A stretch of DNA of 64,000 bases from an uncultured delta proteobacterium (lineage in GTDB: Bacteria; Desulfobacterota; BSN033; UBA1163). The DNA is taken from NCBI GenBank assembly GCA_963806715.1, contig CAWEAV010000033.1, positions 9,501 to 73,500 of the forward strand, given 5' to 3'. The notes beneath the pieces were generated by a model. The model did no database searches and was not told the DNA's origin. It saw nothing but the letters and a program-made list of their open reading frames with translations. Numbering within the stretch: position 1 is the first letter of the stretch; every line of letters starts with the position of its first letter. Of the stretch, positions 1-64,000 are shown one piece after another. A program made the position numbers and the translations under genes.

Positions 1-396
1 CTGGAAGGAAAAGGCATCGTCAACCTGATCTCCCGTGGCCATATGCTTATTGAGTACGTTTGTAATTTTTTCAAGGATAGAAGAGATTTCATCTCCGAGA
101 TAGCCTCCGCTTACATCCTGAAACATCTTTTTAGCAATGAGAAGAGAGGAAAGCCCCTTGGAAGAAAAATAGACCATCGGCAGGGTAAAGGTTTCGCCCT
201 CGTAATAATACCCTTTCTGGCTAACGTCATACTCAAGAGGACAAAAGAGCCTGTCTCTCATAAAATCAATGTCACGCTGAGCCGTCTTCGTAGAGATGTC
301 AAACTGGTTTGCCAGCCCAGTGGTGTTGGGGTACTTCTTGGCCCTGACTTGACTGTCAAACCAAATGAACCGTTCGTAGATATTTTTTTTGCCCAT
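1..396 (-). CDS. WYL/YafY-family transcriptional regulator, N-terminal HTH part (partial; gene continues beyond window start)
   Basis: Reverse-strand translation from the ATG at 396-394 gives MGKKNIYERFIWFDSQVRAKKYPNTTGLANQFDISTKTAQRDIDFMRDRL... This follows the HTH_11 / YafY N-terminal pattern (HTH, then PI-Y...KGYYL...F.LP motif). The reading frame is open to the window edge. Confidence 0.55.
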   Translation of the reverse strand, partial: MGKKNIYERFIWFDSQVRAKKYPNTTGLANQFDISTKTAQRDIDFMRDRLFCPLEYDVSQKGYYYEGETFTLPMVYFSSKGLSSLLIAKKMFQDVSGGYLGDEISSILEKITNVLNKHMATGDQVDDAFSFQ

Positions 397-545
397 CACA
401 CACCTCATCAATCATTTTGGAAGGATCGGGGGATGAATTGGATAACCCAAGATACACAAAATGAAAGAAAAAGTCTATAATATATCGAGTTTTGACGGTG
501 GATTGCGCTCAAGTTTAAATCGTTTGGCTTCTCAAAATACACAAA

Positions 546-1547
546 ATGATGAATCCCGTGAAATCTGATTTCCAACAATTCCTCTTTCGTAACCCCCACC
601 CAAATATCCTGATGGGGATGGCGAGTGATCGGTATGCGGGGTGGATTGGGCAGATTTACACGGAGGGACGATATACCAAAGGAATCACTCAGCGAAGCCA
701 CAAGGTGGGAGACAAGACCTTCATCGAAAGGGTCCTGCCTGTAGAGAGCGTTCAGGAGTATTTCGAGCACTTTCCCATTCTTGAAATCGATTATACCTTT
801 TACCGACTGCTGCTTGATCAAGACGGCAAGCCTACCCAGAATTACCACGTCCTCAGGAAATACCGGGAGTATATGACCGAAAAGGACTCCGTTACCCTGA
901 AGGTTCCACAGGTTATTACAGCCCGGAGGTTGAGAAGGGGAGGTACCTCTGTTGAAAGTCAAACCTACCTGAACCCCAAGATTTTAACGGAGCAGTTTTA
1001 CAAACCAGCAATCGAAATCCTTGGGTCTACTCTTGGAGGGTTCATCTTTGAGCAGGAGTACCATCCAAAGAAAAACCGATTCGAACCAGACCAGTTAGCG
1101 AAAGACCTGGATACCTTCTTCAGCGCTATTCCGAAAGACAGCAGGTATCATATCGAGCTCCGTACGGAGGCGTACCTGACGGATCAGGTCTTCGAAATCC
1201 TTGAGAAGCATGGAGTGGGCTTGGTATTCTCCCACTGGACCTGGCTCCCTCCCCTGAAGAAACAGTTCGAGAAGACAGGTAGCCGATTTTACAATTCCGG
1301 GAACCAGTCCATCATCCGTCTCATAACGCCCTTCAGGATGTCTTACGAGGATTCTTATGTAAAGGCCTTTCCATTCGACAAGATGGTGGATGGGATGCTG
1401 AATCCCCAAATGATCGAGGATACAGTCCAGTTAATCAAGGAAGCCATTAGGCGAGAGAAGAAATTTGCCATCATCATCAACAACCGTGCCGGAGGCAACG
1501 GTCCTCTTATCGCACAATCAATCGTCACAAGATTTTTAGCAACATAA
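546..1547 (+). CDS. DUF72 family protein (YecE-like)
   Basis: 333 aa ORF. Motifs IGTSGW-like (GMASDRYAGWIGQIY) and HIELRTEAYLTDQVFEILEKHGVGLVFSHWTWLPPL are typical of DUF72/UPF0759. Confidence 0.7.
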   Translation: MMNPVKSDFQQFLFRNPHPNILMGMASDRYAGWIGQIYTEGRYTKGITQRSHKVGDKTFIERVLPVESVQEYFEHFPILEIDYTFYRLLLDQDGKPTQNYHVLRKYREYMTEKDSVTLKVPQVITARRLRRGGTSVESQTYLNPKILTEQFYKPAIEILGSTLGGFIFEQEYHPKKNRFEPDQLAKDLDTFFSAIPKDSRYHIELRTEAYLTDQVFEILEKHGVGLVFSHWTWLPPLKKQFEKTGSRFYNSGNQSIIRLITPFRMSYEDSYVKAFPFDKMVDGMLNPQMIEDTVQLIKEAIRREKKFAIIINNRAGGNGPLIAQSIVTRFLAT

Positions 1548-1627
1548 ATGCAGGTTTTCCCTTGATTTGTGGGCACTTTTCTCTTATAAAGCCTTTCAAA
1601 TAACCATTTCTCAAGGAGGAGGGAATT

Positions 1628-1933
1628 ATGGCAGCTCAGAAAAAGCTTTTAACAAAAGGACAAATCGTTACGCATTTCGCTGGGAAATTCGAGATTTCCA
1701 AAAAGGCCGCTGCTTCCATCGTTGAGGAGTACGCAGCCCTGGCAATCGCCGAAACCAAGAAAAAAGGGGCCTTCGTGCTCCCGGGAATTGGCAAATCTGT
1801 TCTCGTCAAAAGGAAAGCCCGGACAGGCCGGAACCCTGCCACAGGTGAAGCACTTAAGATCCCGGCTAAAACGGTCGTCAAGATAAGACCTGCCAAGGCA
1901 TTCAGAGAAACGATTGTGCCATCCAAAAAATAA
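1628..1933 (+). CDS. hup: HU family nucleoid-associated DNA-binding protein
   Basis: 101 aa; GKFEISKKAAASIVEEYAALAIAETKKKGAFVLPGIGKSVLVKRKARTGRNPATGEALKIPAK matches HU/IHF. AGGAGGA RBS lies 8 nt upstream. Confidence 0.9.
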   Translation: MAAQKKLLTKGQIVTHFAGKFEISKKAAASIVEEYAALAIAETKKKGAFVLPGIGKSVLVKRKARTGRNPATGEALKIPAKTVVKIRPAKAFRETIVPSKK

Positions 1934-1944
1934 CCTCCACGCGT

Positions 1945-1986
1945 CAAGAGGCGGGCTCAATAATTGGACCCGTCTCTTCTTTTTCT
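1945..1986 (+). terminator. Rho-independent terminator after hup
   Basis: GC stem CAAGAGGCGGG...CCCGTCTCTT followed by CTTTTTC, just downstream of the hup stop. Confidence 0.6.
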
Positions 1987-2336
1987 ACCTCAGGACAGGA
2001 GCCCGCTGAAACATTTCTCTTTGTTTTCACCGCCAAGAGGGAATCTTGCACGTATTTGAACATCCAAATTCTTATAAGAACCCCGAGAAACGGCTGCTCT
2101 CCCCGAGATCGTCCTTTAGCTGGAAAGTTACCTCATTTTACGGTCTTCAATGCTTTATTGCCCTGTTCAAGCTACCTAAGCGGTAACGCCGTTCCACTCC
2201 AACCGCCTTCCAACGGTTACCACTATACCTAAATATTACCCCAATTGAGCGAAAAATGAGTTCTTCAATCAAATATTTCCCTGATGATGAAACCATTAAA
2301 GAGCTTGCAGAGCGCTCTATCAAAATCCCCCTCAAT

Positions 2337-4758
2337 CCCCCTTTACGAAACTGAACGTGTCCCATATGTTAGGGGGCTGGACACAAGGGGAGTAATGTGC
2401 TATAGATAGGTCGTGCGGATATGCGGCCAGGAGTTTAGCGACGAAATTTGTGATCGAATCCGGGCCACCATTGAATCGGAACCGACGATCTCGCGTCGGG
2501 CATTGTCGTTGCGCGTCTGCGAGTGGCTCAACTGGAAGAGCCCCAATGGCAAGCCCAAGGAGATGAGCTGTCGGATGGCCTTGCTGAAGTTGCACCGTGG
2601 GGAGTATCTCTGTCTTCCGGAGCCAGGGGTCCGCAACTGGGCCGTGGTTCAGGGAGAACGGTGTACACTGTCGCTTCCAGAGATTGAGTCGCTTCGCTGC
2701 CGGTTGAAGACGTTGGGAGAGATCAAATTGGTCCTTGTTGAGAACAAGAAGCGCTCTCTCTCCCGTCTGTGGAATGACCTGATGGAGGCGTATCATTATC
2801 TGGGAGCTGGCCCCTTGTGTGGAGCGCAGGTTCGCTATTTGATTGAGAGTTCGGTCTATGGATGGATTGGAGGGTTGGCCTTCAGTGCTGCGGCTTGGCG
2901 AGTGGCCCCCCGGGATCGATGGATTGGGTGGAGCGAACAGGCCCGACAGTCGAATCTGGACAAGGTGGTCTGTAACAGTCGGTTTCTGCTCGTGCCTCGG
3001 GTGGCCCATTTGGCGTCCCACATCCTTTCGCTTTGCGCCCGACGAGTGGTTCAGGATTGGGTGCAGCGTTATGGTGTGCGGCCTATATTGATCGAGACCT
3101 ATGTCGAGCGGGACCGGTTTAAGGGGACCTGTTATCGTGCGGCCAATTGGTGTTATGTAGGAGCGACGCAGGGCCGAGGGCGGATGGACCGGGATCGCAG
3201 GTATTCGGCACCTGTTAAGGACATCTATTTGTACCCTCTTCAAAAGAACGCCCGCAAGGTGCTGTGTGTTGAACCGCCCGCGAAGCCGATCCGGTGCCGA
3301 TCGCAGCAGCCCGGGGCGGGCCGAGACTGGACCGAAGAGGAGTGGGCAGAGGCGCAGATCGGAGATCGCCGGTTGAACAAGAGGCTGCGCACCATTGCCC
3401 AAGCCTTTTACGCGCGGCCTCAGGCCAATATTCCCCAAGCCTGCCAGAGCCGGGCGGAGACAAAAGCCACGTATCGTTTTTTGGATCATCCTGAGACGAG
3501 CATAGAGACGATTCTCGATCCCCATTATCAAGCCACCGTGGCACGGATGAGTCGGGAAGAGGTGATCTTGGCTGTTCAAGACACCACGACGCTCAACTAC
3601 AGCGCCCATCCTGCGACGGAGAACCTCGGGCCGATTGGCTACAGTAAGGATCGAGGCATTGGACTGCTCCTGCATGATACGATGGCGTTTAATCGAGAAG
3701 GGACGCCACTGGGATTGCTCGATGTGCAATGCTGGGCGAGAGACGGGGCGGACTTTGGGAAGAAGAAGTGCCGGCATCGCTTGCCGATCGAGGAGAAGGA
3801 GAGTTTCAAATGGCTGGTCAGTTTTCGCAAGGTTGCCCAGGCACAGAAGCAATGTCCCGCAACGATGCTGGTCAGTGTGGGAGATCGAGAGGCGGATGTG
3901 TATCAGCTTTTTGAATTGGCCTTGAGTGATCCTTTGGGGCCAAAGCTTCTGATACGAGCTGAACAGGATCGGTTGCTTGCGCAAAGTCAAGGGCATCTGT
4001 GGGACAAGATGGCCGAGCAGGAGGTTTCGGGGATCCAGGAGATTCATGTTCCCCGTCACAAGAATCGTCGGGCTCGAGTGGCGCGGCTGGAGGTTCGGTT
4101 TGCAAAGGTTACCTTGAAGTCTCCCAAAAACGAGAAAAGGCGCCGCGAATTGACCCTGTGGGCCGTCTGGGCGCGGGAGGCTGTAGGGTCCACGGAAGCA
4201 GATCGCATTGAGTGGATGCTTCTGAGTACGGTGCCGATCCATACGTTTGCGGAGGCCATCGAGAAATTGGCCTGGTACACGCTCCGTTGGGGGATTGAGG
4301 TTTATCATCGCACCCTGAAGAGTGGATGCAAGGTGGAAGAGCGGCAACTGGGCACTGCTGATCGCATCGAAACGTGCTTGGCCATTGATATGGTGGTGGC
4401 ATGGCGAATTTTTCATTTGGCAAAGCTTGGCCGCGAGACCCCGGATGTGCCTTGTACGGTCTTCTTTGAAGAAGCGGAATGGAAAGCCCTGGTGGCTTAT
4501 ATCACTCAAAATCCGAAACCTCCTGAGACGCCTCCCACTCTTCGAGAGGCCATCGGGATGGTTGGCAGTCTCGGTGGGTTCCTTGGCCGAAACGGCGATG
4601 GCGAACCAGGGACCAAAAGCCTCTGGCTAGGAATCCAACGGCTCGACGATCTATCATCCATGTGGAAACTATTGACTGCAACTGCTCATCCTCCCCCCTC
4701 TCCTTCCCTTGTATCCAGCAACCCAGGTTATGGGTAAGGATCAGTTTACGAAAGGGGG
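2337..4758 (+). mobile_element. IS4-family (Tn5/IS50-like) insertion sequence, GC-rich relative to flanks
   Basis: Imperfect terminal inverted repeats CCCCCTTTACGAAACTGA (2337-2354) and TCAGTTTACGAAAGGGGG (4741-4758) bracket a single 774 aa transposase ORF. GC is about 58% against about 47% in the flanks. I found no clear 9 bp target duplication. Confidence 0.65.
2413..4737 (+). CDS. Tn5-like (IS4 family) DDE transposase with an extra N-terminal domain of about 290 aa
   Basis: C-terminal 480 aa carries Tn5-transposase hallmarks (LAWYTLRWGIEVYHRTLKSGCKVEERQ, IEWMLLST, DDE region). N-terminal 290 aa (MRICGQEFSDEICDRIRATIESEPTISRRALSLRVCEWLNW...) is an extra domain I recall as DUF4338-like. Confidence 0.8.
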   Translation: MRICGQEFSDEICDRIRATIESEPTISRRALSLRVCEWLNWKSPNGKPKEMSCRMALLKLHRGEYLCLPEPGVRNWAVVQGERCTLSLPEIESLRCRLKTLGEIKLVLVENKKRSLSRLWNDLMEAYHYLGAGPLCGAQVRYLIESSVYGWIGGLAFSAAAWRVAPRDRWIGWSEQARQSNLDKVVCNSRFLLVPRVAHLASHILSLCARRVVQDWVQRYGVRPILIETYVERDRFKGTCYRAANWCYVGATQGRGRMDRDRRYSAPVKDIYLYPLQKNARKVLCVEPPAKPIRCRSQQPGAGRDWTEEEWAEAQIGDRRLNKRLRTIAQAFYARPQANIPQACQSRAETKATYRFLDHPETSIETILDPHYQATVARMSREEVILAVQDTTTLNYSAHPATENLGPIGYSKDRGIGLLLHDTMAFNREGTPLGLLDVQCWARDGADFGKKKCRHRLPIEEKESFKWLVSFRKVAQAQKQCPATMLVSVGDREADVYQLFELALSDPLGPKLLIRAEQDRLLAQSQGHLWDKMAEQEVSGIQEIHVPRHKNRRARVARLEVRFAKVTLKSPKNEKRRRELTLWAVWAREAVGSTEADRIEWMLLSTVPIHTFAEAIEKLAWYTLRWGIEVYHRTLKSGCKVEERQLGTADRIETCLAIDMVVAWRIFHLAKLGRETPDVPCTVFFEEAEWKALVAYITQNPKPPETPPTLREAIGMVGSLGGFLGRNGDGEPGTKSLWLGIQRLDDLSSMWKLLTATAHPPPSPSLVSSNPGYG

Positions 4759-4877
4759 ATAACAATTAGTCCTCCCCTTTAGTAAAGGGGAGTCAGAGGG
4801 GATTTGTCGAGATTTGTTGACTCAATTGGGGTATTAGTAAATGTCCGCTTTCTGCAATCTCATAAACATTTCTCGCT

Positions 4878-5554
4878 ATGGGCTTCGATGGAACCTCTAC
4901 GGTCAACGCGTTTCTCAGCTTATCAAACGACGTCAAGTTTTCCAAACTTTTCATCCTTTCCTTCTTATTATCAACAGCAGTCCAATCTAATAATCCTTGG
5001 AAGATCCGTAGTCTAATCGAGGCCGCATATTGTGGTTCACCTAACTTGGCAATCATTTCGCAATTGAAAGAGCTTGCAGGAGAGGCGAAATCCTCACAAT
5101 GGAATGGAAGGATGTGGACCTTTTCAAGAGAACAGTAACTGTCCTCGGAGAGAAAACCGAGGAACGGAGAGTCGTACCGCTGACGCAAAAGGCCTTCGAG
5201 GTTCTGAAAGCGCGAGAGCGGGCAAGGTCAAACGTGAGGCCATTGAAAGGAGACTTTGTCTTCACCCATCCAGCCGGAAGGAAGGCCAATATCCACACGC
5301 TGAGGACTGTGTTTGAGGCTGCGGTTGAAAGGACAAAGATAGAGGGCTTCCGCTTCCACGACCTGCGCCACACCTTTGCCTCAAGGCTCGCCCAGTCCGG
5401 AACAGACCCTTACACAATCCAGAGACTCATGGGGCACAAGTCTTTCGTGACGACGCAGAGATATGCCCACCATTACTCCGAAAGCCTGAGAAAAGGAATA
5501 GCGGCGCTGGATGAATTCAGGCAACAGAAATCCAATTTTATCACAATCGGGTGA
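4878..5554 (+). pseudogene. Tyrosine recombinase/phage integrase, N-terminally truncated and frame-broken near 5090
   Basis: 5099-5554 encodes the catalytic C-terminus (HDLRHTFASRLAQ, LMGHKS, TQRYAH = R..HxxR..Y). The upstream frame (4878-5098) carries the core-region motif LIEAA...LAIISQL...GEAKSS and joins by a 1-nt shift. No arm-binding/SAM-like N-terminal domain is present. The IS end lies about 120 bp upstream. Confidence 0.55.
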
Positions 5555-5605
5555 AAACCGAGGGTAGGATGGATTTGGAGAGTAGACGTAAGTTATTGAA
5601 AAAAT

Positions 5606-5675
5606 TGGTGCCGGAGGTCGGAATCGAACCGACACGGGGTGGAAGCCCCGCGGGATTTTGAGTCCGAAAACCGGC
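5606..5675 (-). other. tRNA-Leu(CAA)-like 3' fragment (anticodon arm to CCA), no 5' half; possible att-site remnant
   Basis: Reverse complement reads ...TCGGA CTCAAAA TCCCG CGGGG-CTTCCA-CCCCG T GTCGG TTCGATT CCGAC CTCCGGC A CCA. It has a perfect T-arm, a class-II variable arm, an anticodon loop CUCAAAA (CAA) and a CCA end. The 5' acceptor partner GCCGGAG and the D-arm are absent from the upstream sequence. Confidence 0.5.
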
Positions 5676-6039
5676 TTTTTGCTAACCCCCTGATTCTTAA
5701 GGCGGTCTCCCTTAACCACTTTAAAATACTGGGGAAAAACCTTTCAGGTCCATTCCATTCTACTCTGTCTATTCCATTCTATTCGGGTCGCTTTTATCAC
5801 AATTTTATCACATTAGCATTTCATGATTTGAATTGCCTACCTCTCATCGAATTCCTTATGTGCCTCAGGGGCAATGATTGCGGACGGCCTTCAAATAGAT
5901 AGTATTTTTCGAAGCCCAAAAAATTATGATTTGATGATCAAAGCTTCATCAGGCCCACCCCATTAATGGGAGAGGGTTTTAGCAAGCTATATTCAGTCTT
6001 TAGATGCTGATACCACCTCCTACAAGTGACAAGATGAGA

Positions 6040-6231
6040 CTAATCTTTGTCAATTCTCCTGGGCCGGATCATCTCTTCAGGCGATAGAATCTTCTCGATT
6101 TCTTCTTTCGAAAGAAACTTCTGATCGAGAACAAGGTCATAGACAGACTTTCCTGTTTGGAGGGCTTCTTTTGCAAGCATCGTAGAATTCCTAACCGAGA
6201 TATTCTTCAAGTTTCTTTCCTTTTGCCCCAT
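6040..6231 (-). pseudogene. Aspartate ammonia-lyase/fumarase-family C-terminal remnant (about 60 aa only)
   Basis: LAKEALQTGKSVYDLVLDQKFLSKEEIEKILSPEEMIRP matches the aspartase/class II fumarase C-terminus (AKEALETGKSV.ELVLE.GLLTEEELD.ILSPE.M..P). There is no room for the other 400 aa before the korG stop at 6307. Confidence 0.5.
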
Positions 6232-6306
6232 AGAACGGCTCTCTTATCCTTCGAAACTGCCTGATGATTGCCCTTGAGTAGTTTCTTGAAGGATTTCGGT
6301 TTCCTT

Positions 6307-6852
6307 CTATTCCTTCTTCGCCCGCTTGGCCGCGCTGATCCCTGCCTTGAGGGCTTCGCGGTTCAACCTCTCGGTGCCTTTGGGCACCCGTCCCAGGACC
6401 GCCGTCTCCATCGATTTGGAAGAAACGATCGGGGTCAACTGGGTCAAGGCTCCCAGGGCCACGATGTTGGCCACCATCTCCCTCTTTAATTTTTCCCGGG
6501 CAATGCGCGTAAAGGGGATCCGAAAGACCTTCGACGTGGGGACCTGCTTAACAAAGGTCGAATCGACGATGAGCAATCCACCCGGTTTGAGATCCGAATA
6601 GAATTCGTCGCACGATTTCTGATTCATGGCTAAAAGGAGGTCCAGCTTCATGGCCTTGGGATAGTCGATCTCCTCCTCACTGACGATCACCTCTGCCTTG
6701 CTCGATCCTCCTCTGGCCTCAGGACCATAGCTCTGAGTTTGGGCCACGTACTTCCCCTCATAGATCCCGATGGCTTCTGCCAAGATAATCCCCATGAGGA
6801 TGAGTCCCTGTCCGCCTGAACCACTGAGTCGAATCTCATACCGATCACCCAT
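6307..6852 (-). CDS. korC: 2-oxoacid:ferredoxin oxidoreductase gamma subunit
   Basis: 181 aa; GSGGQGLILMGIILAEAIGIYEGKYVAQTQSYGPEARGG is the POR/KOR gamma signature. Last gene of the 4-gene operon. Confidence 0.85.
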   Translation of the reverse strand: MGDRYEIRLSGSGGQGLILMGIILAEAIGIYEGKYVAQTQSYGPEARGGSSKAEVIVSEEEIDYPKAMKLDLLLAMNQKSCDEFYSDLKPGGLLIVDSTFVKQVPTSKVFRIPFTRIAREKLKREMVANIVALGALTQLTPIVSSKSMETAVLGRVPKGTERLNREALKAGISAAKRAKKE

Positions 6853-6854
6853 CG

Positions 6855-7691
6855 CTATTTCCCTGCACCTCCCTTTGCCCGTTCTCGAATCTTTTCGTAT
6901 TCAATTTGAAATACGGGAAGTTCTTTATCGACCAAGACCCCGATAAGAAGCTGATCCTTCGTCTCCTCGGGCTTCATCGTCACCGCCTTCTCCACGGTCA
7001 ACGCATGATCCCGCTGCCACTCCATCATCTCCACTGCCCCTCCGAGATGGTTCTGCCTTCCATACTGAGTATGGCAATGGGCAATGACTTCGACTACGGA
7101 AAACCCCTGTTTTAGAAAGGCCTTTTCCATCAGGCTGTCCAGGAGCTTCGCATGATAGACCGTCCCTCTTCCGACAAAGACGGCTCCGGCCGTCACCGCC
7201 AACTCCGAAATCCTAAAGGCCTGCTCAATATTCGAATAGATCGTTGTGGTGGACCGCATCCCGTAAGGCGTTGTCGGTGAGTACTGGCCTCCGGTCATCC
7301 CATAGATGCTGTTATTGAGGATGATCGCCGTGACATCAATGTTCCTTCGGGCCGCGTGGATGAAGTGGTTGCCTCCTATGGCAACGGCATCTCCATCCCC
7401 CATGATGACGATCACCTTGAGATTGGGTTTGGCCAGTTTCACCCCTGTGGCAAAAGTCAGTGCCCGTCCGTGGGTCGTATGGAGGGTATTGAAATCGACA
7501 TAAACCGGGAGCCTTCCCGAACACCCAATCCCCGAGACAAGGACGACGTCATCCTTTGCGTAGCCGATTCGATCGATCGCCCGGATGAGAGCGCCCAACA
7601 TGATCCCGATCCCGCATCCGGGACACCAGACATGGGGAAACTTCTTGTCGTGGCGAAGGTATTTATGAATCAGCTTGGTAATTTCAGGCAT
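6855..7691 (-). CDS. korB: 2-oxoacid:ferredoxin oxidoreductase beta subunit (TPP-binding)
   Basis: 278 aa; CPGCGIG...GIGCSGR...IMGDGDAVAIGGNHFIHAARRNIDVTAII TPP motif. Confidence 0.9.
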   Translation of the reverse strand: MPEITKLIHKYLRHDKKFPHVWCPGCGIGIMLGALIRAIDRIGYAKDDVVLVSGIGCSGRLPVYVDFNTLHTTHGRALTFATGVKLAKPNLKVIVIMGDGDAVAIGGNHFIHAARRNIDVTAIILNNSIYGMTGGQYSPTTPYGMRSTTTIYSNIEQAFRISELAVTAGAVFVGRGTVYHAKLLDSLMEKAFLKQGFSVVEVIAHCHTQYGRQNHLGGAVEMMEWQRDHALTVEKAVTMKPEETKDQLLIGVLVDKELPVFQIEYEKIRERAKGGAGK

Positions 7692-8893
7692 CAGGATACC
7701 TCCAGGATCCGATTCAAAATTTCCTCGGGGGTAATGATCGTTCCATCCACCTTATTAAGAGTAAACACCTTGGCCGTGTCCCGGTTCACCCGCTTCACCT
7801 CCCGGGAAACTTGCCCCATGTTCATTTCCGGAACGATCAATGTTTTGGAGGTCTGTAAGATCTTTTCCACGGCCGACCTCATAAAGGGCCAGAGGGTGAT
7901 TAGCTTAAGCAAGCCCACCTTCTTTCCCTTCTCCCTTGCTTCAATCACGGCCCTCTTGGCAGAACGGGCCACACATCCGTAGGCCACAAGGGTGATCTCC
8001 GCATCGTCGGTCAGGAAGAATTCAGCCATCTGGATCTCTGAGAAATTCTGATTGATCTTCCGGAAGAGCCGATTGATGAAAGGACCAATCTCATCGGGTC
8101 TTGAGGTGGGGAATCCTCGAATATCGTGGGTTAATCCTGTCACATGGTATCGATAGCCCTCTCCAAAATTGGCCATGGCTGGAACAGCGCTCGCTGTATC
8201 CTCGTAGGGGATATACCATTCCGGAGGGACCGTGGGTTTAACCCGGTTGATGATCGTCACCTCTTCTTCATCCGACAGGGTCATCTTTTCCCGCATATGA
8301 GCCACAACCTCATCGATCAGGACAATGACCGGGTTCCGGAACTTTTCCGAGAGGTTGAAGGCCTTGATCGTAATTTCATAACATTCCCGGACCGTCGAGG
8401 CAGACAGGACGATGGCCGGATGGTCCCCATGGGTCCCCCACCGCGCCTGCATCACATCGCTCTGGGAGGGATAGGTCGGAAGCCCGGTACTTGGCCCGCC
8501 CCTCATCACATTGACGATGACACAGGGAATTTCAGCGATCACGGCAAAACCAAGATTTTCCTGCATCAGCGAAAAACCCGGACCGCTCGTTGCCGTCATC
8601 GCTTTCACCCCAGCCTGAGAAGCACCAATCACCGCACCCACGCTGGCAATCTCATCTTCCATCTGGATGAAGGTTCCATCTACCTGCGGCAGTTTTACGG
8701 ATAAAATCTCGGAAATCTCTGTGGCGGGAGTAATAGGATATCCTGCAAAAAAACGACAACCTGCCCGAAGCGCCCCTTCAACAATCGCTTCATTGCCCTG
8801 GAGCAACACCTCTCTCTTCTGACTCCGCTTCTTCACCTTTCCCCTCTTTCTTCTTACTCCTTCTGTTCCACGGTGATGGCAAAATCGGGGCAC
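7691..8893 (-). CDS. korA: 2-oxoacid:ferredoxin oxidoreductase alpha subunit
   Basis: 400 aa; LLQGNEAIVEGALRAGCRFFAGYPITPATEI...ATSGPGFSLMQENLGFA. The true start may be an internal GTG, since the annotated N-terminus overlaps the delta subunit. Confidence 0.9.
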   Translation of the reverse strand: MPRFCHHRGTEGVRRKRGKVKKRSQKREVLLQGNEAIVEGALRAGCRFFAGYPITPATEISEILSVKLPQVDGTFIQMEDEIASVGAVIGASQAGVKAMTATSGPGFSLMQENLGFAVIAEIPCVIVNVMRGGPSTGLPTYPSQSDVMQARWGTHGDHPAIVLSASTVRECYEITIKAFNLSEKFRNPVIVLIDEVVAHMREKMTLSDEEEVTIINRVKPTVPPEWYIPYEDTASAVPAMANFGEGYRYHVTGLTHDIRGFPTSRPDEIGPFINRLFRKINQNFSEIQMAEFFLTDDAEITLVAYGCVARSAKRAVIEAREKGKKVGLLKLITLWPFMRSAVEKILQTSKTLIVPEMNMGQVSREVKRVNRDTAKVFTLNKVDGTIITPEEILNRILEVS

Positions 8894-9075
8894 CGGATCT
8901 CACACCATCCACAACGGATACACTTTCCGATATCCTTCACATAGGGGTACCCTGACTCGTCCTTGGCTAAGGCCCCGGTTGGGCAGAAAGCAACACAGAT
9001 CCCGCAGGCCTTGCACCAGGCGCGGTAGATATCGATCTTGGCTTCCTCTCTCTTTTTCTTGGATTCAACTGCCAT
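8854..9075 (-). CDS. korD: 2-oxoacid:ferredoxin oxidoreductase delta subunit (2x[4Fe-4S] ferredoxin)
   Basis: MAVESKK...CKACGICVAFCPTG...CIRCGWCEIRCP gives two CxxCxxCxxxCP motifs. ATG at 9075 has a GAGG RBS. Confidence 0.85.
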   Translation of the reverse strand: MAVESKKKREEAKIDIYRAWCKACGICVAFCPTGALAKDESGYPYVKDIGKCIRCGWCEIRCPDFAITVEQKE

Positions 9076-9201
9076 AAATAACCTCAAGACGTAGATTTCC
9101 GTTCTTATCCCGTCTGAAAACGGAACGACACGGAAACTTCGTTTTCATTTTCATTAATTATTTTCCCCTACTTTAATCATAAGCTAAAATAATGAAACTT
9201 G

Positions 9202-10416
9202 TCAAAAATTTTCAATCAGCGCAGAGGCAAACTCAGAGGACCTTACCTTCCTGGCCCCCTCCATCTGCCGGGCGAGATCATAGGTCACGATTTTCTGACA
9301 GATCGTCTTCTCAAGGGATTGGATGATCTTCTGGGCCACCTCACCCCACTCTAAGTAGTCAAACATCATCGCGCCCGAGAGCAGAAGTGAACCTGGATTG
9401 ATGATATCCTGATTGGCATACTTGGGCGCTGTTCCATGAGTCGCTTCGAAAACTGCAGCTTGGTCTCCAACGTTTGCGCCTGGGGCCATCCCCAAACCTC
9501 CGACCTGGGCGGCCAGGGCGTCCGAGATGTAATCTCCATTCAGATTGGGCATGGCCAAAACCTCATACCCCTCTGGTCTTAAAAGGATCTGCTGAAACAT
9601 GGCATCTGCGATCCGGTCTTTGATCAATAATTTACCAGGAGGAATTTCGCCTTGCCCTGCCTGGCCCAGTTCACTTTCCAAAATGACTTGACCACGAAAT
9701 TCCTCTTTCGCAAGCTCATATCCCCAGTCCCGGAAGGCCCCCTCTGTAAACTTCATGATATTTCCTTTGTGAACGAAGGTAACACTTTTTCTCTCGTGGG
9801 ACAGGGCATATTGGATGGCCCTTCGAACGAGACGCTTTGTTCCAAACCGACTGATGGGCTTAATACCTATTCCGGAGTCTTCCCGGACTTTTTCCCCCAA
9901 CTCCTTCTCAAGAAAGTCTCTTAATCGCAGGGCCTCTTTTGACTCCGCTTTCCACTCAATCCCTGCATAGACGTCCTCTGTATTCTCCCGGAAGACAACC
10001 ATATCCACCTTCTCCGGATGTTTCAAAGGGCTCGGGGTTCCGGGGAAATACCTCACAGGCCGGATGCAGGCATAAAGATCGAGCCTCTGTCGTAAAAGAA
10101 CATTAATGCTTCGAATTCCTCCGCCCACGGGCGTGGTCAGCGGTCCTTTGATCCCAATTTTATATTCTCGAATCGTCTCGATCGTCTCCTCCGGAGCCCA
10201 TTCCCCCTTCAACTGGAAGGCCCTCTCTCCTGCAAAGGTTTCGAGCCACTCGACTCGCCTTTTGTTTCCATAGCACTTTTCAATAGCGGCATCAAAGACC
10301 CGAACAGAGGCCTTCCAGATATCCGGTCCCACTCCATCTCCCTCGATATAGGGAATGATCGGAACATCCGGTACATGCATCTTTCCGTCGGAACGAATCG
10401 CAATCTTCTCACCCAT
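9202..10416 (-). CDS. icd: NADP-dependent isocitrate dehydrogenase
   Basis: 404 aa with strong ICDH similarity ([51 protein letters not shown]). Confidence 0.9.
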
Positions 10417-10524
10417 CGTTTTCTCTCCTCAGATGAATTGCAGCAATCTCGTAGGATCGGTCTCTGTACCGACCCAAGGGATAAGCGCACGGCAAGGGTA
10501 TCGCTTAACCCAGATAATGCTTAA

Positions 10525-10713
10525 ATTTTTACTATACGGACGTGGGCAAGCCGTTCGGAAAGGCTTCAGGGCGAACCTTTCGTGAAAGGAATACTTACGT
10601 CCCAGACCCCTGCCGGAGTTCACATTGAGTGGAGTCCCCCCTTCCCTTAAAATGTCAAATCGACCGCCGTCTGAAGCCTTAAAGAGCGGTTTACCCATGG
10701 CCGTTTCTGCACC
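10525..10713 (-). repeat. Copy A of a roughly 200 nt imperfect-palindromic intergenic element (MITE/ERIC-like or structured leader RNA)
   Basis: Reverse complement aligns along nearly its whole length with 26801-27001 (roughly 80% identity by eye, e.g. GGTTCGCCCTGAAGCCTTTCCGAACGG, AAGGCTTCAGA.GGCGGTCGA, GTGAACTCC.GCAGGGGTCTGGG.CGTAAGT). Lies in the 5' leader of icd, same orientation as the gene. Confidence 0.7.
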
Positions 10714-11241
10714 CATTAAAAGGTGGCTTAAGCCATCAATCTCGATTTCATCACATTTCCCTGGTCCATCCATTTGTGATCTCCCTCGTCTTTAAAAATC
10801 ATAGGAAGAACGCTAGGGTTGGTCAGATTTGCCAAGTCAATGCGGGCAAGTGATTTCATGATCACCACTTAAATCGGGGCGAGAAAAGATTTTGAGCAGG
10901 CCAACAGTCACTTCTCACTTTGACAAACAACAATTCATGAGGTGCCTTCGAAAAAAGCCCTCACTCTGAAACCTGCGGAGATCTCAATAATGAGACATCC
11001 CCGAGGATCTGTCTTTATTTCATCCGGATTTCCCCGATAGTTGCTTAATTTTCGCGGACAGGTAGGCTTTCAAACCCTTAAAACGCGGTCTTTTTTGATT
11101 ATTTTCGGGTTCATTCCCAATTTCACCAAAGCGGAAGTCCAGGAAGTATGGAATCTCATCAGTCAATCAACCTGTCATAGGATTCCGCTTTAATGGTTTT
11201 CAGCCCACCTGTCCGCTCTCCATGGGATGGTTTTTGCAACA

Positions 11242-11619
11242 TCAGGGTTTCTTTGCATAATCGACCATACCTTGAAAGTCAACCACCACTACAGGCTCAT
11301 TCCCAACCACCCAGGCATCATGTCCTGACCCGAGCATAGACACATCTCCTGCCTTACAATCTTTTTCTTTACCATCATCCGTCTTCACTCTTAATGTTCC
11401 GGATACATGATACTGAAAGTGAGGAGCTTCACAACTTTTTGTTTTTGCTAACGGTTTGACAGATTCAGACCACTTCCATCCAGGTAGAAATGTTGCCCGT
11501 CCTATTTTCCTCCCATCAATATCTATGATTTCCAATCTTCCTTTATCAAACGTCCTCACCTCATCTGGTGTATTCAAGCTTTTCACTTCCAATCCTGCCT
11601 TTTTTACCATCTTAATCAC
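11242..11619 (-). CDS. Cupin-fold small protein
   Basis: 125 aa; HFQYHVSG...GDVSMLGSGHDAWVV cupin-like motifs. Confidence 0.5.
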   Translation of the reverse strand: MIKMVKKAGLEVKSLNTPDEVRTFDKGRLEIIDIDGRKIGRATFLPGWKWSESVKPLAKTKSCEAPHFQYHVSGTLRVKTDDGKEKDCKAGDVSMLGSGHDAWVVGNEPVVVVDFQGMVDYAKKP

Positions 11620-11871
11620 CTCCTCAACTTGTCGGACTGATATTTACTTCCGACCTTAATATATGCACTCCAAATAAGACTTTCAACAGAAGAGTTACCC
11701 AAACGGTGTGGAGAGGTGTTGGAAAGTTCACTTATTTAGAGAAGGCGGCAGGACATAAAGTGAAGCCCTCAATTTTGCAGGTTGAATGTAGCATTATTGA
11801 CGGCTTTTTGGACAAAAACAGTCACGTATTAGGAGAACGGATAATGGCTGATATATACAATACTGCATGTG

Positions 11872-12111
11872 TCAGAGGATTTCATCAATTTCCTCATCTA
11901 AAAACCCCACAGCTTTCAACCTTTCTCTTCGCAGCCTTTTTTCTTCTTCTTTGGTTCTTCGTGCTCGTCCCGTTTCAGTTATTGTTTCTATCGAAGCGAC
12001 TAAGCAACCCGGTTTTTGAGTATACAAAGATAAAATCGTTATTCCTATCCCAAAAGTTACTCCGAACAAGAATGCTTCAAGAACGCTTGACCTCATTTCT
12101 GTCTCCTCCAC
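11872..12111 (-). CDS. Small hypothetical membrane protein
   Basis: 79 aa; one hydrophobic helix (FLFGVTFGIGITILSLY) then a K/E-rich tail. No recognised family. Confidence 0.3.
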   Translation of the reverse strand: MEETEMRSSVLEAFLFGVTFGIGITILSLYTQKPGCLVASIETITETGRARRTKEEEKRLRRERLKAVGFLDEEIDEIL

Positions 12112-12613
12112 CCCTCAAGACAACAAACCTGATCATCACATAAAAGCACTTCCAAGCATACCATTAGAATTCATGGGATGGTTGGGAAAGAAACCAATCT
12201 CACCCCAGGAGGTGCCCTATGACCGCATTATATGAAGGTCATCTCATGGTATCTCTCCTTGTAGCCATAACTGTAGCACACTATAAGGTAGTCACCTTAT
12301 TCTGTCAAGCCAAACAGGGGTTCAAATTCTCTATTCTTTTGACCCCGGCCCCAGGTGATCTAGGAATGGTCTTAATGACTTGCGGGTCTTCAATGAAGCT
12401 GATGACCCGCATGATTCCTCGACACTTCAGACAGAAGAAGAATGGTTGGAGTTGATCTGCTAAGGGTTGTAGAACGGATGGGACACAAGACGATTCAGGT
12501 CGTGCTGACGGAACCGAAGGCAGGCAGCTAATACCTGCAAGGCCTGAAAGTTCATACGCAAGCCCGCAGGCAGCGCTCCAAACCGGCAAGCAGCCCTATT
12601 TCGCAGGATTGTG

Positions 12614-13858
12614 CTATGGCGCCAGAAAGTAGTTACGGCAGGCCTGGGCCACAGCCTCGCGATCCAGGCAGGGCTCCTTCTGCCGATAGTGAGCTCCCCA
12701 GAGGACCTTTTGCAGGATGTCCCGCGGGTAGCAGGCTCGCAACGACTCCTTGTAATCCTGACCGATCATCTGGATCAGGCTATCCACCACGGCCGCATCG
12801 TACCTGAGGTTGAACTGGAAGCAGACACGCCGGAAGATCGCACGGAACTGTTCGGAAGTGACAAAGTCCACCTTGATCTTGGTCTGGATGCGGCGCAGGA
12901 AAGCTTCGTCCGCCAGCTTGGTGGGATCCAGGTTGGTGGAGAAAATAACGAAGAGGTCGAAGGGTATCTCGATCTTCTTGCCGCCCGCCAGGTTGAGGAA
13001 GTCGATCCGGCGGTCCAAGGGAACCACCCAGCGGTTGAGAAGTTCCTCAGGGCTGATGCGCTGTCGCCCGAAGTCATCTACGATCAGCAGGCCGTTGTTG
13101 GCCTTCATCTGCACCGGTCCGGAATAGAACTTGGTGATGGGGTTAAACTGCAAATCGAGCATCTCGATGGTCAGCTCGCCGCCCACCATCACACGCGGTC
13201 GACGGCACAGTACCCAGCGGCCATCTTGATCTTGGTCTGCAGGCTGCTCCACCCTCTGGTGAAGAACCGAGTCATAAACCGTGATGATCTGGCCGTCCAC
13301 TTCCACCGCGTAAGGAAGCAACACTTGGTCACGATCAAAGAGCCGGGGAAGCGTCTCGGCGATGGAAGTCTTGCCCGTCCCTGTCGGCCCGTAGAGGAAA
13401 ATCGAGTGGCCCGAAAGCACCGCAGTACCAAGCTCGTCCAGAATCTGGGTGTCGAGCACCAGGTGTTCGAAGGCGCGGGTCATCTCCCTGGGGGTGATCA
13501 TAATGCCGCGGACGCTCTGGGCGCGGACGCGGCTGATGTAGTCATCCAGGGATACGGGCGCGGGGCCGGCATACTGGCTCTGGGCCAGCAGTTCCAGCGC
13601 CCGTGACCTTCCCCCTGATGTGGTGGTGATGCGGTGTACGCTCCCGACCATGCCGGTGACTTGACAGAGTTGGTCCTTGCGTAGACGTTGGAACAATTCC
13701 TCCACCATGCCTAAGCTGAGCCCCATGTGGCGGGCCAGTTCGTGAACCGACATCTCACCCACCAGATAGAGGATCTTGAGTGCAAGGTCTTCGAGAAGGT
13801 TTCTGCGAACTCCAATTTCCTTGAAGGACCTGGATACCGAAAGCATTGTGGTTGCCAT
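12614..13858 (-). CDS. AAA+ ATPase with N-terminal winged-HTH-like region (MoxR/AAA_5-like core)
   Basis: 414 aa; Walker A LYGPTGTGKTS, Walker B LLIVDDFGRQ, FVIFSTNLDP sensor region. Gene GC is about 60%, well above the neighbours. Divergent from the ExeA-like gene. Confidence 0.6.
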   Translation of the reverse strand: MATTMLSVSRSFKEIGVRRNLLEDLALKILYLVGEMSVHELARHMGLSLGMVEELFQRLRKDQLCQVTGMVGSVHRITTTSGGRSRALELLAQSQYAGPAPVSLDDYISRVRAQSVRGIMITPREMTRAFEHLVLDTQILDELGTAVLSGHSIFLYGPTGTGKTSIAETLPRLFDRDQVLLPYAVEVDGQIITVYDSVLHQRVEQPADQDQDGRWVLCRRPRVMVGGELTIEMLDLQFNPITKFYSGPVQMKANNGLLIVDDFGRQRISPEELLNRWVVPLDRRIDFLNLAGGKKIEIPFDLFVIFSTNLDPTKLADEAFLRRIQTKIKVDFVTSEQFRAIFRRVCFQFNLRYDAAVVDSLIQMIGQDYKESLRACYPRDILQKVLWGAHYRQKEPCLDREAVAQACRNYFLAP

Positions 13859-14627
13859 AATCGCCAGTTTCTCCTATTTGATAAAAACTCGCTTAACGGT
13901 TTCTTGTTTTCCCCGTGTTGACTGGTCCCTCCTCCTCTCTCCCGCTATCCCGTTTACCCAAGATATTCGACCCCTTACTGGGCAGTGAGGACCAGGACTT
14001 TATTCTCTAAAAAGCATATCTTGACGCATTTTCCCCTGCTTTTACCGAATTTCATGCATAAAAGATACCAAGGACCCAGCATAAATAATAGATAATGAAT
14101 TTCTAATGTCAATTTAGATTATGAAAGGGGTTGGAAATTAGAAAATCTCGGCTAACACGTGTGATATCTTGTCAAGAACTAACAAACATTTTCGTAGATA
14201 GGAAGGGACAATTTGGAGGTGACCTTCCGTCCTTTTACGAAAATTGCTCTATACCGGAGAGTTCCGGCGTTCTTAAATGTTTCATCTGTACAAAATGTCA
14301 CATCCTTCAATACAAATTATTCAATTCATCACATCAAGCCGCTTTCAGAGATGAACCTTGTAGTTCAATTCATTGGCATTTCAATTGCACGAAAATAATC
14401 AAAAATCAATCCATGTGCGACAGCCCCTATAAGACCTAAATTGATGCAGTTGGAGGTTGGAAAACCGCGGGTCCCAATTTTTGAGATAGCCGGTGTATAA
14501 ATTACCAATAAAATGAATGAGGGTTCGATCCAAAATTGAATATAGGTGTTTGTTTAAGAATTGAGACTTTCTTCTGCGACTGAGCGATTCATAATATTCA
14601 TTTTGTATGGTGATGAACAGGTGACAC

Positions 14628-16091
14628 GTGTATAAAAAATTTTATGGTTTCTCAGAGAAGCCTTTTGAAGTCACACCGGATCCAAAGTTTCTTTATTTCA
14701 CTTCCAGCCACCGGGATGCACTGGCTGCTGTGTTTGACGCCATAACAAATCGAAAAAGATTCATCTCCCTCATAATAGGAGAAGCAGGAACTGGCAAAAC
14801 GACCCTGATTCATTTTTTACTTGGTAGGCTTGACCCGAAAGTGAAGACAGCTTTTATCTGTCACCCTCCAATCACTTTTAGAGATCTACTGAGAAATATA
14901 TTTCTGGAATTAGGCTTTAACGTTGTGGAGGAAAACAATAAGGTTCTTTTGATTCAACTGAATGAATATTTGGAGGAACTTGCCGTAGGTCAGACTCTGG
15001 CGGTGATCATTGATGAAGCCCAGAATCTTCCAGAAGAAGTTATAGCGGAACTGGGACGGCTTGAGGAGAGGATTGCCCTAACATCAAGTAGACTTCAGAT
15101 CATCTTCGTGGGACAACCTGAGTTTGAAGCCAAACTCAATTCTCCAATTTTGAGGGAACTCAACCAGAGGATAGAGATAAAGTGTCAAATCAGAGCCTTC
15201 ACTGAGGAAGAGTCAAGAGCCTATATTAATCATCGACTCAAATTGGTTGGAAGCAGTAGTTCTGAGGCACTCACCCCAAATGCTCTTTCAACGATTCTCA
15301 TCCATGCCAAAGGAATCCCACGAGCAATCAACATTCTTTGTGACAGGGCCTTTCTGATTGGCTACGGTTTATCCAGAAAACGGATCGACGCAGAGATTAT
15401 TGGGAAAGCAATTAACGAGATGGAAAGTCCAATCCTGCCGAAATCAATCCCTACGAAGATCGTTCCGGCGCTCAAGGGCACTCACTGGAAGTTCCTCAGA
15501 CTCAATTTTCCTCAAAGGAGGATTTCCTTTGCCATTCTATCTATACTCTGCCTGGGAGCATCCCTTCTTCTGATCTATGGATTCCTGCAGCAAAAACCCA
15601 CAAAGACCGGAAGTATTGAATCCATAACAAATCGCCGTATAGGTACATTAGAGGAGGTGATAGCCGTTGAGAATGGGCAAACCATTTCTTCTCTGTCGCA
15701 GAAATATTACCGCATGACGAATCCAACCCTTCTTGCCTTCATCCTAGATTTCAATCCTGAGATTACCAATGCCGACCTCATTCAGGTGAACCAGAAAATT
15801 AAGATACCCAGGATCACAAAAGATTGGCTGGTGTTTCAATCTCCTGATCGTGTCTACAAAATTCATGTTGGAACTTTTTCGACTCTTGACTTTGTCAAAC
15901 CTTACAAGAATGAACCCCTATTAAAAGGAAAGAAAATAGAAGTCCTTCCCCGGAAAGTATCCCCTCAGGACACATGGTATCGAGTCGTAGTTGGAAATTT
16001 TGATCATAAGGATGAGGCTTTGAAAATGATAGATCTTCTTAAAGAAAAAAGGCTGTTACCCCTTTTCGGAGATATTCCTAAGATCGAGTGA
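14628..16091 (+). CDS. ExeA/GspA-like AAA ATPase (AAA_22) with TM segment, LysM-like and C-terminal SPOR domains
   Basis: 487 aa; IIGEAGTGKTTL, IIDEAQNL, a TM helix (ISFAILSILCLGASLLLIYGF), a LysM-like segment (GTLEEVIAVENGQTISSLSQKYY) and a SPOR-like end (YKIHVGTFST...WYRVVVGNFDHKDEA). Confidence 0.7.
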   Translation: MYKKFYGFSEKPFEVTPDPKFLYFTSSHRDALAAVFDAITNRKRFISLIIGEAGTGKTTLIHFLLGRLDPKVKTAFICHPPITFRDLLRNIFLELGFNVVEENNKVLLIQLNEYLEELAVGQTLAVIIDEAQNLPEEVIAELGRLEERIALTSSRLQIIFVGQPEFEAKLNSPILRELNQRIEIKCQIRAFTEEESRAYINHRLKLVGSSSSEALTPNALSTILIHAKGIPRAINILCDRAFLIGYGLSRKRIDAEIIGKAINEMESPILPKSIPTKIVPALKGTHWKFLRLNFPQRRISFAILSILCLGASLLLIYGFLQQKPTKTGSIESITNRRIGTLEEVIAVENGQTISSLSQKYYRMTNPTLLAFILDFNPEITNADLIQVNQKIKIPRITKDWLVFQSPDRVYKIHVGTFSTLDFVKPYKNEPLLKGKKIEVLPRKVSPQDTWYRVVVGNFDHKDEALKMIDLLKEKRLLPLFGDIPKIE

Positions 16092-16365
16092 GACGACCTA
16101 ACCACGAAATCAGGGCCATCAACATTTTTGAACAAGTTATGTCACAAATTCCCCGCAATTTGTCCCATCCCCAAAGGTAGTTTCTTTAAGCCAATTGAGA
16201 TCTTCTTAAAGAAAAAAGGCTGTTACCCCTTTTCGGAGATATTCCTAAGATCGAGTGAGATGATGAAATCGGGACCATCACATAGTTGGACAAAGTTATG
16301 TCACAATTCCCTCGCAATCTGTCCCATCCCCAAACGTAGTTTCTTTAACCCAATTGATTGGCTGT
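16032..16365 (+). repeat. Tandem direct duplication (2 x about 167 bp) spanning the last 58 nt of the ExeA-like gene plus downstream sequence
   Basis: Unit 1 is 16032-16198 and unit 2 is 16199-16365. The first 62 nt are identical (GATCTTCTTAAAGAAAAAAGGCTGTTACCCCTTTTCGGAGATATTCCTAAGATCGAGTGAGA); the remainder is about 80% identical. Confidence 0.8.
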
Positions 16366-16536
16366 CCCGGTCTTCCGGGTCGAGGATACCGAAGGAGAAC
16401 CACTCGATTACCAAAAGACAGAGCTCGACAATGATCCGGATGGTGGAGGAAATACAGCCACTACTCTTGGATTGATCCTTCTTGCGCTTCTAATTCACAA
16501 GAAACTGGCAAAGAAATGAAAGATGAAGGAGGGATT

Positions 16537-16857
16537 ATGACTGAAATCCATGAAGCAGGTAACAGGGAAAAGGCTATAGAGTCAGGATTCAGGGCTCTCT
16601 TCAGAAGCGTTAACCTGTTTGGATGTGAAGCGACCCTGGACCTGATGGTAAGGCTGGCTCATAAAGACCCTGTCATGAATCAATTACTATACTTATTTCC
16701 GGGAACAGTCGTGATGAGAGATTTCCTGTCCAGAATTCCTGTCATCCGTGTGGCTAATCCGAAAAACTTAAAAACTCGGAAGAAAGCTTGGCAGAGGGAG
16801 GTGATGACACAAAATGATAATCAAGGATGTACCTTTAATGGACGTGCCTTAAAATGA
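16537..16857 (+). CDS. Hypothetical protein
   Basis: ORF 16516-16857; probable start at MTEIHEAG with a GGAGGG RBS. No recognisable domain. Confidence 0.3.
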   Translation: MTEIHEAGNREKAIESGFRALFRSVNLFGCEATLDLMVRLAHKDPVMNQLLYLFPGTVVMRDFLSRIPVIRVANPKNLKTRKKAWQREVMTQNDNQGCTFNGRALK

Positions 16858-17049
16858 TGCGGAGGGGTTAGAATCTCCGATCCCCATTGACACTGCTATC
16901 CACCTGGCGGCCTGAGACCAAGAAAATCGACATGCGAGTGGTGCTCTCCATCAAACAGTGTAAAATGAGAAAGTAAAAAAAAGCCATTCAGTCGGAGGTA
17001 GGTTCCAGCAATCTTTTCCGGACAATTCATATCAATCCCCTATGATTAG

Positions 17050-17720
17050 CTAATTCGAACCCAGTGCTTTCATGGCAGCGGTCATGGGGTCGCCGTAGAA
17101 AACTGGGTCAACTTTTTCCACGATATCCGCTGACACCTCAAGGAAGTTTCGTTTGTTTTCCAGCGGGATGAGGGCACGGCGAGCGCCATTTTCCATCGCC
17201 ATCTGCAAGGGTTCAATCAATGTATGGACAGATTTTATGTTGCCCTGAATGCTTAAGTCTCCCAAAATTACCAATCCAGGAGCGACAGGAGCCTTGCGAA
17301 GGGCCGAGCCATCGCAACAACGAAGGCGATTCCAGCTTCGCACGTGATTCGGTTTGCCAGTAAATCGATTACCTCCACATGCAAGTCAGTTGTATCCAGA
17401 ACGCTCGCTATGCCCATCTGGACCTTATGACCCTGGAGAAAGCCAAAAGCACGGTTGAGGCATTCCCTAATCGAGGAATCGATTCCTCCGGCCATTTTCA
17501 GTTTGCCTGTGCCAGATGATGTGCCAACCTCGATACGGTAAATTCCGACCTTTCCCTCGGAGCTCACTCGATGCAGCATAATCTGACCCTGGAGCGCACG
17601 TAGGGCCAACCTTCGGATGAACGCTGAGTAGGCTTTCTGCGGGTCATACCAAACCACCAGGCCGTGATCGTCGATTTGCCTGGAAATCAAAGCCGCGAGA
17701 TAGTCTGAGACCTTACCCAT
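17050..17720 (-). CDS. Standalone Lon-protease-like S16 peptidase domain protein (frame broken near 17268-17343, probably a sequencing indel)
   Basis: The two overlapping ORFs together match the Lon C-terminal proteolytic domain (GKVGIYRIEVGTSSGTGKLKMAG; ITCEAGIAFVVAMA aligns to PKDGPSAGIAM; LVILGDLSIQGNIKSVHTLIEP aligns to [22 protein letters not shown]). The catalytic Ser position appears to be Glu (CEAG); the Lys is retained. No ATPase domain. Confidence 0.55.
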
Positions 17721-17800
17721 TTTTGCTGCCTGTTAAAAGTTGTAAATTCCCTGTTTGAAACTGAGTCAACTTTTGACTAAGATTGAGGAAAGGGGTTAGT

Positions 17801-17862
17801 AAAAATACTACAAAAGAAGGTCCCCCTCTCCCCTCAATCCTTTCCCACGGTGGGGAGAGGGG
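17801..17862 (-). terminator. Rho-independent terminator downstream of the DUF3307 gene
   Basis: Perfect 11 bp stem CCCCTCTCCCC/GGGGAGAGGGG (17823-17833 / 17852-17862). On the minus strand it is followed by UUCUUUUGUAGUAUUUUU. Confidence 0.6.
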
Positions 17863-17886
17863 ATATTTAGGAGAAATAATGTTCAT

Positions 17887-18660
17887 TCAGACCATATCCA
17901 GGAAGAATTTCGTTGAATACGCGATGAACATACCGTAGCCAAAACTCATCAATGTACCGATAATGATGTACTCAGCTTCCATCCGGTTCTGTTGATCTTT
18001 AATCTCCCCGAATCGAAGAATCGATTTCGCTGCAATCAAGAAACCAATGCCGCCCGGTTGTCCTGTCAGAATGAACAGGAAGATCAAGCTCCTCTCAAGG
18101 TATCCGATGAGCTTTCCTCCATTTTCGAATCCCCGGGCTGTGGTTACTCCCTCTTTTGTCGTTTGTTCCCCAATCTTCTGTAACTCGTCTATAAAAGGCT
18201 TTACAGCCAAACCAATGAGGATGCCTCCTGCTTTGATAGCAACCGTCAGACCAGATATCAGAATGAGAAATTCCAGGAAACCCCTCCCGAGCAGGTCCAC
18301 CCAGAATGTTGATGAACTATTTAGTGGAATAATCTTCGTGTTGACAATCAAAATGGTGATAGCGCTTATGACGGCGAGATGCACCGCCTGGTCCAGGATA
18401 AATGAATAGACACTCTCTTTCTTTAACGTGACCTTAATGTAATCCGTCAGACCATGTGTAAGAAATATGACGAGGGGAACTTGCCAGAGGCTCCAGATTC
18501 CGCAAAGTACGTAACCTGAAGCAACGACGATGAAGGCATGTTTCAAAAGTATACGAGCCCTTCTCTTCCTTGATGCATCTGCATCGGACTGAAAGATGAA
18601 GTCACCCAGGAAATGGGCCGCCAAAAGACAAATCAGAATTTCTTTCGCAGCTTCACTCAT
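17887..18660 (-). CDS. DUF3307-like (SatE-like) polytopic membrane protein with HxxxDxxxQ motif
   Basis: 257 aa, about 7 predicted TM helices, N-terminal AHFLGDFIFQSD motif. Family assignment is from memory of DUF3307/SatE. Sits immediately 3' of the SatD-like gene. Confidence 0.5.
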   Translation of the reverse strand: MSEAAKEILICLLAAHFLGDFIFQSDADASRKRRARILLKHAFIVVASGYVLCGIWSLWQVPLVIFLTHGLTDYIKVTLKKESVYSFILDQAVHLAVISAITILIVNTKIIPLNSSSTFWVDLLGRGFLEFLILISGLTVAIKAGGILIGLAVKPFIDELQKIGEQTTKEGVTTARGFENGGKLIGYLERSLIFLFILTGQPGGIGFLIAAKSILRFGEIKDQQNRMEAEYIIIGTLMSFGYGMFIAYSTKFFLDMV

Positions 18661-18841
18661 TTGGTGCGCCTGACCTCCAGCCCGTCACAGCTTGTTGAAG
18701 CTGTAATGGGCGTTTACAGCCTGCTGGGGCTGTGTGTTTAGGATGGCACCCCATCCTCCTTCATCGAGGGAAGAGGAGCGTGGTCTCTTACGGGTCCCGG
18801 AGACCCGATCGCCATAAAAACAGCCCTCAGAGGCTGTAAAT

Positions 18842-19510
18842 CTATATTACAGCCCTTTTAAGCTGTTTTTCAAAAAATCCGATCGCCTTTTCTACCGGAA
18901 ACCAGCCGGCTCGCTGGAGATGCCTGTTGACAGACTGTTGGGTAATCGCAGGTTTCCACAGGCTCCCGATTTCCTCCTGCTTCAAGCCCTGCAATGCGCC
19001 GGTTATGGCAAGAGCTTGTTTATCACTCCAGTTCATTGCCAATACGTCCAGAAGGTGAACCAGAACATCGAGAGATTCTTCAATCTCCCGCTCAGGAAAT
19101 CTAAAGCACATATTGCTTGCCTTTGTCATTTCCTCCAGGGCTTTACCTGAATACCGATACGCCTGCCCATCCCCGCCGGAAACACGATCATCCGGAACAA
19201 AATCAACTGTCCCGATTGCGATCGCCATACGGGTATCTATCTTGCTTGCCGCCGCTGCTGCTCGCAAAAACGCCCTGTAAAACAACCCGATTCTCAACGA
19301 CACCGCGGGATCAGCCACCAACAACTGCCAGGAGTCTCCTCTGAAAACATCCACATCCAGCGGAATGCTCTCTTTAAAAACCTTACGAAGAACCTTTGAC
19401 CCATCTTTCATGTTACGGTGAAGCCTTTGCCGCTCCTCGACTGATAATTTCGAAGAATCCACAATATCTCCCGTAACGACCGCGTAAGGCTTTCCTTTCT
19501 CAATCTTCAT
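18842..19510 (-). CDS. SatD-like protein with nucleotide-cyclase (Palm) type metal-binding motifs
   Basis: 222 aa; YAVVTGDIVDSSKL resembles the class III cyclase beta1 motif FADIVGFT, and VFRGDSWQLLVADP resembles KTIGDAYMAVFGAP. Start codon overlaps the upstream gene stop (ATGA). Confidence 0.5.
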   Translation of the reverse strand: MKIEKGKPYAVVTGDIVDSSKLSVEERQRLHRNMKDGSKVLRKVFKESIPLDVDVFRGDSWQLLVADPAVSLRIGLFYRAFLRAAAAASKIDTRMAIAIGTVDFVPDDRVSGGDGQAYRYSGKALEEMTKASNMCFRFPEREIEESLDVLVHLLDVLAMNWSDKQALAITGALQGLKQEEIGSLWKPAITQQSVNRHLQRAGWFPVEKAIGFFEKQLKRAVI

Positions 19511-20031
19511 TTTATCCTTCTCCGTCCCTTCTTCGGAGTTAATGCCTTTTCCTCGAATAGATTCTCAAGGCCGTGGGCGATGGCAAAGGATTTGTTGGTC
19601 TTGCATTTCTCCTTCACCCTTTCAGGCCAATATTCCATGGCCTGTTGAGCCCAGTCATATTTCTCTTCCTCAAGCTCCTTCCCAGGCCATTCTTGTTTCC
19701 GGCAGGTATATTCCTCGAACGTGTTCTGCGGAAATTCTAACCGGTAAATGCCTCCAGCTGCCTCGAACCTTAGCCAGCCATGCTGGTGGGACTCCATGAA
19801 AAGACGCTCAACATTTGTCTCTCTGAGCAAGAATAACTTCCAATCGGGGTGTCGAATCATGTCTCGGCCAATCACTCCCAGGTCGTTAAGACAAAACCCA
19901 ATTAGGGCAAAGGCTTCAAGAGCAAGATGAAAGGGGGTAATATGTTTCCGGACGCCCCTTCGAGAATCCCAAAATCCCGCAGCCCAGCAAGGAGACCTCG
20001 GGCCACCTTTCGTTGTACGGTAGGAGTCCAT
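19507..20031 (-). CDS. Hypothetical protein (start likely internal; annotated N-terminus overlaps the upstream gene)
   Basis: 174 aa ORF overlapping the 190 aa ORF by about 130 nt. The real start is possibly MIRHPDW or MESHQHG. No recognised domain. Confidence 0.35.
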   Translation of the reverse strand: MDSYRTTKGGPRSPCWAAGFWDSRRGVRKHITPFHLALEAFALIGFCLNDLGVIGRDMIRHPDWKLFLLRETNVERLFMESHQHGWLRFEAAGGIYRLEFPQNTFEEYTCRKQEWPGKELEEEKYDWAQQAMEYWPERVKEKCKTNKSFAIAHGLENLFEEKALTPKKGRRRIK

Positions 20032-20474
20032 TCCTTCTTAACTCCATGAAGCTTTCTGGATAACCAACTTATGACTTCTCCAACACGAATTTCCCGGTCG
20101 GGATGCCCGGCTCGGTGGAAAACCTCCTCTGTAACAAAAGCATATAGCAAGGGCTCTGCCCTCGCCGTGATCCAGTAATAGAAAGCGCGAATAATTTCGA
20201 TATCAGCAGTTGAAACCTCCAGAGTCCGGGCTAACTTCCAGGCATTGGGTGGGGATCCATGAATGAATCGAGGGCGGAATGCACGGGTATAGGTATCTCT
20301 TACACGGGCGAGGGTCATTTTGGAAAGAACCGCAAGTGCAGATTTGGGGGAATTGGCCTTGGTCAGCTCCTCAGACCAATTTGAAACGAGCAGCCGCATG
20401 TCCCCAAGGAGCGCCCCACCTTTTGCGAGTCGGCTGGTGAATTCTACTGCTCCTTGTGCATTTTGTCTATCCAT
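19902..20474 (-). CDS. Hypothetical protein, about 190 aa
   Basis: Helical; no family confidently recognised (vague resemblance to small BREX-associated BrxA-like proteins, not supportable from sequence alone). Confidence 0.4.
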   Translation of the reverse strand: MDRQNAQGAVEFTSRLAKGGALLGDMRLLVSNWSEELTKANSPKSALAVLSKMTLARVRDTYTRAFRPRFIHGSPPNAWKLARTLEVSTADIEIIRAFYYWITARAEPLLYAFVTEEVFHRAGHPDREIRVGEVISWLSRKLHGVKKEWTPTVQRKVARGLLAGLRDFGILEGASGNILPPFILLLKPLP

Positions 20475-20512
20475 GCAACGTACGCCGTTTTTGCATTCTA
20501 ATCTCCAACTGT

Positions 20513-21196
20513 CTATTTTCTACCAGAAAGCAGTTGACATGAACCCATAAAATTATTTCTAAACACTTCCTTTACTTCATCAGTCTCTTCCCTTCCCCTT
20601 CCCGCATACCTCACGTTCGGATGAAGGTGCCTATTCAATTCCCGCACAAAATCAATAATCGGATGTCCATATCGCCTGCCCTGAGTACTTTCGGCTTCAA
20701 GCCTGATAACTTCACAAATGATTTCGAGGGTGGTGTTTAATCTGATCTCACTTTTAATATATTTCGGAATCGAGGGAACCACTTGTCGGTATGTTTCCTT
20801 TACAACCTCCGGCTTAACAGAATCATGGATGTAGTAATTACTCACAAGCTGAATTACCAATTTCCCCACCATTTTCCTGAAGTTCTTGAATACGACTCTA
20901 CCAGAACAAATCTGTTTGATGTTTTTGAGGAAGGATAGATATCCAGCCTCATCATACTCAAAGATATCTCCGTACTTGTCCCGGGTGTACTGAGTGTAGG
21001 CGTATACATCGGTTTTTGGCCCCCTCACTTTGGACTCACAAACCACAAGCGTTCTCTGCTCGGGATGGTAGGCCAATACATCAATATCGCTCCATCCATG
21101 CCCTTCCCCCTGGAAAGGAAATCTCTGTTGCGTCCAGTAACCCTGGAGCCTCCAATAGGCCTCGACGATACTTTCAACGGCCATCTGCTCAGACAT
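20513..21196 (-). CDS. PD-(D/E)xK restriction-endonuclease-fold (Hjc/Mrr-like) nuclease domain protein
   Basis: N-terminus ESIVEAYWRLQGYW...GWSDIDVLAYHPEQRTLVVCESKV shows E...D-hydrophobic...E-x-K spacing typical of the Holliday-junction-resolvase/restriction-endonuclease fold. C-terminal 140 aa unknown. First gene of the cluster. Confidence 0.5.
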   Translation of the reverse strand: MSEQMAVESIVEAYWRLQGYWTQQRFPFQGEGHGWSDIDVLAYHPEQRTLVVCESKVRGPKTDVYAYTQYTRDKYGDIFEYDEAGYLSFLKNIKQICSGRVVFKNFRKMVGKLVIQLVSNYYIHDSVKPEVVKETYRQVVPSIPKYIKSEIRLNTTLEIICEVIRLEAESTQGRRYGHPIIDFVRELNRHLHPNVRYAGRGREETDEVKEVFRNNFMGSCQLLSGRK

Positions 21197-21508
21197 TGCG
21201 AGGTACCCCCTTTCAATCTCCCTCGGCTCTTAGTTGCTCCCGAGATCATTCTTCAAGCCGTGGCTTAGAGACATTGGTCGAACCAAGCCCAAAAAATTTG
21301 GAAAAATGCGAATCGCCCCCGGGAAGTTGACCTAACTATACCAAAAATCTAATTTTATAGCAATTTTAAGATGTTTTCACCCCATGAAAAGGGGAGTAAT
21401 TATGAGGAAGGTGGAGGATCCCTTTTTGAAGTCTTTTTGGCATAGTCATCATCAACGGCGGAAACGGATTGGGTCAAAGACGGCAACCAAGGATACGGAG
21501 AATCATCT

Positions 21509-21775
21509 ATGGAAAGAACGGATCTCCCTTTTAACCAGATCCTGGAAGAGGAAATTCAGGGATGGAAAAAGTTTCGAAGGGCATTGAGAAAAGAGGATCA
21601 ACAATTCCTTGATGGGCTCTTCGAAAAGGCGAGGCTCCATGTAGAAGCCGGGGATTGCACTTCAAGACCATGGCTTTTTGAAACAATTCTGATTTCTATA
21701 CTCCTCGAAAACGAGAAGGCCCTGGTTGAGTTGAAATCGAGACTGAAGACCCAAGAAAAGTGGGAAGGGGTGTGA
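21509..21775 (+). CDS. Hypothetical protein
   Basis: 88 aa ORF divergent from the 17-21 kb cluster. An overlapping alternate-frame ORF (21384-21587) may reflect an indel. Confidence 0.3.
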   Translation: MERTDLPFNQILEEEIQGWKKFRRALRKEDQQFLDGLFEKARLHVEAGDCTSRPWLFETILISILLENEKALVELKSRLKTQEKWEGV

Positions 21776-21999
21776 CTAAATTGTGACTGAATCGAATCGA
21801 AAAAACTCGAATAGATAGAATAGACTGGAGTAGATAGAAAAAGATTTTTCTTTAAATCTTCAACTGGTTACGGGAAACCAGACCAAAATCAAAGGGTTAG
21901 AATAAATGCCTACTTCGTATTCCCAAGCCAAGGGTCGCGGGTTCGGGTCCTACTGCCGGGAAAAGAGGGAAGCAACCTAATTGTTCTATTTTCCAAATC

Positions 22000-22299
22000 T
22001 CAAAACAAATCTTTAAAAGCGTGGGCAGCCGTATACACGCATCCTACGCCACATATAAAATCAGCCACCCTTAAAGCCTCAATAATTTCTTCTTTTGTGG
22101 CACCAGCCTTCACGGCCTGCTCAGCCAGCGATCTCACTCCTTCGACGGTTCCTTGTGACACATCCAATGCCATGGCAATGAGAAGCTTGGTCTTCCTGGG
22201 CAAAGCTCCATCATTCAGCGCCAGTGCTCTTGTATTATCGACAAGTTTTAAGAGTTCCGGGTCCAACTTCTCAAAAATCTTCAAAGGATTTTCGGCCAT
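22000..22299 (-). CDS. Carboxymuconolactone decarboxylase / AhpD-like family protein
   Basis: 99 aa; ALPRKTKLLIAMALDVSQGTVEGVRSLAEQAVKAGATKEEIIEALRVADFICGV is an AhpD-core-like motif. Confidence 0.7.
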   Translation of the reverse strand: MAENPLKIFEKLDPELLKLVDNTRALALNDGALPRKTKLLIAMALDVSQGTVEGVRSLAEQAVKAGATKEEIIEALRVADFICGVGCVYTAAHAFKDLF

Positions 22300-22330
22300 A
22301 TAATTACCTCCTGGTCTTTATTCACCTTTT

Positions 22331-22642
22331 TCATCCGTGCTTAACATTGATGCTGAACGGCCTTTGTTCAGGAATCCTGTCCAATAATTCCCTTAGAGCT
22401 GGGCGTATATAGATCTGATCGAGATCAAAATGCTTTACTGCCATTGCCAAGATCTTAATCCTGTCCTTTACCGATGCCTTAGAATTGATGATTAAGACAT
22501 ATTTTCCTTTCAATAAGCACAGTCCCCCAGCGACAAATGATGAATCTTCATCTTGTTTGATAGTTTCATACCGGATTTCTATGCCAAACCTCTCGGCTAA
22601 TTCTTCGAGATAGTCAATGATGGTGTCTTCGTTGATGCTCAA
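22331..22642 (-). CDS. Hypothetical protein
   Basis: 103 aa ORF, no recognised family. Confidence 0.35.
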   Translation of the reverse strand: MSINEDTIIDYLEELAERFGIEIRYETIKQDEDSSFVAGGLCLLKGKYVLIINSKASVKDRIKILAMAVKHFDLDQIYIRPALRELLDRIPEQRPFSINVKHG

Positions 22643-22660
22643 GCTTGCCTCAGTTCTTGC

Positions 22661-22954
22661 CTACGTTCCCTTTTTCTCAGGCCAGACCCAAATCTCTTTA
22701 GCCTTCTGATGCATCTTGACCAGATCTCTCTTCAGTTCTTCAGCATGGCGCTGAACATCATCGAGGACTGCCGTTGCTTCTCCATAAATCTCTTCTGCGT
22801 CCTTCAAGACCTTAGTCCCTCTCTCCTTAATTTCAGACCTCAGTTGTTGGCCGGATTTTGGAGCAAAGAAAATCCCTACCAGTGCACCCAAGATGCCGCC
22901 GAATAAAAATCCTATTAAAAAATTGCTTTGGTTATTTCCATTTTCCGTCATGAT
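22661..22954 (-). CDS. YtxH-domain protein (general-stress-type, single TM)
   Basis: Likely start MTENGNN. GFLFGGILGALVGIFFAPKSGQQLR plus a coiled-coil tail typify YtxH/DUF948. Confidence 0.6.
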   Translation of the reverse strand: MMTENGNNQSNFLIGFLFGGILGALVGIFFAPKSGQQLRSEIKERGTKVLKDAEEIYGEATAVLDDVQRHAEELKRDLVKMHQKAKEIWVWPEKKGT

Positions 22955-23190
22955 AGCTCCCCCTTTTCTTTGGCCCTTATTTCCCCCTTCCTCATGTCCC
23001 ACTCGTCCTCTTCCACATGAGCCAATGTATAGATATTCGTCCACCTTTTTTTGCATTGCCTACATGAAATGTTTTGCGTTGCCCGATTGATATCCGCGGT
23101 GACCTTTCCTAAAGAGAGCTCGTCAGATCCGCAGTAAGGACATAAATAAGGTGATCCCAGGTATTTATTTTTCTGTTCTTCCGTCAGCAT
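22948..23190 (-). CDS. Small zinc-ribbon protein
   Basis: 80 aa; CPYCGS...CRQCKK gives two CxxC pairs. Confidence 0.4.
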   Translation of the reverse strand: MLTEEQKNKYLGSPYLCPYCGSDELSLGKVTADINRATQNISCRQCKKRWTNIYTLAHVEEDEWDMRKGEIRAKEKGELS

Positions 23191-23209
23191 TTCCTCTCCT
23201 TGGGTAAAT

Positions 23210-23506
23210 CTACTCTACTATACCCTTTATCGTGTTCACCTTCTCTTTCAATTCTTTCCCAACCTTGAAGTAAGGAAGTTTCTTAGGAGGGACATCCACA
23301 TTCTTACCTGTCTTGGGGTTTCGACCTTTGTAAGCACCATAATTCCTCACCACAAAGCTTCCAAATCCTCTAATCTCAATCCCTTCGCCCTTCTCCAGAC
23401 TTTCTCTCATCGAATCAAAAATGCCGTTTACAATGACCTTTGCTGCTTTAGACGGAATTCGCACCCTTTCTGAGACCTTCTCGATGAGATCGTTTTTGTT
23501 CATCAA
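23210..23506 (-). CDS. IHF/HU family DNA-binding protein
   Basis: 98 aa; GFGSFVVRNYGAYKGRNPKTGKNVDVPPKKLPYFKVGKELK. Confidence 0.85.
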   Translation of the reverse strand: MMNKNDLIEKVSERVRIPSKAAKVIVNGIFDSMRESLEKGEGIEIRGFGSFVVRNYGAYKGRNPKTGKNVDVPPKKLPYFKVGKELKEKVNTIKGIVE

Positions 23507-23571
23507 ACCTCCCTGACTGGTTTATTTGTCAACTACGCTCATCCCGACTTAACTCTTCGTCATACCCCGAC

Positions 23572-24138
23572 CTACCGGCTCCTTTTTTTCTTTCTGTTCA
23601 TCTTTACAACGGTCTTCCTTCGGTTGTTTGAGTCATATTTAAAGAGGGAATCAGGGACATCATAACCTAAAGCCCTGTGCTCTCTAATGACCGAATGAAA
23701 ATTCACGAGCCCTGCTTGCCTTCCTATAGTCCTGACGGGAAGTCTCTTTTTGAAATAAAGTTGATACGCCAACTCCACCTTTTTGGATTGTAATATTCCA
23801 AATTTGCCCGAAATAAGTCCATTCTTTTTGAGAATACGAAGATGATAAAACCATTTTCCACTTGTTAGTCTTAATTTGTCTCTGATCGTTCGAGAGCATA
23901 TGAAATCACTATGCGGCTTTCTGGAGATCTTAATCAGATCCTGACAGATTGAACAGGTTTTTGTATGCTCTGTCTTGGAACGCTTGGGCCTCTTAATCCC
24001 CCTCTTTTGGGCAAATTCAAAAACGGCTTGCCTGCTCACCCCGTACCTCTTTCCTAACTCGCCGAAGCTCAGGGTACTTACTTTCAAGTCCTTTATTAAT
24101 CGGTCTTTTACTCTTTTAAGTTGACCTTTACTTGCCAT
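23572..24138 (-). CDS. Putative HTH DNA-binding protein
   Basis: 188 aa; N-terminal STLSFGELGKRYGVSRQAVFEF helix-turn-helix; basic C-terminus. Confidence 0.4.
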   Translation of the reverse strand: MASKGQLKRVKDRLIKDLKVSTLSFGELGKRYGVSRQAVFEFAQKRGIKRPKRSKTEHTKTCSICQDLIKISRKPHSDFICSRTIRDKLRLTSGKWFYHLRILKKNGLISGKFGILQSKKVELAYQLYFKKRLPVRTIGRQAGLVNFHSVIREHRALGYDVPDSLFKYDSNNRRKTVVKMNRKKKRSR

Positions 24139-24288
24139 AAACCTTATCTATTCTTTGCTCTTTCGTATCATCCTTTGAAAACGCATGTCAAATTCCGTTA
24201 GAGAAAAAGGTTTCTTAATGACCTCATGGGCACCCGTCACGTCCGACGATCCTTTACTTCATCTAATCATGTAGGAGTAATCCCTGCT

Positions 24289-24594
24289 TCAGTTATTCTC
24301 CTCTTTTTTAAAAGCCACTACTGTAATCTGCCCTAAATGGGATAATTGATCATACGCCTGATTCTCAGCTTCCACTTGTGTTTCTGCTTGGACCTCAATC
24401 TCGCCTTCAAAGCTGACAATATAATTCTTTTTTCCAAGATTTAGATTTATTTCGTCAGGATGGAGGAGCCTTGCCTCAATACCCAATATTTCACCCAGAA
24501 TGGCTACCTTATTATGGACTCTCCTTTCCACCTGCTCAGGTGAATCTCCATTTTCAAGGCATGCACCGGAATAATGGACTCTGAAATCATCCAT
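24289..24594 (-). CDS. Hypothetical protein
   Basis: 101 aa ORF; no family recognised. Confidence 0.3.
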   Translation of the reverse strand: MDDFRVHYSGACLENGDSPEQVERRVHNKVAILGEILGIEARLLHPDEINLNLGKKNYIVSFEGEIEVQAETQVEAENQAYDQLSHLGQITVVAFKKEENN

Positions 24595-24969
24595 GATTTT
24601 ATGATAACCAATTCTTCAGAGGAAAGGCAAAAATGAAATTTCGTCTCTGTGCTCCTCCACCTGCTTGATTACCATTTCCAGAATCTCCTAAATGACGTGT
24701 ACCCACTTTAATTCCCACTGACCTACCTTGTCATGTCCTCTCCTGCAATCTCTGCATTTCTTTGTAAAAGATCATTATGACATTGTAAGCGAGTGGAAGT
24801 GTGAGGTTGGAGGTTAAGGAGGTAATGAGTAGAGGGCACGAAAAGCGTAAGGTCACTTGAAAAATGTCGTGAAAATTGTTGGAACTCCAGACTGGGGGAA
24901 ACAACCAAAGGTAATACTCATGTCCATACTTTGTCCATACGAAAATTTAAGCTAACCTATTGAATTCAT

Positions 24970-25043
24970 TGGCTGGGGGACGAGGGTTCGAACCTCGGTT
25001 GATGGAGTCAGAGTCCATAGTCCTGCCACTAGACGATCCCCCA
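24970..25043 (-). tRNA. tRNA-Gln (anticodon CUG)
   Basis: Reverse complement TGGGGGATCGTCTAGTGGCAGGACTATGGACTCTGACTCCATCAACCGAGGTTCGAACCCTCGTCCCCCAGCCA folds as a cloverleaf. Acceptor 7 bp; anticodon stem ATGGA/TCCAT with loop CUCUGAC; T-arm CGAGG-TTCGAAC-CCTCG; encoded CCA. Confidence 0.85.
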
Positions 25044-25380
25044 GTAAGCCTTGTAACTTGTAAGTGGTAAGAAGGTGTAAAAAAAATGGGAACCTGTGCC
25101 TCGGCCCGTATGGACGGGCGTCTCGTCCAACCTTATACGATGCGGGTCATCGGATGTTATGGGTAGCGGTCCTTTCCGGTAAATCGAGCGATTAAGCAGG
25201 GATAGACCGTGCAGATCAATTTTAGAGGTTCTGCCCTAAAGCTTCTCCAATCCGCCCATCCATGCAAGCCGAAATCCCGCCAACGCGGGACCCATCCGGG
25301 AAATGTGATTTTTTCACACCTTCTGAGTCATTAGGGGCCTGAAAAAACGAAAATAATCATAGCATTGTCCACCTAAATGA

Positions 25381-26640
25381 TCAATCGCGAGGAATCTTCC
25401 CTTTGAGCGCCGTCAACAAATCATCGATTGGAATTTCCTCCTGGGATTTGTCCATCATATTTCGCAAGATTGCCCTTCCCTTTTTTAATTCTTCTTCTCC
25501 CAGGATGAGTGCGTATCGGGCCTTCAACTTATCGGCCCTTCGCATCTGGCTCTTCAGGCTCTTTCCCTCATAGTCCAATTCAGCCCAAAGCCCTTCAAGG
25601 TGGAGCTGGTTGATCAATTGGTAAGCCTTCTTGTAACTTTCTTCTCCTATGGCAGCAACGAAAAGATGAGGATACCGGATAAACCCTCTTTCTTTCGGTA
25701 ACAGGGAAATCAATCGCTCTACACCGATGGCAAATCCAATGCCCGGAATATCGAGTCCGCCTATCTCTTGAAAAAGATTGTCATAGCGGCCTCCTCCTGT
25801 CACCGCATTCTGAGCCCCTAACCCATAGGAAACGACCTCAAAGGCGGTCCGTGTGTAATAATCCAATCCTCTCACCATTCTGGGGTTCAAAATATAAGTG
25901 AGTCCCGCCATGCTAAGATATGATTTCACCTGATCGAAATGTTTCTGACATTCCTCACAGATGAAATCAGTCACCTTAGGGGCATCTGCGATCGCTTCCT
26001 TGCATGATTCGACTTTGCAGTCAAAGATCCTAAGTGGGTTGCTATTCAATCGTCTCTGGCAATCTTCACATAATTGGAAGGATTTCCCGGCAAAAAATTT
26101 CTTTAGCTCCTCTCTGTACCTGGGCCGGCATTCTCTGCAGCCTAACGTGTTAATCTGGAGTTCGAGGTTCTTGAGCCCCACTTTTCCCAGGAAATGGATG
26201 AGCATGATGATCACTTCCGCATCTACCATCGGATTTCCAACACCGAAAACCTCAGCATCGATTTGATAGAATTGCCTGAAGCGCCCCTTCTGAGGCCTTT
26301 CGTATCGGAACATCGGCCCAACGCAGTAGAGTTTTGCCACCGGGTCGAAGGAATACATCTGATGCTCTAAATAAGCCCTTGCCATGGAGGCTGTGGCTTC
26401 AGGCCGGAGGGTAAGGGAGTTCCCGTTTCGATCAACAAAGGTATACATCTCTTTTTCGACAATGTCTGTCGCTTCCCCGATCCCGCGAGAGAAAAGCTCC
26501 GTTCTTTCAAGGATGGGAATCCTGATCTCTGAAAACCCGAATCCTCCGAATACCTCCCCTGCGACCTTCTCAACAAATTGCCACTTCCCGATCTCCTCAG
26601 GAAGGACATCGTTAAACCCGCGTATTGCCTTAATCTCCAT
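25381..26640 (-). CDS. hisS: Histidine--tRNA ligase
   Basis: 419 aa; class II HisRS motifs (RGFNDVLPEE, LRPEATASMARAY, GGGRYD). Confidence 0.9.
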   Translation of the reverse strand: MEIKAIRGFNDVLPEEIGKWQFVEKVAGEVFGGFGFSEIRIPILERTELFSRGIGEATDIVEKEMYTFVDRNGNSLTLRPEATASMARAYLEHQMYSFDPVAKLYCVGPMFRYERPQKGRFRQFYQIDAEVFGVGNPMVDAEVIIMLIHFLGKVGLKNLELQINTLGCRECRPRYREELKKFFAGKSFQLCEDCQRRLNSNPLRIFDCKVESCKEAIADAPKVTDFICEECQKHFDQVKSYLSMAGLTYILNPRMVRGLDYYTRTAFEVVSYGLGAQNAVTGGGRYDNLFQEIGGLDIPGIGFAIGVERLISLLPKERGFIRYPHLFVAAIGEESYKKAYQLINQLHLEGLWAELDYEGKSLKSQMRRADKLKARYALILGEEELKKGRAILRNMMDKSQEEIPIDDLLTALKGKIPRD

Positions 26641-26800
26641 GCAATCGTTCCTTATGTTTTCTCATTGGTAGTCCCCCATTTTGGAGGCGGTTACAGGTAA
26701 GTCGGCACTGAATCCCGACGCTACAAAATTTATCCTATCCGGTTCCAAAAGTCAAAACGTTGATTATTAAGGCATTTTAAGATAATCTGTGTCAACCCCG

Positions 26801-27001
26801 TAGTTGCAGAAACGGGCATGGGTAAACCGCCCTTCAAGGCTTCAGAAGGCGGTCGAATTGATATTTTGAGGGTATGGGAGGAGATCACCCAAGGTGAACT
26901 CCAGCAGGGGTCTGGGGCGTAAGTGCTCCTTACAATAAAGGTTCGCCCTGAAGCCTTTCCGAACGGTTCACCCATGCCCGTATGGTAAAATGTTCTGCAA
27001 C
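26801..27001 (+). repeat. Copy B of the roughly 200 nt imperfect-palindromic element; intact terminal inverted repeats
   Basis: Termini GTTGCAGAAACGGGCATGGGTAAACCG ... CGGTTCACCCATGCCCGTATGGTAAAATGTTCTGCAAC are inverted repeats. Internal AAGGCTTCAG/CTGAAGCCTT pairing. Lies in the 5' leader of the phosphomutase gene, same orientation. Confidence 0.7.
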
Positions 27002-27036
27002 ATTAAGGTCAAGTAACGTTATGAGGAGAAGAAGCT

Positions 27037-28404
27037 ATGGAGATCAATCCGCTCATCTTTCGTGAATACGATATCCGGGGTGTGGTTAATCAGGATCTGA
27101 CGCCTGATATCGCTCGAAAATTGGGACGCGGGTTCGGAACCCATATGGTCTATCTGGGGTTGAAAAATCTCGTCGTCGGAAGGGACGGAAGGCTCAGTTC
27201 AAATGCCTATGGAGAAGCACTGATTGAGGGGGTTACTTCCACAGGATGTCATGTGGCTGATATTGGCCTTTGTCCAACTCCTGTCTATTATTTCTCTCTC
27301 TTTCATTTGAACAAAGACGGCGGAATGATGGTGACGGGAAGTCACAATCCGCCTGAATTTAACGGGTTCAAAATATCGGTGGGAAAAAGTACCATCTTTG
27401 GAGAAGAAATCCAGAAGCTGAGAAGGCGGATTCAAAAAGAGGAATTCGTCATAGGCAAGGGGTCTCTTTCAAGACATGAAATCATCCAACCTTATCAGGA
27501 GTTTGTGAGGAAGAATATAGAGCTAAAAAGGAAGCTGAAGGTGGTGATCGATGCTGGGAACGGTACCGCTGGAATTGTGGCAGGGCCACTCCTTCGAGAT
27601 TTGGGATGCGAGGTAGAGGAGCTATACTGTAAAGTGGATGGCCGTTTTCCTAACCATTTTCCTGACCCCACCATCCCTGATTATTTGAAGGATCTCATCC
27701 ATCACGTTAAAGCATCCGAGGCTGATGTGGGAATTGGTTATGATGGCGATGGGGATCGCATCGGTGTTGTAGATGATCAAGGGGACATCATCTGGGGTGA
27801 TCAGTTGATGATTCTCTTTGCCCGGGAGATTCTGAAGGAGAGGAAAGGAGCCACCTTCGTGGCTGAGGTAAAATGTTCTCAGAACTTATATCAGGAAATC
27901 GAAAGGCAGGGTGGAAAAGCCATTATGTGGAAGACGGGGCATTCCCTCATTAAAGAAAAGATGAGGGAAGTAGATGCTGTTCTTGGTGGGGAAATGAGCG
28001 GCCATATCTTCTTTGCGGATCGATACTTCGGCTATGACGATGCCATTTATGCTTCGTGCCGCCTCTTAGAACTCCTCTCCAATACAGAAAAGAAATTATC
28101 TCAACTTTTTCTTGATGTGCCCAAAACCGTGATCACCCCAGAGATTCGGGTCGAATGTCCGGATGAGACCAAATTTAAGGTGGTTGAAGAAGTGCGAGAT
28201 GAACTGAGAAGAGACTATCCCATCATTGACATGGACGGGGTAAGGGTGAAATTTGAGGATGGGTGGGGATTGGTGAGGGCCTCAAATACCCAACCTGTGC
28301 TGGTTCTGAGATTTGAGGCTTCGACCGAAAAGCGGCTTGATGAGATCAGGCGGCTCGTTGAGGATAAGGTGAAATCTGCAGTTCTATCCTCAGGGAGTCG
28401 TTGA
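27037..28404 (+). CDS. Phosphomannomutase/phosphoglucomutase (alpha-D-phosphohexomutase family)
   Basis: 455 aa; active-site TGSHNPPEFNGFK, metal loop GYDGDGDR, sugar-binding GGEMSGH. Confidence 0.9.
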   Translation: MEINPLIFREYDIRGVVNQDLTPDIARKLGRGFGTHMVYLGLKNLVVGRDGRLSSNAYGEALIEGVTSTGCHVADIGLCPTPVYYFSLFHLNKDGGMMVTGSHNPPEFNGFKISVGKSTIFGEEIQKLRRRIQKEEFVIGKGSLSRHEIIQPYQEFVRKNIELKRKLKVVIDAGNGTAGIVAGPLLRDLGCEVEELYCKVDGRFPNHFPDPTIPDYLKDLIHHVKASEADVGIGYDGDGDRIGVVDDQGDIIWGDQLMILFAREILKERKGATFVAEVKCSQNLYQEIERQGGKAIMWKTGHSLIKEKMREVDAVLGGEMSGHIFFADRYFGYDDAIYASCRLLELLSNTEKKLSQLFLDVPKTVITPEIRVECPDETKFKVVEEVRDELRRDYPIIDMDGVRVKFEDGWGLVRASNTQPVLVLRFEASTEKRLDEIRRLVEDKVKSAVLSSGSR

Positions 28405-28506
28405 ACAGAGTTTTATGCATGGGCGATCAATCCGGGTATTTCGCAGAAAGAAATCCTAAATACCAGGCACTTAATCTCGATAACCGGTGCGGACTGTCAC
28501 AAAGCG

Positions 28507-30355
28507 TTATTTCGATGCTTTCGTGGGGTGGAAAAAATCATAGACCCTTCGGGCGGTTTTTAAGTCCATCTTAGGAACCTTCGTCAATTCTTCAACGGTG
28601 ACTTCTTTAATCTTTCCAACACTGCCAAAATGTTTCAACAACTCCCTCTCCCGTGTTTCTCCGACACCACGGATATCTCCTAATTCTGATTTGACCGTTT
28701 CTCTTCCTCTTAATTTCTTATGATAGGTAATGGCAAAGCGGTGGGCTTCATCACGGATCTGATCGAGAAAACGGAGAAGGGCTGAATGTCTTTCCAGCCC
28801 AAGGGGCTCCTTGTATTGAGGATGAAATATTTTTTCCTCGGTTTTCCGAAACCTCGATGAATGAAGACCTCCGATCGTCTTCTCCTTGGCCAGGCTGACA
28901 AGATCGACGTCCTTAATCTGGAGCTCTTTAAACACCTCCTGAGCCACATTCAGTTGGCCCTTTCCACCATCTAATAAGACCAGGTCGGGGAGATCCTTCT
29001 CTTCAAGGGCCTTTTTATATCGACGGAGGAGGACTTCATACATCATGCCATAGTCGTCTGCTCCCTCAATCGTTTTGATCTTGAAGTGACGGTACCGCTC
29101 TTTGGCGGCTTTCCCGTTTTCAAAGACCACCATCGAGCCTACCGCATTTTTTCCCTGGATATTTGAGATATCGAAGGCCTCAATCCTTCGGGGATTTTTT
29201 CTAAGGTGAAGGCTCTCCTGCAGCGCTTCAAGGAGCTTCTCCTGATCCTTTTCAATCTCCGTCTCAGCTAAGAGAAACTTTTCCGCATTTTCGCAGGCCA
29301 TCTTCAGGAGTTGCTTCTTATCCCCTCTCACAGGAACAAGGATTTGAACCTTCTCTCCCTTGAGTTCCGTCAACCATTGCTCGACAAGGGGATTGGTCGG
29401 GAATGGCTTCAGGTATCAGGATCTTCTTGGGAATAAACTTTCCTTCGCGGTAATACTGCTTGAGAAAGGAAGAAAGAATCTCTTCGTCGGGAAGGCCCGC
29501 AGATGGGAAGGTAAAACCTCTGCCTCCCAAAAGTTTCCCTGCCCTGACAAAGAGGGGATAGATGATGAGGGTGTGATTCTGACGACGAAACCCGAGGACA
29601 TCCTGATCCACAAAATCACTCGATACGATTTTCTGCTTTTCAATGACATGTTCAATATGTCTGATCTGATCCCGCATTTTAGCCGCTGCTTCAAAGTGGA
29701 GTTGCACCGATTCCTCTTCCATTCTCTTCTTCAGCCTCCCGACAAGATCTCTGTCCTTTCCTTCTAAAAACATCCTCACCTGTTGAACGATCTCGTGGTA
29801 TTGTGCCGGGTTAATCTTTCCACAACATGGACCCGAACATCGGTCCATTTCGTAATTGATGCAGGGCCTTAACCGATGGGTAAATTTTGTGTCGAGGCAA
29901 GTCCGTATGGGAAAGAGCCTTCGAATCAGTTTTAAAGTCTCTCTAAGGGAAGTAGCTGAAGGGTAAGGGCCGAAATAGACAGAACCATCTTTTTTTGCCC
30001 GCCGGACAATGCATAAAGTGGGAAACTCCTCTGCCATAGAGAGCTTCAGAAGAGGGTAGGTCTTGTCATCCCTCAGTTTCACATTATAACGGGGCCGGTA
30101 TTCTTTAATAAGATTATTCTCGAGGATAAGGGCCTCTTTTTCGGTATCGGTGACAATCGTATCAATGTCCACCACTTTGTCCACCATGGTGAGGATCTTC
30201 GCATCTTTTCCCTCTGGCTTCTGGAAATAGGAACCCACCCGGTGCTTGAGGTTCCCTGCTTTGCCAACGTAAAGGATGGTTCCCTTTTCGTCCTTAAAAA
30301 GATAAACGCCTGGATTATTCGCTATATTTTCGATTTTTTCTTTCACGTATTCCAT
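28507..30355 (-). CDS. uvrC: Excinuclease ABC subunit C (frame break at a C4/G4 homopolymer near 29386-29390)
   Basis: The N-terminal ORF (GIY-YIG, UvrBC) and C-terminal ORF (endonuclease V-like, HhH) are contiguous if one C is removed from ...GACCAATCCCCTTGTCGAG..., giving ...IPDQSLVEQWLTELKGEKV. Confidence 0.85.
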
Positions 30356-30620
30356 TCTTTACACGGTGCCCCTCTGAAGAACTTAATTTTAAGGGTATAC
30401 GATGCTCTGAGCTTTTGCAACCCAAGAATGGGTTCTGTTGGTCTACAATCCAGACACTGGACTTCAGTCCCACCAAGGCGGGATTAGACACCAGACTTTA
30501 GACTCCAGACTGTCTGATGTTCATGGTCTGATGTCTGAATCACCTTTGCTCTCGCCATTACCCCTCTTCAGTCTCATGTCTGAGGTCTAAAGTCTTACTG
30601 TCTGAATCATAGGGTCTTGA

Positions 30621-30650
30621 CATCGTATTTGGATGTATAGTAATATGTAT
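30621..30650 (+). promoter_or_regulatory. Sigma70-like promoter for vapBC
   Basis: TTGACA (30621-30626), 18 nt spacer, TAATAT; AAAAGGAGA RBS before the ATG at 30670. Confidence 0.45.
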
Positions 30651-30669
30651 TGCGAAGATATAAAAGGAG

Positions 30670-30882
30670 ATGTCTATGGGAAAAACAACCGTTTTTGTCG
30701 ATGAGGCACTCATCAAACATGCGCTTCAAGTGACAAACCTGAAAACGAAAAAAGAGGTCATCGCGGCTGGACTCCGGGAACTGGTGAGAAAGAAGAACCA
30801 GGAACTCTTGCAACAAGAGCTTGGGTCCTTCGATCTGGACCTGTCGCTGAAAGAGTTGAAAAAACGGAGGGCCGAACGCTAA
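30670..30882 (+). CDS. vapB: Type II antitoxin VapB-like
   Basis: 70 aa; MGKTTVFVDEALIKHALQVTNLKTKKEVIAAGLRELV resembles VapB/Rv0623-like antitoxins. Stop is 1 nt before the vapC start. Confidence 0.7.
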   Translation: MSMGKTTVFVDEALIKHALQVTNLKTKKEVIAAGLRELVRKKNQELLQQELGSFDLDLSLKELKKRRAER

Positions 30883-30883
30883 A

Positions 30884-31297
30884 ATGATCCTCATCGACAC
30901 CTCCGTATGGCTATTCGCCCTGAGAAGAGATTTTCACCCCGGCATCAAAGAGAGAGTCGAAAACATCCTGGTCAATGATACGGTTGCAATGAACGGAATG
31001 ATCCAGCTTGAATTACTCGGAGGCGCCAAATCGGAGAAAGAGTACGATCGTCTATTTCAAAGGCTGGATTCTCTTTATCATATCGAAGCGGACCGATCCC
31101 TATGGGACAGGGCCTCGAAGCTCGCTTTTGAGTTAAAGCAAAAAGGGATTGCCGTCCCTTACGCAGACATTTTTATCGCCTCCTCGGCGCTAAAGGAGAA
31201 TATCCTTCTCGTTCATGCAGACTCCCACTTCGATCTCATAGCAGGCCACTCGGATTTGAGAGTAGAAAGCCTTGTCTCGTTGGTAAACACAAGGTAG
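30884..31297 (+). CDS. vapC: Type II toxin VapC (PIN domain)
   Basis: 137 aa; ILIDTSVW...acidic residues D5, E43, D102-equivalent (IFIASSAL...VHADSHF). Confidence 0.8.
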   Translation: MILIDTSVWLFALRRDFHPGIKERVENILVNDTVAMNGMIQLELLGGAKSEKEYDRLFQRLDSLYHIEADRSLWDRASKLAFELKQKGIAVPYADIFIASSALKENILLVHADSHFDLIAGHSDLRVESLVSLVNTR

Positions 31298-31323
31298 CGA
31301 CCCGATATGGGTTAAACTTGGAG

Positions 31324-31665
31324 TCATCTTTCCATTTTCTCGAAAACCGAAAGCGTTCCTATTCTCTCTATAGTAACAACTCTTTCTTCCTGTACTAAAT
31401 AATTTACAGGTTCGGCAAATAGGTGTATATTCGAACCAGTAATCTTGAAGGCTGCGTGATCTCCGAGCGCGAAACAGGAAGGAGCCAAGTGATACTCGAA
31501 CCAGTGATCGATAGGTGCCACATTTGTGGGAGAATGACTAAGCTCAGTTTTGAACATGTTCCACCACGCAGCGCCTTCAATAACACCGGGGTGCTCATCG
31601 CGGACATGAATTTCGAACAGCCGCTCACCGTCAAGGGCGTGCCGCAAGGCGCGAGGATATTTCAA
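31324..31665 (-). CDS. Hypothetical protein
   Basis: 113 aa ORF, no family recognised; overlaps the promoter-like repeat L1. Confidence 0.25.
   Translation of the reverse strand: MKYPRALRHALDGERLFEIHVRDEHPGVIEGAAWWNMFKTELSHSPTNVAPIDHWFEYHLAPSCFALGDHAAFKITGSNIHLFAEPVNYLVQEERVVTIERIGTLSVFEKMER
31397..31468 (+). promoter_or_regulatory. Promoter-like repeat L1 (TTTACA-N17-GGTGTATATT plus conserved downstream box)
   Basis: AAATAATTTACAGGTTCGGCAAATAGGTGTATATTCGAACCAGTAATCTTGAAGGCTGCGTGATCTCCGAGC. About 85% identical to 33262-33332. Confidence 0.5.
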
Positions 31666-32283
31666 TTAGGGATGGGTTCGTATAGCCTATGCCCCAAATG
31701 CAATAGCGACACGGGTACGTAGTACGGCGAAAGGTTCGTTCAATTCTGCAAGAAAGGAATGCTCATACTGAAGGAGACCAACTACAGACCCAGTCTTTGC
31801 TACTTTGGAGATATTTATCCTTTGGCAGTCATTAAACAGATTCTCTCTATGTTTCTCACCATCAACTCCCTTGCCTTTAGAGATAAATACACCGATCTTG
31901 TTCCTTTTATTCTTGACAAACAGGCACACCATCTTCACCCAAGATATCGTATTTAAATCTACTTCAACCACGGTGGCATGCACCGCGCAACTCCAGTCTC
32001 CGCAAAACTTGACCTAAAAACTTCGACTATGGAACCCCTCAGAACAAGCCTAATGACGGAAATCTCTTACCCGCCATTTGGCTACTTGATGACCATCGAT
32101 TCTGAGCCACCGGACCCAGAAGTAGTCGATATTACATTTTTTTCCGAATGTGCCTACAACCAGTTGAGGACCATTTCGATGGATTACCCGGTATATCCTA
32201 CACATACTTTCTTTCCCGCAGACTATCGTAATATTGAAAAGATAATCAAGGACAGGCGAGAAAAAGGAGGACTTGTCCCATAG
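31488..32283 (+). pseudogene. HNH endonuclease (HNH_5-like), one 265-codon frame interrupted by in-frame TAG (31720-31722) and TAA (31954-31956)
   Basis: N-terminal CHICGR...EHVPPRS...CPKCNSD (CxxC...H...CxxC HNH/zinc motif). ORFs 31423-31722, 31759-31956 and 31978-32283 are all in the same frame. Confidence 0.5.
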
Positions 32284-32464
32284 CACGATCTCAGATGAGC
32301 CTCTGGCAGTAGCTGATACATAAACAATGAACGAACAATCACCTCGCTTAACAAAAAAATCCAGCCGGTCGTTTACAATCGGCGGCTGATTTTGAGCGTA
32401 GTATTTATTGGGGGTTGGGCATATTCATTCTTGGATGTTTTATCCAGTTTGTAGCCTAACATAG

Positions 32465-32857
32465 GTGGAAGCGGCAATGCGCGCACGCTGGGTGTCCCAT
32501 AATCCTTCGCCCAAACTTCCGATCGTAGCTCAAACGATCATGGCCCACTGGTGGCCTTGGAAATATTATTTTGTATCAACCATTTGGATGGACCCGTCTG
32601 AGCCTTTGGCTCACCTGACTCAAAGTTTGAAAACAGGGGGCGACTATAAGAACGTTACGCCAGGGCCAGACGTATATGTGACGCAAGTTTTCAAATGTAA
32701 CAAGGACGGATGGCCTAAATCCATGGATTATGTTTACGATCGAGAATATTCCAACCTCACCCAGGCTAAGCTGGGCCATGAGGAGACAGTAGGCTTACTC
32801 GCACAAGGTCGATTGAACTTACAACGAATCAGCTACAAATTGAAGGACAGATTGTGA
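32465..32857 (+). CDS. Hypothetical protein
   Basis: 130 aa ORF; Trp-rich N-terminus; no family recognised. Confidence 0.3.
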   Translation: MEAAMRARWVSHNPSPKLPIVAQTIMAHWWPWKYYFVSTIWMDPSEPLAHLTQSLKTGGDYKNVTPGPDVYVTQVFKCNKDGWPKSMDYVYDREYSNLTQAKLGHEETVGLLAQGRLNLQRISYKLKDRL

Positions 32858-32925
32858 GCTAAAACATAGCAAACCGTACAACGTGCAATGAAAGGTAAGG
32901 CAATATAGAGCTATTCGGCCCGTAG

Positions 32926-33258
32926 ATGGTGCTGACCCCAATGAAAACACAAGACACGATTGCTTCTTGGCTACTTGTCCTATTTGTCTTGGGATCTTTT
33001 GTAAGGGCATTTTATGAACTAACCGATGCTCTGCAGTTAAACCGTCCTATCAGCACAATTCTTTGGTACATGGGGGTTACGTTGGTCGTGGGTGCCTCTG
33101 GCCTATTCCTAGTTTTTCGTTTTTTTCACATTATGCACGAATTGGGGCATTATGAGGTTGAACGAGAGACAAAGAGAAAAAGAACAATCGAAAGGATAGA
33201 AGGTTATAAAAAAAGGCAACATTCCTTTTTAGAGGACCGTCTATTGCTTACTTTCTGA
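32926..33258 (+). CDS. Small 2-TM membrane protein
   Basis: 110 aa; two hydrophobic helices (IASWLLVLFVLGSFV; ILWYMGVTLVVGASGLFLVF) and a basic coiled C-terminus. Confidence 0.4.
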   Translation: MVLTPMKTQDTIASWLLVLFVLGSFVRAFYELTDALQLNRPISTILWYMGVTLVVGASGLFLVFRFFHIMHELGHYEVERETKRKRTIERIEGYKKRQHSFLEDRLLLTF

Positions 33259-33261
33259 ACA

Positions 33262-33332
33262 AAATAATTTACAGATTTGGTAAAAGGTGTATATTTTAAA
33301 AAGTAATCCTGAAGGTTGCGTGATCTCCCAGC
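33262..33332 (+). promoter_or_regulatory. Promoter-like repeat L2 (TTTACA-N16-GGTGTATATT plus conserved downstream box)
   Basis: AAATAATTTACAGATTTGGTAAAAGGTGTATATTTTAAAAAGTAATCCTGAAGGTTGCGTGATCTCCCAGC; direct repeat of L1. Confidence 0.5.
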
Positions 33333-33378
33333 AACGGCTTTAACGTCTATGCTGATTTTAAGTGTAAGGGAGGCATCT

Positions 33379-33750
33379 ATGAATCAGGTAGAACTTAAAG
33401 ATTTCATAAAAACCACTCTCATCGAGATTGCCAAAGGGATTAAAGGCGCGAATGAGGAACTTAAGAACACAGTCTTTAGCTTGAGACACAACAAGGGGGA
33501 TCTTTCGAAAATTCCTGGCATACAATTCGATATTACAGTCACTGCCACCAAGAATCAAAAGGACAAAGCTGGGTTTATGGTCGCACTGGTAAACATTGGT
33601 GGAGGTGCAAACACGAAAAAAGGGATAAGTGACAAGATGGTGCACAGGATAAAATTCGAAATCGGCATTGATCAGGGGTCACTAACCAACTTGAGCGACG
33701 ATGAGCTTGACGAGAGGATCAATGCGTTGTTGGAGGCAAAAGGCAAGTGA
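33379..33750 (+). CDS. Hypothetical protein, 123 aa
   Basis: Start MNQVELKDF with a GGGAGG RBS; no family recognised. Followed by the TGACAATGTTTGTCA palindrome and a T-run. Confidence 0.4.
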   Translation: MNQVELKDFIKTTLIEIAKGIKGANEELKNTVFSLRHNKGDLSKIPGIQFDITVTATKNQKDKAGFMVALVNIGGGANTKKGISDKMVHRIKFEIGIDQGSLTNLSDDELDERINALLEAKGK

Positions 33751-34267
33751 TATGCAACCCCTACCACTATATGTTGTGGTGTATGTCGCGCTGACAATGT
33801 TTGTCACAGCAAGCTAAGCTGCTTATTTTTTTGGAGATTTGTAGTTTTTTGTGTTAATTTGTTAACGTTAGGACGGGTTGTGCGCTGATTTGAGCAAAAC
33901 CGAACAGAAAGGAGAAAATGGGCCTCAAGTTCTTTTTTTAGGTGCTCGGCGAGACATGAATATCTATATTTGTTGTTCCAATCAACATCACACTGTGCAG
34001 GCACTTGCGGTGGAACTCAGCGATAGTTATTGAAAAGGAGGATATGAAATGATTTTTTTTGAAGAAACATCTGATCTCTAATGGGGCATATTTATAGTAA
34101 TGGTTCCAAATAATAAGGGCTTCTGCCTAATCCACTAATCGAGCTGTGGCTAATTTTAGTCGTTTTCTCGCTTTGGCCCGTAGTCATCATATCTCTTGTT
34201 GAAGGTGAAGGTTTCAACAATGAGTTTTCTTTACATTGTCTGTAAAGCTAAATACTGGCCATGACAC

Positions 34268-34711
34268 ATGAATGAAACGATGGGATATTCAACCAGTCTC
34301 GGTTACCTTTTTGTCAGCCTTCTTGTTCTCTCTCTGGCCGTCAAGTGGTATGAAAACTACTGCAGCGTCCTTACGGTTATGGAGAAACCACCCCTCCTGG
34401 CAAACACGGCAGGCAACCTATCCGTATGGATCATTCGCAGTCTTATGATGTATGGGAGTTTTGTTGGAATTTAGTTTGTGTGGGGCGTATGGGCAGTGCT
34501 TCCGGCGTACGCCTTGAAGATGATCTTCAGCCGAGGAACACTCAAATACTACTACTTCAAAGCAGTCCGAAAGTGGGCCTTTTATTACTTGGACAAACTT
34601 ACGAACGAAGCGAAGGGCAACAGACAGACTCTTGACGAGGATCAGTTAAAAGCACAGGCCCTCCTTCTTGCGAAAAGTATGGTGCAGAAGGCAATGAGGA
34701 ACGAATGGTAG
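34268..34711 (+). pseudogene. Small membrane protein, single frame interrupted by an in-frame TAG (34472-34474)
   Basis: ORFs 34268-34474 and 34478-34711 are in the same frame, separated by one TAG. Hydrophobic helices lie on both sides. Confidence 0.3.
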
Positions 34712-35670
34712 CCCTAGCATGCCCCCTGTGTAACCACGATAACGCGGATAGGGAGGACCTGATCGAGCGCGGGACCCGCCTGTATAGGTGTCCCCGGTGC
34801 AAAACCTTCGAGATTAACAACTCGCTTTGCCATTGTATGGAACTTGGTGAGTATGCCGAAGGTGGACACATCCTCTCGGGGCTATCGAGACGAGCGTGGG
34901 AGCATGAGGAACAGCGCATGCAAAGGGAAAGAACTACTTTCTTCACGCCATACCGCATAGATGAGAACACCATTCAAGACCAACTTGCCTCGCTGGTTCT
35001 CTCGCGGAGCCCTCTGGACCGAATGAATATTTTGCTGCTATTGGTCCAAGAGCGAACCGTTGATTTCCGGGAGGGCGCATGCTTTGATTTCGAGATGGAT
35101 TATCCTTTGCTCTTCGCCCGAGATGGCGATGAAAGCTTCTACTTCGCGCAAATAGCAGAACAAATGAGCTTTCTTGAAGGCTTTGGAAACGGTCACGTCA
35201 CGCGTAGTTCGACTCGACTCCGCCTAACTGCACCAGGATGGGAACGTGTGGACGTATTGTGCCGCTCGGTAGTGCAATCGAGCAAGGTCTTCGTTGCAAT
35301 GTGGTTCGACAACACCATGACGCCAATCTGGGAGCACGGTTTCAAGCCGGAGTTAACATCTCTCGGATACGATCCCATCCGCATTGACTTCCAGGAGCAT
35401 ATCGACAGAACAGACGACCGAATACTCGCCGAGATTAGGACAAGTGGTTTCGTTGTTGCCGATTTCACGGGTGCACGTTCTGGCGTATATTTCGAAGCAG
35501 GTTTTGCGATGGGCTTGGGCAAACCAGTTGTCTGGACATGCCGACGTGACTGGATCGACAAACTTTACTTCGATACGCGGCAGTTCAATCACATCCTCTG
35601 GGATAATCCCGAAGACCTTCGGGAGAAGCTTCGTAATCGCATCAACGGCGTAATCCGCCCTCTATTGTAG
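34705..35670 (+). CDS. Zinc-ribbon protein with C-terminal nucleoside 2-deoxyribosyltransferase/TIR-like Rossmannoid domain
   Basis: N-terminal CPLCN...CPRCK ribbon. C-terminal VFVAMWFDNTM...FVVADFTGARSGVYFEAGFAMGLGKPVVW matches the NDT-like pattern (DxxGTxFE.G.A.A.GKPV) with the conserved Glu. Confidence 0.5.
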   Translation: MVALACPLCNHDNADREDLIERGTRLYRCPRCKTFEINNSLCHCMELGEYAEGGHILSGLSRRAWEHEEQRMQRERTTFFTPYRIDENTIQDQLASLVLSRSPLDRMNILLLLVQERTVDFREGACFDFEMDYPLLFARDGDESFYFAQIAEQMSFLEGFGNGHVTRSSTRLRLTAPGWERVDVLCRSVVQSSKVFVAMWFDNTMTPIWEHGFKPELTSLGYDPIRIDFQEHIDRTDDRILAEIRTSGFVVADFTGARSGVYFEAGFAMGLGKPVVWTCRRDWIDKLYFDTRQFNHILWDNPEDLREKLRNRINGVIRPLL

Positions 35671-35853
35671 TTGACTCCGGTGTCGCGAGGTCCATCGCAT
35701 AAATGGGTCTGTCGCCTTCTACGTAAAAAGGCGACATTTTCGTTTTAACCTCCTTAGAAAGTCCTTTATTTTCCTCACTTGTGGATAAAAACTTTGCGTC
35801 ATCCTGTCGCTTTTTTGTATAATAAGCGACAGGACTCTGGCTAAGGGATAAGG

Positions 35854-36099
35854 TTATTTGGGGTGGGGAATAATATCAACGAGGTTGTAAAGGTCGCCTT
35901 CAATGGTAAAATAAAATCGCCATCCTCCATTGACCCTGGCCTGCCAAATACCGTGGGTCTCATCGTATTTTTTGGCGTGCAGCGAAGGATGAAGGAGATT
36001 GCGCAGGAGGTAGCCGAGTTGTTTGCCAAACTCGCGTTGAACCCTGTCGGGTGCCTCCTGGAAGGAGCGAGTGAAGCGTTTTGAAAAAAGCACTCTCAT
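35854..36099 (-). CDS. RelE/ParE-family type II toxin
   Basis: 81 aa; HGIWQARVNGGWRFYFTIEGDLYNLVDIIPHPK is a RelE/ParE-like C-terminus. Confidence 0.7.
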   Translation of the reverse strand: MRVLFSKRFTRSFQEAPDRVQREFGKQLGYLLRNLLHPSLHAKKYDETHGIWQARVNGGWRFYFTIEGDLYNLVDIIPHPK

Positions 36100-36344
36100 T
36101 AGGTTCGGGTCCGGAGAGCGCGCATTGCCGCCCGACTGGTCTTGAAAGGACCAACTACCCGACCTTCCTTGATATCTTTCAGACCTTCGGCCAAGCGCTT
36201 TTCCACCAGCATTTGGGGAGTTAAAACCAGCCGATCATCTTCAAGCTCAACTTCAAGATAATCGCCTGGCACCAGGCCCAGTTTTTCGTAAAGTTTTTTA
36301 GGGATCGCAATTTGCCGGCTGACGCCGATCTTGACTATAGGCAT
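36099..36344 (-). CDS. AbrB/MazE/SpoVT-family antitoxin
   Basis: 81 aa; VKIGVSRQIAIPKKLYEKLGLVPGDYLEVELEDDRLVL swapped-hairpin domain. Stop overlaps the toxin start by 1 nt. Confidence 0.7.
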   Translation of the reverse strand: MPIVKIGVSRQIAIPKKLYEKLGLVPGDYLEVELEDDRLVLTPQMLVEKRLAEGLKDIKEGRVVGPFKTSRAAMRALRTRT

Positions 36345-36482
36345 ATGAACCCTCTTTTCCTGTTTAATTGTTTTCGTATATTTTCATATATATGTATTTA
36401 CTTCTGATTGTATTATATTATTTAAAAAGCTTTTGTCAAGGACAGAAATAAAGTCCTGACATCGCTATATCGAAATTCATTT

Positions 36483-36893
36483 ATGCCCTACCAATACAAA
36501 CGAGAACCATTAAGCGACGACGAAGTAAACCGGCTCACCAATGCCTGTGAGACCTTTGATGAAAAGCTCATCATTTGGACTCTCCTGGACACGGGCTTGA
36601 GGGTGGGCGAGCTGGCTCATCTAAAAAAAGACAACATCCTTTGGCAGGAGCGCCGGATCCTGCCCATGACCGATCGAATCCGGAGGTTGATTGACCACCA
36701 TTTTGCCGAGCACGACAGTGCCGGCATGAGCAGCCGCACCATTCAAAGAATCGTAAAAGAAGTGGCCAACAAAGCCGGGATCTCCACCCGGGCCCTCATG
36801 GCCCTCCTTGGCCATGATCGCCTGGCCACAACCGAGATCTATTTGAACCTCTCTCCGGAAGATGCGATCAGGGAGTTTCAGAATAAGTGGTAA
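36483..36893 (+). CDS. Short tyrosine-recombinase catalytic-domain-like protein (possible integrase remnant)
   Basis: 136 aa; TGLRVGELAHL (box I Arg) and LLGHDRLATTEIYLNL (HxxR...Y). No N-terminal core-binding domain. Confidence 0.45.
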   Translation: MPYQYKREPLSDDEVNRLTNACETFDEKLIIWTLLDTGLRVGELAHLKKDNILWQERRILPMTDRIRRLIDHHFAEHDSAGMSSRTIQRIVKEVANKAGISTRALMALLGHDRLATTEIYLNLSPEDAIREFQNKW

Positions 36894-37042
36894 GGCCCAC
36901 TGTTTGTTTCTTCCTGAAACTTTGGCTTCCCAATTCTTCAAAAGAGGTGTATATTATAACCCGTATTTTGCAATTGATAACGCTGACCCAAGGCCGCATA
37001 TTTTCCTTTAATAATTATATGCATGCAACATAACATTAATTA

Positions 37043-37792
37043 TTGTTCGACCAAAACCAAGGAAATTCTATGGTTCGCTATCCGCATCATGGGAGGTGCC
37101 GAATGGCAAAGCTTTCTATCTCATTATTCGCATTTCTTTTGTTTACTTTTTCCAGCGTATGTCTGGCTGAGGAGTTGATATTTCCTTTTACGGTAGATCA
37201 AAACACAAAGAATGAAGATATAAACCAGCTCCCAGTGCACAAAGACATACAGACCGACAAATGGTTCATGAGTCCGCCGACTCGCCTTGAGTTATTGACT
37301 TACGCAATTGATCAATATTTTCAAAAGAAGGTTGCAGATCTCTGGCACATGATAACAATCGAGGAATATTTTGAACAGCAATCCCCTTACAGTTCTGTTC
37401 GAGCAGAAGCAGACGTGGATTTTTACAGTGCCAAAGATGTGTTTGTTGCTAAGGTTAGAGTAACAGGCCTTGGCAAACCTAAGAAACCTATGAAAGAGGT
37501 CTGCTCTGAGGTTTTGAATTTAATGGATTCTTCTTTGAAGGGTGGTGGTTATCTTTATCAGAATACATTTCTCAGGGCCTTCATCCAAGGAGACCCGCGC
37601 GACCCAGAAGTTGTCCGCATTGCCGAGAAATTGCGGAAGAAGTTTTTGGTTGTGGTCATTCTCGAAGCGAAATTTGACAAAGAGAAACATGCAGATGCGA
37701 TACCACGAGACTTCTACACGATGCAGTGTTATAAGTCGCCTGAAGAAAAGGAGGTTCACTATTCAAAGCGAACATTTAGGCTGGAGCGGTAA
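37043..37792 (+). CDS. Secreted hypothetical protein (signal peptide; start probably 37103)
   Basis: MAKLSISLFAFLLFTFSSVCLA signal peptide. A GGTGTATATT motif lies about 100 nt upstream. Confidence 0.4.
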   Translation: MFDQNQGNSMVRYPHHGRCRMAKLSISLFAFLLFTFSSVCLAEELIFPFTVDQNTKNEDINQLPVHKDIQTDKWFMSPPTRLELLTYAIDQYFQKKVADLWHMITIEEYFEQQSPYSSVRAEADVDFYSAKDVFVAKVRVTGLGKPKKPMKEVCSEVLNLMDSSLKGGGYLYQNTFLRAFIQGDPRDPEVVRIAEKLRKKFLVVVILEAKFDKEKHADAIPRDFYTMQCYKSPEEKEVHYSKRTFRLER

Positions 37793-37907
37793 GCGGGAGA
37801 GGCACGAGCCGACGTCAAACGTTCGTGGGAACCGGACGCTTATCTGACTCGGACGATGAATAGTCAATTATTTTATGCATTGTTGTCGAAGGTTAGGCTA
37901 ATCGAAA

Positions 37908-38453
37908 ATGGCATCTCAAACAATAGATAAACTGGAAGCTGCCTGTCGGCAACTTAACACGGCAATATCTCTTTGGTTCAATGATGGAGATGCTGTTTCG
38001 ATCCACACCCTATCCTGCTCGGCCTATCAGATCGTTCATGATATTAACCACCGTCACGGGGGAAGGGATCTACTTTATGATACCCTTGTAATTAAGGATG
38101 AGTATCGCCGCCAGGCAATTAACCACCTGAAGCAGCACTACAACTTCTTTAAACATGCTGAGAACGACCCGGCCGAGACTATAGAGTTTGATCCGATTAT
38201 GACTGAAATATTCGTTATGTTTACATCACTGGGTTTAGAGCTTCTTGGTTGCGGCCCAGACGAAGTGCGAGGCGCATTTAACATTTACTATTTTCTGCGC
38301 AATCCTCATCTTCTGACTGATAAGGGCAAAGCGGTGTTCATTGACGCCGTTACAGAAGAAAGCCGCAAGTGTGCTCTCAATATGCCGAAGCAGCAGTTTT
38401 TCGAAACCTATACTCTTCTTTGTAAACAGCACTTCTCAGGTCCCGAACGATGA
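37908..38453 (+). CDS. Hypothetical protein
   Basis: 181 aa ORF; no family recognised. Confidence 0.3.
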   Translation: MASQTIDKLEAACRQLNTAISLWFNDGDAVSIHTLSCSAYQIVHDINHRHGGRDLLYDTLVIKDEYRRQAINHLKQHYNFFKHAENDPAETIEFDPIMTEIFVMFTSLGLELLGCGPDEVRGAFNIYYFLRNPHLLTDKGKAVFIDAVTEESRKCALNMPKQQFFETYTLLCKQHFSGPER

Positions 38454-39030
38454 GTTCCGAGGGGCGCGATAATGCTCGTTCGTGGGTTCAATCGCTACCC
38501 TGCATTTCATTTAGAAGAACTAAACCGCTGCGCGGTAGAAACAAAGGTTGGTGCGAAGCACCGTTTTTTTATTGATACCCGTTCAATTTGGTGTTAAAAT
38601 TCCTCTGTTGCTAAGTTTTGGCAACTTGTAACGGAAGTCCCCGATTGAAACCCCATAGGATAATCTCTCTTATTCGCGCAGCGGCTCTGTTCTTCATGCG
38701 TCAATCCAAAATAGAATCAACACCGTGAATTCACATGTTTTTCAATTTTATCACAACTTCGGATTGACGCTTATTCGAAATCCTCAATTTATGACTCAAT
38801 CTTATCCGCTCTCTTTGTAGGTGCAACCCGCATGCTTCCTCACATATAGCAAGAAGATGAGAGATGGGAGAACAAAAAATAAGTATGGGTGATTTTTTGA
38901 AATCTAAGGGAGCAGGTTGAAGAATTGATCAAAATTCATCTTAAGAACCCTTTCGCATTTTTTCTAAATTTCTTAGGGTAACTCCAAACTCATCATAAAT
39001 ACGAGACCCTCTTAAGTGGCGAATGGTTCC

Positions 39031-42000
39031 CTATTTTTCTTTGGGGGGAGTGGAAAGCATTTCAATCAGGTCCTCCCGGGAGAAGGTTTTCAATAAACCC
39101 GGATCATCTTCTATTACGATGCTGTCCATCAGGTTACGTTTTTTCTCAATAATCGCAGCAATCTTCTCCTCCAGTGTCCCTTCGGTCACCAGCTTGAAGA
39201 CCTGAACCCCTCGCCTCTGCCCGATCCGGTGAACCCGGTCGGTGGCCTGGTCCTCCTTTGCCGCATTCCACCAGCGATCGTAATGAATAACAACCGACGC
39301 CGCCACGAGGTCAATGCCTGCGCCTCCTGCCTTCAGGCTTCCCACATAAACCCGACAATCCGGATCTTCGTTAAATCGATTAACAATCTCCCCCCGCTTC
39401 AGACTTTGACCGGTGAGGGTAACGAAACCTACACCCATCCCTTGCAGGCAATGCTCTATGATCCTTATCATTCCTAAAAATTGGCTATAAACCACAACCT
39501 TCTGTCCACTGTCCAGGCTCTCCGAAAGGAGTTCTTTGAAAAGCTCCCATTTGCCGGATTCGTATCGCTCAAAATCTTCTACTTTCCGCTCAATCAGGGC
39601 CGGATGGTTGCAGATCTGTTTAAGCAAACTGAGCAAAGCAAAGATGTGCATATATGGGATCGGTTCCTCACTTCTCTTCAGAACATCGACCAGTCCTTTA
39701 CCTCTTGAAGAGATGGCATCCCTATAAAGCTTAATTTGATCGTCACTGAGGCTACATGTCCTTATGTCCTCAATCTTCTTGGGAAGCTCCTCAAGGACCG
39801 TTTTCTTGAGACGGCGCAGCGTGAAAGGCGATATCAGTCTGCCCAGGACCTGCCGTTTTTCACTCGAAAGTTCCATTTCAATGGATTTGACATATCTTGA
39901 ATTGAAATCCTCGTCAGTTCCCAGGTAACCAGGAACGGTCAGGTCGAAAAGGGCTTTCAGCTCGATCAGGCTGTTTTCGATGGGGGTTCCTGTAAGGCCA
40001 AGTTTCATGGATGCCCTGAGAGATCTGGCTGCTTCATAAGCAAGAGTCTGGGGGTTCTTGATGTTCTGTATTTCATCAAACACGACAAGGGAAAAAGGGA
40101 TGCGTCTTAACTCCTCAATATCATTCCGGAGGATACCATAAGAGGTAAGAATCACATGGTTACCCTCAAGTGCATCCTGGAGGTTGCGTTCTCCTCCATG
40201 AAAAACTGCTGTTTTCAAGACTGGAGCGTGGACAGATATTTTCTGGTACCAGTGGCTCAGGACCGTTGTGGGACAGACAACCAGAAATGGCCCCTTTACG
40301 TCTTTATGTTCCAATAAAGACACTATGAACGCCATTACTTCATGGGTTTTTCCCATTCCCATGTCATCGCACAGGAGACCTCCGAGGCCGTTTTCGAAAA
40401 GGAAGAGGAGCCATTCCACCCCTATTTTCTGGTAAGCCCTCAAGGTTGAAGCTAATCCTTTAAGTTCCTGCAAGGGTTGTGCAGGCCTCAGTTCAAGCAC
40501 TCTATTTAAGAGGAGGGCCGTATCCCCATCACCTGTCACCTCAATGGGGCGAGAAGTAGAAGCCTTGAGGCGAAGCAGGTCCATCCTGGAAAACCTCACC
40601 CGGTTTGCACGATCAACCCTTTGCTCCGTTGTAATTTGATTCAGAATGGGATCCAATCCTTCAAACTCCTCGGATTGGCAGTCTACCCATCCATCGCTGG
40701 TGGGGATAAAATGCTGGCCTTCTTTCTTTGCCCGAAGGATTTCCGCAAGAGAAATAGTCGAATTGCCAAAACCATACTCGAACGAAAGCCAACACCAATC
40801 CCGGTCGATGGTCTCAGGAGTTACCTTAATTTCATCAAATCGGGTGTAGATCTTGAGCCGTTTCACCGAGGCATCGATGATGTGGGAGCCGCCTTGAAGT
40901 TCATCCCCAAATTCTTGCAGGAAACTGGGGACCTGGGATTTCTTGAGCACCATCTTAATGGGTGCTGCAAACCTGCGTTGCAGATTTCCTTGGGGCTCCA
41001 ATTCAGCCAGTAGACTCAACTCCTTGATATAGACCAAATCGCCGTACCGGAAACGTTCCAGATCTTCTCTTTCAAAGAACCTTGCTTCACCATCCTCCTG
41101 GAGGATCTGAATGATAGGCCGGACCTCCAGATCCAGTTCTGTTGTTGCTGAAATTTTGAAGATCGATTTAAGAGGAACAGGGTGGATCATCAGGCCGTGC
41201 TGGTTTGGGATGAACTCACTGAAAGCAGCGAGTAATTTTTTCACTTTCTCCCGTGGAACGACAATTCGAAAAACGGGGTCGCTTCCAGAATGTCTGCAGG
41301 CAATTGTAAAAGCGCCGGAATTCTCTTCAATAGCCGGATGAAATGCAATTTCTTCTTCTCCGAATTCACGAAAGCAGTGATAGGCAATTCGGTACCAAAC
41401 ACTTTCTTCCAAGACCCATCGAAGGGTTTTATAACCACATTCCCCCATGACCCTTTCCTCATCCGATCGTGTCATGCGGCCAAGTTCGTCCAAGAGGGCG
41501 CCTCTGTGGGGTACGGTATTCTCCTTTGGAACCTGACCCAGTCGCTCCAGAAGACGTGATTCATCAGGGGTTTTTGAAAGATAGGAGAGAATCTCCTGAC
41601 CATCGGAACCGACTACCCTGAGAGTGGAACCACCTTCCGAATCAACAAACTGGAGACGGACTGACTTCAAGGTCTCCTGGCATTTGTCAGCAAGGATGGT
41701 TGCCAAACGATACCAGAGACTTGACCGGAAGGCCTCATTTGGGGGTTTTCCTTTATATTTTTTCTGGAGAGCTTTGTAAGATTCAACCAGCTTCAGAATG
41801 TGTGGGCAGGTTTGCTTTTTAGCGATTAAACAGGAACAGATTCTTATGTCGGGATCTCTTGAACTGCCTTTTAGAAAATAGGCAACGCCAGGCCTTCTAT
41901 CGGATAGATCGGGTACAAAGGCCAATCCATGGCGATGGAATTCAATCCGGTGAAGGTCGGCCTCGGAAGAATTCGATTCCCCGTTCTCGGGCTCTTTTTT

Positions 42001-42045
42001 TGAATGGCGATTGACAGGGGAGGAAGTTCTGCGGGAATGGGACAC
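39031..42045 (-). CDS. SNF2-family helicase with N-terminal SWIM zinc finger
   Basis: 1004 aa; SWIM CSCLIAKKQTCPH; SNF2 motifs LCDDMGMGKT, VVFDEIQNIKN, LTGTPIEN; helicase C (VVVYSQF...DRVHRIGQ). Confidence 0.85.
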   Translation of the reverse strand: MSHSRRTSSPVNRHSKKEPENGESNSSEADLHRIEFHRHGLAFVPDLSDRRPGVAYFLKGSSRDPDIRICSCLIAKKQTCPHILKLVESYKALQKKYKGKPPNEAFRSSLWYRLATILADKCQETLKSVRLQFVDSEGGSTLRVVGSDGQEILSYLSKTPDESRLLERLGQVPKENTVPHRGALLDELGRMTRSDEERVMGECGYKTLRWVLEESVWYRIAYHCFREFGEEEIAFHPAIEENSGAFTIACRHSGSDPVFRIVVPREKVKKLLAAFSEFIPNQHGLMIHPVPLKSIFKISATTELDLEVRPIIQILQEDGEARFFEREDLERFRYGDLVYIKELSLLAELEPQGNLQRRFAAPIKMVLKKSQVPSFLQEFGDELQGGSHIIDASVKRLKIYTRFDEIKVTPETIDRDWCWLSFEYGFGNSTISLAEILRAKKEGQHFIPTSDGWVDCQSEEFEGLDPILNQITTEQRVDRANRVRFSRMDLLRLKASTSRPIEVTGDGDTALLLNRVLELRPAQPLQELKGLASTLRAYQKIGVEWLLFLFENGLGGLLCDDMGMGKTHEVMAFIVSLLEHKDVKGPFLVVCPTTVLSHWYQKISVHAPVLKTAVFHGGERNLQDALEGNHVILTSYGILRNDIEELRRIPFSLVVFDEIQNIKNPQTLAYEAARSLRASMKLGLTGTPIENSLIELKALFDLTVPGYLGTDEDFNSRYVKSIEMELSSEKRQVLGRLISPFTLRRLKKTVLEELPKKIEDIRTCSLSDDQIKLYRDAISSRGKGLVDVLKRSEEPIPYMHIFALLSLLKQICNHPALIERKVEDFERYESGKWELFKELLSESLDSGQKVVVYSQFLGMIRIIEHCLQGMGVGFVTLTGQSLKRGEIVNRFNEDPDCRVYVGSLKAGGAGIDLVAASVVIHYDRWWNAAKEDQATDRVHRIGQRRGVQVFKLVTEGTLEEKIAAIIEKKRNLMDSIVIEDDPGLLKTFSREDLIEMLSTPPKEK

Positions 42046-42298
42046 GGCTACACACGCTTTTTATCCGGCTTCTCACTTCAACTTTCAGGACATCACCCCA
42101 AAACAAGAAGCCAATGATGACACCTTAATGATGGCACAATCGTCATCTCTTTTCAAAAGCAGCTCGGATCTCTCTCTTCACCCAAATCCACCCCGACCAG
42201 GTAATGGAACCTCTTCCGTTTCGCAGCTTTCCTGGCAAGCTGTTTCTGACGCCTTTTCTGATCAATGGCCATCTCCGATTCTCCTCACTTTGAGCTTC

Positions 42299-44293
42299 TT
42301 ACCCCATTTTTAATTCCAGTTCTTCAAGACGATGTATCCGATCCCTTAGTTCTGCGGCCCGCTCGAATTCCAACTGACTCGCCGCTTCCTTCATCTCCTT
42401 TTTTAACTTCTGGATGAGATTGGGAACCTCTTTGACAGACCCATACTCTTCCTTCACATCGGAGACGGTTGGAATAGTGAAGTAATCTGATTCATAGATT
42501 GAAGCCAGGATATTCCGGATCGATTTCTTGATGGTCTGTGGGGTAATTTGGTGAACCTGGTTATACTCTTCTTGAATTTTTCTCCTCCGGTTTGTCTCAA
42601 GAATGGCCTGACCCATGGACCCGGTCATTTTATCCGCATAGAGGATCACCTTCCCGTTTACGTTTCGCGCAGCCCGGCCAAAGGTCTGGATTAAGGACTT
42701 TTCTGATCTCAGGAAGCCTTCCTTGTCCGCATCCAGGATGGCCACAAGGGAAACCTCTGGAAGGTCGAGACCTTCCCGCAAAAGATTGATGCCGATGAGA
42801 ACGTCAAATTTTCCGAGTCGAAGCTCTCTGATAATTTCGATCCGGTCGAGCGTATCGATATCCGAGTGGAGATATTTCACCTGAATTCCAAGGTCAGCAT
42901 AATATTCGGTCAGGTCCTCGGCCATCCGCTTGGTGAGGGTTGTGACAAGGACTCGCTCCTTCTTCTTCACTCGCTTGCGTATCTCTTCCAGAAGATCATC
43001 GACCTGGTTTTTGGCAGGCTTTACTTCAAGGGAAGGATCAATCAACCCAGTAGGCCGGATGATTTGTTCCACCACCCTCCCCTGACATTTCTTCATCTCA
43101 TACTCGCTGGGAGTGGCCGACACATAGATGACCTGGCGGACCCTTTCATGAAACTCTTCGAACTTGAGTGGCCTGTTGTCCAGTGCCGAAGGGAGGCGAA
43201 ATCCATATTCCACCAGGGTCTCTTTTCGCGACCGGTCTCCCCGGTACATCCCGATTAATTGAGGAAGGGTCACATGGCTTTCATCGATGAAGAGAAGGTA
43301 GTCTCTGGGAAAATAATCAAGTAAAGTAGGAGGAGGTTCTCCGGGTCTCCTTCCGGTGAGATGGCGGGAGTAGTTTTCGATCCCCTGGCAGTAACCGAGT
43401 TCCTTAAGCATCTCCAAGTCAAATCTTGTCCGCTGCTCCAGTCGCTGGGCTTCGAGGAGTTGCTTCCGCGATTTGAACCATTCGAGCCTCTCCTTCAGTT
43501 CCTCCTGGATTGTTTGGATAGAGATCCTCATCCGGTCCGGAAAAGTGACATAGTGACTGCCAGGGTAGATAGGGAGCTTGTCAAGGGCCTGGATGATCTT
43601 TCCTCTTAAAGGATCGATTTCTGATAGGGCCTCCACCTCATCCCCGAAGAGTTCAATGCGAATGGCCTGTTTTTCTTCGTGGGCTGGAAAGACATCGATG
43701 ACGTCCCCTCGAACCCGGAAGGTCCCCCGGTGAAAGTCGATATCATTTCGCTCATATTGGATCTCCACCAGTTTGGAGAGGATCTGCTCCCGGGAGATCT
43801 CCATCCCTTTTTCCAGGTAGAGAAGCATCCCATGATAAGCCTCCGGTGAACCCAGGCCATAGATACAGGACACACTGGCAACGATGATGACATCGTTTCT
43901 CTCCAGAAGGGAACGGGTGGCAGAGTGCCGCATCTTATCGATGTCCTCATTGATCAGCGTGTCCTTCTCAATGTAGGTATCCGTGGATGGAATATAGGCC
44001 TCGGGCTGATAATAATCATAATAGCTGACAAAGTATTCAACAGCGTTCTCTGGAAAGAGTTCTTTAAATTCACCATAGAGCTGGGCGGCGAGGGTCTTAT
44101 TATGGGAAAAGACCAGGGTAGTTTTTTGAACCCTCTCGATTACATTCGCCATCGTAAAGGTCTTTCCAGAGCCTGTCACACCCAGAAGGACCTGATGAGA
44201 AACCCCTTTTAGAACGGCTTCGGTCAACTTCTCAATGGCCTGGGGCTGATCACCTTTTGGCTGGAAATCGGAGACGAGTTTGAATTGGGTCAT
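42299..44293 (-). CDS. uvrB: Excinuclease ABC subunit B
   Basis: 664 aa; [29 protein letters not shown]-terminal UVR domain. Confidence 0.95.
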
Positions 44294-44495
44294 AGAATTA
44301 TTCTAAAACAAAAAGGGAGGGAGAGAAATGGTTAGGCATGGTGAGAGGTGTCTTTGATCCGTCCGGATTAAAACGTTCCATTGAAATATGCTCTCTTTCT
44401 GAAGCAAATGGAAACCCAACAGTTCTAAAGTTTTCCTTTCAAAGACCGCAGAGAGGTCCCACGGGCAATCTTGATGGTCGGTACAGAGGCCGACC

Positions 44496-46025
44496 CTACT
44501 TTTCGGTCGGAGAGGATGAAGCCGGTTCGCTGTGGTTGTTGTTGGGCTCTGGTTTCAACTTTTTCTGGATACCGGTGGAATAGACAACTATGGCGGCCTC
44601 GCCCTCAACCGGACACTTGTTCTCGCAGATGCCGCACCCGGTGCACTTCTCTTCTTTGACGCTCGGACGTTTCTTCTCGTCTCCCACGATAGCCTGATAG
44701 GAGCACTGCTCATTGCAGACGAGACAGATTTTGTCCGTATCCCATGCGATGCACCGGGTTTTATTGATGTGAGCCACCCCCATCTGGATCAGCCGTTTTT
44801 CTTCGAGTGTAACCGGCTGGATTGCCTCGGTGGGGCAGACCCTTCCGCAGAAATTACAAAATTCCTCGCAGTAACCGATCCTGGGGACAAGCCTTGGCGT
44901 GTAAAGACCGGCCAGACCCGCTTCCAGGAAAGTCGATTGGAGCGCATTATTGGGACAAACCTTCAAGCATTCTCCACACCCTGTGCACGCAGCAACGAAT
45001 CTCTCTTCCGGCAGGGAACCGGGGGGACGAATCAGCCGGTTATTGGTTCGTCCGCTCTCTGACTGGAGGGGATTCGATTTGATCACCAAAGACGAAGCCA
45101 AACCAAAGGCAAAGGACCCCAAAACATACCTTCTCGATAGATTCACTCCTTCCACTGTTTTCCATTGCGGCGAAACAAAATGAAAGGAGACAGCCCCAGG
45201 AGGACAATCAAGGCATTTGAAACAGGAGATGCAGTCCTGTTGACGGTATTGATCCGGCATCTCCTCCGGAATCACCCCGACAGAACATCCTCTGACACAC
45301 TTCTGGCAATGAGTGCAGCCATCCGTCACAAACCTTCTCAAGATTCGGATTCGGGAGCAGATCGACAGGAGCGTGCCCAAGGGACACAGGTAGCGGCACC
45401 AGAACCGTTTCCGAATCACTCCAAGAGCAAGAATCAGAATAAAAAAGATGAAAATAAAGAGGTTGACCTTAAAGAGAGGAAGTGGAAATGTCGAAAAGAG
45501 GGTCGAATTTCCGGGAAGAAGTTTTTGAACTGGTGTCAGAAGATGGTTGTACACATAGATTGCAGGAGGGTAAAAGGCGATGACCAGACTTCGGGTGATG
45601 AGACTGATCGGGTCCAAAAGATACATGACCTGGAAGGCCATCAGACCTGTCGTTAAGGCAAAGATGAAGACCCCATAGCGGAACCTCCGGAGGGATCGAT
45701 CGTTGAGAGGCTTTGACCGCTTCCTCTCCCGAAAAAGAACCTGGTCAAAAAAATCAATCGCGGTTCCCATCGGGCAGAACCATCCACAGAAAAAATTACC
45801 AAAGATGAAAACGAAAAGAAGAACCCCAAAAGCTGGCAACATCCTCCAAATAACTTCTTTCTGGGTGAAGAGGGAGATCATCGCGATGAAGGGATCGAGT
45901 CGAAGGAAGAGATCGACAGGAATCTTTAACTCCAGGGGAAAGGCCGTATGAAGAACAAGATAGAGGAGAAAACAGAAAGAGAGGGTCTGGATCGTCCTCC
46001 TCAGGTAAGGAATTACTTTGGTCAT
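44496..46025 (-). CDS. Membrane-bound polyferredoxin (NapH/MauN/CcoG-like 4Fe-4S protein)
   Basis: 509 aa; TM helices plus CGWFCPMG and several CxxCxxCxxxCP motifs. Confidence 0.7.
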   Translation of the reverse strand: MTKVIPYLRRTIQTLSFCFLLYLVLHTAFPLELKIPVDLFLRLDPFIAMISLFTQKEVIWRMLPAFGVLLFVFIFGNFFCGWFCPMGTAIDFFDQVLFRERKRSKPLNDRSLRRFRYGVFIFALTTGLMAFQVMYLLDPISLITRSLVIAFYPPAIYVYNHLLTPVQKLLPGNSTLFSTFPLPLFKVNLFIFIFFILILALGVIRKRFWCRYLCPLGTLLSICSRIRILRRFVTDGCTHCQKCVRGCSVGVIPEEMPDQYRQQDCISCFKCLDCPPGAVSFHFVSPQWKTVEGVNLSRRYVLGSFAFGLASSLVIKSNPLQSESGRTNNRLIRPPGSLPEERFVAACTGCGECLKVCPNNALQSTFLEAGLAGLYTPRLVPRIGYCEEFCNFCGRVCPTEAIQPVTLEEKRLIQMGVAHINKTRCIAWDTDKICLVCNEQCSYQAIVGDEKKRPSVKEEKCTGCGICENKCPVEGEAAIVVYSTGIQKKLKPEPNNNHSEPASSSPTEK

Positions 46026-46996
46026 GTCGCACTGACTTTCTTTACCCGAACTTTTGAGAGATCGATCTCTCCCAGCCCATGATCATAGGCATATTTAACA
46101 AACCGGATCTCTTCTGGCCTGAAGGGCTTTCCTGTCTTCGGGTTCTTGAAAAAGCCTGCTCCGTAGGCATCCAGGGCCACAATATCGGTGGAGGCAATGA
46201 CTTCGCCAAGGTCTTCCGTTTTGCCAGGCCCCTTTGGGCCGTTGGTGGTTAGAATCCGAATTGCATCCATTACGACCAGGTCCGGTTTCCGGAGCGTATT
46301 GACATCAGCGATGCACTGATGGAGGTCGATCTTATGGAGCTGTTCCATGTCCCAGACAATCCCAATCAGGTTCTTCATCCCGAGAGTGAGCTCCGTCGCA
46401 AAATGCTGCTTGGGAATAGGAAAATTGATAAAGACATCGGATTCGAGGATATCCCTGAGGATTTCGGCGGTCTTCAGTTTCTTCCCTTTCGGAATCTCCA
46501 CCTGCTTGTAGACGTTTCTCCCATGACCGGATAAGACATCCGCACCGGCCTTCTGGCCCGCCTCTTTTAACCCGGACCTTGAGAAGCAAAACTGATAATT
46601 GTCGCACGTATGGTCCCAAACGGCCACGTGCTTGGCCCCTGCTTCATAGCACATCTTGATCAGAACCATCATCAACTCTGGATTATTGGTACAGGCCTGT
46701 TCAGGCGTTCTCGCCCAGGCGATGTTTGCCTTGATTGCAACTCTCTGTCCCTTTTTTACAAACCGGCCCATTCCTCCCAAAGGGGCCATCGCTGCCTGAA
46801 GGAGCTGCGTAGGAGATCCAGTCTTGGCAATGACGAGGTCACTCTCTGTAGCCGCATGGGCAAGGGATCCATAAAAGGGAAGCTTACCCGACAAGAGAGG
46901 GAGGGTTGCAGCAACGGCTGCTCCCTTGACAAACTGTCTCCGTGTGATCTTCTTTTCTGGAGAATGAGCCATGAAATCAATTCCTCCTTTACTCAA
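46022..46996 (-). CDS. DUF362-domain protein with Tat signal
   Basis: RRQFVKGAAVAATLP twin-arginine motif; remainder DUF362-like. Confidence 0.6.
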   Translation of the reverse strand: MSKGGIDFMAHSPEKKITRRQFVKGAAVAATLPLLSGKLPFYGSLAHAATESDLVIAKTGSPTQLLQAAMAPLGGMGRFVKKGQRVAIKANIAWARTPEQACTNNPELMMVLIKMCYEAGAKHVAVWDHTCDNYQFCFSRSGLKEAGQKAGADVLSGHGRNVYKQVEIPKGKKLKTAEILRDILESDVFINFPIPKQHFATELTLGMKNLIGIVWDMEQLHKIDLHQCIADVNTLRKPDLVVMDAIRILTTNGPKGPGKTEDLGEVIASTDIVALDAYGAGFFKNPKTGKPFRPEEIRFVKYAYDHGLGEIDLSKVRVKKVSAT

Positions 46997-47082
46997 ATTT
47001 CAGATTTTGGATTGCAGGTTGTAACAATTTGAAGGTCTCTTCTTTTATTCCGTAATCCGCATTCTGAAATCTACAATTTTGC

Positions 47083-48165
47083 TTAGGGACCAAGAATGAG
47101 TCTGGACGCTCCCTTATCCGTTCCAAACCAGATACTGTTTTTATCCTCGGCAGCATAGAATACCGTGTTGCTCAGCAATCCATCGGTGACAGACAGAGAT
47201 TCCCACTGACCGGTGGTTAGATCATAAAAGCTCACACCATTGTCCCTGCACACCCATACCCTATCCTTAGCTGCAACAAGGGTGTTAATCGCTCCATTCT
47301 TCAGTGGATCTGTGGATTCTAATTTCTTCCAGCGGTCTGCTCCCGGTTCGTATTCGAAGAGAGACCCCCCGATCCCCCCTGCCCATATTCGCTCTCCAAT
47401 TTTGGCCAAGGACTTCATCTCTGTTTCTGTAAGTCCTTCTTTATGACCATAGGTCTTCCATGTCTTCTTCGACTTCTGAAACCGGCTGATCCCGCTATTG
47501 GTGCCCATCCATAGGGAGTCAGACTGGACAAGGATGGCATTCACAAAATTTCCAGAAAGACCGTTCTGGGTAGAATAAAAAACCTTCCAACCTTCTGTCT
47601 TTCTGTCGATCTGAGAGAGTCCCTTTTCAGACCCTATCCAGACCCATTCGCCATCGACTGCCATCGAAACTACTTTCTTGGCCCGTCCATTATTGGTGTT
47701 GAAAGATTTCCAGGGTGGATTCTTTTGAGGCTGAAAATAAGAGATCCCACCCCCGCCAAACCCATAGAAGTAGGTCCCAAACCAGATCCGATCGATATCC
47801 GGAACGATGGCGGATACATGATTATAAGAAAGAAGATTTTTCCATTTGATACTTTCCCCGTTGTCCACTTTCTCCATGGGGTCTCCTTTGGTGGTATAGG
47901 CCTTCCATACCTTCCTGGCTCTTTCATAGAGGGTCGCTCCGCCTCCATAGGTTCCAAACCAAACCTCTTCCCCCTGAATTGCGATGACTAAGACCATTTC
48001 ACTCGACAAACCCTCTTTGGGGGTGAAATGTTGAAAGGACAAGGGTCTCTTTAACGGGCTAGCGCCTGCCTTGCAGCAAAAGAGACAAACCAGGGCAAGT
48101 GGTGCAAGCATACAGAATATTCCCAATCGTTTCATCATAATCCTCGCAAAAAAAATATACATCAA
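47083..48165 (-). CDS. Secreted beta-propeller repeat protein (two-component-regulator-propeller-like repeats)
   Basis: Signal peptide; repeated motifs (VWFGTYGGG, IWFGTYF, VWIGSEKGL, LWMGTNSGI, IWAGGIGGS, VWVCRDNGV, IWFGTDKGA). Confidence 0.55.
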   Translation of the reverse strand: MMYIFFARIMMKRLGIFCMLAPLALVCLFCCKAGASPLKRPLSFQHFTPKEGLSSEMVLVIAIQGEEVWFGTYGGGATLYERARKVWKAYTTKGDPMEKVDNGESIKWKNLLSYNHVSAIVPDIDRIWFGTYFYGFGGGGISYFQPQKNPPWKSFNTNNGRAKKVVSMAVDGEWVWIGSEKGLSQIDRKTEGWKVFYSTQNGLSGNFVNAILVQSDSLWMGTNSGISRFQKSKKTWKTYGHKEGLTETEMKSLAKIGERIWAGGIGGSLFEYEPGADRWKKLESTDPLKNGAINTLVAAKDRVWVCRDNGVSFYDLTTGQWESLSVTDGLLSNTVFYAAEDKNSIWFGTDKGASRLILGP

Positions 48166-48453
48166 ATATGACCAATTAAGCCCAATTTTTCAATATCTCG
48201 AGGCACATAAAAAAATATAAATTTCTACGTCCTTCACCTTGACAACCGATTTTAGGATGCTTATTTTAATGCCGTGATTTAACTTACCTTAATTGTTAAT
48301 CTTGTTTTTAACCAAAAAGTTAATAAGTATTTGATTCTGTTTAGCTTATCAGTAAGCGGGGAGGTGATGTGTTGAGATAATGAGCTTTTAATTCGTCTAT
48401 CTAATCAAATTTTTACATCCATTCGAAAATAAGGAAGAAAGGAGACGTAGAAG

Positions 48454-48747
48454 ATGAAAATTAGACCATTACAGGACAGAATTATTGTCAAACGAGTTGA
48501 GGAGGAAGACAAGACAAAAGGTGGAATCATCATCCCTGATTCCGCAAAAGAGAAACCTCAAGAAGGAAAAGTGATCGCTGTAGGCAAGGGGAAAATGACA
48601 GAAGATGGAAAACTAATCCCTCTCGACGTGAAAGTGGGCGACCGGATTCTTTTTGGCAAATATTCCGGGACCGAGGTCAAGATTGAGGGTGAAGAGCATC
48701 TCATCATGAGAGAAGAAGACATCTTAGGAATTATTGAAGGGAAATGA
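48454..48747 (+). CDS. groES: Co-chaperonin GroES
   Basis: 97 aa; [44 protein letters not shown]. Confidence 0.95.
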
Positions 48748-48776
48748 CAACCCAAATTTAAAAAGAATGGAGGTAG

Positions 48777-50428
<1,652 letters not shown>

Positions 50429-50782
50429 AGTTGTCCATTGTCAATAGAGTTTCAAAAAGGCCAGAGATAATTCTCTGGCCTTTTCATTTAGGATTTCTTC
50501 TCAGATCCACCCATTTATATGGCTTTGAAAGGAACATTATCCGATGACAATCGTGCAACATTAAGGATGGCTAAAACTTTTTTCCCATTCCATTGTCTAT
50601 AGAGGAATGGAAAATAAAACAGAAGTCCTCTCAGGATGATATTCTAACTATTGAATATTAAATAGAAAGTTTATTTTCTTCTTGCATTTATGGATAAAGG
50701 GATTTAATATTCTGTTCGTATGTGACCCGGTTCCAAAGTAATCAGCGAAAATAGTCAGGAGATCGGAATTCTCCTGTTCATG

Positions 50783-52098
50783 GAGCAACCTGGATGAAAC
50801 GATTTTCCCTTTCTTTCTTTTGGCCCTTTTCATCTTATCCTCTGCCGTAGAGGCAAGGGTCTATCTCGATGTCAATGCCCCAACCCTCATTCAGATTCCG
50901 ATCGTCCTTCCAAAATGGAAGGCCGTTGATAAGACGCCTCCAACGCTTCCGCCAAGGGTTACGAAATCTTAGAAAATGACCTCACCCTCTCCGGCTTTTT
51001 CAGGGTGATCAATTTTGATCGCCTTCCTGCTCATCTTCAGAAAAAAGAGGGCATCCCGAGCACCCTCTATCTCCAGGAATGGATGCCTGCAGGTGGAGAG
51101 ATTCTGCTTGCCGGCCGAAACGACTCTGGAATCGGAGGGCCTCAATCTCAAATTGAAATTTCACCTCTTTGATCTTGTGGAACAAAAACATCTTGTTGGA
51201 AAACAGTATGAGGGACCCTATCCAGAATCTTCGAACGATGGTCCATCGGATGGCTGATGAGGTCATCCTTCAACTGACCGGAGAGAGGGGGGTCAACACG
51301 ACCAAGATTGCCTATGTGAACCTTCAGTCCGGAAACAAGGAAATCTTCGTCTCCGATATCGATGGTGCAAATATTAGACAGATCACCCAGAATCAATCGA
51401 TCAACATCTCTCCTGCCTGGACTCCGGATGGAAGAGGATTGCCTTCACCTCCTATCTCAAACGAAATCCGGATCTCTATCTCATCGATCTCGACGGGAAA
51501 AATCTGACCCGGTTTCTCTCCCACCCTGGCCTCAATACCTCTCCCTCCTGGTCACCCGATGGAAAGCAGATCGCCCTCATGCTCGGGATGGAGGGCAAAT
51601 CCGATATCTACCTTGTGGATGCCAGTGGAACAACCCGAGGAAACTGACCAAGGGGCACGGGAATGAGGCCTCGCCGACCTGGTCACCCGATGGGAAATGG
51701 ATTGCCTTTGTCTCAGATCGATCCGGTTCTCCCCAAATCTACGTCATGTCGGTGGAGGGATCGGAGGTTCGTCGGATCACCTTCGAAGGAAACTATAATA
51801 CCCAGCCTTCTTGGTCTCCGAAGGGGAATCGAATCGCCTTCTAATGGAAGAGCGGGAGGCCGATATACGATTTTTACAATCACGCCCGAAGGGGCTGGGC
51901 TTCAGCGATTGACTTCGAATGCGGGAGAGAATGAAAGCCCCTGTTGGTCTCCGGATGGCCGGTATATTGCTTTCAGTTCGACTCGGACCGGAGCTCCAAA
52001 GATTTTCATCATGCATGCCAACGGCCTCAACCCAAGACCTTTAACCCAAGCGAAAGGAGGTGAACTCAGCCCGGCCTGGTCCCGGCGATTTGATTAGA
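50783..52098 (+). CDS. tolB: Tol-Pal system beta-propeller protein TolB (multiple frame breaks)
   Basis: Signal peptide MKRFSLSFFW... and repeated SP.WSPDGK.IAF blades are spread over at least 6 ORF fragments in three frames. Confidence 0.7.
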
Positions 52099-52136
52099 GA
52101 AGAAAAAGAAAACCCATCGATCAAAGGAGGTCTATC

Positions 52137-52765
52137 ATGATTCGAAAAAGCTATCTCGTATTAGTCCTTGTCCTCTGCCTCGGACTGATCCTGTCAGGAT
52201 GTCCGAAGAAGACAGTCATGAAAGATGAACCCGCGGCCAAGAAGTCCGAGGAGGCAGCCAGACTGGAAGCAGAACGGGCAGCCAAGGAAAAAGCAGAGAG
52301 AGAGGCAGAGAGAAAAAGAAGAGGCAAGGATTAAAGAAGAGGAAGCCCAAGAGAGAAAAGAGAGAAGGAGTTTGAAAAGAGCCTGGTTGCAAAGAAACAG
52401 CCTGGCATCGAGGGAGAGGTCCTCGAAAGCAAACTCCTCAAAGATATCCATTTTGATTTTGATAGATATGACATGCGACTCAGGACGTAGAGGTTCTGAA
52501 GGATAACGCGGCCTTGCTCATGAAATATTCCACAGTGAAGATTCAGATTGAAGGTCACTGTGATGAACGGGGAACGGCAGAATATAACCTTGCCCTCGGA
52601 GAACGGAGGGCCAACAGTGCGAAGAAATATCTCGTCTCCCTTGGGATCCCTGCAGATCGCCTCTCCACCATCAGTTATGGAAAGGAGATGCCCTTGGACC
52701 CTGGGCATAATGAGGAGGCATGGGCTAAGAATCGAAGGGCCCACTTTATCATCCTATCGAAATAA
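52137..52765 (+). CDS. pal: Peptidoglycan-associated lipoprotein Pal (frame breaks in K/E-rich linker)
   Basis: Lipoprotein signal [12 protein letters not shown] at 52137. OmpA-like C-terminus ([31 protein letters not shown]) in the 52514-52765 ORF. The linker is read in other frames, with breaks at A-runs. Confidence 0.7.
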
Positions 52766-52927
52766 AAGAACGAAAGGTTTGAAAAGGTGCAACCATGAAA
52801 ATCTGCAATCCCCTTGTTTCCTTCTCCCAAAATGGGCGCCGCCGTTTAAAGCCAGATTTTGGTGCAGGGCGGACGATGGGGATTGGGATGTGGACCCACC
52901 TTTGGAGGTATTCCGATGCAAAAGGCG

Positions 52928-53877
52928 AAAATCATGAAGGCATGGATCATTCTTGCCATGGGTGTATTCCTTTGGGGATGCGCCACCAGCCAGGATGTCC
53001 GGATTCTCGACCGGGAGATAACCCAGCTCCAATCCCAGGTCAACACCCTTCAAAAGGAGAATCAGAGAGAGAAAGAAACCCACGGCAAGGAGGTCGACTG
53101 CGTTAAGAAATGAATGGAAGAATGACTTGAATACAGAATTCGAAGAAACTGCAGACGGACCTTCAACTCCAGCATCGAATCCCTGAATCGGATGTCCGAA
53201 TTCTTTCGACCGGGTTGGATGAGTATAAGGATTTTGCCAAACGGCCTTCAAAAGATGTTGAGCGCGTCAGGGAAGATGTGATCCTCCGGACGAGAGTTCT
53301 CGAAGAAAGGGGGAAGATCTTAGAAGAAAAGAACAGGACCCAGGAGGAACGAACCAAGGCCCTGGAGGAGAAGATCAGGGCCATGGAGGACCGTCTCAAG
53401 GGCATGGAAGCCAAGGTTGATTCAGTAGCCTCCAAACAAACCGAGGCTGAGAAGGCGGCGACGATGGCAAAGGAAGCCGCTTCGGAGATGAAAGGCCCTG
53501 CCACCGGGATGGGCGAGGTCTATAAAGATGCTTACGAAACCTATCAAAAGGGAGATATTGAGGGGGCCCGGAGAAAATTCGAGGCCTTTCTCAAACAGTA
53601 CCCGAATACGAGCCTCTCCAATAATGCCCAGTTTTGGATTGGAGAAACTTACTATGCGAAGAAAGACTTTGAGAAGGCCATCCTGGAATATGAAAAGGTA
53701 ATCGCCAAATACCCTGAAGGAGATAAGGTTCCGGCAGCCTTACTCAAGCAGGCTTTTGCCTTTTTCGAACTCGGAGATAAGACGAATGGCAGGAACCTCC
53801 TTCGGCGGGTGATTGAACGATATCCTCAATCCGAGCAGGCGGAGATCGCCAAAAAGCGACTGGAAGCTATGAAATGA
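52928..53877 (+). CDS. cpoB: Tol-Pal system protein CpoB/YbgF (coiled coil plus TPR), frame break near 53110-53215
   Basis: Lipoprotein-like N-terminus (MKAWIILAMGVFLWGC) and coiled coil (52859-53113 ORF), then TPR-like YbgF C-terminus (WIGETYYAKKDFEKAILEYEKVIAKYP). Confidence 0.65.
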
Positions 53878-54499
53878 GAAATTGGAAAGGTGGGAAGGTA
53901 AGCGTCCCTTCCTACCCTCCGTTCTTGCTCTACGTTGGTCTACGCTGAAAATCGATTTCATCCCTAAACGGGCCGGAGAAGAAGGGTCAAAAAAAAGAAT
54001 CCACCAAATTGATTAAACTTGGTGGATTCTAACGAGGAGGAAAGAGTAAGATACTCTTTTAAAAAAGATAATACATTTTCATTAGAGGAAGATTAAAATC
54101 GAATTAAAGTTTTCTAATCTCTTTCAGGTGGAATTTTTGATAAATACTCATTAGCCCATATTGGGAGAGAGAATCTTTGACACCAACCTTTTCCTTCCTT
54201 AGATCCAATTCGCGGAATGGACACCAAGAGAAGTTATTTTCTTGACATCTCCATAAAAGTTCCATAGACTGACTCCATTATTACAACCCGCGGTAAATTC
54301 CAGTTAACAAATCAACCTAACAACACAACCTCCAACCATTAGGAGAGTATTATGCGGGGAATATTCCAAAAGGTGCCAATCTGATGCCTCCGAGGGTCGG
54401 TGTGCCCCTTGGAGGGTTTTGCTTTTTAATCCGACAAGGCCGAGCACGCCACTGTTAGGACAAGGATTCAAATATTTTTAAAGAACAAAGACAGCGTCA

Positions 54500-54853
54500 A
54501 TGGTTTACAAAGTGAGTCAGTCCTTTGAGAAGCGTAAGAGTCCAAGGATAAATTGGATCAATTTGGAAGTGCAGGTAGTCTTAAAATCTATCCATACCGA
54601 TTCCAAAATTCTGGGATGGATTAAAGATATCTCTCGAGGGGGATTCAAGGTAAGAGCTGAAACTCCTCCGAATTCTAAGGGTCTTTTCCAGAAATGGAAT
54701 GAGTTTTATTTTGAAACATTTGAAAATTTTTTTGAGATTAAAGGGCAAGGGAGGATCGTCTGGAGTTCCTCGATGGAGATTGGAATTAAGTTCAATCAAC
54801 TTGATAAAGAAAGCAGAAGGTTCGTTGATGGGTTTTTAGGCATATTTCCATAA
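54500..54853 (+). CDS. PilZ-domain protein
   Basis: 117 aa; RKSPRIN ... GWIKDISRGGFKV (RxxxR / DxSxxG c-di-GMP-binding motifs). Confidence 0.65.
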   Translation: MVYKVSQSFEKRKSPRINWINLEVQVVLKSIHTDSKILGWIKDISRGGFKVRAETPPNSKGLFQKWNEFYFETFENFFEIKGQGRIVWSSSMEIGIKFNQLDKESRRFVDGFLGIFP

Positions 54854-54881
54854 TGATGATTGGCAATATTATATCTAAATA

Positions 54882-56200
54882 CATGACTGTCCAATTAATG
54901 GATGAATAATTCCAACTGGTTGTCGCACATCTCCTCCGGGATTGTGTAGGATTGATGCGAGAGAGCCTGTAGAATGGGCCTTTTCTCGAACAGCGATACG
55001 CTCAAAATCTGTAGAATTGTGTAGAGCGAGGTATCTTCCAGGTGCAGGCGTTTCTTGACGATGGCAACCAGAACGTAGACGCTCACCGCTATGAAGATCT
55101 GCGTCTTGACCGCGTTTTCGCTCGTTCCGAAGAAGGATTTGATCCGCAGGTGCTGCTTTATCCAGCGAAAGAACAGTTCGACCTGCCAGCGGCAACGGTA
55201 GAGTTGTGCTATGGTGAGAGCTGGGACCACATGGTTGTTGGTCAAGAAACGCAGTCGTTTTCCCGTATCGGGATCGACAAAATGAACCAGGCGCAGTTTG
55301 TCGGGGTAATCCCTGAGGGAGTAGAAGCCTGAAAGGACGATGGTCTGGTCGCAGCGCAGTCCAGTGCTTTTGTTCACCGGCCAGGAATAGAGGCGGCGGT
55401 AGCGAGTATTGCTCTTGATGCGTGTGACGAAAAATGCCGCATGCCTTGTCATCACATACAGTCGGGCAAAATCCAGATAGCCCCGATCCAGAATATAGAA
55501 CGATCCCGCCTCGACAGGCAGGAGGTCCAAGGCATTGACGTCGTGGACGGAGGCGGAGGTCACGTGAACCCAGCAGGGGACATTGCCTCTTAGGTCTAAT
55601 AGTGTGTGGGCCTTCACGGCCGCCTTGGTCTTGCGGAACGAGGCCCAGGGGAAAAGTGATAGGCACAGGTCGATGGTCGTAGAGTCGAAGGCGTACGCGG
55701 TATGCGAAAGCTCCACGCCAAGCTCGTCGTTGTGGTATAGTTCTCGTGCCGCACCGATCAAGACTTGCGCTAAGTCGGCCCAGATGCGCCAGTCGCGGCG
55801 CTCGTTGGCGTGGGCAAGTGTGCTCTTGGACACCTTGCCACGAATGCCCATGTGATAAAGCTTGGCCGGATGAGCCCGGAGGCAACACTCGATATCTCGC
55901 AGACTCTCGCGGTATGCAAGTTGAGCAAATGCCATGCAGAGGAATTGATCCATGCACGAAAATGATTTGACGTATCGCTCTCCGACATATCGAGCCACAC
56001 AGGCCGAAAATTCCTTGTGGGGCAAGAACTTCATCACTTGCGAGAAGATCGTCCGTCCTCGGTTCATGTGCCGCCTCCCGGTGGTTTCCGGGATTATGGC
56101 TCATTCCGAGGTTGAAATCGTTCCCGTTCTCGATGTCGGAATAGTCACTCATTCTCAATCACTTATCCCGTTTGCGGGAATCTTTCCTTGGACGGCCGTG
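54882..56200 (-). mobile_element. IS4-family insertion sequence with 9 bp target-site duplication ATCTAAATA
   Basis: Direct repeats ATCTAAATA at 54873-54881 and 56201-56209. Imperfect terminal IRs CATGACTGTCCAATTAA / CACGGCCGTCCAAGGAA. GC-rich relative to flanks. Confidence 0.7.
54895..56067 (-). CDS. IS4-family DDE transposase (DUF4372-type N-terminus plus DDE_Tnp_1)
   Basis: 390 aa; FSQVMKFLPHKEF N-terminus and DDE region (FDSTTIDL...YILDRGYLDF...WQVELFFRWIKQHL). Confidence 0.8.
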   Translation of the reverse strand: MNRGRTIFSQVMKFLPHKEFSACVARYVGERYVKSFSCMDQFLCMAFAQLAYRESLRDIECCLRAHPAKLYHMGIRGKVSKSTLAHANERRDWRIWADLAQVLIGAARELYHNDELGVELSHTAYAFDSTTIDLCLSLFPWASFRKTKAAVKAHTLLDLRGNVPCWVHVTSASVHDVNALDLLPVEAGSFYILDRGYLDFARLYVMTRHAAFFVTRIKSNTRYRRLYSWPVNKSTGLRCDQTIVLSGFYSLRDYPDKLRLVHFVDPDTGKRLRFLTNNHVVPALTIAQLYRCRWQVELFFRWIKQHLRIKSFFGTSENAVKTQIFIAVSVYVLVAIVKKRLHLEDTSLYTILQILSVSLFEKRPILQALSHQSYTIPEEMCDNQLELFIH

Positions 56201-56215
56201 ATCTAAATAGAATTT

Positions 56216-56857
56216 TCATTTGTTTAAATAAATTTCAATTCTTTCTTTACCCTTGCCAACATTTTTACGCTTTAGCTCGATCTCTCCAATTTCGCCTGTT
56301 TTCCTCAGGTGAGTCCCTCCGCAAGGAACCCGTGAAAATCCCCGAATTTCCCAATATCTTTCCTCTTTTTCTTCATCACTGAAAGCACTAATGATTTCTT
56401 GATTCGCCTCAATAAGTCTAAGCGCTCCTTGCTTAATAACAGGGAACAAAGGCGAAATATTCTTATCCCATTTAAAGTCTATTCTTGCTTTATCTTGGGC
56501 GATATGTGCCCCAATTTTTTCAATGGCATCCAAATTCTGATACACCAGTTCCAATACAATTTCTGCCGCAAAATGCAATCGCATCAGCTTGTATCGTCTT
56601 TCCCAGTCGATCTTCATCCCTACTTGATCCCCAGACTTTAAGCCATGATCATTTTCCAGGGTATATACAATCTCTTTATCCTCCTTGCGAGCCTGGAGGA
56701 CGCGATGATTTCCGATTGTTCCATGATCACTCTCTTGCCCTCCAGAGAAAGCATAGAAGATCGTTTGTTCAACGGTAATGTCATTCTCTCTCATATTCGC
56801 AATGTGCGTTTCGAACTGAGTTAAATATGGGTCTTCCCAAAATATCTTTTTTGTCAT
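56216..56857 (-). CDS. Alanyl-tRNA editing protein AlaX-like (AlaXM)
   Basis: Start probably MTKKIFWEDPY. Zinc-binding editing motifs HTAYAFD..., H...CGGTHLRKTGEIG. Confidence 0.65.
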   Translation of the reverse strand: MTKKIFWEDPYLTQFETHIANMRENDITVEQTIFYAFSGGQESDHGTIGNHRVLQARKEDKEIVYTLENDHGLKSGDQVGMKIDWERRYKLMRLHFAAEIVLELVYQNLDAIEKIGAHIAQDKARIDFKWDKNISPLFPVIKQGALRLIEANQEIISAFSDEEKEERYWEIRGFSRVPCGGTHLRKTGEIGEIELKRKNVGKGKERIEIYLNK

Positions 56858-57012
56858 ATGAACGCTTTCGTAACGGATGTTTGATTCAAGGGGGATACCC
56901 CTGATTAAGAACGTTTGATTGTTTCGATTTTCTATTATGGAAGAGGCCCATTCCATGAGGTAATTGGAATGGGCCTCTTCATCCATTTACTAAAATTGTT
57001 TCTTCGTCACTC

Positions 57013-61166
<4,154 letters not shown>

Positions 61167-61233
61167 TTATAACGCAAAGCGCCATGAGCATAGCGTATAG
61201 TGATAATTTTTCTGATTCGATCTTTGAGCTTTA

Positions 61234-64000
<2,767 letters not shown>

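Follow-up and report, generated by a model that had tools for sequence, protein, structure and literature searches.

A probable small non-coding DNA transposon inserted upstream of icd and pmm in an uncultured, presumably thermodesulfobacterial genome

The window, that is, the whole 64-kb stretch of DNA that was analysed, contains two copies of a short repeat element. Copy A is located in the 5' leader of the isocitrate dehydrogenase gene (icd) and copy B in that of a phosphomannomutase/phosphoglucomutase gene (pmm) (Table 1). The distance from the end of the element to the start codon is 92 nt for icd (ATG at 10416) and 28 nt for pmm (ATG at 27037), and each copy has the same orientation as the gene that it precedes, in agreement with an earlier note on this DNA, which had placed both copies co-oriented with and upstream of a gene start. 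Genes for 2-oxoacid:ferredoxin oxidoreductase with POR_N/PFOR_II domains follow downstream of icd on the minus strand, icd and these genes together spanning window 6855-10416, and a tRNA gene is found on the minus strand between the two copies (24973-25043; 57 bits, Rfam). The icd protein has a 100% identical entry in the database. The closest homologues of icd and pmm carry the source names Thermodesulfobacteriota bacterium and Deltaproteobacteria bacterium RBG_13_47_9 and RBG_16_47_11, and judging from these names the host probably belongs to an uncultured lineage of the Thermodesulfobacteriota ('Deltaproteobacteria' RBG-type).

In a blastn comparison, copy A (10527-10711, minus strand) and copy B (26805-27003, plus strand) are 85% identical over 186 nt (E = 7e-56). 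They can be aligned end to end over about 190-200 nt, as had been reported, with a mean column identity of 83% when the flanks are included. A profile of the family built for nhmmer covers 10506-10716 for copy A (E = 6e-66) and 26794-27011 for copy B (E = 6e-73). The elements are therefore present where the earlier note had located them, but its limits were slightly too narrow and left out the CCC.../...GGG tips and the target duplications. Neither blastn, nor the nhmmer family profile, nor a search for the terminal inverted repeats (TIRs) with 3 mismatches detects a third copy within the 64-kb window. A very weak match to the family profile at 25221-25265 (E = 0.034) is probably due to chance.

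Table 1. Coordinates of the two element copies, of their parts and of the neighbouring genes in the window.
Feature	Position	Strand	Basis
Copy B (probable MITE), 213 nt, full length	26796..27008	+	sequence; ends from 51-copy alignment
Copy B left target-site duplication, TCAA	26792..26795	+	single TCAA in relative L087
Copy B right target-site duplication, TCAA	27009..27012	+	single TCAA in relative L087
Copy B 5' inverted-repeat arm (GTTGCAGAA + ACGGGCATGGGTAAACCGCCCTTCAAGGCTTCAG)	26803..26845	+	inverted-repeat search; fold
Copy B 3' inverted-repeat arm	26948..27001	+	inverted-repeat search; fold
Copy A (probable MITE), 219 nt	10509..10727	-	sequence; junctions fixed by L085 empty site
Copy A upstream target-site duplication, TTAA (minus-strand reading)	10728..10731	-	sequence; L085 empty site
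Copy A downstream target-site duplication, TTAA	10505..10508	-	sequence; L085 empty site
icd (isocitrate dehydrogenase), neighbour outside the element	9202..10416	-	Pfam Iso_dh, E = 8e-90
pmm (phosphomannomutase/phosphoglucomutase), outside the element	27037..28404	+	Pfam PGM_PMM domains I-IV

The inverted repeats that had been claimed for copy B consist of an outer pair, GTTGCAGAA/TTCTGCAAC, of 9 nt with 100% complementarity and an inner pair, ACGGGCATGGGTAAACCGCCCTTCAAGGCTTCAG/CTGAAGCCTTTCCGAACGGTTCACCCATGCCCGT, of 34 nt with 82% complementarity. An additional spacer of about 11 nt, ATGGTAAAATG, separates the inner from the outer repeat in the 3' arm, and the order of the whole copy is 5'-CCCCGTAGTTGCAGAAACGGGCATGGGTAAACCGC...GGTTCACCCATGCCCGT...TTCTGCAACATTAAGG-3'. 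Both copies produce a long imperfect hairpin on folding. The fold of copy B as RNA reaches -89.3 kcal/mol, with a z score of -5.5 against shuffled sequence. The arms of copy A are 76% complementary to each other, and its fold is no better than those of shuffles (z = -1.2). Throughout the family, the TIRs are imperfect, extend over about 45 bp and start with CCCCGyrGTTGCAnAAACGGnCATGGGTAAACCGC, and they enclose an asymmetric core of about 90 bp; the G+C content of the element is about 50%. The tips CCCCGyrG.../...CrTCTGGG are common to copies across the family. The mean pairwise identity of the copies is 80%, and conservation is highest in the inner arms (0.92-0.97), including the 3' arm, which lies outside the search pattern, intermediate in the core (0.84-0.89) and lowest in the extreme tips (0.72). 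Such a distribution is distinct from that of many families of prokaryotic miniature transposons (MITEs), in which the termini are the best-conserved part.

Copy A had been described as decayed. Its weaker self-complementarity agrees with this description, but its other peculiarities do not: a 9-nt insertion, TTTTAATGG, in its 5' repeat is also present in copy L002, and its variant of the 3' arm, GGCTTGCCCACGTCCGT, is shared with L075, L007 and L067. Because both of them occur in other copies, the apparent decay of copy A is largely a trait of its subfamily, and by its sequence copy A is assigned to a divergent subfamily with the 9-nt insertion. No reading frame stays open across 41 copies of the element, which bears out the view that the ORFs at 10429-10773 and 26730-26975 are artefacts.

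Further copies and target duplications had been proposed as a check on the element, and both are found. A scan with the core pattern, in which each GTDB species was represented by one genome, gave one true copy only (L002), in the MAG MFD00709.bin.2.5, labelled 'uncultured delta proteobacterium', between a gene for an HD-GYP response regulator and a ccsA-like gene. A second scan, in which a different 19-mer of the element was compared with JGI metagenome contigs, matched 82 contigs, about 74 of which carry full or partial copies and 8 of which are chance matches as judged by blastn and nhmmer. The metagenome copies are 72-92% identical to copy B. The long matches (at least 150 nt aligned) number 64, the two window copies included, and represent 56 distinct insertion sites. 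The flanking genes are mutually unrelated and encode, among others, an iron-containing alcohol dehydrogenase (Fe-ADH), a LuxR-type regulator, SelA, glycosyltransferases, an oxidoreductase, ABC and TctC periplasmic binding proteins and CcsA. Two or three copies are found within a few kb on some contigs (L076/L014, L059, L052). Internally deleted derivatives of about 125 nt that keep both termini are present in L056 and L082, and one-ended remnants in L060, L076 and L052. In L007 and L051, which represent different loci, an identical GC-rich palindrome is nested within the 5' repeat, which indicates the amplification of a variant master copy.

The orientation of the copies relative to their neighbouring genes is biased. 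In tandem gene pairs, 16 copies are co-oriented with the genes and 4 are opposite (p = 0.012). Relative to the upstream neighbour (ORF of at least 110 aa) the numbers are 28 and 11 (p = 0.0095), and relative to a downstream neighbour of at least 200 aa they are 23 and 7 (p = 0.005), with the gene calls behind all these counts being ORF-length heuristics. The remaining contexts comprise 3 convergent and 4 divergent ones. The co-orientation of about 3:1 is real and family-wide, though not absolute, and this family-wide bias accounts for the fact that both window copies face their downstream gene.

To read the ends of the element and the duplications, 51 distinct copies were aligned together with the 60 nt that flank them at either end. 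In these copies, similarity drops sharply beyond 5'-CCCCGyrGTTGCA... and ...TGCAAyATCTGGG-3'. Immediately outside are tetranucleotides that match across the two sides of each copy and vary between copies, such as TTAA, TTTA, TCTA, TTGA, TCAA, ATAA and TTTT. The target is thus a T-rich 4-bp sequence, most often TTAA or TTTA. In fixed alignment columns, the flanks match perfectly (4/4) in 25 of the 51 copies, compared with 7.2% when the left flank of one copy is paired with the right flank of another (binomial p = 1e-15), and several more copies show the duplication once the alignment is shifted by 1 nt. Flank repeats of other lengths match seldom or not at all, and those of 5-8 nt are found in none of the 51 copies. 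The TAA stop codon of the upstream gene often lies within the duplicated TTAA (for example in L006/L040, L036, L044 and L083), and at such stop codons the element begins no more than 6 nt past the ORF. The preference for a T/A-rich target may by itself explain these insertions at stop codons.

The duplications bear directly on whether the element could be of the REP/BIME or IS200/IS605 type, that is, a palindromic element (PATE) moved by a Y1 (HUH) transposase. The element is indeed palindromic, intergenic and often located directly after stop codons, and an orientation bias would fit strand-specific single-strand transposition. However, elements of the REP and IS200/IS605 type are short hairpins that are not known to have a target duplication or TIRs, whereas exact 4-bp duplications and repeats of about 45 bp are seen here, and a length of about 213 bp far exceeds that of REP sequences. 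Because target duplications are present, the element is not placed with the REP or IS200/IS605 types, and among the readings weighed in this study an origin of this kind is the most improbable. The location of several copies after co-oriented ORFs of about 390-400 aa also raised the idea of a TnpB/omega-RNA system. It was rejected, since these ORFs belong to housekeeping genes that have no relation to one another, and because of the target duplications.

Relatives of the host provide empty sites for both insertions. In the JGI contig L085, the icd protein is 98% identical to that of the window and the DNA is 96.5% identical on both sides of the insertion. The icd leader of L085 reads ...TTGCTGGG TTAA GCGATACC..., with a single TTAA and without the element; a second reading of the same empty site is ...GAAATCGATTGCTGGG TTAA GCGATACCCTTGCC.... 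The element is also absent from L086, in which icd is 87% identical and a gene for aconitase lies 121 nt upstream of icd. At the pmm locus, L087 (pmm protein 93% identical) has the site ...CTGTG TCAA TTGACGTTATGAGGAG... with a single TCAA and no element, the left flank before TCAA being also given as AAGATATTCTGTG, and L088 and L089 (82-85% identity) lack the element upstream of pmm as well, again with a single TCAA. The empty sites also argue against a reading in which the 4-bp flanks belong to a conserved motif and are not duplicated target. Because these icd and pmm sites are empty, both window insertions are recent, and icd and pmm function without the element. L087 carries a copy of its own on the opposite strand immediately downstream of pmm (1428-1543), where the window has none, so that L087 and the window show a reciprocal insertion polymorphism around pmm. 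The presence and absence of the element between genomes that are 96.5% identical at the icd locus indicate that the family has been active recently, and its copies therefore offer strain-level markers.

The empty sites also decide against the alternative raised in the earlier note, a structured cis-regulatory RNA. As such an RNA, the element would be a riboswitch or leader within the 5' UTRs of both genes that senses a metabolite or a protein and controls central-carbon genes. The sense orientation of both window copies just upstream of a gene start would suit such an RNA, as would the strong fold of copy B (z = -5.5), the high conservation of the inner arms and of parts of the core and the family-wide 3:1 sense bias. 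However, the same leaders are empty in relatives, at icd in L085 and L086 and at pmm in L087-L089, even with icd flanks that are 96.5% identical and a pmm protein that is 93% identical, and the fold of copy A does not exceed that of shuffles. The neighbours at the 56 sites are unrelated and include 3 convergent intergenic and 4 tandem-antisense contexts, and an RNA-motif model has no place for 4-bp target duplications. A scan for known RNA families and an RNAalifold analysis over the copies had been proposed earlier, and neither supports an RNA. With Rfam 15 at the gathering threshold, the whole window yields only a tRNA, and with E values up to 10 the two copies yield only sub-threshold noise (RsaE at E = 0.33 as the best, AS-traI and a snoRNA). 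RNAalifold of 41 clean copies retains the inner stems only (consensus -21 kcal/mol), with double-sided changes in 2 of 34 pairs, in 3-4 sequences each; such changes are also expected if subfamilies keep both terminal repeats alike. Because of the empty sites, the varied contexts and the minimal covariation, the cis-regulatory RNA is rejected; it is very improbable, if slightly less so than an element of the REP or IS200/IS605 type.

The element is most simply described as a non-coding, non-autonomous DNA transposon (MITE) of about 213 bp that belongs to uncultured Thermodesulfobacteriota, a reading to which we assign a probability of roughly 0.93. At the level of sequence, it shows every property of a MITE bar a partner insertion sequence (IS): the copies of the window are 213 and 219 bp long with no frame open across 41 copies; TIRs are present, as the 9- and 34-nt arms of copy B and as tips common to the copies; an exact target duplication of fixed length, 4 bp, is seen in 25 of 51 copies; copies are dispersed over 56 distinct sites at non-homologous loci; and filled sites contrast with empty ones at icd (L085) and at pmm (L087, L088, L089). 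Of the earlier designation 'MITE/ERIC-like', the MITE part is supported by the TIRs, the 4-bp duplications, the 56 sites, the deletion derivatives and the empty sites, whereas the ERIC part is not.

Mechanistically, the element would be moved in trans by a DDE-type transposase of an IS with matching ends, and the cut of this transposase would be staggered by 4 bp. Each copy in the window would have inserted downstream of the likely promoter and upstream of the ribosome-binding site of its neighbouring gene, and in the transcript of icd or pmm it would form a long hairpin within the 5' leader. The co-orientation with the genes would then reflect selection against the opposite orientation and not a regulatory role. 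Duplications of 4 bp are produced by, among other IS families, the IS5 group, IS701, IS1380 and the IS407 group of IS3. A partner IS is found neither in the window, by a TIR search with 3 mismatches and Pfam analysis of 16 window ORFs, nor among the solo or partial profile matches in the fetched loci, nor in two scans of viral contigs, a blastn search of plasmids and a concatenated six-frame peptide search. L086 carries a gene for an IS110-family transposase at 19025-20068 (DEDD_Tnp_IS110 and Transposase_20 domains). Because IS110 elements are not known to make such repeats or duplications, this transposase is unlikely to be the mobiliser.

Prokaryotic MITEs are non-autonomous derivatives of DDE insertion sequences. 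The element resembles them in its small size, lack of coding capacity, TIRs, fixed-length duplication and many dispersed intergenic copies, as well as in its presence/absence polymorphism, its internally deleted derivatives and the stable hairpin that it forms when transcribed. It differs from them in that conservation is lower at the tips than in the inner arms and in the orientation bias of about 3:1 relative to neighbouring genes. A text search for a published MITE of the host lineage gave nothing relevant, and the family appears to be undescribed. A counterpart from a comparable host is Chunjie (Chen et al. 2008), the MITE found in Geobacter uraniireducens Rf4, for which the summaries in PMC3184786 and PMC10969869 give a length of 178-235 bp, a fold of about -100 kcal/mol, variation in copy size and tolerance inside operons, and those in PMC3184786 give 21-bp terminal repeats, 9-bp direct repeats and A+T richness. 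The 'deltaproteobacterial' host, the similar size, the fold energy, the size variation and the tolerance inside operons are thus shared, but the element of this study has repeats of about 45 bp, a 4-bp duplication and about 50% G+C. Because the repeats, the length of the duplication and the base composition differ, Chunjie and this element are different families, and identity with Chunjie is ruled out by the lengths of the repeats and of the duplication. Correia elements of Neisseria (CREE/NEMIS), which are MITEs co-transcribed as long hairpins and which duplicate TA, are set apart by their description, that is, by their size, by the TA duplication and by a different host phylum, and they are not expected to resemble the element in sequence. 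Their size is listed as about 104-157 bp in Table 1 of PMC3184786, and the same source describes ERIC elements as enterobacterial and about 127 bp long. ERIC/IRU elements of the Enterobacteriaceae are also imperfect palindromes in transcribed intergenic regions, but by their description they differ in size and host.

The orientation bias of about 3:1 is not predicted by simple cut-and-paste insertion, and an extra assumption, selection, is therefore needed. It may be that the transcribed hairpin is selected against in one of its two orientations, as the bias suggests. A block upstream of pmm, TTGATT-N12-TAAGATAAT, is kept in L087-L089, and copy B is located directly after it. Because this conserved block is probably a promoter, transcription probably runs through copy B and yields a 5'-leader hairpin. 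A promoter scan places a sigma-70-like site about 70 nt upstream of copy A. These arrangements raise the question of whether the MITE has been co-opted and alters the expression of icd and pmm, either through an RNA hairpin that acts in one orientation, for example by RNase III processing or by an effect on mRNA stability, or through an outward promoter, in which case the extended -10 sequence TGGTAAAAT near the 3' end of copy B would drive the downstream gene. Co-option would agree with the bias itself (16 versus 4, p = 0.012; 23 versus 7, p = 0.005), with the uneven conservation that peaks in the inner arms (0.92-0.97) and with the expected transcription of copy B, and the Correia elements of Neisseria provide a precedent for effects at the RNA level. 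However, scans for promoters and terminators in the sense orientation reveal nothing convincing inside copies A and B, relatives do without the element, and the bias depends on gene calls made from ORF length. In the antisense orientation a strong stem is directly followed by U3-5, and the antisense element might, at a guess, act as a terminator; when the T residues that follow the strong stem are crudely counted, the two orientations do not differ clearly. Co-option that alters icd or pmm expression is considered unlikely. A little more doubtful still is the view that the family is more than neutral cargo and that its transcribed hairpin has a function in one orientation, either as an RNA of the 5' UTR or between cistrons that is processed or stabilising, or by carrying an outward promoter. 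If co-option were true, recent insertions such as those at icd and pmm would rewire how central-carbon and sugar-nucleotide genes are expressed, so that strains of an abundant sediment/wetland lineage of the Thermodesulfobacteriota would differ in this respect while being nearly identical otherwise. Functions of MITEs are treated in the review PMC10969869.

The feature is real but ordinary, being a MITE and not a conserved regulatory RNA. Its recognition explains two spurious ORFs and removes a false riboswitch candidate from the annotation. With the profile and the exact ends, a repeat that is widespread in metagenomes from freshwater sediment, wetland and peat can be masked. Such repeats probably also break assemblies, because many copies are located at contig ends. 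The 4-bp T-rich target and the terminal sequence offer a handle for finding the transposase, and the orientation bias poses a small question on the tolerance of transcribed MITE hairpins.

Several minor observations concern the copies and their surroundings. The nested palindrome in the 5' terminal repeat of L007 (about 1318-1360, minus strand) and L051 (about 100-165) has the sequence CCTGCGTkGCCGAAACGCCrCTyCGGCGTGCAGG, is about 34-38 nt long and has a CATG repeated on its two sides. Either it marks a subfamily or it may itself be mobile, as another palindrome of much smaller size. In L076, a full copy, a one-ended remnant and a diverged copy lie within 6.5 kb (798-859, 2111-2323 and 6336-6489; L076 and L014 represent one locus) in a glycosyltransferase-rich cluster, and all three are oriented as the genes are. 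Elsewhere in the window, there are two cases in which a long ORF is overlapped almost entirely by another on the opposite strand: 2332-4509 (minus) with 2413-4737 (plus), of 725 and 774 aa, and 12611-13606 (plus) with 12614-13858 (minus), of 331 and 414 aa, the 414-aa ORF showing only weak AAA-ATPase matches. The icd-oxidoreductase cluster constitutes a TCA or reverse-TCA gene block. In the relatives, the 2-oxoacid:ferredoxin oxidoreductase genes include a TPP_enzyme_C subunit, and in both L085 and L086 a small ferredoxin gene separates icd from the genes for the oxidoreductase. In L086 (5559-14140), aconitase and a flavoprotein/Fe-S pair precede the icd cluster, and the upstream synteny differs from that of the window.

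Follow-up and report, generated by a model that had tools for sequence, protein, structure and literature searches.

Region 17050–21196 of the 64,000-nucleotide stretch analyzed here (the window) carries six open reading frames (ORFs) on the minus strand, and the question is whether they form one system. A sequence-only reading had proposed a novel nucleotide-signalling or defence system, with a SatD-like cyclase switching on effectors of three kinds (nuclease, membrane protein and Lon protease). The minus-strand ORFs that it listed are all present where it placed them, and so are the flanking tRNA-Gln (24970–25043) and HU gene (23210–23506). Three things are combined here: the relic of a BREX-1 operon, an intact SatD-like/DUF3307 cassette and, upstream of them, a singleton gene that is related to neither and has a PD-(D/E)xK motif (Table 1). 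The suspected relation to defence is borne out, in that the relic is what is left of a BREX-1 phage-defence operon. A BREX-1 relic with a retained cassette, in which SatD regulates DUF3307, is the explanation that we consider probable.

Table 1. Features of region 17050–21196, in window positions.
Feature	Position	Strand	Remarks
Nuclease-like gene, intact, 227 aa	20513–21196	−	PD-(D/E)xK-type motif; uncharacterized singleton family
brxA pseudogene, nearly full length	19705–20474	−	1-nt frameshift near 19950–19960
pglX 3' remnant, last ~62 codons and stop	19507–19698	−	In-frame fusion to brxA
SatD-like gene, intact, 222 aa	18842–19510	−	Cyclase-fold N-domain and HTH-like C-domain
Sigma-70-like promoter match, TTGAAA-18-TAATAT	18844–18873	−	Consensus scan only, 9/12 positions; possible DUF3307 promoter
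Four 18-bp palindromes, ACAGCY-N6-RGCTGT	18849–18866, 18820–18837, 18716–18733, 18687–18704		Putative SatD operators 5' of DUF3307
DUF3307 gene, intact, 257 aa	17887–18660	−	Polytopic membrane protein
Weak terminator-like hairpin past DUF3307	17812–17832	−	Pattern scan: 9 pairs (3 G-C), T-rich tail
pglZ 5' remnant, first ~40 codons	17607–17720	−	Fused in frame to brxL tail
brxL 3' remnant, last ~180 codons, Lon-like domain	17050–17591	−	1-nt frameshift near 17311

Fragments were assigned with Pfam, PADLOC and NCBIfam profiles, frames and junctions were mapped by tblastn, and the DNA was also read directly. Three of the six ORFs are fragments of known BREX-1 genes (BrxA, PglX, PglZ and BrxL). 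The 190-aa and 174-aa ORFs, previously taken for unrecognized proteins, are pieces of a brxA pseudogene, the latter joined to a pglX tail. The frameshift splits brxA between the 190-aa ORF, which matches PF08849 (BrxA) with 56.1 bits (cut-off 23), and the N-terminal ~110 aa of the 174-aa ORF, whose aa 19–107 correspond to positions 166–254 of 262 in the PADLOC BrxA profile. The intact BrxA of a relative (L021) aligns by tblastn in frame −3 over aa 2–169 and in frame −2 over aa 130–250. Because of this frameshift the two ORFs overlap by 130 nt, and the second of the two overlapping stop/start junctions reported earlier therefore reflects the frameshift rather than translational coupling. The first, the ATGA at 19507–19510, is real and combines the stop codon of the pglX remnant with the start codon of satD.

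A deletion of about 8 kb fuses brxA to the pglX tail and took brxB, brxC and pglX codons 1–1231. The pglX remnant covers positions 1246–1303 of 1332 in the PADLOC PglX profile (E = 9e-18), is 72% identical to aa 1232–1276 of the BREX-1 PglX of L017 (1295 aa), and shares frame −2 with the C-terminal part of brxA. Through a second deletion, of about 4 kb, the pglZ head runs on in frame into the brxL tail. The pglZ remnant corresponds to positions 6–54 of 961 in the PADLOC PglZ profile and is 58% identical to aa 3–40 of the L023 PglZ (922 aa); it lies in frame −3, as does the next piece of brxL. What had been described as a standalone Lon-like S16 peptidase is made up of two ORFs in different frames (17268–17720 and 17050–17343), which hold the pglZ head and the brxL tail. 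They match positions 495–590 and 591–673 of the 675 in TIGR02653 (BrxL) at 86.8 and 97.7 bits (cut-off 628), and are 63–70% identical to aa 496–589 (frame −3) and 575–671 (frame −2) of the L023 BrxL. The proposed Lon-like effector is a truncated, frameshifted BrxL remnant. At this locus brxB, brxC and most of pglX, pglZ and brxL are missing; without the first two, the methyltransferase and the phosphatase, the BREX-1 relic is dead.

The nuclease-like protein found no sequence match in Pfam, NCBIfam or PDB. A set of 25 homologues shares D37, D39, E54, K56 and a QGRRYGH..D.ARE.NRY motif without exception, consistent with the earlier PD-(D/E)xK reading. In Kluyvera, araD and polB are separated by a homologue inserted as a single gene, and another (L104) lies in a defence island between GmrSD and an SNF2 helicase. 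No homologue was found among the about 110 SatD loci examined. The gene belongs to neither BREX nor the SatD pair.

A six-gene signalling system could draw on the co-oriented, closely packed ORFs, the cyclase-like fold of SatD, a faint CARF_LON match of a 97-aa ORF (E = 0.021) and the analogy with Lon-type effectors of type III CRISPR signalling, but we give it almost no credence, and the fragment map and the absent conservation rule it out: three of its genes are BREX-1 fragments with frameshifts and deletion junctions, the Lon-like piece lacks the ATPase part and is split over two frames, the nuclease-like gene, a singleton elsewhere, never accompanies the pair, and the six-gene order is found nowhere else, only the pair being kept: of 80 species-representative genomes, which span many phyla, 70 have DUF3307 directly 3' of SatD. 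The individual domain calls (cyclase-like SatD, DUF3307 membrane protein, nuclease-like motif, Lon-like similarity) hold in essence.

The source genome might still carry an intact BREX-1, the damage being introduced by metagenome mis-assembly. The window apparently derives from a metagenome assembly, with a source contig of 93 kb, and single-base indels are a frequent assembly error. The two frameshifts, in brxA and brxL, could be such errors, but an assembly error cannot account for the two large deletions. Each of their junctions is a clean in-frame fusion inside coding sequence. An independently assembled Logan contig (L001) shares the brxA frameshift and has the identical junction of brxA, pglX tail and SatD, and in at least eight other loci, from other samples, BREX is truncated around this cassette in comparable, though not identical, ways. 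We regard an assembly artefact as very improbable.

Here, as inside the complete BREX-1 of two relatives, the cassette sits at the pglX|pglZ junction. The gene order is brxC-pglX-PDC_M28C-SatD-DUF3307 in L017, whose PglX scores above the BREX-1 cut-off (835.9 vs 500), and ...-SatD-DUF3307-pglZ-brxL in L023, whose BrxL is likewise above its cut-off (1079.5 vs 628). Embedded cargo is known in BREX loci, and L020 has embedded pairs both at brxC|pglX and at pglX|pglZ. In at least eight related loci the pair remains, and BREX has left no more than a scar, a pglX tail or a pglZ head. A pglX-tail remnant lies immediately 5' of SatD in L002/L022, L106, L107, L108, L109 and L110, and L111/L112 have a pglZ-head remnant 3' of DUF3307; in L021, brxA and a truncated brxB (PF08747) precede SatD. 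Several other lineages have lost BREX independently while the cassette was kept. With dN/dS of 0.12–0.20 for both satD and the DUF3307 gene, purifying selection acts on both, and the cassette is the part kept by selection.

The SatD-like protein matches PF16264 below the cut-off (25.3 vs 29). Its AF2 model (pLDDT 94.7) has a class III nucleotidyl-cyclase/palm fold at about aa 1–140, in agreement with the cyclase-like call, and five helices with an HTH-like arrangement at aa 144–221. A Foldseek search of the PDB, dominated by the N-domain, matched the adenylyl cyclase Ma1120 (E = 9e-5, TMt 0.59), the guanylyl cyclase Cya2, the uridylate cyclase 8jsz and Cas10 palm domains. Among 85 homologues, G14, G58, D59, W61, Q62 and R79 are invariant, D15, D92 and R94 are nearly so, and the two Asp residues of the cyclase-fold domain are conserved. 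None of the 85 matches a Pfam cyclase model. In place of the Asn/Arg pair of class III cyclases, SatD seems to have invariant A117 and near-invariant S121, as judged from the motifs and not from a superposition. The HTH assignment is weak at the sequence level: Sigma70_r4_2 matches are weak and occur in 10 of the 85 homologues (best E 0.024), and the PDB profile match is to 4gmq (E 0.13).

DUF3307 scores 63.5 bits in Pfam (cut-off 23) and has about seven hydrophobic segments, which confirms the membrane protein. It has no solved structural relative and no similarity that points to a function. We picture it as a membrane protein of novel fold whose core has conserved polar residues (His/Asp/Glu/Arg); it may be a transporter or an enzyme acting within the membrane. 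The terminator hairpin reported downstream of it exists but is weak and only terminator-like; such sites are no more numerous in the region than in shuffled sequence.

The four palindromes between satD and DUF3307 form two pairs, each with a spacing of 29 bp. The motif has four matches in 64 kb, all of them here (0.01 expected), and relatives show the same layout. Over 70 loci, the general form ACAnn-N8-nnTGT occurs at 5.37/kb in the satD–DUF3307 intergenic region vs 0.042/kb elsewhere, a 127-fold enrichment that extends across phyla. Site pairs 28–30 bp apart are seen in 24 of the 70 loci, and a perfect site in only 45. Residue 196 of SatD goes with the arm bases: K with AAC (8/8), Q with AAG (16/20), R with AGC (6/7), and D or E with AGG (8/8). 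At residue 192, a change from Q to P accompanies that from ACA to ATA in all four ATAGC loci. The mutual information between residue and arm is 1.56 bits, vs a maximum of 0.91 in 20,000 shuffles; this covariation is confounded by shared ancestry, although distant clades show the same pairings again. A DUF3307-less kinase variant (L011) has its site pair upstream of satD itself. In the window, the promoter match overlaps the first two palindromes (18849–18866 and 18820–18837), which is consistent with repression by occlusion, a step that we infer.

SatD is best read as a transcription regulator of DUF3307. It would be a transcription factor, presumably dimeric, whose class III cyclase/palm-fold domain dimerizes and binds or converts a nucleotide. 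The C-terminal HTH would read the paired 18-bp palindromes and thereby control DUF3307 expression. The palindromes could also act in the satD–DUF3307 transcript, where they would be processing sites or hairpins for termination or attenuation, and not DNA operators read by SatD. Every one of them can form a hairpin with a 5–6-bp stem, the site at 18820–18837 was scored as a terminator-like hairpin followed by TTTTT, and the compensatory arm changes are expected of RNA stems too. We consider such RNA elements distinctly unlikely. The outer ACA/TGT triplets are invariant across phyla, with no G-U-type variants needed, and a constant distance within each pair is what one typically sees where proteins bind. 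A specific residue in the C-terminal helix of SatD changes along with the inner arm bases, the kinase variant has its pair 5' of satD and not within the operon, and no Rfam family matches.

With SatD taken as the regulator of DUF3307, the role of the pair itself has to be considered. It appears to be autonomous and mostly outside BREX; the pairing holds even on megaplasmids whose SatD is only 25–28% identical. A defence role is possible, and genomic context in general favours another membrane or stress function over phage defence. The pair as an anti-phage module, a BREX accessory or back-up, we judge rather unlikely, with several observations in its favour. It lies in the same orientation at pglX|pglZ of intact BREX-1, beside the PADLOC candidate PDC-M28C (L017, L023), and guilt by embedding has a good record (bioRxiv 10.1101/2024.01.29.577857). 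Neighbours in the BREX-scar clade include toxin–antitoxin pairs, an HsdR fragment and an HNH gene. The class III fold, shared with the Pycsar-type uridylate cyclase 8jsz, the two conserved Asp residues and the purifying selection after BREX loss would also fit. Against this, the BREX-linked copies all fall in one SatD subclade (at least 63% identity), and embedding may therefore have been a single event. In the 80 species-representative genomes, what lies immediately beside the pair is for the most part MFS transporters, FGE-sulfatase, kinases, RecJ and metabolic genes; defence matches are few, and synteny is conserved within clades. No PADLOC model matches the pair, which occurs in 0 of 50,697 phage records, and among 72,556 plasmid records only 2 have SatD. 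DUF3307 has no recognizable nucleotide-sensor domain, and the locus in the window lies amid housekeeping genes with no other defence matches.

Genuine systems may embed rarely: Zorya II is embedded once vs 1590 non-embedded copies (bioRxiv 10.1101/2024.01.29.577857). If the pair were anti-phage, infection would prompt the cyclase-fold enzyme to synthesize a nucleotide signal and the DUF3307 effector would kill or arrest the cell, with the HTH and the operators serving only to keep a toxic effector repressed. The analogy for DUF3307 as such an effector would be Pycsar and CBASS systems with transmembrane effectors.

The minus strand of 17050–21196 holds seven open reading frames where the sequence-only reading had placed genes, and the ATGA reported at 19507–19510 is present in the DNA. 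That reading had joined the stretch into one candidate six-gene signalling or defence system. No such system exists: the six-gene set is not conserved, and its fragments belong to a BREX-1 (type 1 BREX phage-defence) operon. The gene described as a single Lon-like peptidase consists of two ORFs in different frames (17268–17720 and 17050–17343), and there is a 130-nt overlap between the 190-aa and 174-aa ORFs; both features are marks left by frameshifts and do not indicate gene coupling. The fragments were identified by Pfam, PADLOC and NCBIfam searches, and their anatomy was mapped by tblastn with intact relatives (see table). In the profile searches the DUF3307 protein passed the Pfam cut-off; the 190-, 174-, 150- and 97-aa ORFs turned out to be pieces of BrxA, PglX, PglZ and BrxL. 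The 190-aa ORF is BrxA (PF08849, 56.1 bits against a Pfam cut-off of 23). The 174-aa ORF contains the rest of BrxA (profile positions 166–254 of 262) followed by the extreme C-terminus of PglX (1246–1303 of 1332, E 9e-18). The 150-aa ORF joins the PglZ N-terminus (residues 1–49) to BrxL positions 495–590 of 675, and the 97-aa ORF continues with BrxL 591–673.

Genes and BREX-1 remnants in and beside the cluster (window positions)
Feature	Position	Strand or frame	Residues of the relative	Method
SatD-like protein, 222 aa	18842–19510	minus		
DUF3307 protein, 257 aa	17887–18660	minus		
PD-(D/E)xK-motif protein, 227 aa	20513–21196	minus		
ExeA-like protein, 487 aa	14628–16091	opposite strand to the cluster		
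brxA, N-terminal part	20453–19950	-3	2–169	tblastn
brxA, C-terminal part	20085–19708	-2	130–250	tblastn
pglX tail	19698–19558	-2	1232–1276 of 1295	tblastn
pglZ head	17720–17607	-3	3–40 of 922	tblastn
brxL, first piece	17591–17310	-3	496–589	tblastn
brxL, second piece	17331–17065	-2	575–671 of 675	tblastn

Two 1-nt frameshifts were read from the DNA sequence, one near 19950 in brxA and the other near 17311 in brxL, and the last brxA codons were lost to a deletion junction. Two in-frame deletions, with sizes estimated from the gene sizes of the relatives, account for the missing material: approximately 8 kb comprising brxB, brxC and pglX codons 1–1231, and approximately 4 kb comprising pglZ from codon 41 onward together with brxL codons 1–495. 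About 62 codons of pglX, 40 of pglZ and 180 of brxL are left. The methyltransferase domain of PglX is missing from the window, and tblastn with the BrxB proteins of the loci L020 and L021 and the BrxC of the locus L017 gave only chance matches there (E 0.37 or worse). The BrxL fragments score 86.8 and 97.7 bits, far under the cut-off of 628. A functional BREX-1 at this locus is ruled out; the relic can neither methylate nor restrict. An independently assembled contig (L001) carries the identical frameshift and the identical brxA–pglX–SatD junction.

The order in the window, brxA, pglX′, cargo, pglZ′, brxL′, is the canonical order of BREX-1. Two relatives show the same arrangement with intact genes. 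L017 reads brxC–pglX–PDC_M28C–SatD–DUF3307 and L023 reads M28C–SatD–DUF3307–pglZ–brxL, which combine to brxC–pglX–(M28C–SatD–DUF3307)–pglZ–brxL. PglX of L017 scores 835.9 bits against a cut-off of 500 (NCBIfam NF033452, BREX-1), and BrxL of L023 scores 1079.5 bits against the curated cut-off of 628. Because of the fragment map, these intact relatives and the 58–72% identity of the window fragments to their L017 and L023 counterparts, the window is concluded to contain the relic of a BREX-1 operon in which the SatD–DUF3307 pair was embedded at the pglX/pglZ junction. As an object the region is unremarkable: a BREX-1 locus in decay that bears an uncharacterised passenger pair. For annotation it serves as a warning: a neat row of co-oriented unknown genes may be what is left of a known defence system after in-frame loss. 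In this case the plausible-looking ORFs arose from the two large deletions, both in frame, and the two frameshifts.

The PADLOC candidate component PDC-M28C, a protein of 481 aa, lies between pglX and SatD in both relatives (L017 7154–8599, L023 1631–3076). It matches a Sll1717-family P-loop ATPase model just under the cut-off (72.8 against 75 bits). Its M28A and M28B partners were not detected in the fetched L017 and L023 sequence; SatD and DUF3307 were considered for these roles and ruled out, as neither has a PADLOC match.

Embedded cargo is common in BREX loci. The reference plasmid locus L020 (Oceanisphaera plasmid pA, NZ_CP136857.1) carries an intact BREX-1 with two embedded pairs, at 4873–6787 and 10421–12300 of the locus. 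The pair at the brxC/pglX junction encodes an AAA ATPase and a hypothetical protein, and that at the pglX/pglZ junction an ATP-binding protein and a DUF4435 protein (PARIS-like). PARIS itself lies within the Salmonella BREX island (PMC11341690), and the PDC candidates of Payne et al. were founded on such embedding (bioRxiv 10.1101/2024.01.29.577857).

Loss of BREX around the pair has occurred more than once. One relative (L021) retains an intact brxA, a truncated brxB (PF08747) and a few pglX-like terminal codons, followed by SatD–DUF3307; its deletion differs from that of the window. At L002/L022, L106, L107, L108, L109 and L110, only 25–48 decayed pglX-tail codons remain, directly upstream of SatD, and at L111/L112 the first 23 pglZ codons remain after DUF3307. 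Both cassette genes are full length in all of these scar loci, with dN/dS of 0.12–0.20 against the window copies. The cassette is what selection maintains. This amounts to a natural experiment: the same cassette is seen in intact BREX-1, in two BREX loci with different truncations, and by itself beside nothing more than pglX or pglZ scars. Selection on the cargo therefore does not depend on the host system, which bears on how candidates proposed from embedding should be read.

Some scar loci show further detail. The "KKGRR" tail before SatD was considered as a conserved peptide and ruled out by in-frame stop codons in several loci; the purine-rich DNA there is more likely the ribosome-binding region of SatD. 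L106 has a small graveyard of defence-gene debris upstream of SatD–DUF3307, made up of 99 aa from the C-terminus of a type I restriction HsdR (8113–8412) and a 47-aa ORF (9015–9158) that ends in ~25 codons left over from the pglX tail. In L107 (2324–7356), an HNH nuclease gene and a gene for a 1479-aa protein lie directly upstream of SatD. The 1479-aa protein has a weak DUF8371 match and no PADLOC match, and its gene overlaps the called SatD start and the decayed pglX-tail remnant.

Gene order was checked by tblastn with all window ORFs against approximately 110 related loci; SatD and DUF3307 recur together, but the other ORFs do not. DUF3307 directly follows the SatD-like gene on the same strand in 70 of 80 species-representative genomes, spanning Thermodesulfobacteriota, Aminicenantes, Bacteroidota, Ignavibacteriales, Chloroflexi, Verrucomicrobiota, Planctomycetota and others. 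The same order is found on two megaplasmids at 25–28% identity. Links to BREX occur only in the SatD subclade with at least 63% identity. The sequence-only reading had suggested looking for defence islands; across the 80 genomes the immediate neighbours are mostly non-defence genes (MFS transporters, FGE-sulfatase, Ser/Thr kinases, RecJ, metabolic genes), with few defence matches. Synteny around the pair is conserved within clades. When the four genes to either side of the pair in the 80 loci were clustered all against all, the clusters reflected clade-specific synteny only, and no third conserved partner emerged. Two variants were seen. In the first (L011–L013; L011 10001–13215, L012 861–4075), SatD is followed by a Ser/Thr kinase–TPR protein of approximately 800 aa, whose gene overlaps SatD in L011 and L013. 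The second (8 loci: L068 944–2800 and seven similar ones) lacks DUF3307 and has an MFS gene immediately upstream of SatD, its end coinciding with the SatD start or falling just short of it. No DUF3307 was found in phage records at E 1e-3 or better. In the open-access library searched there is essentially nothing on DUF3307, SatD or PDC-M28: a single paper mentions DUF3307, and none connects SatD with cyclases or defence.

The SatD-like protein matches PF16264 at 25.3 bits, below the cut-off of 29 (E 1.4e-5, profile positions 1–163 of 211). This Pfam family takes its name from satD, a gene in the sat operon of Streptococcus mutans. PF16264 matches 46 of 85 SatD homologues at E 1 or better, with a best value of 2.4e-7, and the window protein reads as a divergent relative of the family rather than a curated member. 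The predicted structure (pLDDT 94.7) places residues 1–140 in a class III nucleotidyl-cyclase/palm fold. A Foldseek search of the PDB gave 14 matches with E values no higher than 0.001; most were class III cyclases, and one was a Cas10 chain of a Csm complex. Extension to E 0.003 added cyclases, GGDEF domains and Cas10/Cmr2 palm domains. The best fold matches are Ma1120 adenylyl cyclase, Cya2 guanylyl cyclase, a uridylate cyclase and Cas10 palm domains. The earlier cyclase-like call is thus borne out at the level of fold by the model, the Foldseek matches and conservation among the 85 homologues, in which D15 is nearly invariant and D59 invariant. In the model, D15 ends strand 1 and D59 lies in the turn between strands 2 and 3; by motif and secondary structure, they would correspond to the metal-binding aspartate pair of class III cyclases. 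A117 and S121 appear to occupy the class III Asn and Arg positions, so that the transition-state pair would be substituted. No Pfam cyclase or GGDEF model matches any of the 85 homologues at E 1 or better, and the PDB holds no sequence relative beyond one match at E 0.13. Residues 144–221 form five helices in the model, and weak Sigma70_r4_2 matches were found in 10 of 85 homologues.

The DUF3307 protein matches PF11750 at 63.5 bits against a cut-off of 23 over residues 8–108, and its conserved C-terminal half (residues 110–257) falls outside the Pfam model. It is an all-helical membrane protein with about seven hydrophobic segments and many invariant polar residues. Searches found no meaningful solved structural relative and no recognised sensor domain. 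Annotated DUF3307 genes on small plasmids (NC_019077.1 3170–3400, NZ_KX353852.1 6980–7216, Klebsiella plasmids) match only residues 163–247 of the window protein, and this C-terminal third may be a separable module.

Alignment of the relatives' satD–DUF3307 spacers revealed repeated palindromes. The form ACAGCY-N6-RGCTGT occurs four times in the window, all within 18687–18866, against 0.01 expected. The four sites form two pairs, each with 29-bp spacing. One pair overlaps the SatD stop codon and a sigma-70-like promoter match; one of its sites was also called as a terminator-like hairpin immediately downstream of SatD. No Rfam element was found in 16.5–21.7 kb. The cross-phylum form, ACAnn-N8-nnTGT, has a perfect site in the satD–DUF3307 spacer of 45 of 70 loci, and pairs spaced 28–30 bp are present in 24 of the 70. 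Site density is 5.37/kb in the spacer versus 0.042/kb elsewhere in the same loci, a 127-fold enrichment. The kinase variant has its pair of sites upstream of satD, so the sites travel with SatD. Paired palindromes were also seen at L002 8148–8358, L106 9799–9977, L113 1068–1217 and L011 9933–9979.

The inner bases of the arms vary with the residue that aligns with position 196 of the window SatD, in the predicted helix 191–200: K goes with AAC, Q with AAG, R with AGC, and D or E with AGG. A change from ACA to ATA tracks Q192P. The mutual information between residue and arm, 1.56 bits, is above all 20,000 shuffles, albeit inflated by shared ancestry, and identical pairings recur in distant clades. 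We infer that SatD binds these palindromes and regulates DUF3307; the evidence supports a regulator-plus-membrane-protein module. The two families thereby gain a concrete hypothesis, with a putative 18-bp operator, 29-bp pairing and candidate specificity residues 196 and 192, which are predicted to reprogram operator choice.

The nuclease-like gene had been counted as a member of the system; it never occurs with SatD in the fetched loci and is an independent neighbour of the pair. The 227-aa protein has no Pfam, NCBIfam or PDB sequence match. D37, D39, E54 and K56 are invariant in 25 homologues (46–81% identity), a pattern that reads as the conserved D...(D/E)xK motif of PD-(D/E)xK nucleases. 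It defines an unannotated singleton family with members of about 222 aa. In Kluyvera, the homologue is a single-gene insert between araD and polB (L101 10001–10669), and in a metagenomic defence island (L104 3021–3695), it lies between GmrSD and a SNF2/NOV_C helicase, together with a SIR2–STAND protein. The protein could be a stand-alone defence nuclease. The window flanks hold housekeeping genes (isocitrate dehydrogenase, HisRS, phosphoglucomutase, HU, tRNA-Gln) and no further defence genes. Just outside the cluster lies the gene for the ExeA-like protein, which combines an AAA_22 ATPase with LysM and SPOR peptidoglycan-binding domains.

A defence role for the SatD–DUF3307 pair is unlikely. 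One such role would make it an unrecognised nucleotide-signalling module, in which a class III cyclase-fold–HTH enzyme senses or makes a nucleotide and gates transcription of a novel-fold membrane effector, recruited by BREX as embedded second-line immunity and beneficial enough to outlast BREX lost repeatedly; we regard this as improbable. Of the marks of CBASS, Pycsar or type III CRISPR-like systems, the pair shows no recognised sensor domain in DUF3307, no general link to defence islands and no match to the PADLOC models.

Compared with type 1 BREX (brxA–brxB–brxC–pglX–pglZ–brxL; Salmonella D23580, E. coli HS, pEFER), the window has fragments homologous to BrxA, PglX, PglZ and BrxL in canonical order and orientation, and close relatives with the complete operon. 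It differs in lacking brxB and brxC, in its cut-down pglX, pglZ and brxL, and in its frameshifted brxA and brxL. Like known BREX cargo (PARIS ariAB in Salmonella, BrxU in pEFER, the PADLOC PDC candidates), SatD–DUF3307 is a cassette of two genes that sits between core BREX genes and reads in their direction, and it adjoins a candidate, PDC-M28C, in intact relatives. Unlike such cargo, its proteins match no PADLOC model and carry none of the domains typical of defence, such as an ATPase or a nuclease; beyond one subclade the pair mostly has few defence-type neighbours, and it outlives its BREX host locus. Among Pfam families, DUF3307 is a clear member of PF11750, whereas the SatD-like protein aligns to 163 of the 211 positions of PF16264 and falls below the curated cut-off.

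SatD resembles class III cyclases (Ma1120, 4wpa; Cya2, 2w01; the Pycsar-type uridylate cyclase, 8jsz) in fold, with Foldseek E values of 9e-5 to 1e-3 and a TM score of about 0.6 on the target, and in the predicted placement of its two aspartates at the metal sites. It differs in that Pfam cyclase models do not recognise it, in the putative Asn/Arg substitution, and in its fusion partner, which is an HTH-like domain and not a sensor or a membrane anchor. As in Pycsar and CBASS systems with transmembrane effectors, a cyclase-fold protein is encoded beside a multi-pass membrane protein. However, DUF3307 lacks a cyclic-nucleotide-binding or other sensor domain, and the pair is not generally associated with defence. 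SatD also has a predicted DNA-binding domain and putative cognate operators, which point to transcriptional control.

What the first reader, a model, noticed from the sequence alone, without database searches (positions are those of the whole stretch)
18842..19510. SatD-like protein carries both metal-binding Asp motifs of nucleotidyl cyclase / Palm domains
YAVVTGDIVDSSKL matches the class III cyclase beta1 motif (FADIVGFT). VFRGDSWQLLVADP matches the second metal-binding segment (KTIGDAYMAVFGAP). This argues the protein is a divergent nucleotide cyclase/GGDEF-like (mCpol-like) enzyme that could synthesise a nucleotide second messenger. The adjacent DUF3307 membrane protein (HxxxDxxxQ motif) would then be a candidate receptor or effector.
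Basis: partly seen in the sequence, partly recalled or inferred. Interest (0 to 1): 0.7.

Follow-up and report, generated by a model that had tools for sequence, protein, structure and literature searches.

The report
Cyclase-fold DNA-binding regulator with membrane partner
This small uncharacterised protein (SatD family) really does have the fold and metal-binding residues of a nucleotide cyclase, but it also carries a DNA-binding domain and its own paired palindromic DNA sites, so it is most likely a nucleotide-dependent gene regulator of the neighbouring membrane-protein gene rather than a free-standing signalling enzyme.

Summary

First, the C-terminal third is a sigma-70-region-4/LuxR-like helix-turn-helix. 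Second, four 18-bp palindromes (ACAGC-N8-GCTGT), arranged as two pairs 29 bp apart, lie between this gene and the DUF3307 gene and nowhere else in the 64 kb.

In 80 related loci such palindrome pairs sit almost only just upstream of satD or just upstream of DUF3307. Their inner bases co-vary with residue 196 of the predicted recognition helix. SatD is therefore most likely a dimeric (auto)regulator of the DUF3307 membrane protein, with a catalytically intact-looking palm domain as input.

Enzyme activity, any product, and a receptor role for DUF3307 remain untested. The gene pair is conserved across bacteria and archaea. In this clade it sits inside BREX loci, and the BREX locus here is decayed.

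The parts
18842..19510 (-). satD-like gene, 222 aa: an N-terminal cyclase-type palm domain plus a C-terminal helix-turn-helix
   Evidence: ORF. Pfam SatD E 1.4e-5. 2959 family representatives at E<=1e-3. AF2 model pLDDT 94.3.
19091..19510 (-). Palm (cyclase-homology-like) domain, residues ~1-140
19445..19486 (-). Motif 1, YAVVTGDIVDSSKL (residues 9-22). D15 codon at 19466-19468; S19 is in the phosphate-loop position.
   Evidence: G14 128/130, D15 128/130, S19 122/130. G14, D15 and S19 are invariant in relatives of 20-31% identity.
19307..19348 (-). Motif 2, VFRGDSWQLLVADP (residues 55-68), the beta2-beta3 hairpin. D59 codon at 19334-19336.
   Evidence: G58 129/130, D59 129/130, Q62 130/130. 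Invariant in remote relatives.
19229..19231 (-). R94 codon (beta4, 'TRMAIAIG'). It aligns with the Arg of the cyclase R-[IV]-G motif.
   Evidence: R94 125/130 and invariant in remote relatives. The alignment to Rv1625c comes from a non-significant hhalign, so the equivalence is inferred.
18896..19033 (-). Helix-turn-helix domain (residues ~160-205). Predicted recognition helix is residues 189-200 (18911-18946); specificity residue R196 is at 18923-18925.
   Evidence: Sigma70_r4_2 in 6/130 representatives (best E 5.5e-5), plus HTH_33, HTH_3 and GerE. Helices at 163-173, 178-182 and 191-200. Column 196 has the highest mutual information with operator class.
18849..18866 (.). Palindrome O1, ACAGCTTAAAAGGGCTGT (coding orientation). 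It lies within the last codons of satD, in the spacer of a promoter-like site.
   Evidence: 4 sites in 64 kb, 0 expected. Promoter-like TTGAAA-18-TAATAT at 18873..18844.
18820..18837 (.). Palindrome O2, ACAGCCTCTGAGGGCTGT, 29 bp after O1 and followed by a T-run
   Evidence: The scan also scores it as terminator-like.
18716..18733 (.). Palindrome O3, ACAGCCCCAGCAGGCTGT
18687..18704 (.). Palindrome O4, ACAGCTTCAACAAGCTGT, 29 bp after O3 and 26 nt before the DUF3307 start codon
   Evidence: L003 has the same four-site layout.
17887..18660 (-). DUF3307 polytopic membrane protein, 257 aa, the conserved partner and probable regulated target
   Evidence: PF11750 E 2.6e-17. All-helical AF2 model, pLDDT 87. 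Universal residues H16, D20, Q24, Q91, H94, E189, R190, K212, R216, E230, Y231.
19507..20474 (-). BREX remnant upstream: brxA split by a frameshift (19902-20474 and 19507-20031), with its 3' part fused to the last ~60 codons of pglX
   Evidence: Pfam BrxA. PADLOC BrxA and PglX residues 1246-1303 of 1332. NCBIfam PglX.
17050..17720 (-). BREX remnant downstream: the first ~49 codons of pglZ fused to brxL residues ~501-595 (17268-17720), then brxL residues 596-679 in another frame (17050-17343)
   Evidence: PADLOC PglZ and BrxL. Pfam Lon_C. L004 has intact PglZ and BrxL in the same position.

Best explanation
The protein is a one-component transcription regulator of the SatD family. Its N-terminal two-thirds is a nucleotidyl-cyclase-type palm domain. 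This domain keeps the two metal-binding Asp residues, the Ser of the phosphate loop and the beta4 Arg, so it very probably binds Mg-NTP and may turn it over. Its C-terminal third is a sigma-70-region-4/LuxR-like helix-turn-helix.

As a dimer it binds 18-bp palindromes, here ACAGC-N8-GCTGT. Cyclase-type palm domains dimerise, and the sites are palindromic. The palindromes come in pairs 29 bp apart and overlap promoter-like elements in front of the DUF3307 gene. In most relatives a second set lies in front of satD itself. SatD thereby controls, most likely represses, the DUF3307 membrane protein, and the nucleotide state of the palm domain sets DNA binding.

Shown computationally: the fold, the residue conservation, the gene pairing, the location of the sites, and the protein-DNA covariation. 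Inferred: dimerisation, repression rather than activation, nucleotide binding or catalysis, and how these couple to DNA binding. Unknown: the ligand or product, and what DUF3307 does. Its invariant His/Asp/Gln residues in transmembrane helices suggest a membrane-embedded metal site.

For: Active-site conservation: D15 128/130, D59 129/130, Q62 130/130, R94 125/130, S19 122/130. The only residues invariant across relatives of 20-31% identity are M1, G14, D15, S19, G58, D59, Q62 and R94; apart from the initiator Met these all lie in the palm centre. Full-length homology of those relatives is confirmed.

HTH: Sigma70_r4_2, HTH_33 and GerE hits.

Sites in the window: 4 palindromes, all at 18687-18866, 0 expected. 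With one mismatch allowed, only one further site appears in the 64 kb.

Sites in 80 loci (976 kb): 68 perfect ACAxy-N8-y'x'TGT sites lie within -60..+300 of the satD end. Of the other 51, 48 lie 668-775 nt upstream of the satD end, that is just before the satD start. The junction density is 44 times that of the rest. There are 56 pairs at exactly 29 bp in 44 loci.

Covariation: residue 196 is K with ACAAC in 8/8 loci, Q with ACAAG in 33/37, R with ACAGC in 6/7, and D/E with ACAGG in 8/8. Column 196 is the top of 222 columns by mutual information, and 0 of 10,000 permutations reach the observed value. On a tree built from the palm domain alone, each character changes at least 11 times.

Same layout with other half-sites: TCAACC in Sphingomonas and GTTCG in the archaeon Haloplanus, the latter with 4 sites at 29-bp spacing.

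Promoter overlap: O1 lies in the spacer of a promoter-like site, and the upstream consensus is tTACAAGC...CTTGTAaTt.aTtaATACAAG.

Gene pairing. In one subclade DUF3307 is replaced by an MFS transporter gene, which fits a 'regulator plus adjacent membrane-protein gene' logic.
Against: No experiment exists. The HTH assignment rests on weak Pfam hits in a minority of members, and a C-terminal profile finds nothing significant in the PDB. Sequence-profile comparison with class III cyclases is not significant (hhalign E 0.13). Apart from the two Asp residues, the canonical substrate-specifying Lys/Asp and transition-state Asn/Arg are not recognisably conserved (position 119 is R in only 66/130), so cyclase chemistry is uncertain. 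As RNA, the intergenic region also folds far better than shuffled controls (z -5.2), and O2 plus its T-run looks like a terminator. Covariation is confounded by phylogeny, and there are exceptions (L046, L064, L072, L079, L036). In this window there is no palindrome upstream of satD itself. Repression versus activation rests on one consensus promoter match that is no better than the shuffle expectation.
Confidence: 0.6

Rival explanations
1. SatD is primarily a signalling nucleotide cyclase or oligonucleotide synthase, and its diffusible product is sensed by the DUF3307 membrane protein acting as receptor or effector. This would be a Pycsar-, CBASS- or Panoptes-like two-gene module, possibly anti-phage. 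It could coexist with the DNA-binding role.
For: Palm fold and intact Asp pair. Obligate pairing with a membrane protein. The window and its three closest genome relatives sit in type 1 BREX loci, next to intact PglZ-BrxL and a PDC-M28 candidate system in L004. A Sphingomonas plasmid copy lies beside a TIR protein and a Pycsar system. The pair is the only non-backbone cargo annotated on a 3.8-kb ColE1-type plasmid. Precedent: mCpol plus a transmembrane effector (PMC12657230).
Against: Neither protein hits PADLOC. Neighbours in most of the 58 loci sampled are housekeeping genes such as response regulators, PolX, TsaD, SecDF, TatC and thiolases. There are no phage copies. DUF3307 has no recognisable nucleotide-sensor domain, and its model gives no specific fold match. 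A subclade swaps DUF3307 for an MFS transporter. This model does not explain the HTH and the co-varying operators.
Confidence: 0.2
2. The palm domain is a catalytically dead ligand-sensing module, as in degenerate GGDEF-like domains of HTH regulators or the cyclase-like ATP-binding regulator 6yii. SatD would then be an ordinary small-molecule-responsive repressor.
Against: Among the residues that are universally invariant are the two metal-binding Asp residues and their Gly neighbours, the loop Ser and the beta4 Arg. From general knowledge, pseudo-cyclases usually lose these. At the least, Mg-NTP binding is implied.
Confidence: 0.15
3. The palindromes act as RNA hairpins (terminator, attenuator or mRNA-stability elements) rather than as protein-binding DNA sites, and the C-terminal domain is not a DNA-binding domain.
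For: The region folds strongly as RNA (z -5.2). O2 is followed by TTTTT and is scored as terminator-like. Both arms change together across loci.
Against: The same sites also lie upstream of the satD start, in promoter position. Many are palindromic through an AT-rich centre, leaving no loop (for example ACAAGCTATATAGCTTGT). The spacing is fixed at 29 bp. Imperfect sites show no strand-consistent G-U pattern. The variable bases co-vary with one residue of the predicted recognition helix. There is no Rfam match.
Confidence: 0.05

Closest known systems
Class III nucleotidyl cyclase catalytic domain (Pfam Guanylate_cyc PF00211; e.g. Rv1625c, Ma1120, Cya2, mammalian AC C1/C2)
   Different: There is no significant sequence similarity (no Pfam hit; hhalign E 0.13). 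There is no conserved purine-specifying Lys/Asp or Glu/Cys pair and no conserved transition-state Asn/Arg. The domain is fused to an HTH in a 220-aa protein. Activity is unknown.
Transcription regulators that combine a cyclase or GGDEF-like palm domain with an HTH: the PucR/CdaR type (Pfam GGDEF_2 plus a C-terminal HTH) and cyclase-LuxR regulators such as the P. aeruginosa cyclase-like ATP-binding regulator 6yii and M. tuberculosis Rv0386 (the architectures are from my own knowledge; 6yii is seen)
   Same: A palm domain used as the input or enzymatic module of a DNA-binding protein, with a C-terminal HTH of the sigma-r4/LuxR kind.
   Different: SatD is much smaller, with two domains only and no STAND/ATPase or PucR N-terminal domain. 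It is a separate sequence family. It keeps both metal-binding Asp residues almost universally. It is tied to one specific partner gene (DUF3307) and to paired palindromes at 29-bp spacing.
Panoptes (mCpol plus 2TM-beta or CARF-TM effector) and Pycsar
   Same: A minimal palm-domain nucleotide synthase encoded next to a membrane protein. In Panoptes the cyclase is constitutive and holds a toxic membrane effector in check (PMC12657230; PMC12657218; PMC13577387). The SatD pair sometimes lies in defence loci.
   Different: There is no GGDD motif. There is an HTH with operators. DUF3307 is a ~7-8-helix protein without a known nucleotide-binding domain. There are no PADLOC hits. Most genomic contexts are not defence islands. 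No product is known.
SatD of the Streptococcus mutans sat operon (origin of the Pfam name; from my own knowledge, function never established)
   Same: The same Pfam family at the superfamily level.
   Different: The window protein scores below the Pfam gathering threshold and belongs to a divergent, mostly Gram-negative and environmental branch. I could not retrieve the S. mutans locus to compare partners or operators.

Membership tests
Class III nucleotidyl cyclase (PF00211) | beta-alpha-alpha-beta-beta-alpha-beta palm fold of the cyclase homology domain | tested here: met
Class III nucleotidyl cyclase (PF00211) | Two metal-binding Asp residues, at the end of beta1 and in the beta2-beta3 hairpin | tested here: met
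   D15 128/130 and D59 129/130; invariant at 20-31% identity. Their positions on beta1 and in the hairpin follow from the model's secondary structure. The hhalign alignment pairs them with D256 and D300 of Rv1625c, but it is not significant.
Class III nucleotidyl cyclase (PF00211) | Significant sequence or profile similarity to the family | tested here: not met
   No PF00211 hit for the window protein or any of the 130 representatives at E<=1. hhalign against an Rv1625c-family alignment gives E 0.13. A profile search of the PDB finds no cyclase.
Class III nucleotidyl cyclase (PF00211) | Substrate-specifying pair (Lys/Asp or Glu/Cys) and transition-state Asn/Arg | tested here: inconclusive
   In the non-significant alignment the equivalents are V55, R119 and K123. 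R119 is conserved in only 66/130. A structural superposition with residue mapping was not available.
Class III nucleotidyl cyclase (PF00211) | Cyclase activity (NTP to cNMP plus PPi) | not testable with these tools
   Needs biochemistry.
GGDEF diguanylate cyclase (PF00990) | GG[DE]EF signature in the beta2-beta3 hairpin | tested here: not met
mCpol / Cas10 palm | GGDD signature and Cas10-type palm; partner with a CARF or 2TM-beta effector | tested here: not met
SatD family (PF16264) | Match to the Pfam model above its gathering score | tested here: inconclusive
   The window protein scores 25.3 bits against a cut-off of 29. 52/130 relatives match (best E 7.8e-12). The family profile matches an NCBI 'SatD family protein' over its full length (98% probability, E 2.9e-13). 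This is a divergent branch of the family.
SatD family (PF16264) | Adjacent DUF3307 gene (a feature observed here, not a published definition) | tested here: met
   69/80 genome loci. Also the Sphingomonas, Salinivibrio, E. coli pEC34A, Segatella and Haloplanus plasmids.
Helix-turn-helix transcription regulator (sigma-70 region 4 / LuxR-like) | HTH domain recognisable by profile | tested here: inconclusive
   Sigma70_r4_2 in 6/130 (best E 5.5e-5), HTH_33 in 5, HTH_3 in 3, GerE in 2. Three short helices at 163-200. A C-terminal profile against the PDB is not significant.
Helix-turn-helix transcription regulator (sigma-70 region 4 / LuxR-like) | Cognate palindromic DNA sites near its own or the target gene, co-varying with the recognition helix | tested here: met
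Known anti-phage defence system (PADLOC) | Match to a defence-system protein model | tested here: not met
   No PADLOC family matches SatD or DUF3307 at E<=0.1.

The most novel reading that the evidence does not exclude
SatD-DUF3307 is a self-contained two-gene nucleotide-signalling module with toxin-antitoxin or guard-like logic. SatD would both make a nucleotide signal with its palm domain and repress the gene for a potentially toxic membrane effector (DUF3307). Loss of SatD activity or of its signal, for example during phage attack or plasmid loss, would unleash the membrane protein. This would explain three observations: the pair sits in the accessory slot of BREX loci, it lies beside Pycsar and TIR genes, and it is the only cargo annotated on a small ColE1-type plasmid. 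It would be a new kind of defence or addiction system, with an enzyme-repressor fusion at its centre.
Probability: 0.15. Interest if true: 0.85.

Novelty: new variant of a known kind. Interest (0 to 1): 0.6.

Why it matters
SatD (PF16264) and DUF3307 (PF11750) are widespread families. The SatD profile finds 2959 cluster representatives, in bacteria and archaea. I found no functional description of either in the searchable literature.

This analysis turns them into a testable system with four defined parts: a palm-domain protein with an intact catalytic centre, a defined DNA operator, a single predicted specificity residue, and a defined target gene.

If the palm domain is active, SatD would be a compact enzyme-repressor in which nucleotide chemistry is coupled directly to transcription. 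If DUF3307 also responds to the product, the pair would be a new minimal signalling or defence module. The residue-196/operator code is directly testable by mutation and makes the family attractive as a set of orthogonal regulators.

Tried and rejected
1. Sequence-only links to solved structures. A whole-protein profile against the PDB gave only a YlxM-like protein at E 0.19. A C-terminal profile gave nothing significant.

2. hhalign against an Rv1625c-family alignment. It was collinear and paired the expected residues, but it was not significant (E 0.13; template Neff 2.0), so I do not use it as proof. I seeded that alignment with the Rv1625c catalytic domain from memory. The sequence proved 100% identical to PDB 4p2x over residues 66-237.

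3. Looking for class III cyclases or GGDEF proteins in the window and loci for local comparison. I found only one GGDEF protein.

4. Defence-island hypothesis for the whole family. PADLOC and Pfam censuses of 135 neighbours showed mostly housekeeping genes. It holds only for the window's own clade and a few plasmids.

5. Phage origin. No match for either protein in 50,697 phage records.

6. Known RNA element between the genes. No Rfam match at E<=1.

8. Operators in the MFS-linked subclade. None found.

9. Spread of the pEC34A pair in complete E. coli genomes. No match.

10. Literature. There is nothing on SatD/DUF3307 function, and a 2026 BREX survey does not mention them.

Full report
**What is at the coordinates**

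The ORF 18842..19510 lies on the minus strand and encodes 222 aa. The D15 codon (19466-19468) and the D59 codon (19334-19336) are visible in the sequence. Pfam gives SatD at E 1.4e-5, below the gathering score. The next gene on the same strand, 17887..18660, is DUF3307 (E 2.6e-17) and carries H16-x3-D20-x3-Q24.

**Is the cyclase resemblance real?**

Yes, at the level of fold and catalytic centre.
- An AlphaFold2 model built on 34 homologues has mean pLDDT 94.3. Its order of elements is beta1(8-16), helix, beta2(54-56), beta3(60-65), helix, beta4(93-104), helix, beta5. D15 lies at the end of beta1, and G58-D59 lie in the beta2-beta3 turn.
- Foldseek ranks class III cyclases first, with Cya2 and Ma1120 at E about 1e-4.
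- The family is large. A profile search finds 2959 representatives of 50%-identity clusters, almost all about 220 aa and matched end to end.
- In 130 of these representatives, D15 is kept in 128, D59 in 129, Q62 in 130, R94 in 125, S19 in 122, G115 and A117 in 128 each, and S121 in 129.
- I also examined relatives of only 20-31% identity: a protein on the E. coli plasmid pEC34A, one on a Segatella plasmid, an archaeal Haloplanus protein that NCBI calls 'SatD family protein', and proteins from Sphingomonas and Salinivibrio. Their homology is confirmed by profile comparison (E 6.5e-17 and 2.9e-13). The only invariant residues are M1, G14, D15, S19, G58, D59, Q62 and R94.

Apart from the initiator Met, the strongest constraint in the whole protein is therefore on the palm centre.

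**Limits of that resemblance**

Sequence-profile comparison with class III cyclases is not significant.
- There is no PF00211 hit in any member.
- hhalign against an Rv1625c-family alignment gives E 0.13.
- That alignment is collinear. It pairs D15 with D256, G58-D59 with G-D300, R94 with the beta4 Arg, and G115-x-A117 with the GDAVN helix. I treat the pairings beyond the two Asp residues as inference.
- The purine-specifying and transition-state residues of class III enzymes have no conserved counterpart; position 119 is Arg in only 66/130.
- The hairpin reads RGDS, which is neither GGDEF nor the GGDD of Cas10/mCpol.

The protein is a member of the cyclase-type palm superfold. It is not a demonstrable member of any of its enzyme families, and its chemistry is open. 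The hit to GTP cyclohydrolase III shows that the fold also supports hydrolysis.

Residues ~160-205 form three short helices. Among the 130 representatives, 6 hit Sigma70_r4_2 (best E 5.5e-5). Others hit HTH_33, HTH_3, GerE and HTH_23. Remote members show a textbook 'xxEIAxxLGxSxxTVxxxL' helix-turn-helix.

Between the two genes I noticed ACAGC-N8-GCTGT. It occurs four times in the 64-kb window, all within 18687-18866, where shuffled sequence gives none. Allowing one mismatch adds a single site elsewhere. The four sites form two pairs, each 29 bp start to start. O1 (18849-18866) lies in the last codons of satD, and O2 (18820-18837) lies just after the stop. O3 (18716-18733) and O4 (18687-18704) end 26 nt before the DUF3307 start.

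**The sites are a family feature**

In 80 genome loci from many phyla I searched for perfect ACAxy-N8-y'x'TGT palindromes.
- 68 lie within -60..+300 of the satD end.
- 51 lie elsewhere in the other 947 kb, and 48 of those lie 668-775 nt upstream of the satD end, that is directly in front of satD.
- 56 pairs have exactly 29-bp spacing, in 44 loci: 24 in front of satD and 32 in front of DUF3307.
- Many sites are palindromic straight through an AT-rich centre, for example ACAAGCTATATAGCTTGT. This leaves no loop for an RNA hairpin.
- The upstream consensus (tTACAAGC...CTTGTAaTt.aTtaATACAAG) puts the left arm on a TTtACA -35-like hexamer.
- In the window, O1 sits in the spacer of a promoter-like TTGAAA-18-TAATAT. 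That scan finds no more promoter-like sites than shuffles do, so repression rather than activation is a weak inference.
- Remote relatives keep the layout with other half-sites. Sphingomonas has two TCAACC...GGTTGA sites between the genes. Haloplanus has four GTTCG...CGAAC sites upstream, in two pairs at 29 bp.

**Protein-DNA covariation**

The inner dinucleotide of the half-site defines classes, and these track residue 196 in the predicted recognition helix:

| Half-site | Residue 196 | Loci |
|---|---|---|
| ACAAG | Q | 33 of 37 |
| ACAAC | K | 8 of 8 |
| ACAGC | R | 6 of 7 |
| ACAGG | D or E | 8 of 8 |

- Of all 222 alignment columns, 196 has the highest mutual information with operator class (1.36 of 1.72 bits). 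None of 10,000 label permutations reaches that value.
- On a neighbour-joining tree built from the palm domain only, both characters change at least 11 times by parsimony and they change together. K/ACAAC and R/ACAGC each arise in several phyla.
- There are five exceptions, and the permutation test ignores phylogeny.
- Even so, this is the pattern expected if the HTH reads these bases. It argues against the RNA-hairpin reading, which the strong RNA fold (z -5.2) and the terminator-like O2 would otherwise allow. No Rfam family matches.

**The partner**

A DUF3307 homologue lies directly downstream on the same strand in 69 of 80 loci, with a median gap of 117 nt. No other neighbour family recurs in more than 11 loci. 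The pairing also holds on plasmids of Sphingomonas, Salinivibrio, E. coli, Segatella and the archaeon Haloplanus.

The DUF3307 model (pLDDT 87) is an all-helical, polytopic membrane protein. The residues invariant across remote relatives fall into two groups:
- H16, D20, Q24, Q91 and H94 in the N-terminal helices.
- E189, R190, K212, R216, E230 and Y231 in a very conserved C-terminal part.

In one Desulfobacterota subclade (8 loci) DUF3307 is absent, and an MFS transporter gene sits immediately upstream of satD. I found no palindrome pairs there.

**Genomic setting**

In the window the pair is flanked by wreckage of a type 1 BREX locus.
- Upstream: a frameshifted brxA whose 3' part is fused to the last ~60 codons of pglX.
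- Downstream: the first ~49 codons of pglZ fused to the last third of brxL.

The three closest genome relatives are also in BREX loci.
- L004 reads PDC-M28B, PDC-M28C, SatD, DUF3307, intact PglZ, intact BrxL.
- L002 reads BrxA, BrxB, SatD, DUF3307.
- L003 keeps a trace of the pglX 3' end.

Accessory genes embedded in BREX loci are a known phenomenon, but a 2026 survey does not mention SatD, DUF3307 or a cyclase (PMC12839542). A Sphingomonas plasmid copy sits beside TIR and Pycsar genes. The pair is the only non-backbone cargo annotated on the 3.8-kb plasmid pEC34A.

Against a general defence role:
- Neither protein hits PADLOC.
- There are no phage copies.
- The neighbours of 58 other loci are mainly housekeeping genes.

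**Most likely mechanism**

SatD is a dimeric one-component regulator. Its HTH binds paired palindromes over the promoters of DUF3307 and, in most lineages, of satD itself. In the BREX-embedded clade the sites are only in front of DUF3307. The palm domain, whose Mg-NTP-binding residues are the most conserved part of the protein, supplies the input. It may do so as an NTP sensor, or as an enzyme whose substrate or product sets DNA binding.

The fold, conservation, pairing, site distribution and covariation are computed results. Dimerisation, repression, nucleotide binding and catalysis are inferences.

**Novelty**

Palm-domain-plus-HTH regulators exist. From my own knowledge these include the PucR/CdaR type with a GGDEF-like domain and cyclase-LuxR regulators. 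6yii appears. I therefore file this as a new variant of a known kind.

What appears new, within the literature I could search, is four things: the assignment of the SatD family to this class with an intact catalytic centre, its operator, its specificity residue, and its obligate DUF3307 partner. Curated structure classifications that I could not query may already list the fold relationship.

Noticed in passing
window 17050-17720 and 19507-20474: A decayed type 1 BREX locus. brxA is frameshifted. Its 3' part is fused to the last ~60 codons of pglX. The first ~49 codons of pglZ are fused to the last third of brxL, which is itself frameshifted. brxB, brxC and most of pglX, pglZ and brxL are missing. 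The satD-DUF3307 pair between the remnants is intact.
   Followed up: partly
L004 327-9592: In a Desulfatibacillum MAG the pair sits between the candidate defence genes PDC-M28B/PDC-M28C and intact pglZ-brxL. The accessory slot of a live BREX locus therefore holds two inserted modules.
   Followed up: partly
L084 (E. coli plasmid pEC34A, NC_019077.1) 1792-3481; also 3770-bp Klebsiella plasmids: A SatD homologue (27% identity, hhalign E 6.5e-17) and a 333-aa DUF3307 protein are the only annotated genes on a 3.8-kb ColE1-type mobilisable plasmid besides Rop, MobA and a 51-aa ORF. The plasmid sequence is absent from complete E. coli RefSeq genomes.
   Followed up: partly
L086 (Haloplanus plasmid) 2185-2310: An archaeal SatD-DUF3307 pair has four 20-bp palindromes (GTTCG-N10-CGAAC) upstream, arranged as two pairs 29 bp apart. 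The operator geometry is conserved across domains, although archaeal promoters differ.
   Followed up: partly
L050, L052, L065, L066, L069, L070, L073, L077: A SatD subclade has no DUF3307. Instead an MFS transporter gene lies immediately upstream on the same strand, in a housekeeping neighbourhood (LytB-UbiA, PlsY, TauE). Its recognition helix has Pro or Tyr where the others have Q192, and I found no palindrome pairs.
   Followed up: partly
window 18737-18819: Between palindrome pairs O1-O2 and O3-O4 lie two further GC-rich inverted repeats (GGGTCTCCGGGACCC and GGATGGGGTGCCATCC, coding orientation). They contribute to the strong predicted RNA fold (z -5.2). Their role is unknown.
   Followed up: no
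window 16050-16357: A tandem duplication of about 160 bp (a 47-nt unit at 98% identity and a 93-nt unit at 83%). It starts at the 3' end of the gene for an ExeA-like AAA ATPase with LysM and SPOR domains (14628-16091).
   Followed up: partly
window 20513-21196: A 227-aa ORF next to brxA has no Pfam family and only a faint PADLOC type II restriction-enzyme match (E 0.014). It may be another island gene.
   Followed up: no
L082 (Sphingomonas insulae plasmid) 956-8446: A remote SatD-DUF3307 pair lies in an apparent defence island with a TIR-domain protein, an HTH/ImmA pair and a Pycsar system (cyclase, E2-associated protein and Pycsar effector).
   Followed up: no

Follow-up and report, generated by a model that had tools for sequence, protein, structure and literature searches.

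A widespread zinc-ribbon protein family with an NDT/TIR-like C-terminal domain as a candidate single-gene sensor-effector system

Background

Retron-Eco1 (Ec86) has an NDT-like (nucleoside-2-deoxyribosyltransferase-like) effector by which NAD+ or adenine nucleotides are depleted (10.1101/2023.08.16.553469; review PMC13276650). The Swarozyc system consists of one protein, in which a DUF4062 TIR-like NADase carries an auxiliary sensing domain, and it senses the phage portal (10.64898/2026.05.01.722283). In NDT and DNPH1, a tyrosine that pairs with the catalytic glutamate has been tied to 2'-deoxy specificity, and Phe/Ala in strand 1 without this tyrosine is associated with TIR NADases that use 2'-OH substrates (PMC11204291).

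Here we describe a gene that joins a zinc ribbon and a winged-helix-like domain to a domain of this class. It lies in a stretch of 64,000 nucleotides (the window) from a contig of an uncultured delta proteobacterium. A literature search, outside whose scope lay the survey of Burroughs et al. (2015, NAR), returned no description of a zinc-ribbon/winged-helix plus NDT-like family. An earlier note, made from the letters of the window, had proposed a zinc-ribbon protein with an NDT/TIR-like, effector-type domain in an island rich in toxin-antitoxin pairs.

Results and discussion

Gene and domain architecture

The gene is complete at 34705-35670 on the forward strand, exactly where the earlier note had placed it; it starts with ATG and encodes 321 amino acids. 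A GAGG Shine-Dalgarno core stands 5 nt 5' of the ATG. Direct reading shows a terminator-like hairpin on the same strand at 35710-35746, 40 nt past the stop codon (TGTCGCC-N13-GGCGACA, then TTTTCGTTTT), which the scan tool left unreported because its loop is longer than 8 nt. The AlphaFold2 model (pLDDT 90.8 over the full length; head alone, 94.2) divides the product into four parts, all on the forward strand: a Cys4 zinc ribbon (residues 1-46, 34705-34842), a helical linker (residues 47-100, 34843-35004), a winged-helix-like domain (residues 101-188 including a connecting helix at 176-188, 35005-35268), and an NDT/DNPH1/MilB-like, TIR-related Rossmannoid domain (residues 189-321, 35269-35667). 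The first three make up the head and the last the tail. At E<=1e-3, sequence searches yielded 4678 clusters of homologues (90% clustering), and most of the best-scoring 120 of these keep the full-length architecture. Conservation within the family was counted in an alignment of 103 homologues.

The C-terminal domain and its glutamate

Profile, structure-prediction and fold searches agree with the C-terminal NDT/TIR-like Rossmannoid call of the earlier note and place the domain in no unrelated family. The top Foldseek matches in the PDB are NDT (8qc0), BcmB (4jen), DNPH1 (8qhr), MilB (4jel) and 4p5d, at probability 1.0 and with a TM-score on the target of 0.5-0.77; TIR domains (SPARTA TIR-APAZ 8oz6, SARM1 8gni and RPPT-TIR) rank below them. 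In BFVD the fold matches phage NDT and CMP-hydrolase proteins, with E down to 9.5e-6. As modelled, the tail therefore appears nearest in fold to NDT, DNPH1 and MilB, with TIR next. The PF05014 match (E=3e-5, 24.6 bits) is below the gathering score of 28.8 bits and aligns residues 236-279 alone, and a precomputed match to this family is found in a sizeable minority of the 120 best-scoring of the 4678 homologous clusters. Sequence searches of the PDB gave no significant match. The Pfam profiles TIR, TIR_2, TIR-like PF10137 and DUF4062 (PF13271) have no match in the window protein at E<=1, so that among TIR-type profiles only the PADLOC model labelled 'TIR', PDLC00733, matches it. Judged by homology, and given the 4678 clusters, the NDT/TIR-like assignment appears far beyond chance.

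The conserved glutamate to which the earlier note had pointed is Glu264, in YFEAGFAMGLGKPV (residues 262-275). It is invariant in 103 of 103 sequences, as are Gly266, Ala268, Asp253 and Thr255, and its GAA codon lies at 35494-35496 on the forward strand within the motif ADFTGxRxGVYFEAGFA. The GVYFEAGFA of the tail aligns with GVGYELGRA of Rcl/DNPH1, placing Glu264 over the glutamate that we take to be the catalytic Glu93, the equivalent of Glu98 in Lactobacillus leichmannii NDT. The fold and the motif xDxTxxxxGxxxExGxA are common to the tail and to NDT, DNPH1 and MilB, and N-glycosidic cleavage by a glutamate nucleophile is predicted on this basis: the tail would be a putative N-glycosidase effector, with Glu264 as its predicted nucleophile. 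Strand 1 reads (A/V)FVAMWF, with Phe196 in 102 of 103 sequences (Tyr in one), Ala or Val at 195 and Met at 199. The strand-1 tyrosine of NDT (Tyr7) and DNPH1 (Tyr13/24) was not found at conserved positions, where equivalence is by sequence alignment only. A strand with Phe/Ala and no Tyr is the configuration linked to TIR NADases that use 2'-OH substrates (PMC11204291), and it counts in favour of the function proposed below.

One residue sets the window copy apart. In the LYFDTRQ motif (35563-35583, forward strand; family consensus LHFDTRQ in the alignment of 103 sequences), codon 288 is TAC (35566-35568) and encodes Tyr, as against His in 101 of the 103. The H288Y change in this nearly invariant motif is unique to the window copy, and the closest homologue (P0002, 87% identical) carries His. 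Taken together with the decayed genes around it, the change means that the window copy may be impaired.

A CBASS effector with a related tail

PDLC00733, the PADLOC profile for a CBASS 'Effector/TIR', matches the window protein at E=1.5e-11 and all 32 family members tested, the best at E=5.6e-14. The alignment covers model positions 259-365 only; positions 1-258, the N-terminal cyclic-nucleotide receptor region, do not align to the window protein. A corresponding relative of 388 amino acids is encoded on plasmid p53363 of Bradyrhizobium guangxiense (locus L096) and is 33% identical to the window protein over 128 aa (E=7e-14). Upstream of it stands a Trip13/Pch2 ATPase (PDB 6p8v, E=5.7e-50), and the locus also holds a frameshifted ORF before the 388-aa gene that looks CD-NTase-like by eye and a small ORF in the candidate HORMA position. 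By this gene order, the 388-aa protein stands where a type III CBASS operon encodes its effector. The two tails share the motif AD(F/I)TGxRS...FxExG(F/Y)AxGxGxP...FD. The window island has no CD-NTase, HORMA/Trip13 or Cap2/Cap3 gene in its ORF list or Pfam matches, and we reject membership of the window gene in CBASS on the lack of conserved neighbours in 79 loci.

The N-terminal head

The CxxC...CxxC ribbon proposed for the N-terminus is well supported: Cys6 and Cys32 are invariant, Cys9 is present in 101 and Cys29 in 102 of the 103 homologues, and the model folds residues 1-46 into three beta strands. Zinc-ribbon Pfam matches to this segment are weak, as is the ELOF1 ribbon fold match to the head (E=0.2); Pfam matches to TackOD1 and Lar in a few members account for the zinc ribbon alone, and we set them aside. 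The linker has a modelled helix at residues 54-75 with an Arg62 (LSGxxR) that is invariant among the 103 homologues. The winged-helix-like elements are helices 103-117, 133-136 and 141-153 and strands 157-159 and 171-174, with Gly178-Trp179 conserved in the wing. A fold search with the head found no significant structural relative, only weak matches to the winged helices of MarR, ScoC, E2F and ORC (E=0.3-3), and a single weak Pfam match to HTH_27 occurred among 31 members. The winged-helix segment has an acidic net charge (family mean -2, query -4). The head is far more variable than the tail, with a mean pairwise identity of 26-33% versus 64% across phyla in the 103 homologues. At the level of sequence, a variable head on a conserved tail is what one would expect if a sensor diversifies while its effector stays constant, and we infer from the logic of the architecture alone that the head is the sensor. 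On the other side, an identity of 64% across phyla makes the tail unusually slow to evolve for an immune effector.

The same head on other tails

A profile built from the head alone recovered 4563 representative clusters (at 50% identity), and we examined the tails of 145 of the 150 best matches. NDT-like tails were found in 113, the protein was truncated in 21, and 11 had a different tail. Five of these 11 carry a canonical TIR domain (P0162 matches the AbTIR/Tir group at E=4e-15 and Cat1 at 6e-14). P0217 has a TIR of the Cap12/PycTIR type (Cap12, E=6.7e-6), P0155 and P0147 have class III nucleotide cyclases (E=3.5e-28 against 3mr7 for the former, by motif for the latter), and three proteins end in unknown helical tails. 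Since the head occurs on TIR and Cap12/PycTIR-type tails in sister proteins, the tails appear to be functionally interchangeable.

These exchanges bear on two alternatives. A ligand-sensing transcription factor, whose ribbon and winged helix would contact DNA while the NDT-like domain served as a silent nucleotide sensor, would make sense of the winged-helix-like fold, the weak MarR/ScoC/E2F matches and the one weak HTH_27 member, and SLOG/LOG-type domains can indeed act as catalytically silent nucleotide-binding sensors. We consider it very unlikely: the fold matches are non-significant (E>=0.2), the head is net acidic, the glutamate and its catalytic-type motif are invariant, the 79 loci show no conserved divergent target gene, and swaps to TIR and cyclase tails do not suit the design of a repressor. 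The acidic head and the non-significant winged-helix matches likewise weaken a DNA-binding regulator or DNA glycosylase in general, and the acidity makes a protein or small ligand a more likely cue than bulk DNA. The second alternative is a signal generator, whose head senses the cue and whose tail makes a nucleotide-derived messenger, by base exchange or cyclisation, for an effector encoded elsewhere. TIR domains and nucleotide cyclases are known signal producers (the ThsB TIRs, for example), both occur here as alternative tails, the cyclases being of class III, and NDT enzymes are transferases by mechanism. This alternative is distinctly unlikely, as the 79 loci share no receptor or effector next to the gene, whereas known signalling defence systems have the effector in the same operon, and the closest defence-system relative of the tail is itself encoded where a CBASS operon has its effector.

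Distribution, mobility and genomic context

The gene is present in at least 581 species, patchily distributed over many phyla (Chloroflexota, Acidobacteriota, Planctomycetota, Bacteroidota, Nitrospirota, Thermodesulfobacteriota, Pseudomonadota and Bacillota) and found on plasmids as well. In IMG/VR, 47 contigs carry it, and its neighbours there include genes for integrase, type I restriction-modification and terminase; it also matches PHROG 16139 at E=3.6e-44. On these contigs it lies within 10% of an end in 15 of 47 cases against 9.4 expected, a mild bias too weak to convince us of a preference for prophage ends. Each of the 79 loci in which the target gene was called has a single copy. An all-against-all comparison of the five genes on either side in these loci found no family in more than five of them, and the most widespread, in 5 of 79, is a transposase. 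By tblastx against the closest loci, similarity is confined to the gene itself and stops at its borders. The gene thus appears, from these comparisons, to be stand-alone and horizontally moving.

Homologues are not confined to housekeeping contexts: of 12 that we annotated, 7 are defence or mobile islands and 3 purely housekeeping. The defence and mobile contexts include BREX, AbiE, SIR2, AbiJ, DUF4062 and toxin-antitoxin pairs. One homologue of 74% identity adjoins BREX with MqsRA and an integrase, and another of the same identity adjoins AbiE and SIR2; further homologues stand beside SIR2, AbiJ and Ymh or beside SocA/Panacea, one has a DUF4062 gene directly downstream, and a copy on a Leptospira phage-plasmid adjoins a SEFIR protein. 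Restriction-modification, HerA, AAA_13/21, Schlafen or integrase families make up a raw, rough share of about 10-13% of 127 immediate neighbours, as drawn from the top-25 family counts; most immediate neighbours are non-defence genes, the defence types being mixed with metabolic ones. In two related Dehalococcoidia the gene is inserted in the pyrimidine operon, flanked by pyrC and carA, the latter of which it overlaps in the annotated locus L085, and three further loci have pyrimidine genes within 10 kb. Counting the two Dehalococcoidia as a shared insertion, this amounts to 4 independent events against a roughly estimated 1.6 expected, and we do not accept a specific link to pyrimidine biosynthesis, which is not clearly above chance.

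An alternative is a housekeeping enzyme of the nucleotide pool, a DNPH1/MilB-like N-glycosidase that salvages or sanitises (modified) pyrimidine or purine nucleotides under a regulatory or dimerising head. The pyrC-carA position, the three loci with pyrimidine genes and the other housekeeping contexts would fit such a role, as would the nearest solved folds (DNPH1, MilB, BcmB and NDT), the strong conservation of the catalytic domain and the single copy in each of the 79 loci. Synteny, however, is not conserved beyond close relatives, the gene is patchy and found on plasmids and prophages, and the closest homologues reside in BREX, AbiE and SIR2 islands. The head also occurs with TIR, Cap12-TIR and cyclase domains behind it, a CBASS effector has a homologous tail, and the tyrosine of the deoxynucleotide-specific NDT and DNPH1 enzymes is absent (PMC11204291), while the pyrimidine association does not rise clearly above chance. 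We regard a housekeeping role as unlikely. The effector-type reading of the earlier note is instead strengthened by the CBASS effector homology, the TIR and cyclase tail swaps, and BREX, AbiE and SIR2 next to the closest homologues.

The neighbourhood in the window

In the window the gene is part of a mosaic island between uvrC and uvrB with vapBC, an AbrB/RelE-like pair and an integrase fragment. The description of this island as toxin-antitoxin-rich stands, with the vapBC pair confirmed and the AbrB/RelE-like pair present; in the supposed relE-abrB pair, the AbrB/MazE antitoxin is secure (E=2.7e-11) but the RelE-like toxin is below cutoff (E=1.3e-3). The promoter duplication is also real: the segments at 31382-31475 and 33247-33340 share about 83% identity, each has TTTACA-N16-TATATT, and a partial third copy lies at 36941-36965. 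The 'small membrane ORFs' of the earlier note are not two separate ORFs. They are one membrane-protein frame of 147 codons (34268-34711, forward strand) that is split by an in-frame TAG at 34472-34474, and its end overlaps the start of our gene by 7 nt. The closest homologous loci have no similarity upstream of the gene, and hence none to this frame. The 2-TM protein, the 123-aa ORF, the small ORFs and relE-abrB are not partners, because none is conserved with the gene elsewhere. An Rfam search over 30-39 kb gave no family above its gathering score, the sole match being a chance-level SNORD97 (E=0.65), and no RT-sized ORF or reverse transcriptase Pfam match was found nearby. A search for att-like direct repeats bounding the island returned the promoter duplication alone.

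In such a neighbourhood the protein could be the toxin of a toxin-antitoxin or addiction module, with an antitoxin encoded by a small adjacent ORF or consisting of an RNA that escaped recognition. The island is rich in such pairs, an upstream ORF overlaps the start codon, and NDT-like toxins do occur in retron tripartite TA-like systems (PMC7736814; 10.1101/2023.08.16.553469). We nevertheless find this extremely unlikely. The overlapping ORF is itself broken by a stop, 30-39 kb has no Rfam match above a gathering score, and there is no reverse transcriptase in the vicinity. The 79 loci share no neighbour, and similarity to the closest loci does not extend past the gene. Membership in a TA pair was accordingly rejected, no antitoxin being conserved next to the gene in the 79 loci or by tblastx to the closest loci. 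So was membership in a retron: there is no reverse transcriptase, no ncRNA family in 30-39 kb and no conserved neighbour.

Proposed function

We favour, with modest confidence, a stand-alone defence in which one protein is both sensor and effector and cleaves NAD+ or nucleotides. On this reading the head, as a portable module for sensing or regulation, would silence the C-terminal enzyme until an infection cue arrives. The NDT/TIR-class tail would then use Glu264 to break the N-glycosidic bond of a phosphorylated ribosyl compound, most likely NAD+ or, alternatively, nucleoside monophosphates. NDT, DNPH1 and TIR enzymes are active with dimerisation or oligomerisation, and by analogy one or the other is probably needed here. 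Depletion of an essential metabolite would leave the infected cell arrested or dead. For the window protein itself, we infer its defence role, trigger, substrate and need for oligomerisation. Counting against the defence reading are the three purely housekeeping contexts, the mostly non-defence immediate neighbours, the slow evolution of the tail and the only mild end bias on viral contigs.

A bolder version of this proposal is plausible, if somewhat short of probable: the head would define a large family of one-gene immune sensors with at least four outputs (NDT-like, canonical TIR, Cap12/PycTIR-type TIR and class III nucleotide cyclase), and the dominant NDT-like output, in common with a type III CBASS effector, would be a new class of stand-alone abortive-infection N-glycosidase that destroys NAD+ once the head recognises a phage protein. 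More speculatively, the tail could instead destroy phage-type (hydroxymethyl-)pyrimidine nucleotides, by analogy with DNPH1 and MilB, whose substrates are (hydroxymethyl-)pyrimidine nucleotides.

If confirmed, the sensor-effector reading would mean that a single-gene defence family is very widespread across many environmental phyla, plasmids and prophages, and that its head is a new portable sensor, the trigger of which phage escape genetics could reveal. The NDT-like 'TIR' effectors of CBASS, for which the sources searched give neither a solved structure nor an assigned substrate, would gain a function as well. The exchange of NDT-like, TIR and cyclase domains behind a common head amounts to a natural experiment in how immune outputs are swapped.

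Comparison with known systems

The tail shares its Rossmann-like fold and the motif xDxTxxxxGxxxExGxA, glutamate included, with the NDT/DNPH1/MilB-BcmB enzymes (PF05014, clan Nribosyltransf). Those enzymes lack the 188-aa zinc-ribbon/winged-helix head, and the window family has invariants of its own, the HFDTRQ(Y/F)NH motif and Arg258. Bacterial TIR and Cap12/PycTIR NADases have a related fold, and sister proteins fuse the same head to such domains, but in fold and in its ExGxA motif the window tail is closer to NDT/DNPH1. The CBASS effector of the Bradyrhizobium plasmid has an unrelated N-terminal region of about 250 aa, presumably a cyclic-nucleotide receptor, where the window protein has its zinc-ribbon/winged-helix head, and its operon includes a CD-NTase-like ORF and Trip13, whereas the window gene is accompanied by neither a CD-NTase nor any conserved gene.

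The Ec86 effector is, like the window tail, NDT-like with a glutamate, which in Ec86 is catalytic, and it acts in abortive infection and requires dimerisation (10.1101/2023.08.16.553469; PMC13276650). It is restrained by an adjacent reverse transcriptase and msDNA, while the window gene has no RT, ncRNA or conserved neighbour; a profile search of all PDB chains found no retron effector, the solved Ec86 effector included, at E<=10. Swarozyc resembles the window protein in uniting, in one polypeptide, an enzyme domain of the TIR/NDT superfamily with its glutamate and an auxiliary domain, a putative sensor in our case. The two differ in that the enzyme domain of the window protein is C-terminal and NDT-like and its auxiliary domain, a zinc ribbon plus winged helix, is unrelated. 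Like the window family, Swarozyc is patchy, horizontally transferred and associated with defence islands (10.64898/2026.05.01.722283).

Gene and protein architecture

The open reading frame that the earlier note placed at 34705..35670 (+) is present as claimed: it begins with ATG, is preceded at 5 nt by a GAGG core and encodes 321 amino acids. It is followed by a terminator-like hairpin, read from the sequence (35710-35746; TGTCGCC-N13-GGCGACA, then a T-run), which is absent from the output of the scan tool because its loop exceeds 8 nt. A homology search with the window protein returned 4678 homologous clusters at E<=1e-3. Most of the best 120 measure 300-320 aa; their coverage of the query is 57-100% (mostly at least 88%), and they include one identical match, on a 93-kb contig, and a clade 73-87% identical to the window protein. 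Where homologues are named at all, they are called 'hypothetical protein' or 'nucleoside 2-deoxyribosyltransferase'.

Using an alignment of 103 sequences, AlphaFold2 modelled the whole protein with a pLDDT of 90.8 and a pTM of 0.75, and the head (residues 1-188) alone with a pLDDT of 94.2. The model comprises a three-stranded zinc ribbon (residues about 3-38), a long helix with the invariant R62 (54-75), a winged-helix-like unit (helices 103-117, 133-136 and 141-153, strands 157-159 and 171-174, and the conserved G178-W179), a connecting helix (176-188) and a five-stranded alpha/beta domain (191-320). Mean pairwise identity in the alignment is 26-33% across the segments of the head, versus 64% in the tail (residues 189-321).

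The tail

A nucleoside 2-deoxyribosyltransferase (NDT)/TIR-like Rossmannoid tail with a conserved Glu had been proposed from the sequence, and the fold search bears this out, with the NDT/DNPH1/MilB group on top and TIR domains next. The top PDB matches were NDT (8qc0), BcmB (4jen), DNPH1 (8qhr and others) and MilB (4jel), the TIR domains of SPARTA and SARM1 ranking after them, and matches in BFVD were headed by phage NDT-like and CMP-hydrolase-like proteins. At the sequence level, PF05014, which covers NDT, DNPH1 and MilB, matched at E=3e-5 and 24.6 bits, under its 28.8-bit cutoff, and phmmer against the PDB found only Rcl/DNPH1 and MilB, at E about 1, aligned exactly over ADFTGARSGVYFEAGFAMGLGKPV. 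The family profile drew no significant match from the PDB, and hence there is no solved structure of a close relative.

In the phmmer alignment, Glu264 falls on the Glu of GVGYELGRA in Rcl/DNPH1, which we take to be the catalytic Glu93 of Rcl in our own numbering, and R258 takes the position of the phosphate-binding Ser87 of Rcl. Across the 103 sequences E264, D253, T255, G266, A268, F289 and T291 are invariant, and R226, D228, D238, R258, D290, R292, Q293 and H296 nearly so. Strand 1 reads (A/V)FVAMWF and is essentially without Tyr, which occurs at position 196 in 1 of the 103. NDT and DNPH1 are deoxy-specific and their catalytic Glu has a Tyr partner, whose site is occupied by Phe or Ala in TIR NADases (PMC11204291). 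By this criterion the family resembles the NADase configuration, though its ExGxA motif is NDT-like, the equivalence of strand-1 residues to those of NDT, DNPH1 and TIR being taken from sequence alignment only. A divergent sub-family (P0140, P0143, P0188, P0189 and P0192) joins the usual head to a second NDT-like tail type, AFMAMPF...ADLT...G(A/V)YWEAG(F/Y)AEGLG...HFDTNHHTT.

The sole PADLOC match of the window protein was PDLC00733 ('Effector', 'TIR'; E=1.5e-11; model positions 259-365 of 388), a model matched by all 32 of the diverse family members tested. A 388-aa protein of Bradyrhizobium guangxiense plasmid p53363 (locus L096) is 33% identical to the window tail over 128 aa (E=7e-14), and the two have in common AD(F/I)TGxRS...ExG(F/Y)AxGxGxP...FD. 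Its gene lies in a CBASS-like operon (2763-6935 of that locus) containing a frameshifted ORF, putatively CD-NTase-like as judged by eye (2763-3822), a small ORF at the place that a HORMA gene occupies in type III CBASS operons, a Trip13/Pch2-type ATPase (PDB 6p8v, E=5.7e-50) directly upstream of the 388-aa protein, and a 3'-5' exonuclease downstream of it. With the CD-NTase read by eye, this is the type III CBASS gene order, and the 388-aa relative holds the effector position, which argues that the tail is a bona fide effector-type module. The effector class of the 388-aa protein appears uncharacterised.

The head

The predicted N-terminal CxxC...CxxC ribbon is upheld by the alignment, in which C6 and C32 are invariant and C9 and C29 are present in 101 and 102 of 103 sequences. 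The fold search of the head found no significant solved relative, the best match being the ELOF1 ribbon (E=0.2), and its winged-helix matches (MarR, ScoC, E2F, ORC) were weak (E=0.3-3). No Pfam family spans the head; there were weak zinc-ribbon matches in a few members and a weak HTH_27 match in one. These winged-helix matches are what a ligand-sensing regulator might display, a role that we consider improbable; the net charge of the head is acidic, which disfavours generic DNA binding. A second head variant, CPIWGTPA...SPRAGGRY(F/C)I with one Cys, replaces the ribbon and keeps the winged helix and tail of the main family, the tail reading ADFTHGxxGARGGVYYEAGFAHGL. It occurs at loci L027, L041, L050, L061, L066-L076 and L080, for the most part in Pseudomonadota and Thermodesulfobacteriota but also in other lineages.

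The head is a portable module. Its profile, searched against 1.84 billion representative proteins, matched 4563 with E<=1e-3, 2093 of them with E<=1e-10. Tails were typed with a local tail HMM in 145 of the 150 best head matches (all E<=5e-30): 113 are NDT-like, 21 proteins are truncated and 11 carry another tail. Five of these 11 have a canonical TIR tail; that of P0162 matches the AbTIR/Tir group at E=4e-15 and the CRISPR-associated Cat1 at 6e-14, and the weaker matches of P0149 and P0164 are all, or nearly all, to TIR chains. One (P0217) has a Cap12/PycTIR-type TIR-like tail (Cap12, E=6.7e-6; PycTIR, E=6e-4), two have a class III nucleotide cyclase (P0155, 3mr7, E=3.5e-28; P0147, by cyclase-type motifs), and three have helical tails without a family. 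Cyclase tails would suit a protein that generates a signal for an unlinked effector; we think this an unlikely role for the family.

Distribution and genomic context

A pattern, scanned against one genome per species, matched at least 581 loci, spanning Chloroflexota, Acidobacteriota, Planctomycetota, Bacteroidota, Ignavibacteria, Nitrospirota, Thermodesulfobacteriota, Pseudomonadota and Bacillota, with one Bathyarchaeia genome among them. The neighbourhood comparison that the earlier note had proposed was made on 80 retained loci with ORFs called, in 79 of which the target gene was identified, by comparing the five neighbours on either side all-against-all. It revealed no conserved neighbour in the 79 loci, the commonest family, a transposase, occurring in just five. 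Likewise, tblastx similarity between the window and three P0006 loci (74% identity) or the P0012 locus (46%) was confined to 34715-35670. The gene therefore travels alone. Plasmid relatives were found on Bacillus mycoides megaplasmids and Bradyrhizobium conjugative plasmids, a Leptospira phage-plasmid copy adjoins a SEFIR protein, and distant relatives lie in the early region of Streptococcus temperate phages, a few kb from the attachment-site end. The family matches PHROG 16139 (E=3.6e-44). Relatives are also carried by 47 IMG/VR contigs, and among the three neighbours on either side of these are six integrases as well as type I restriction-modification subunits, terminase and portal proteins.

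Twelve loci were annotated with Pfam: the window and 11 homologues, nine picked for long contigs plus the closest relatives, P0005 and P0006. Seven are defence or mobile islands. In the window the gene is accompanied by vapBC, an AbrB/RelE-like pair and a fragment of an integrase. The second island has BREX, MqsRA, a PIN protein and an integrase; in the third, AbiEi/AbiEii stand beside a SIR2 protein of 939 aa and a Gp49/HTH pair. The fourth combines a transposase, a PIN toxin-antitoxin pair and DUF6119, and the fifth (L087/L088) pairs DUF4062 with a cyclase-like protein of 895 aa. The remaining two contain SocA/Panacea plus DUF5131, and SIR2 plus AbiJ, Ymh and DUF3800. In L087/L088 (Pyrinomonadaceae, 5287-10418), the homologue lies 27 nt 3' of the 895-aa protein, which has weak guanylate-cyclase and HEAT matches; downstream of the homologue, in convergent orientation, is a 459-aa DUF4062 protein of the Swarozyc type. 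Toxin-antitoxin pairs occur in several of these islands; that the family is itself the toxin of such a pair seems very improbable, given the absence of a widely shared neighbour.

Two contexts, beside a 1330-aa AAA_11/AAA_12 helicase, are ambiguous. Three of the 12 are housekeeping; confinement of homologues to such contexts, named at the outset as grounds for rejecting the effector-type reading, is not what was found. In one of the three, common to two related Dehalococcoidia, the homologue lies in an operon between pyrC and carA. The arrangement there (L009/L085, gene at about 10001 and 8001) is pyrR-pyrB-nudix-pyrC-[gene]-carA-...-carB; it is conserved between the two genomes, with flanking proteins 66-83% identical, and there is an 8-nt overlap between the L085 homologue and the start of carA. 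Of 127 genes immediately adjacent to the target across the genome set, most are not defence genes and many are metabolic; the commonest families (type I S subunits, N6 methylases, HerA, AAA_13/21, Schlafen-AlbA2, SRAP and integrase) look enriched relative to our own expectation for a random gene, not to a control set. A housekeeping DNPH1/MilB-like nucleotide glycosidase would fit the pyrimidine operon and the other housekeeping contexts; with the closest homologues in BREX and AbiE/SIR2 islands, it strikes us as doubtful, if the foremost of the alternatives.

The window copy and its island

Between uvrC and uvrB lies a mosaic island, decayed in part, that contains the target gene; GC content is 51% over most of the gene (34500-35499) versus 41-46% in the flanks. 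uvrC is split into two overlapping ORFs (28507-30355, -; GIY-YIG and UVR, 29318-30355; RNase H and HhH, 28507-29373), as the result of a frameshift or of an assembly error; uvrB (42299-44293) lies 12 kb away, and a 1004-aa SNF2 helicase (39031-42045) lies with the island between them. An inverted repeat (30493-30595; 18-nt arms, 89% complementary, 67-nt spacer) separates the uvrC start from vapB. An HNH-like frame (31423-32283, +; weak HNH_5, E=0.007) with an in-frame TAG (31720-31722) and TAA (31954-31956) is probably a pseudogene, and a 136-aa tyrosine-recombinase fragment beside the RelE-like/AbrB pair (36483-36893, +; Phage_integrase, E=1e-12, in two short stretches) is an integrase remnant.

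The duplicated promoter described in the earlier note is real: about 95 nt of promoter plus leader (TTTACA-N16-TATATT, then a conserved leader) recur, about 83% identical, at 31382-31475, before the HNH-like frame, and at 33247-33340, before the 123/144-aa ORF. A third, partial copy (36941-36965, AGGTGTATATT core) lies 5' of a 249-aa ORF at 37043, and the repetition suggests a shared island-specific promoter or operator. The 144-aa ORF (33316-33750, +; 123 aa from an internal ATG) has a weak, below-cutoff match to Trypco2 (E=0.0057), a domain described in vWA-MoxR conflict systems, and just upstream of it a 110-aa two-TM protein (32926-33258) matches no family. As for the reported small membrane ORFs, a membrane-protein frame is indeed there, and the two ORFs are one 147-codon frame (34268-34711, +) with an in-frame TAG (34472-34474). 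Its end overlaps the target start by 7 nt, and no homologue of it was found upstream of the gene in related loci.

The window copy has Tyr288 (TAC, 35566-35568) where 101 of the 102 other aligned sequences, an 87%-identical relative among them, have the His of the LHFDTRQ motif. This copy may be attenuated, or Tyr288 and the decayed features may be assembly errors.

Proposed mechanism and relation to known systems

On balance, the function we infer is that of a sensor-effector in which the head gates the tail. The head would keep the enzyme inactive until an infection cue is bound, and the tail would then dimerise or oligomerise, as NDT, DNPH1 and TIR enzymes do. Glu264 would attack C1' of a phosphorylated ribosyl substrate, either NAD+ or a nucleoside monophosphate, whose loss would deplete the metabolite and lead to abortive infection.

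No description of the head, the architecture or the family as a stand-alone system was found in PADLOC v2, Pfam, NCBIfam, the PDB or the searchable literature; the enzyme class is a known one, as is the sensor-effector logic. The NDT-like effector of retron Ec86 establishes that an NDT-like domain can serve as a killing enzyme (10.1101/2023.08.16.553469; PMC13276650). A variable N-terminal module with interchangeable NADase-type or cyclase outputs and no partner genes is a single-protein immune sensor design, the same as that of Swarozyc, in which a DUF4062 TIR-like NADase is accompanied by an auxiliary domain serving as sensor of the phage portal (10.64898/2026.05.01.722283).
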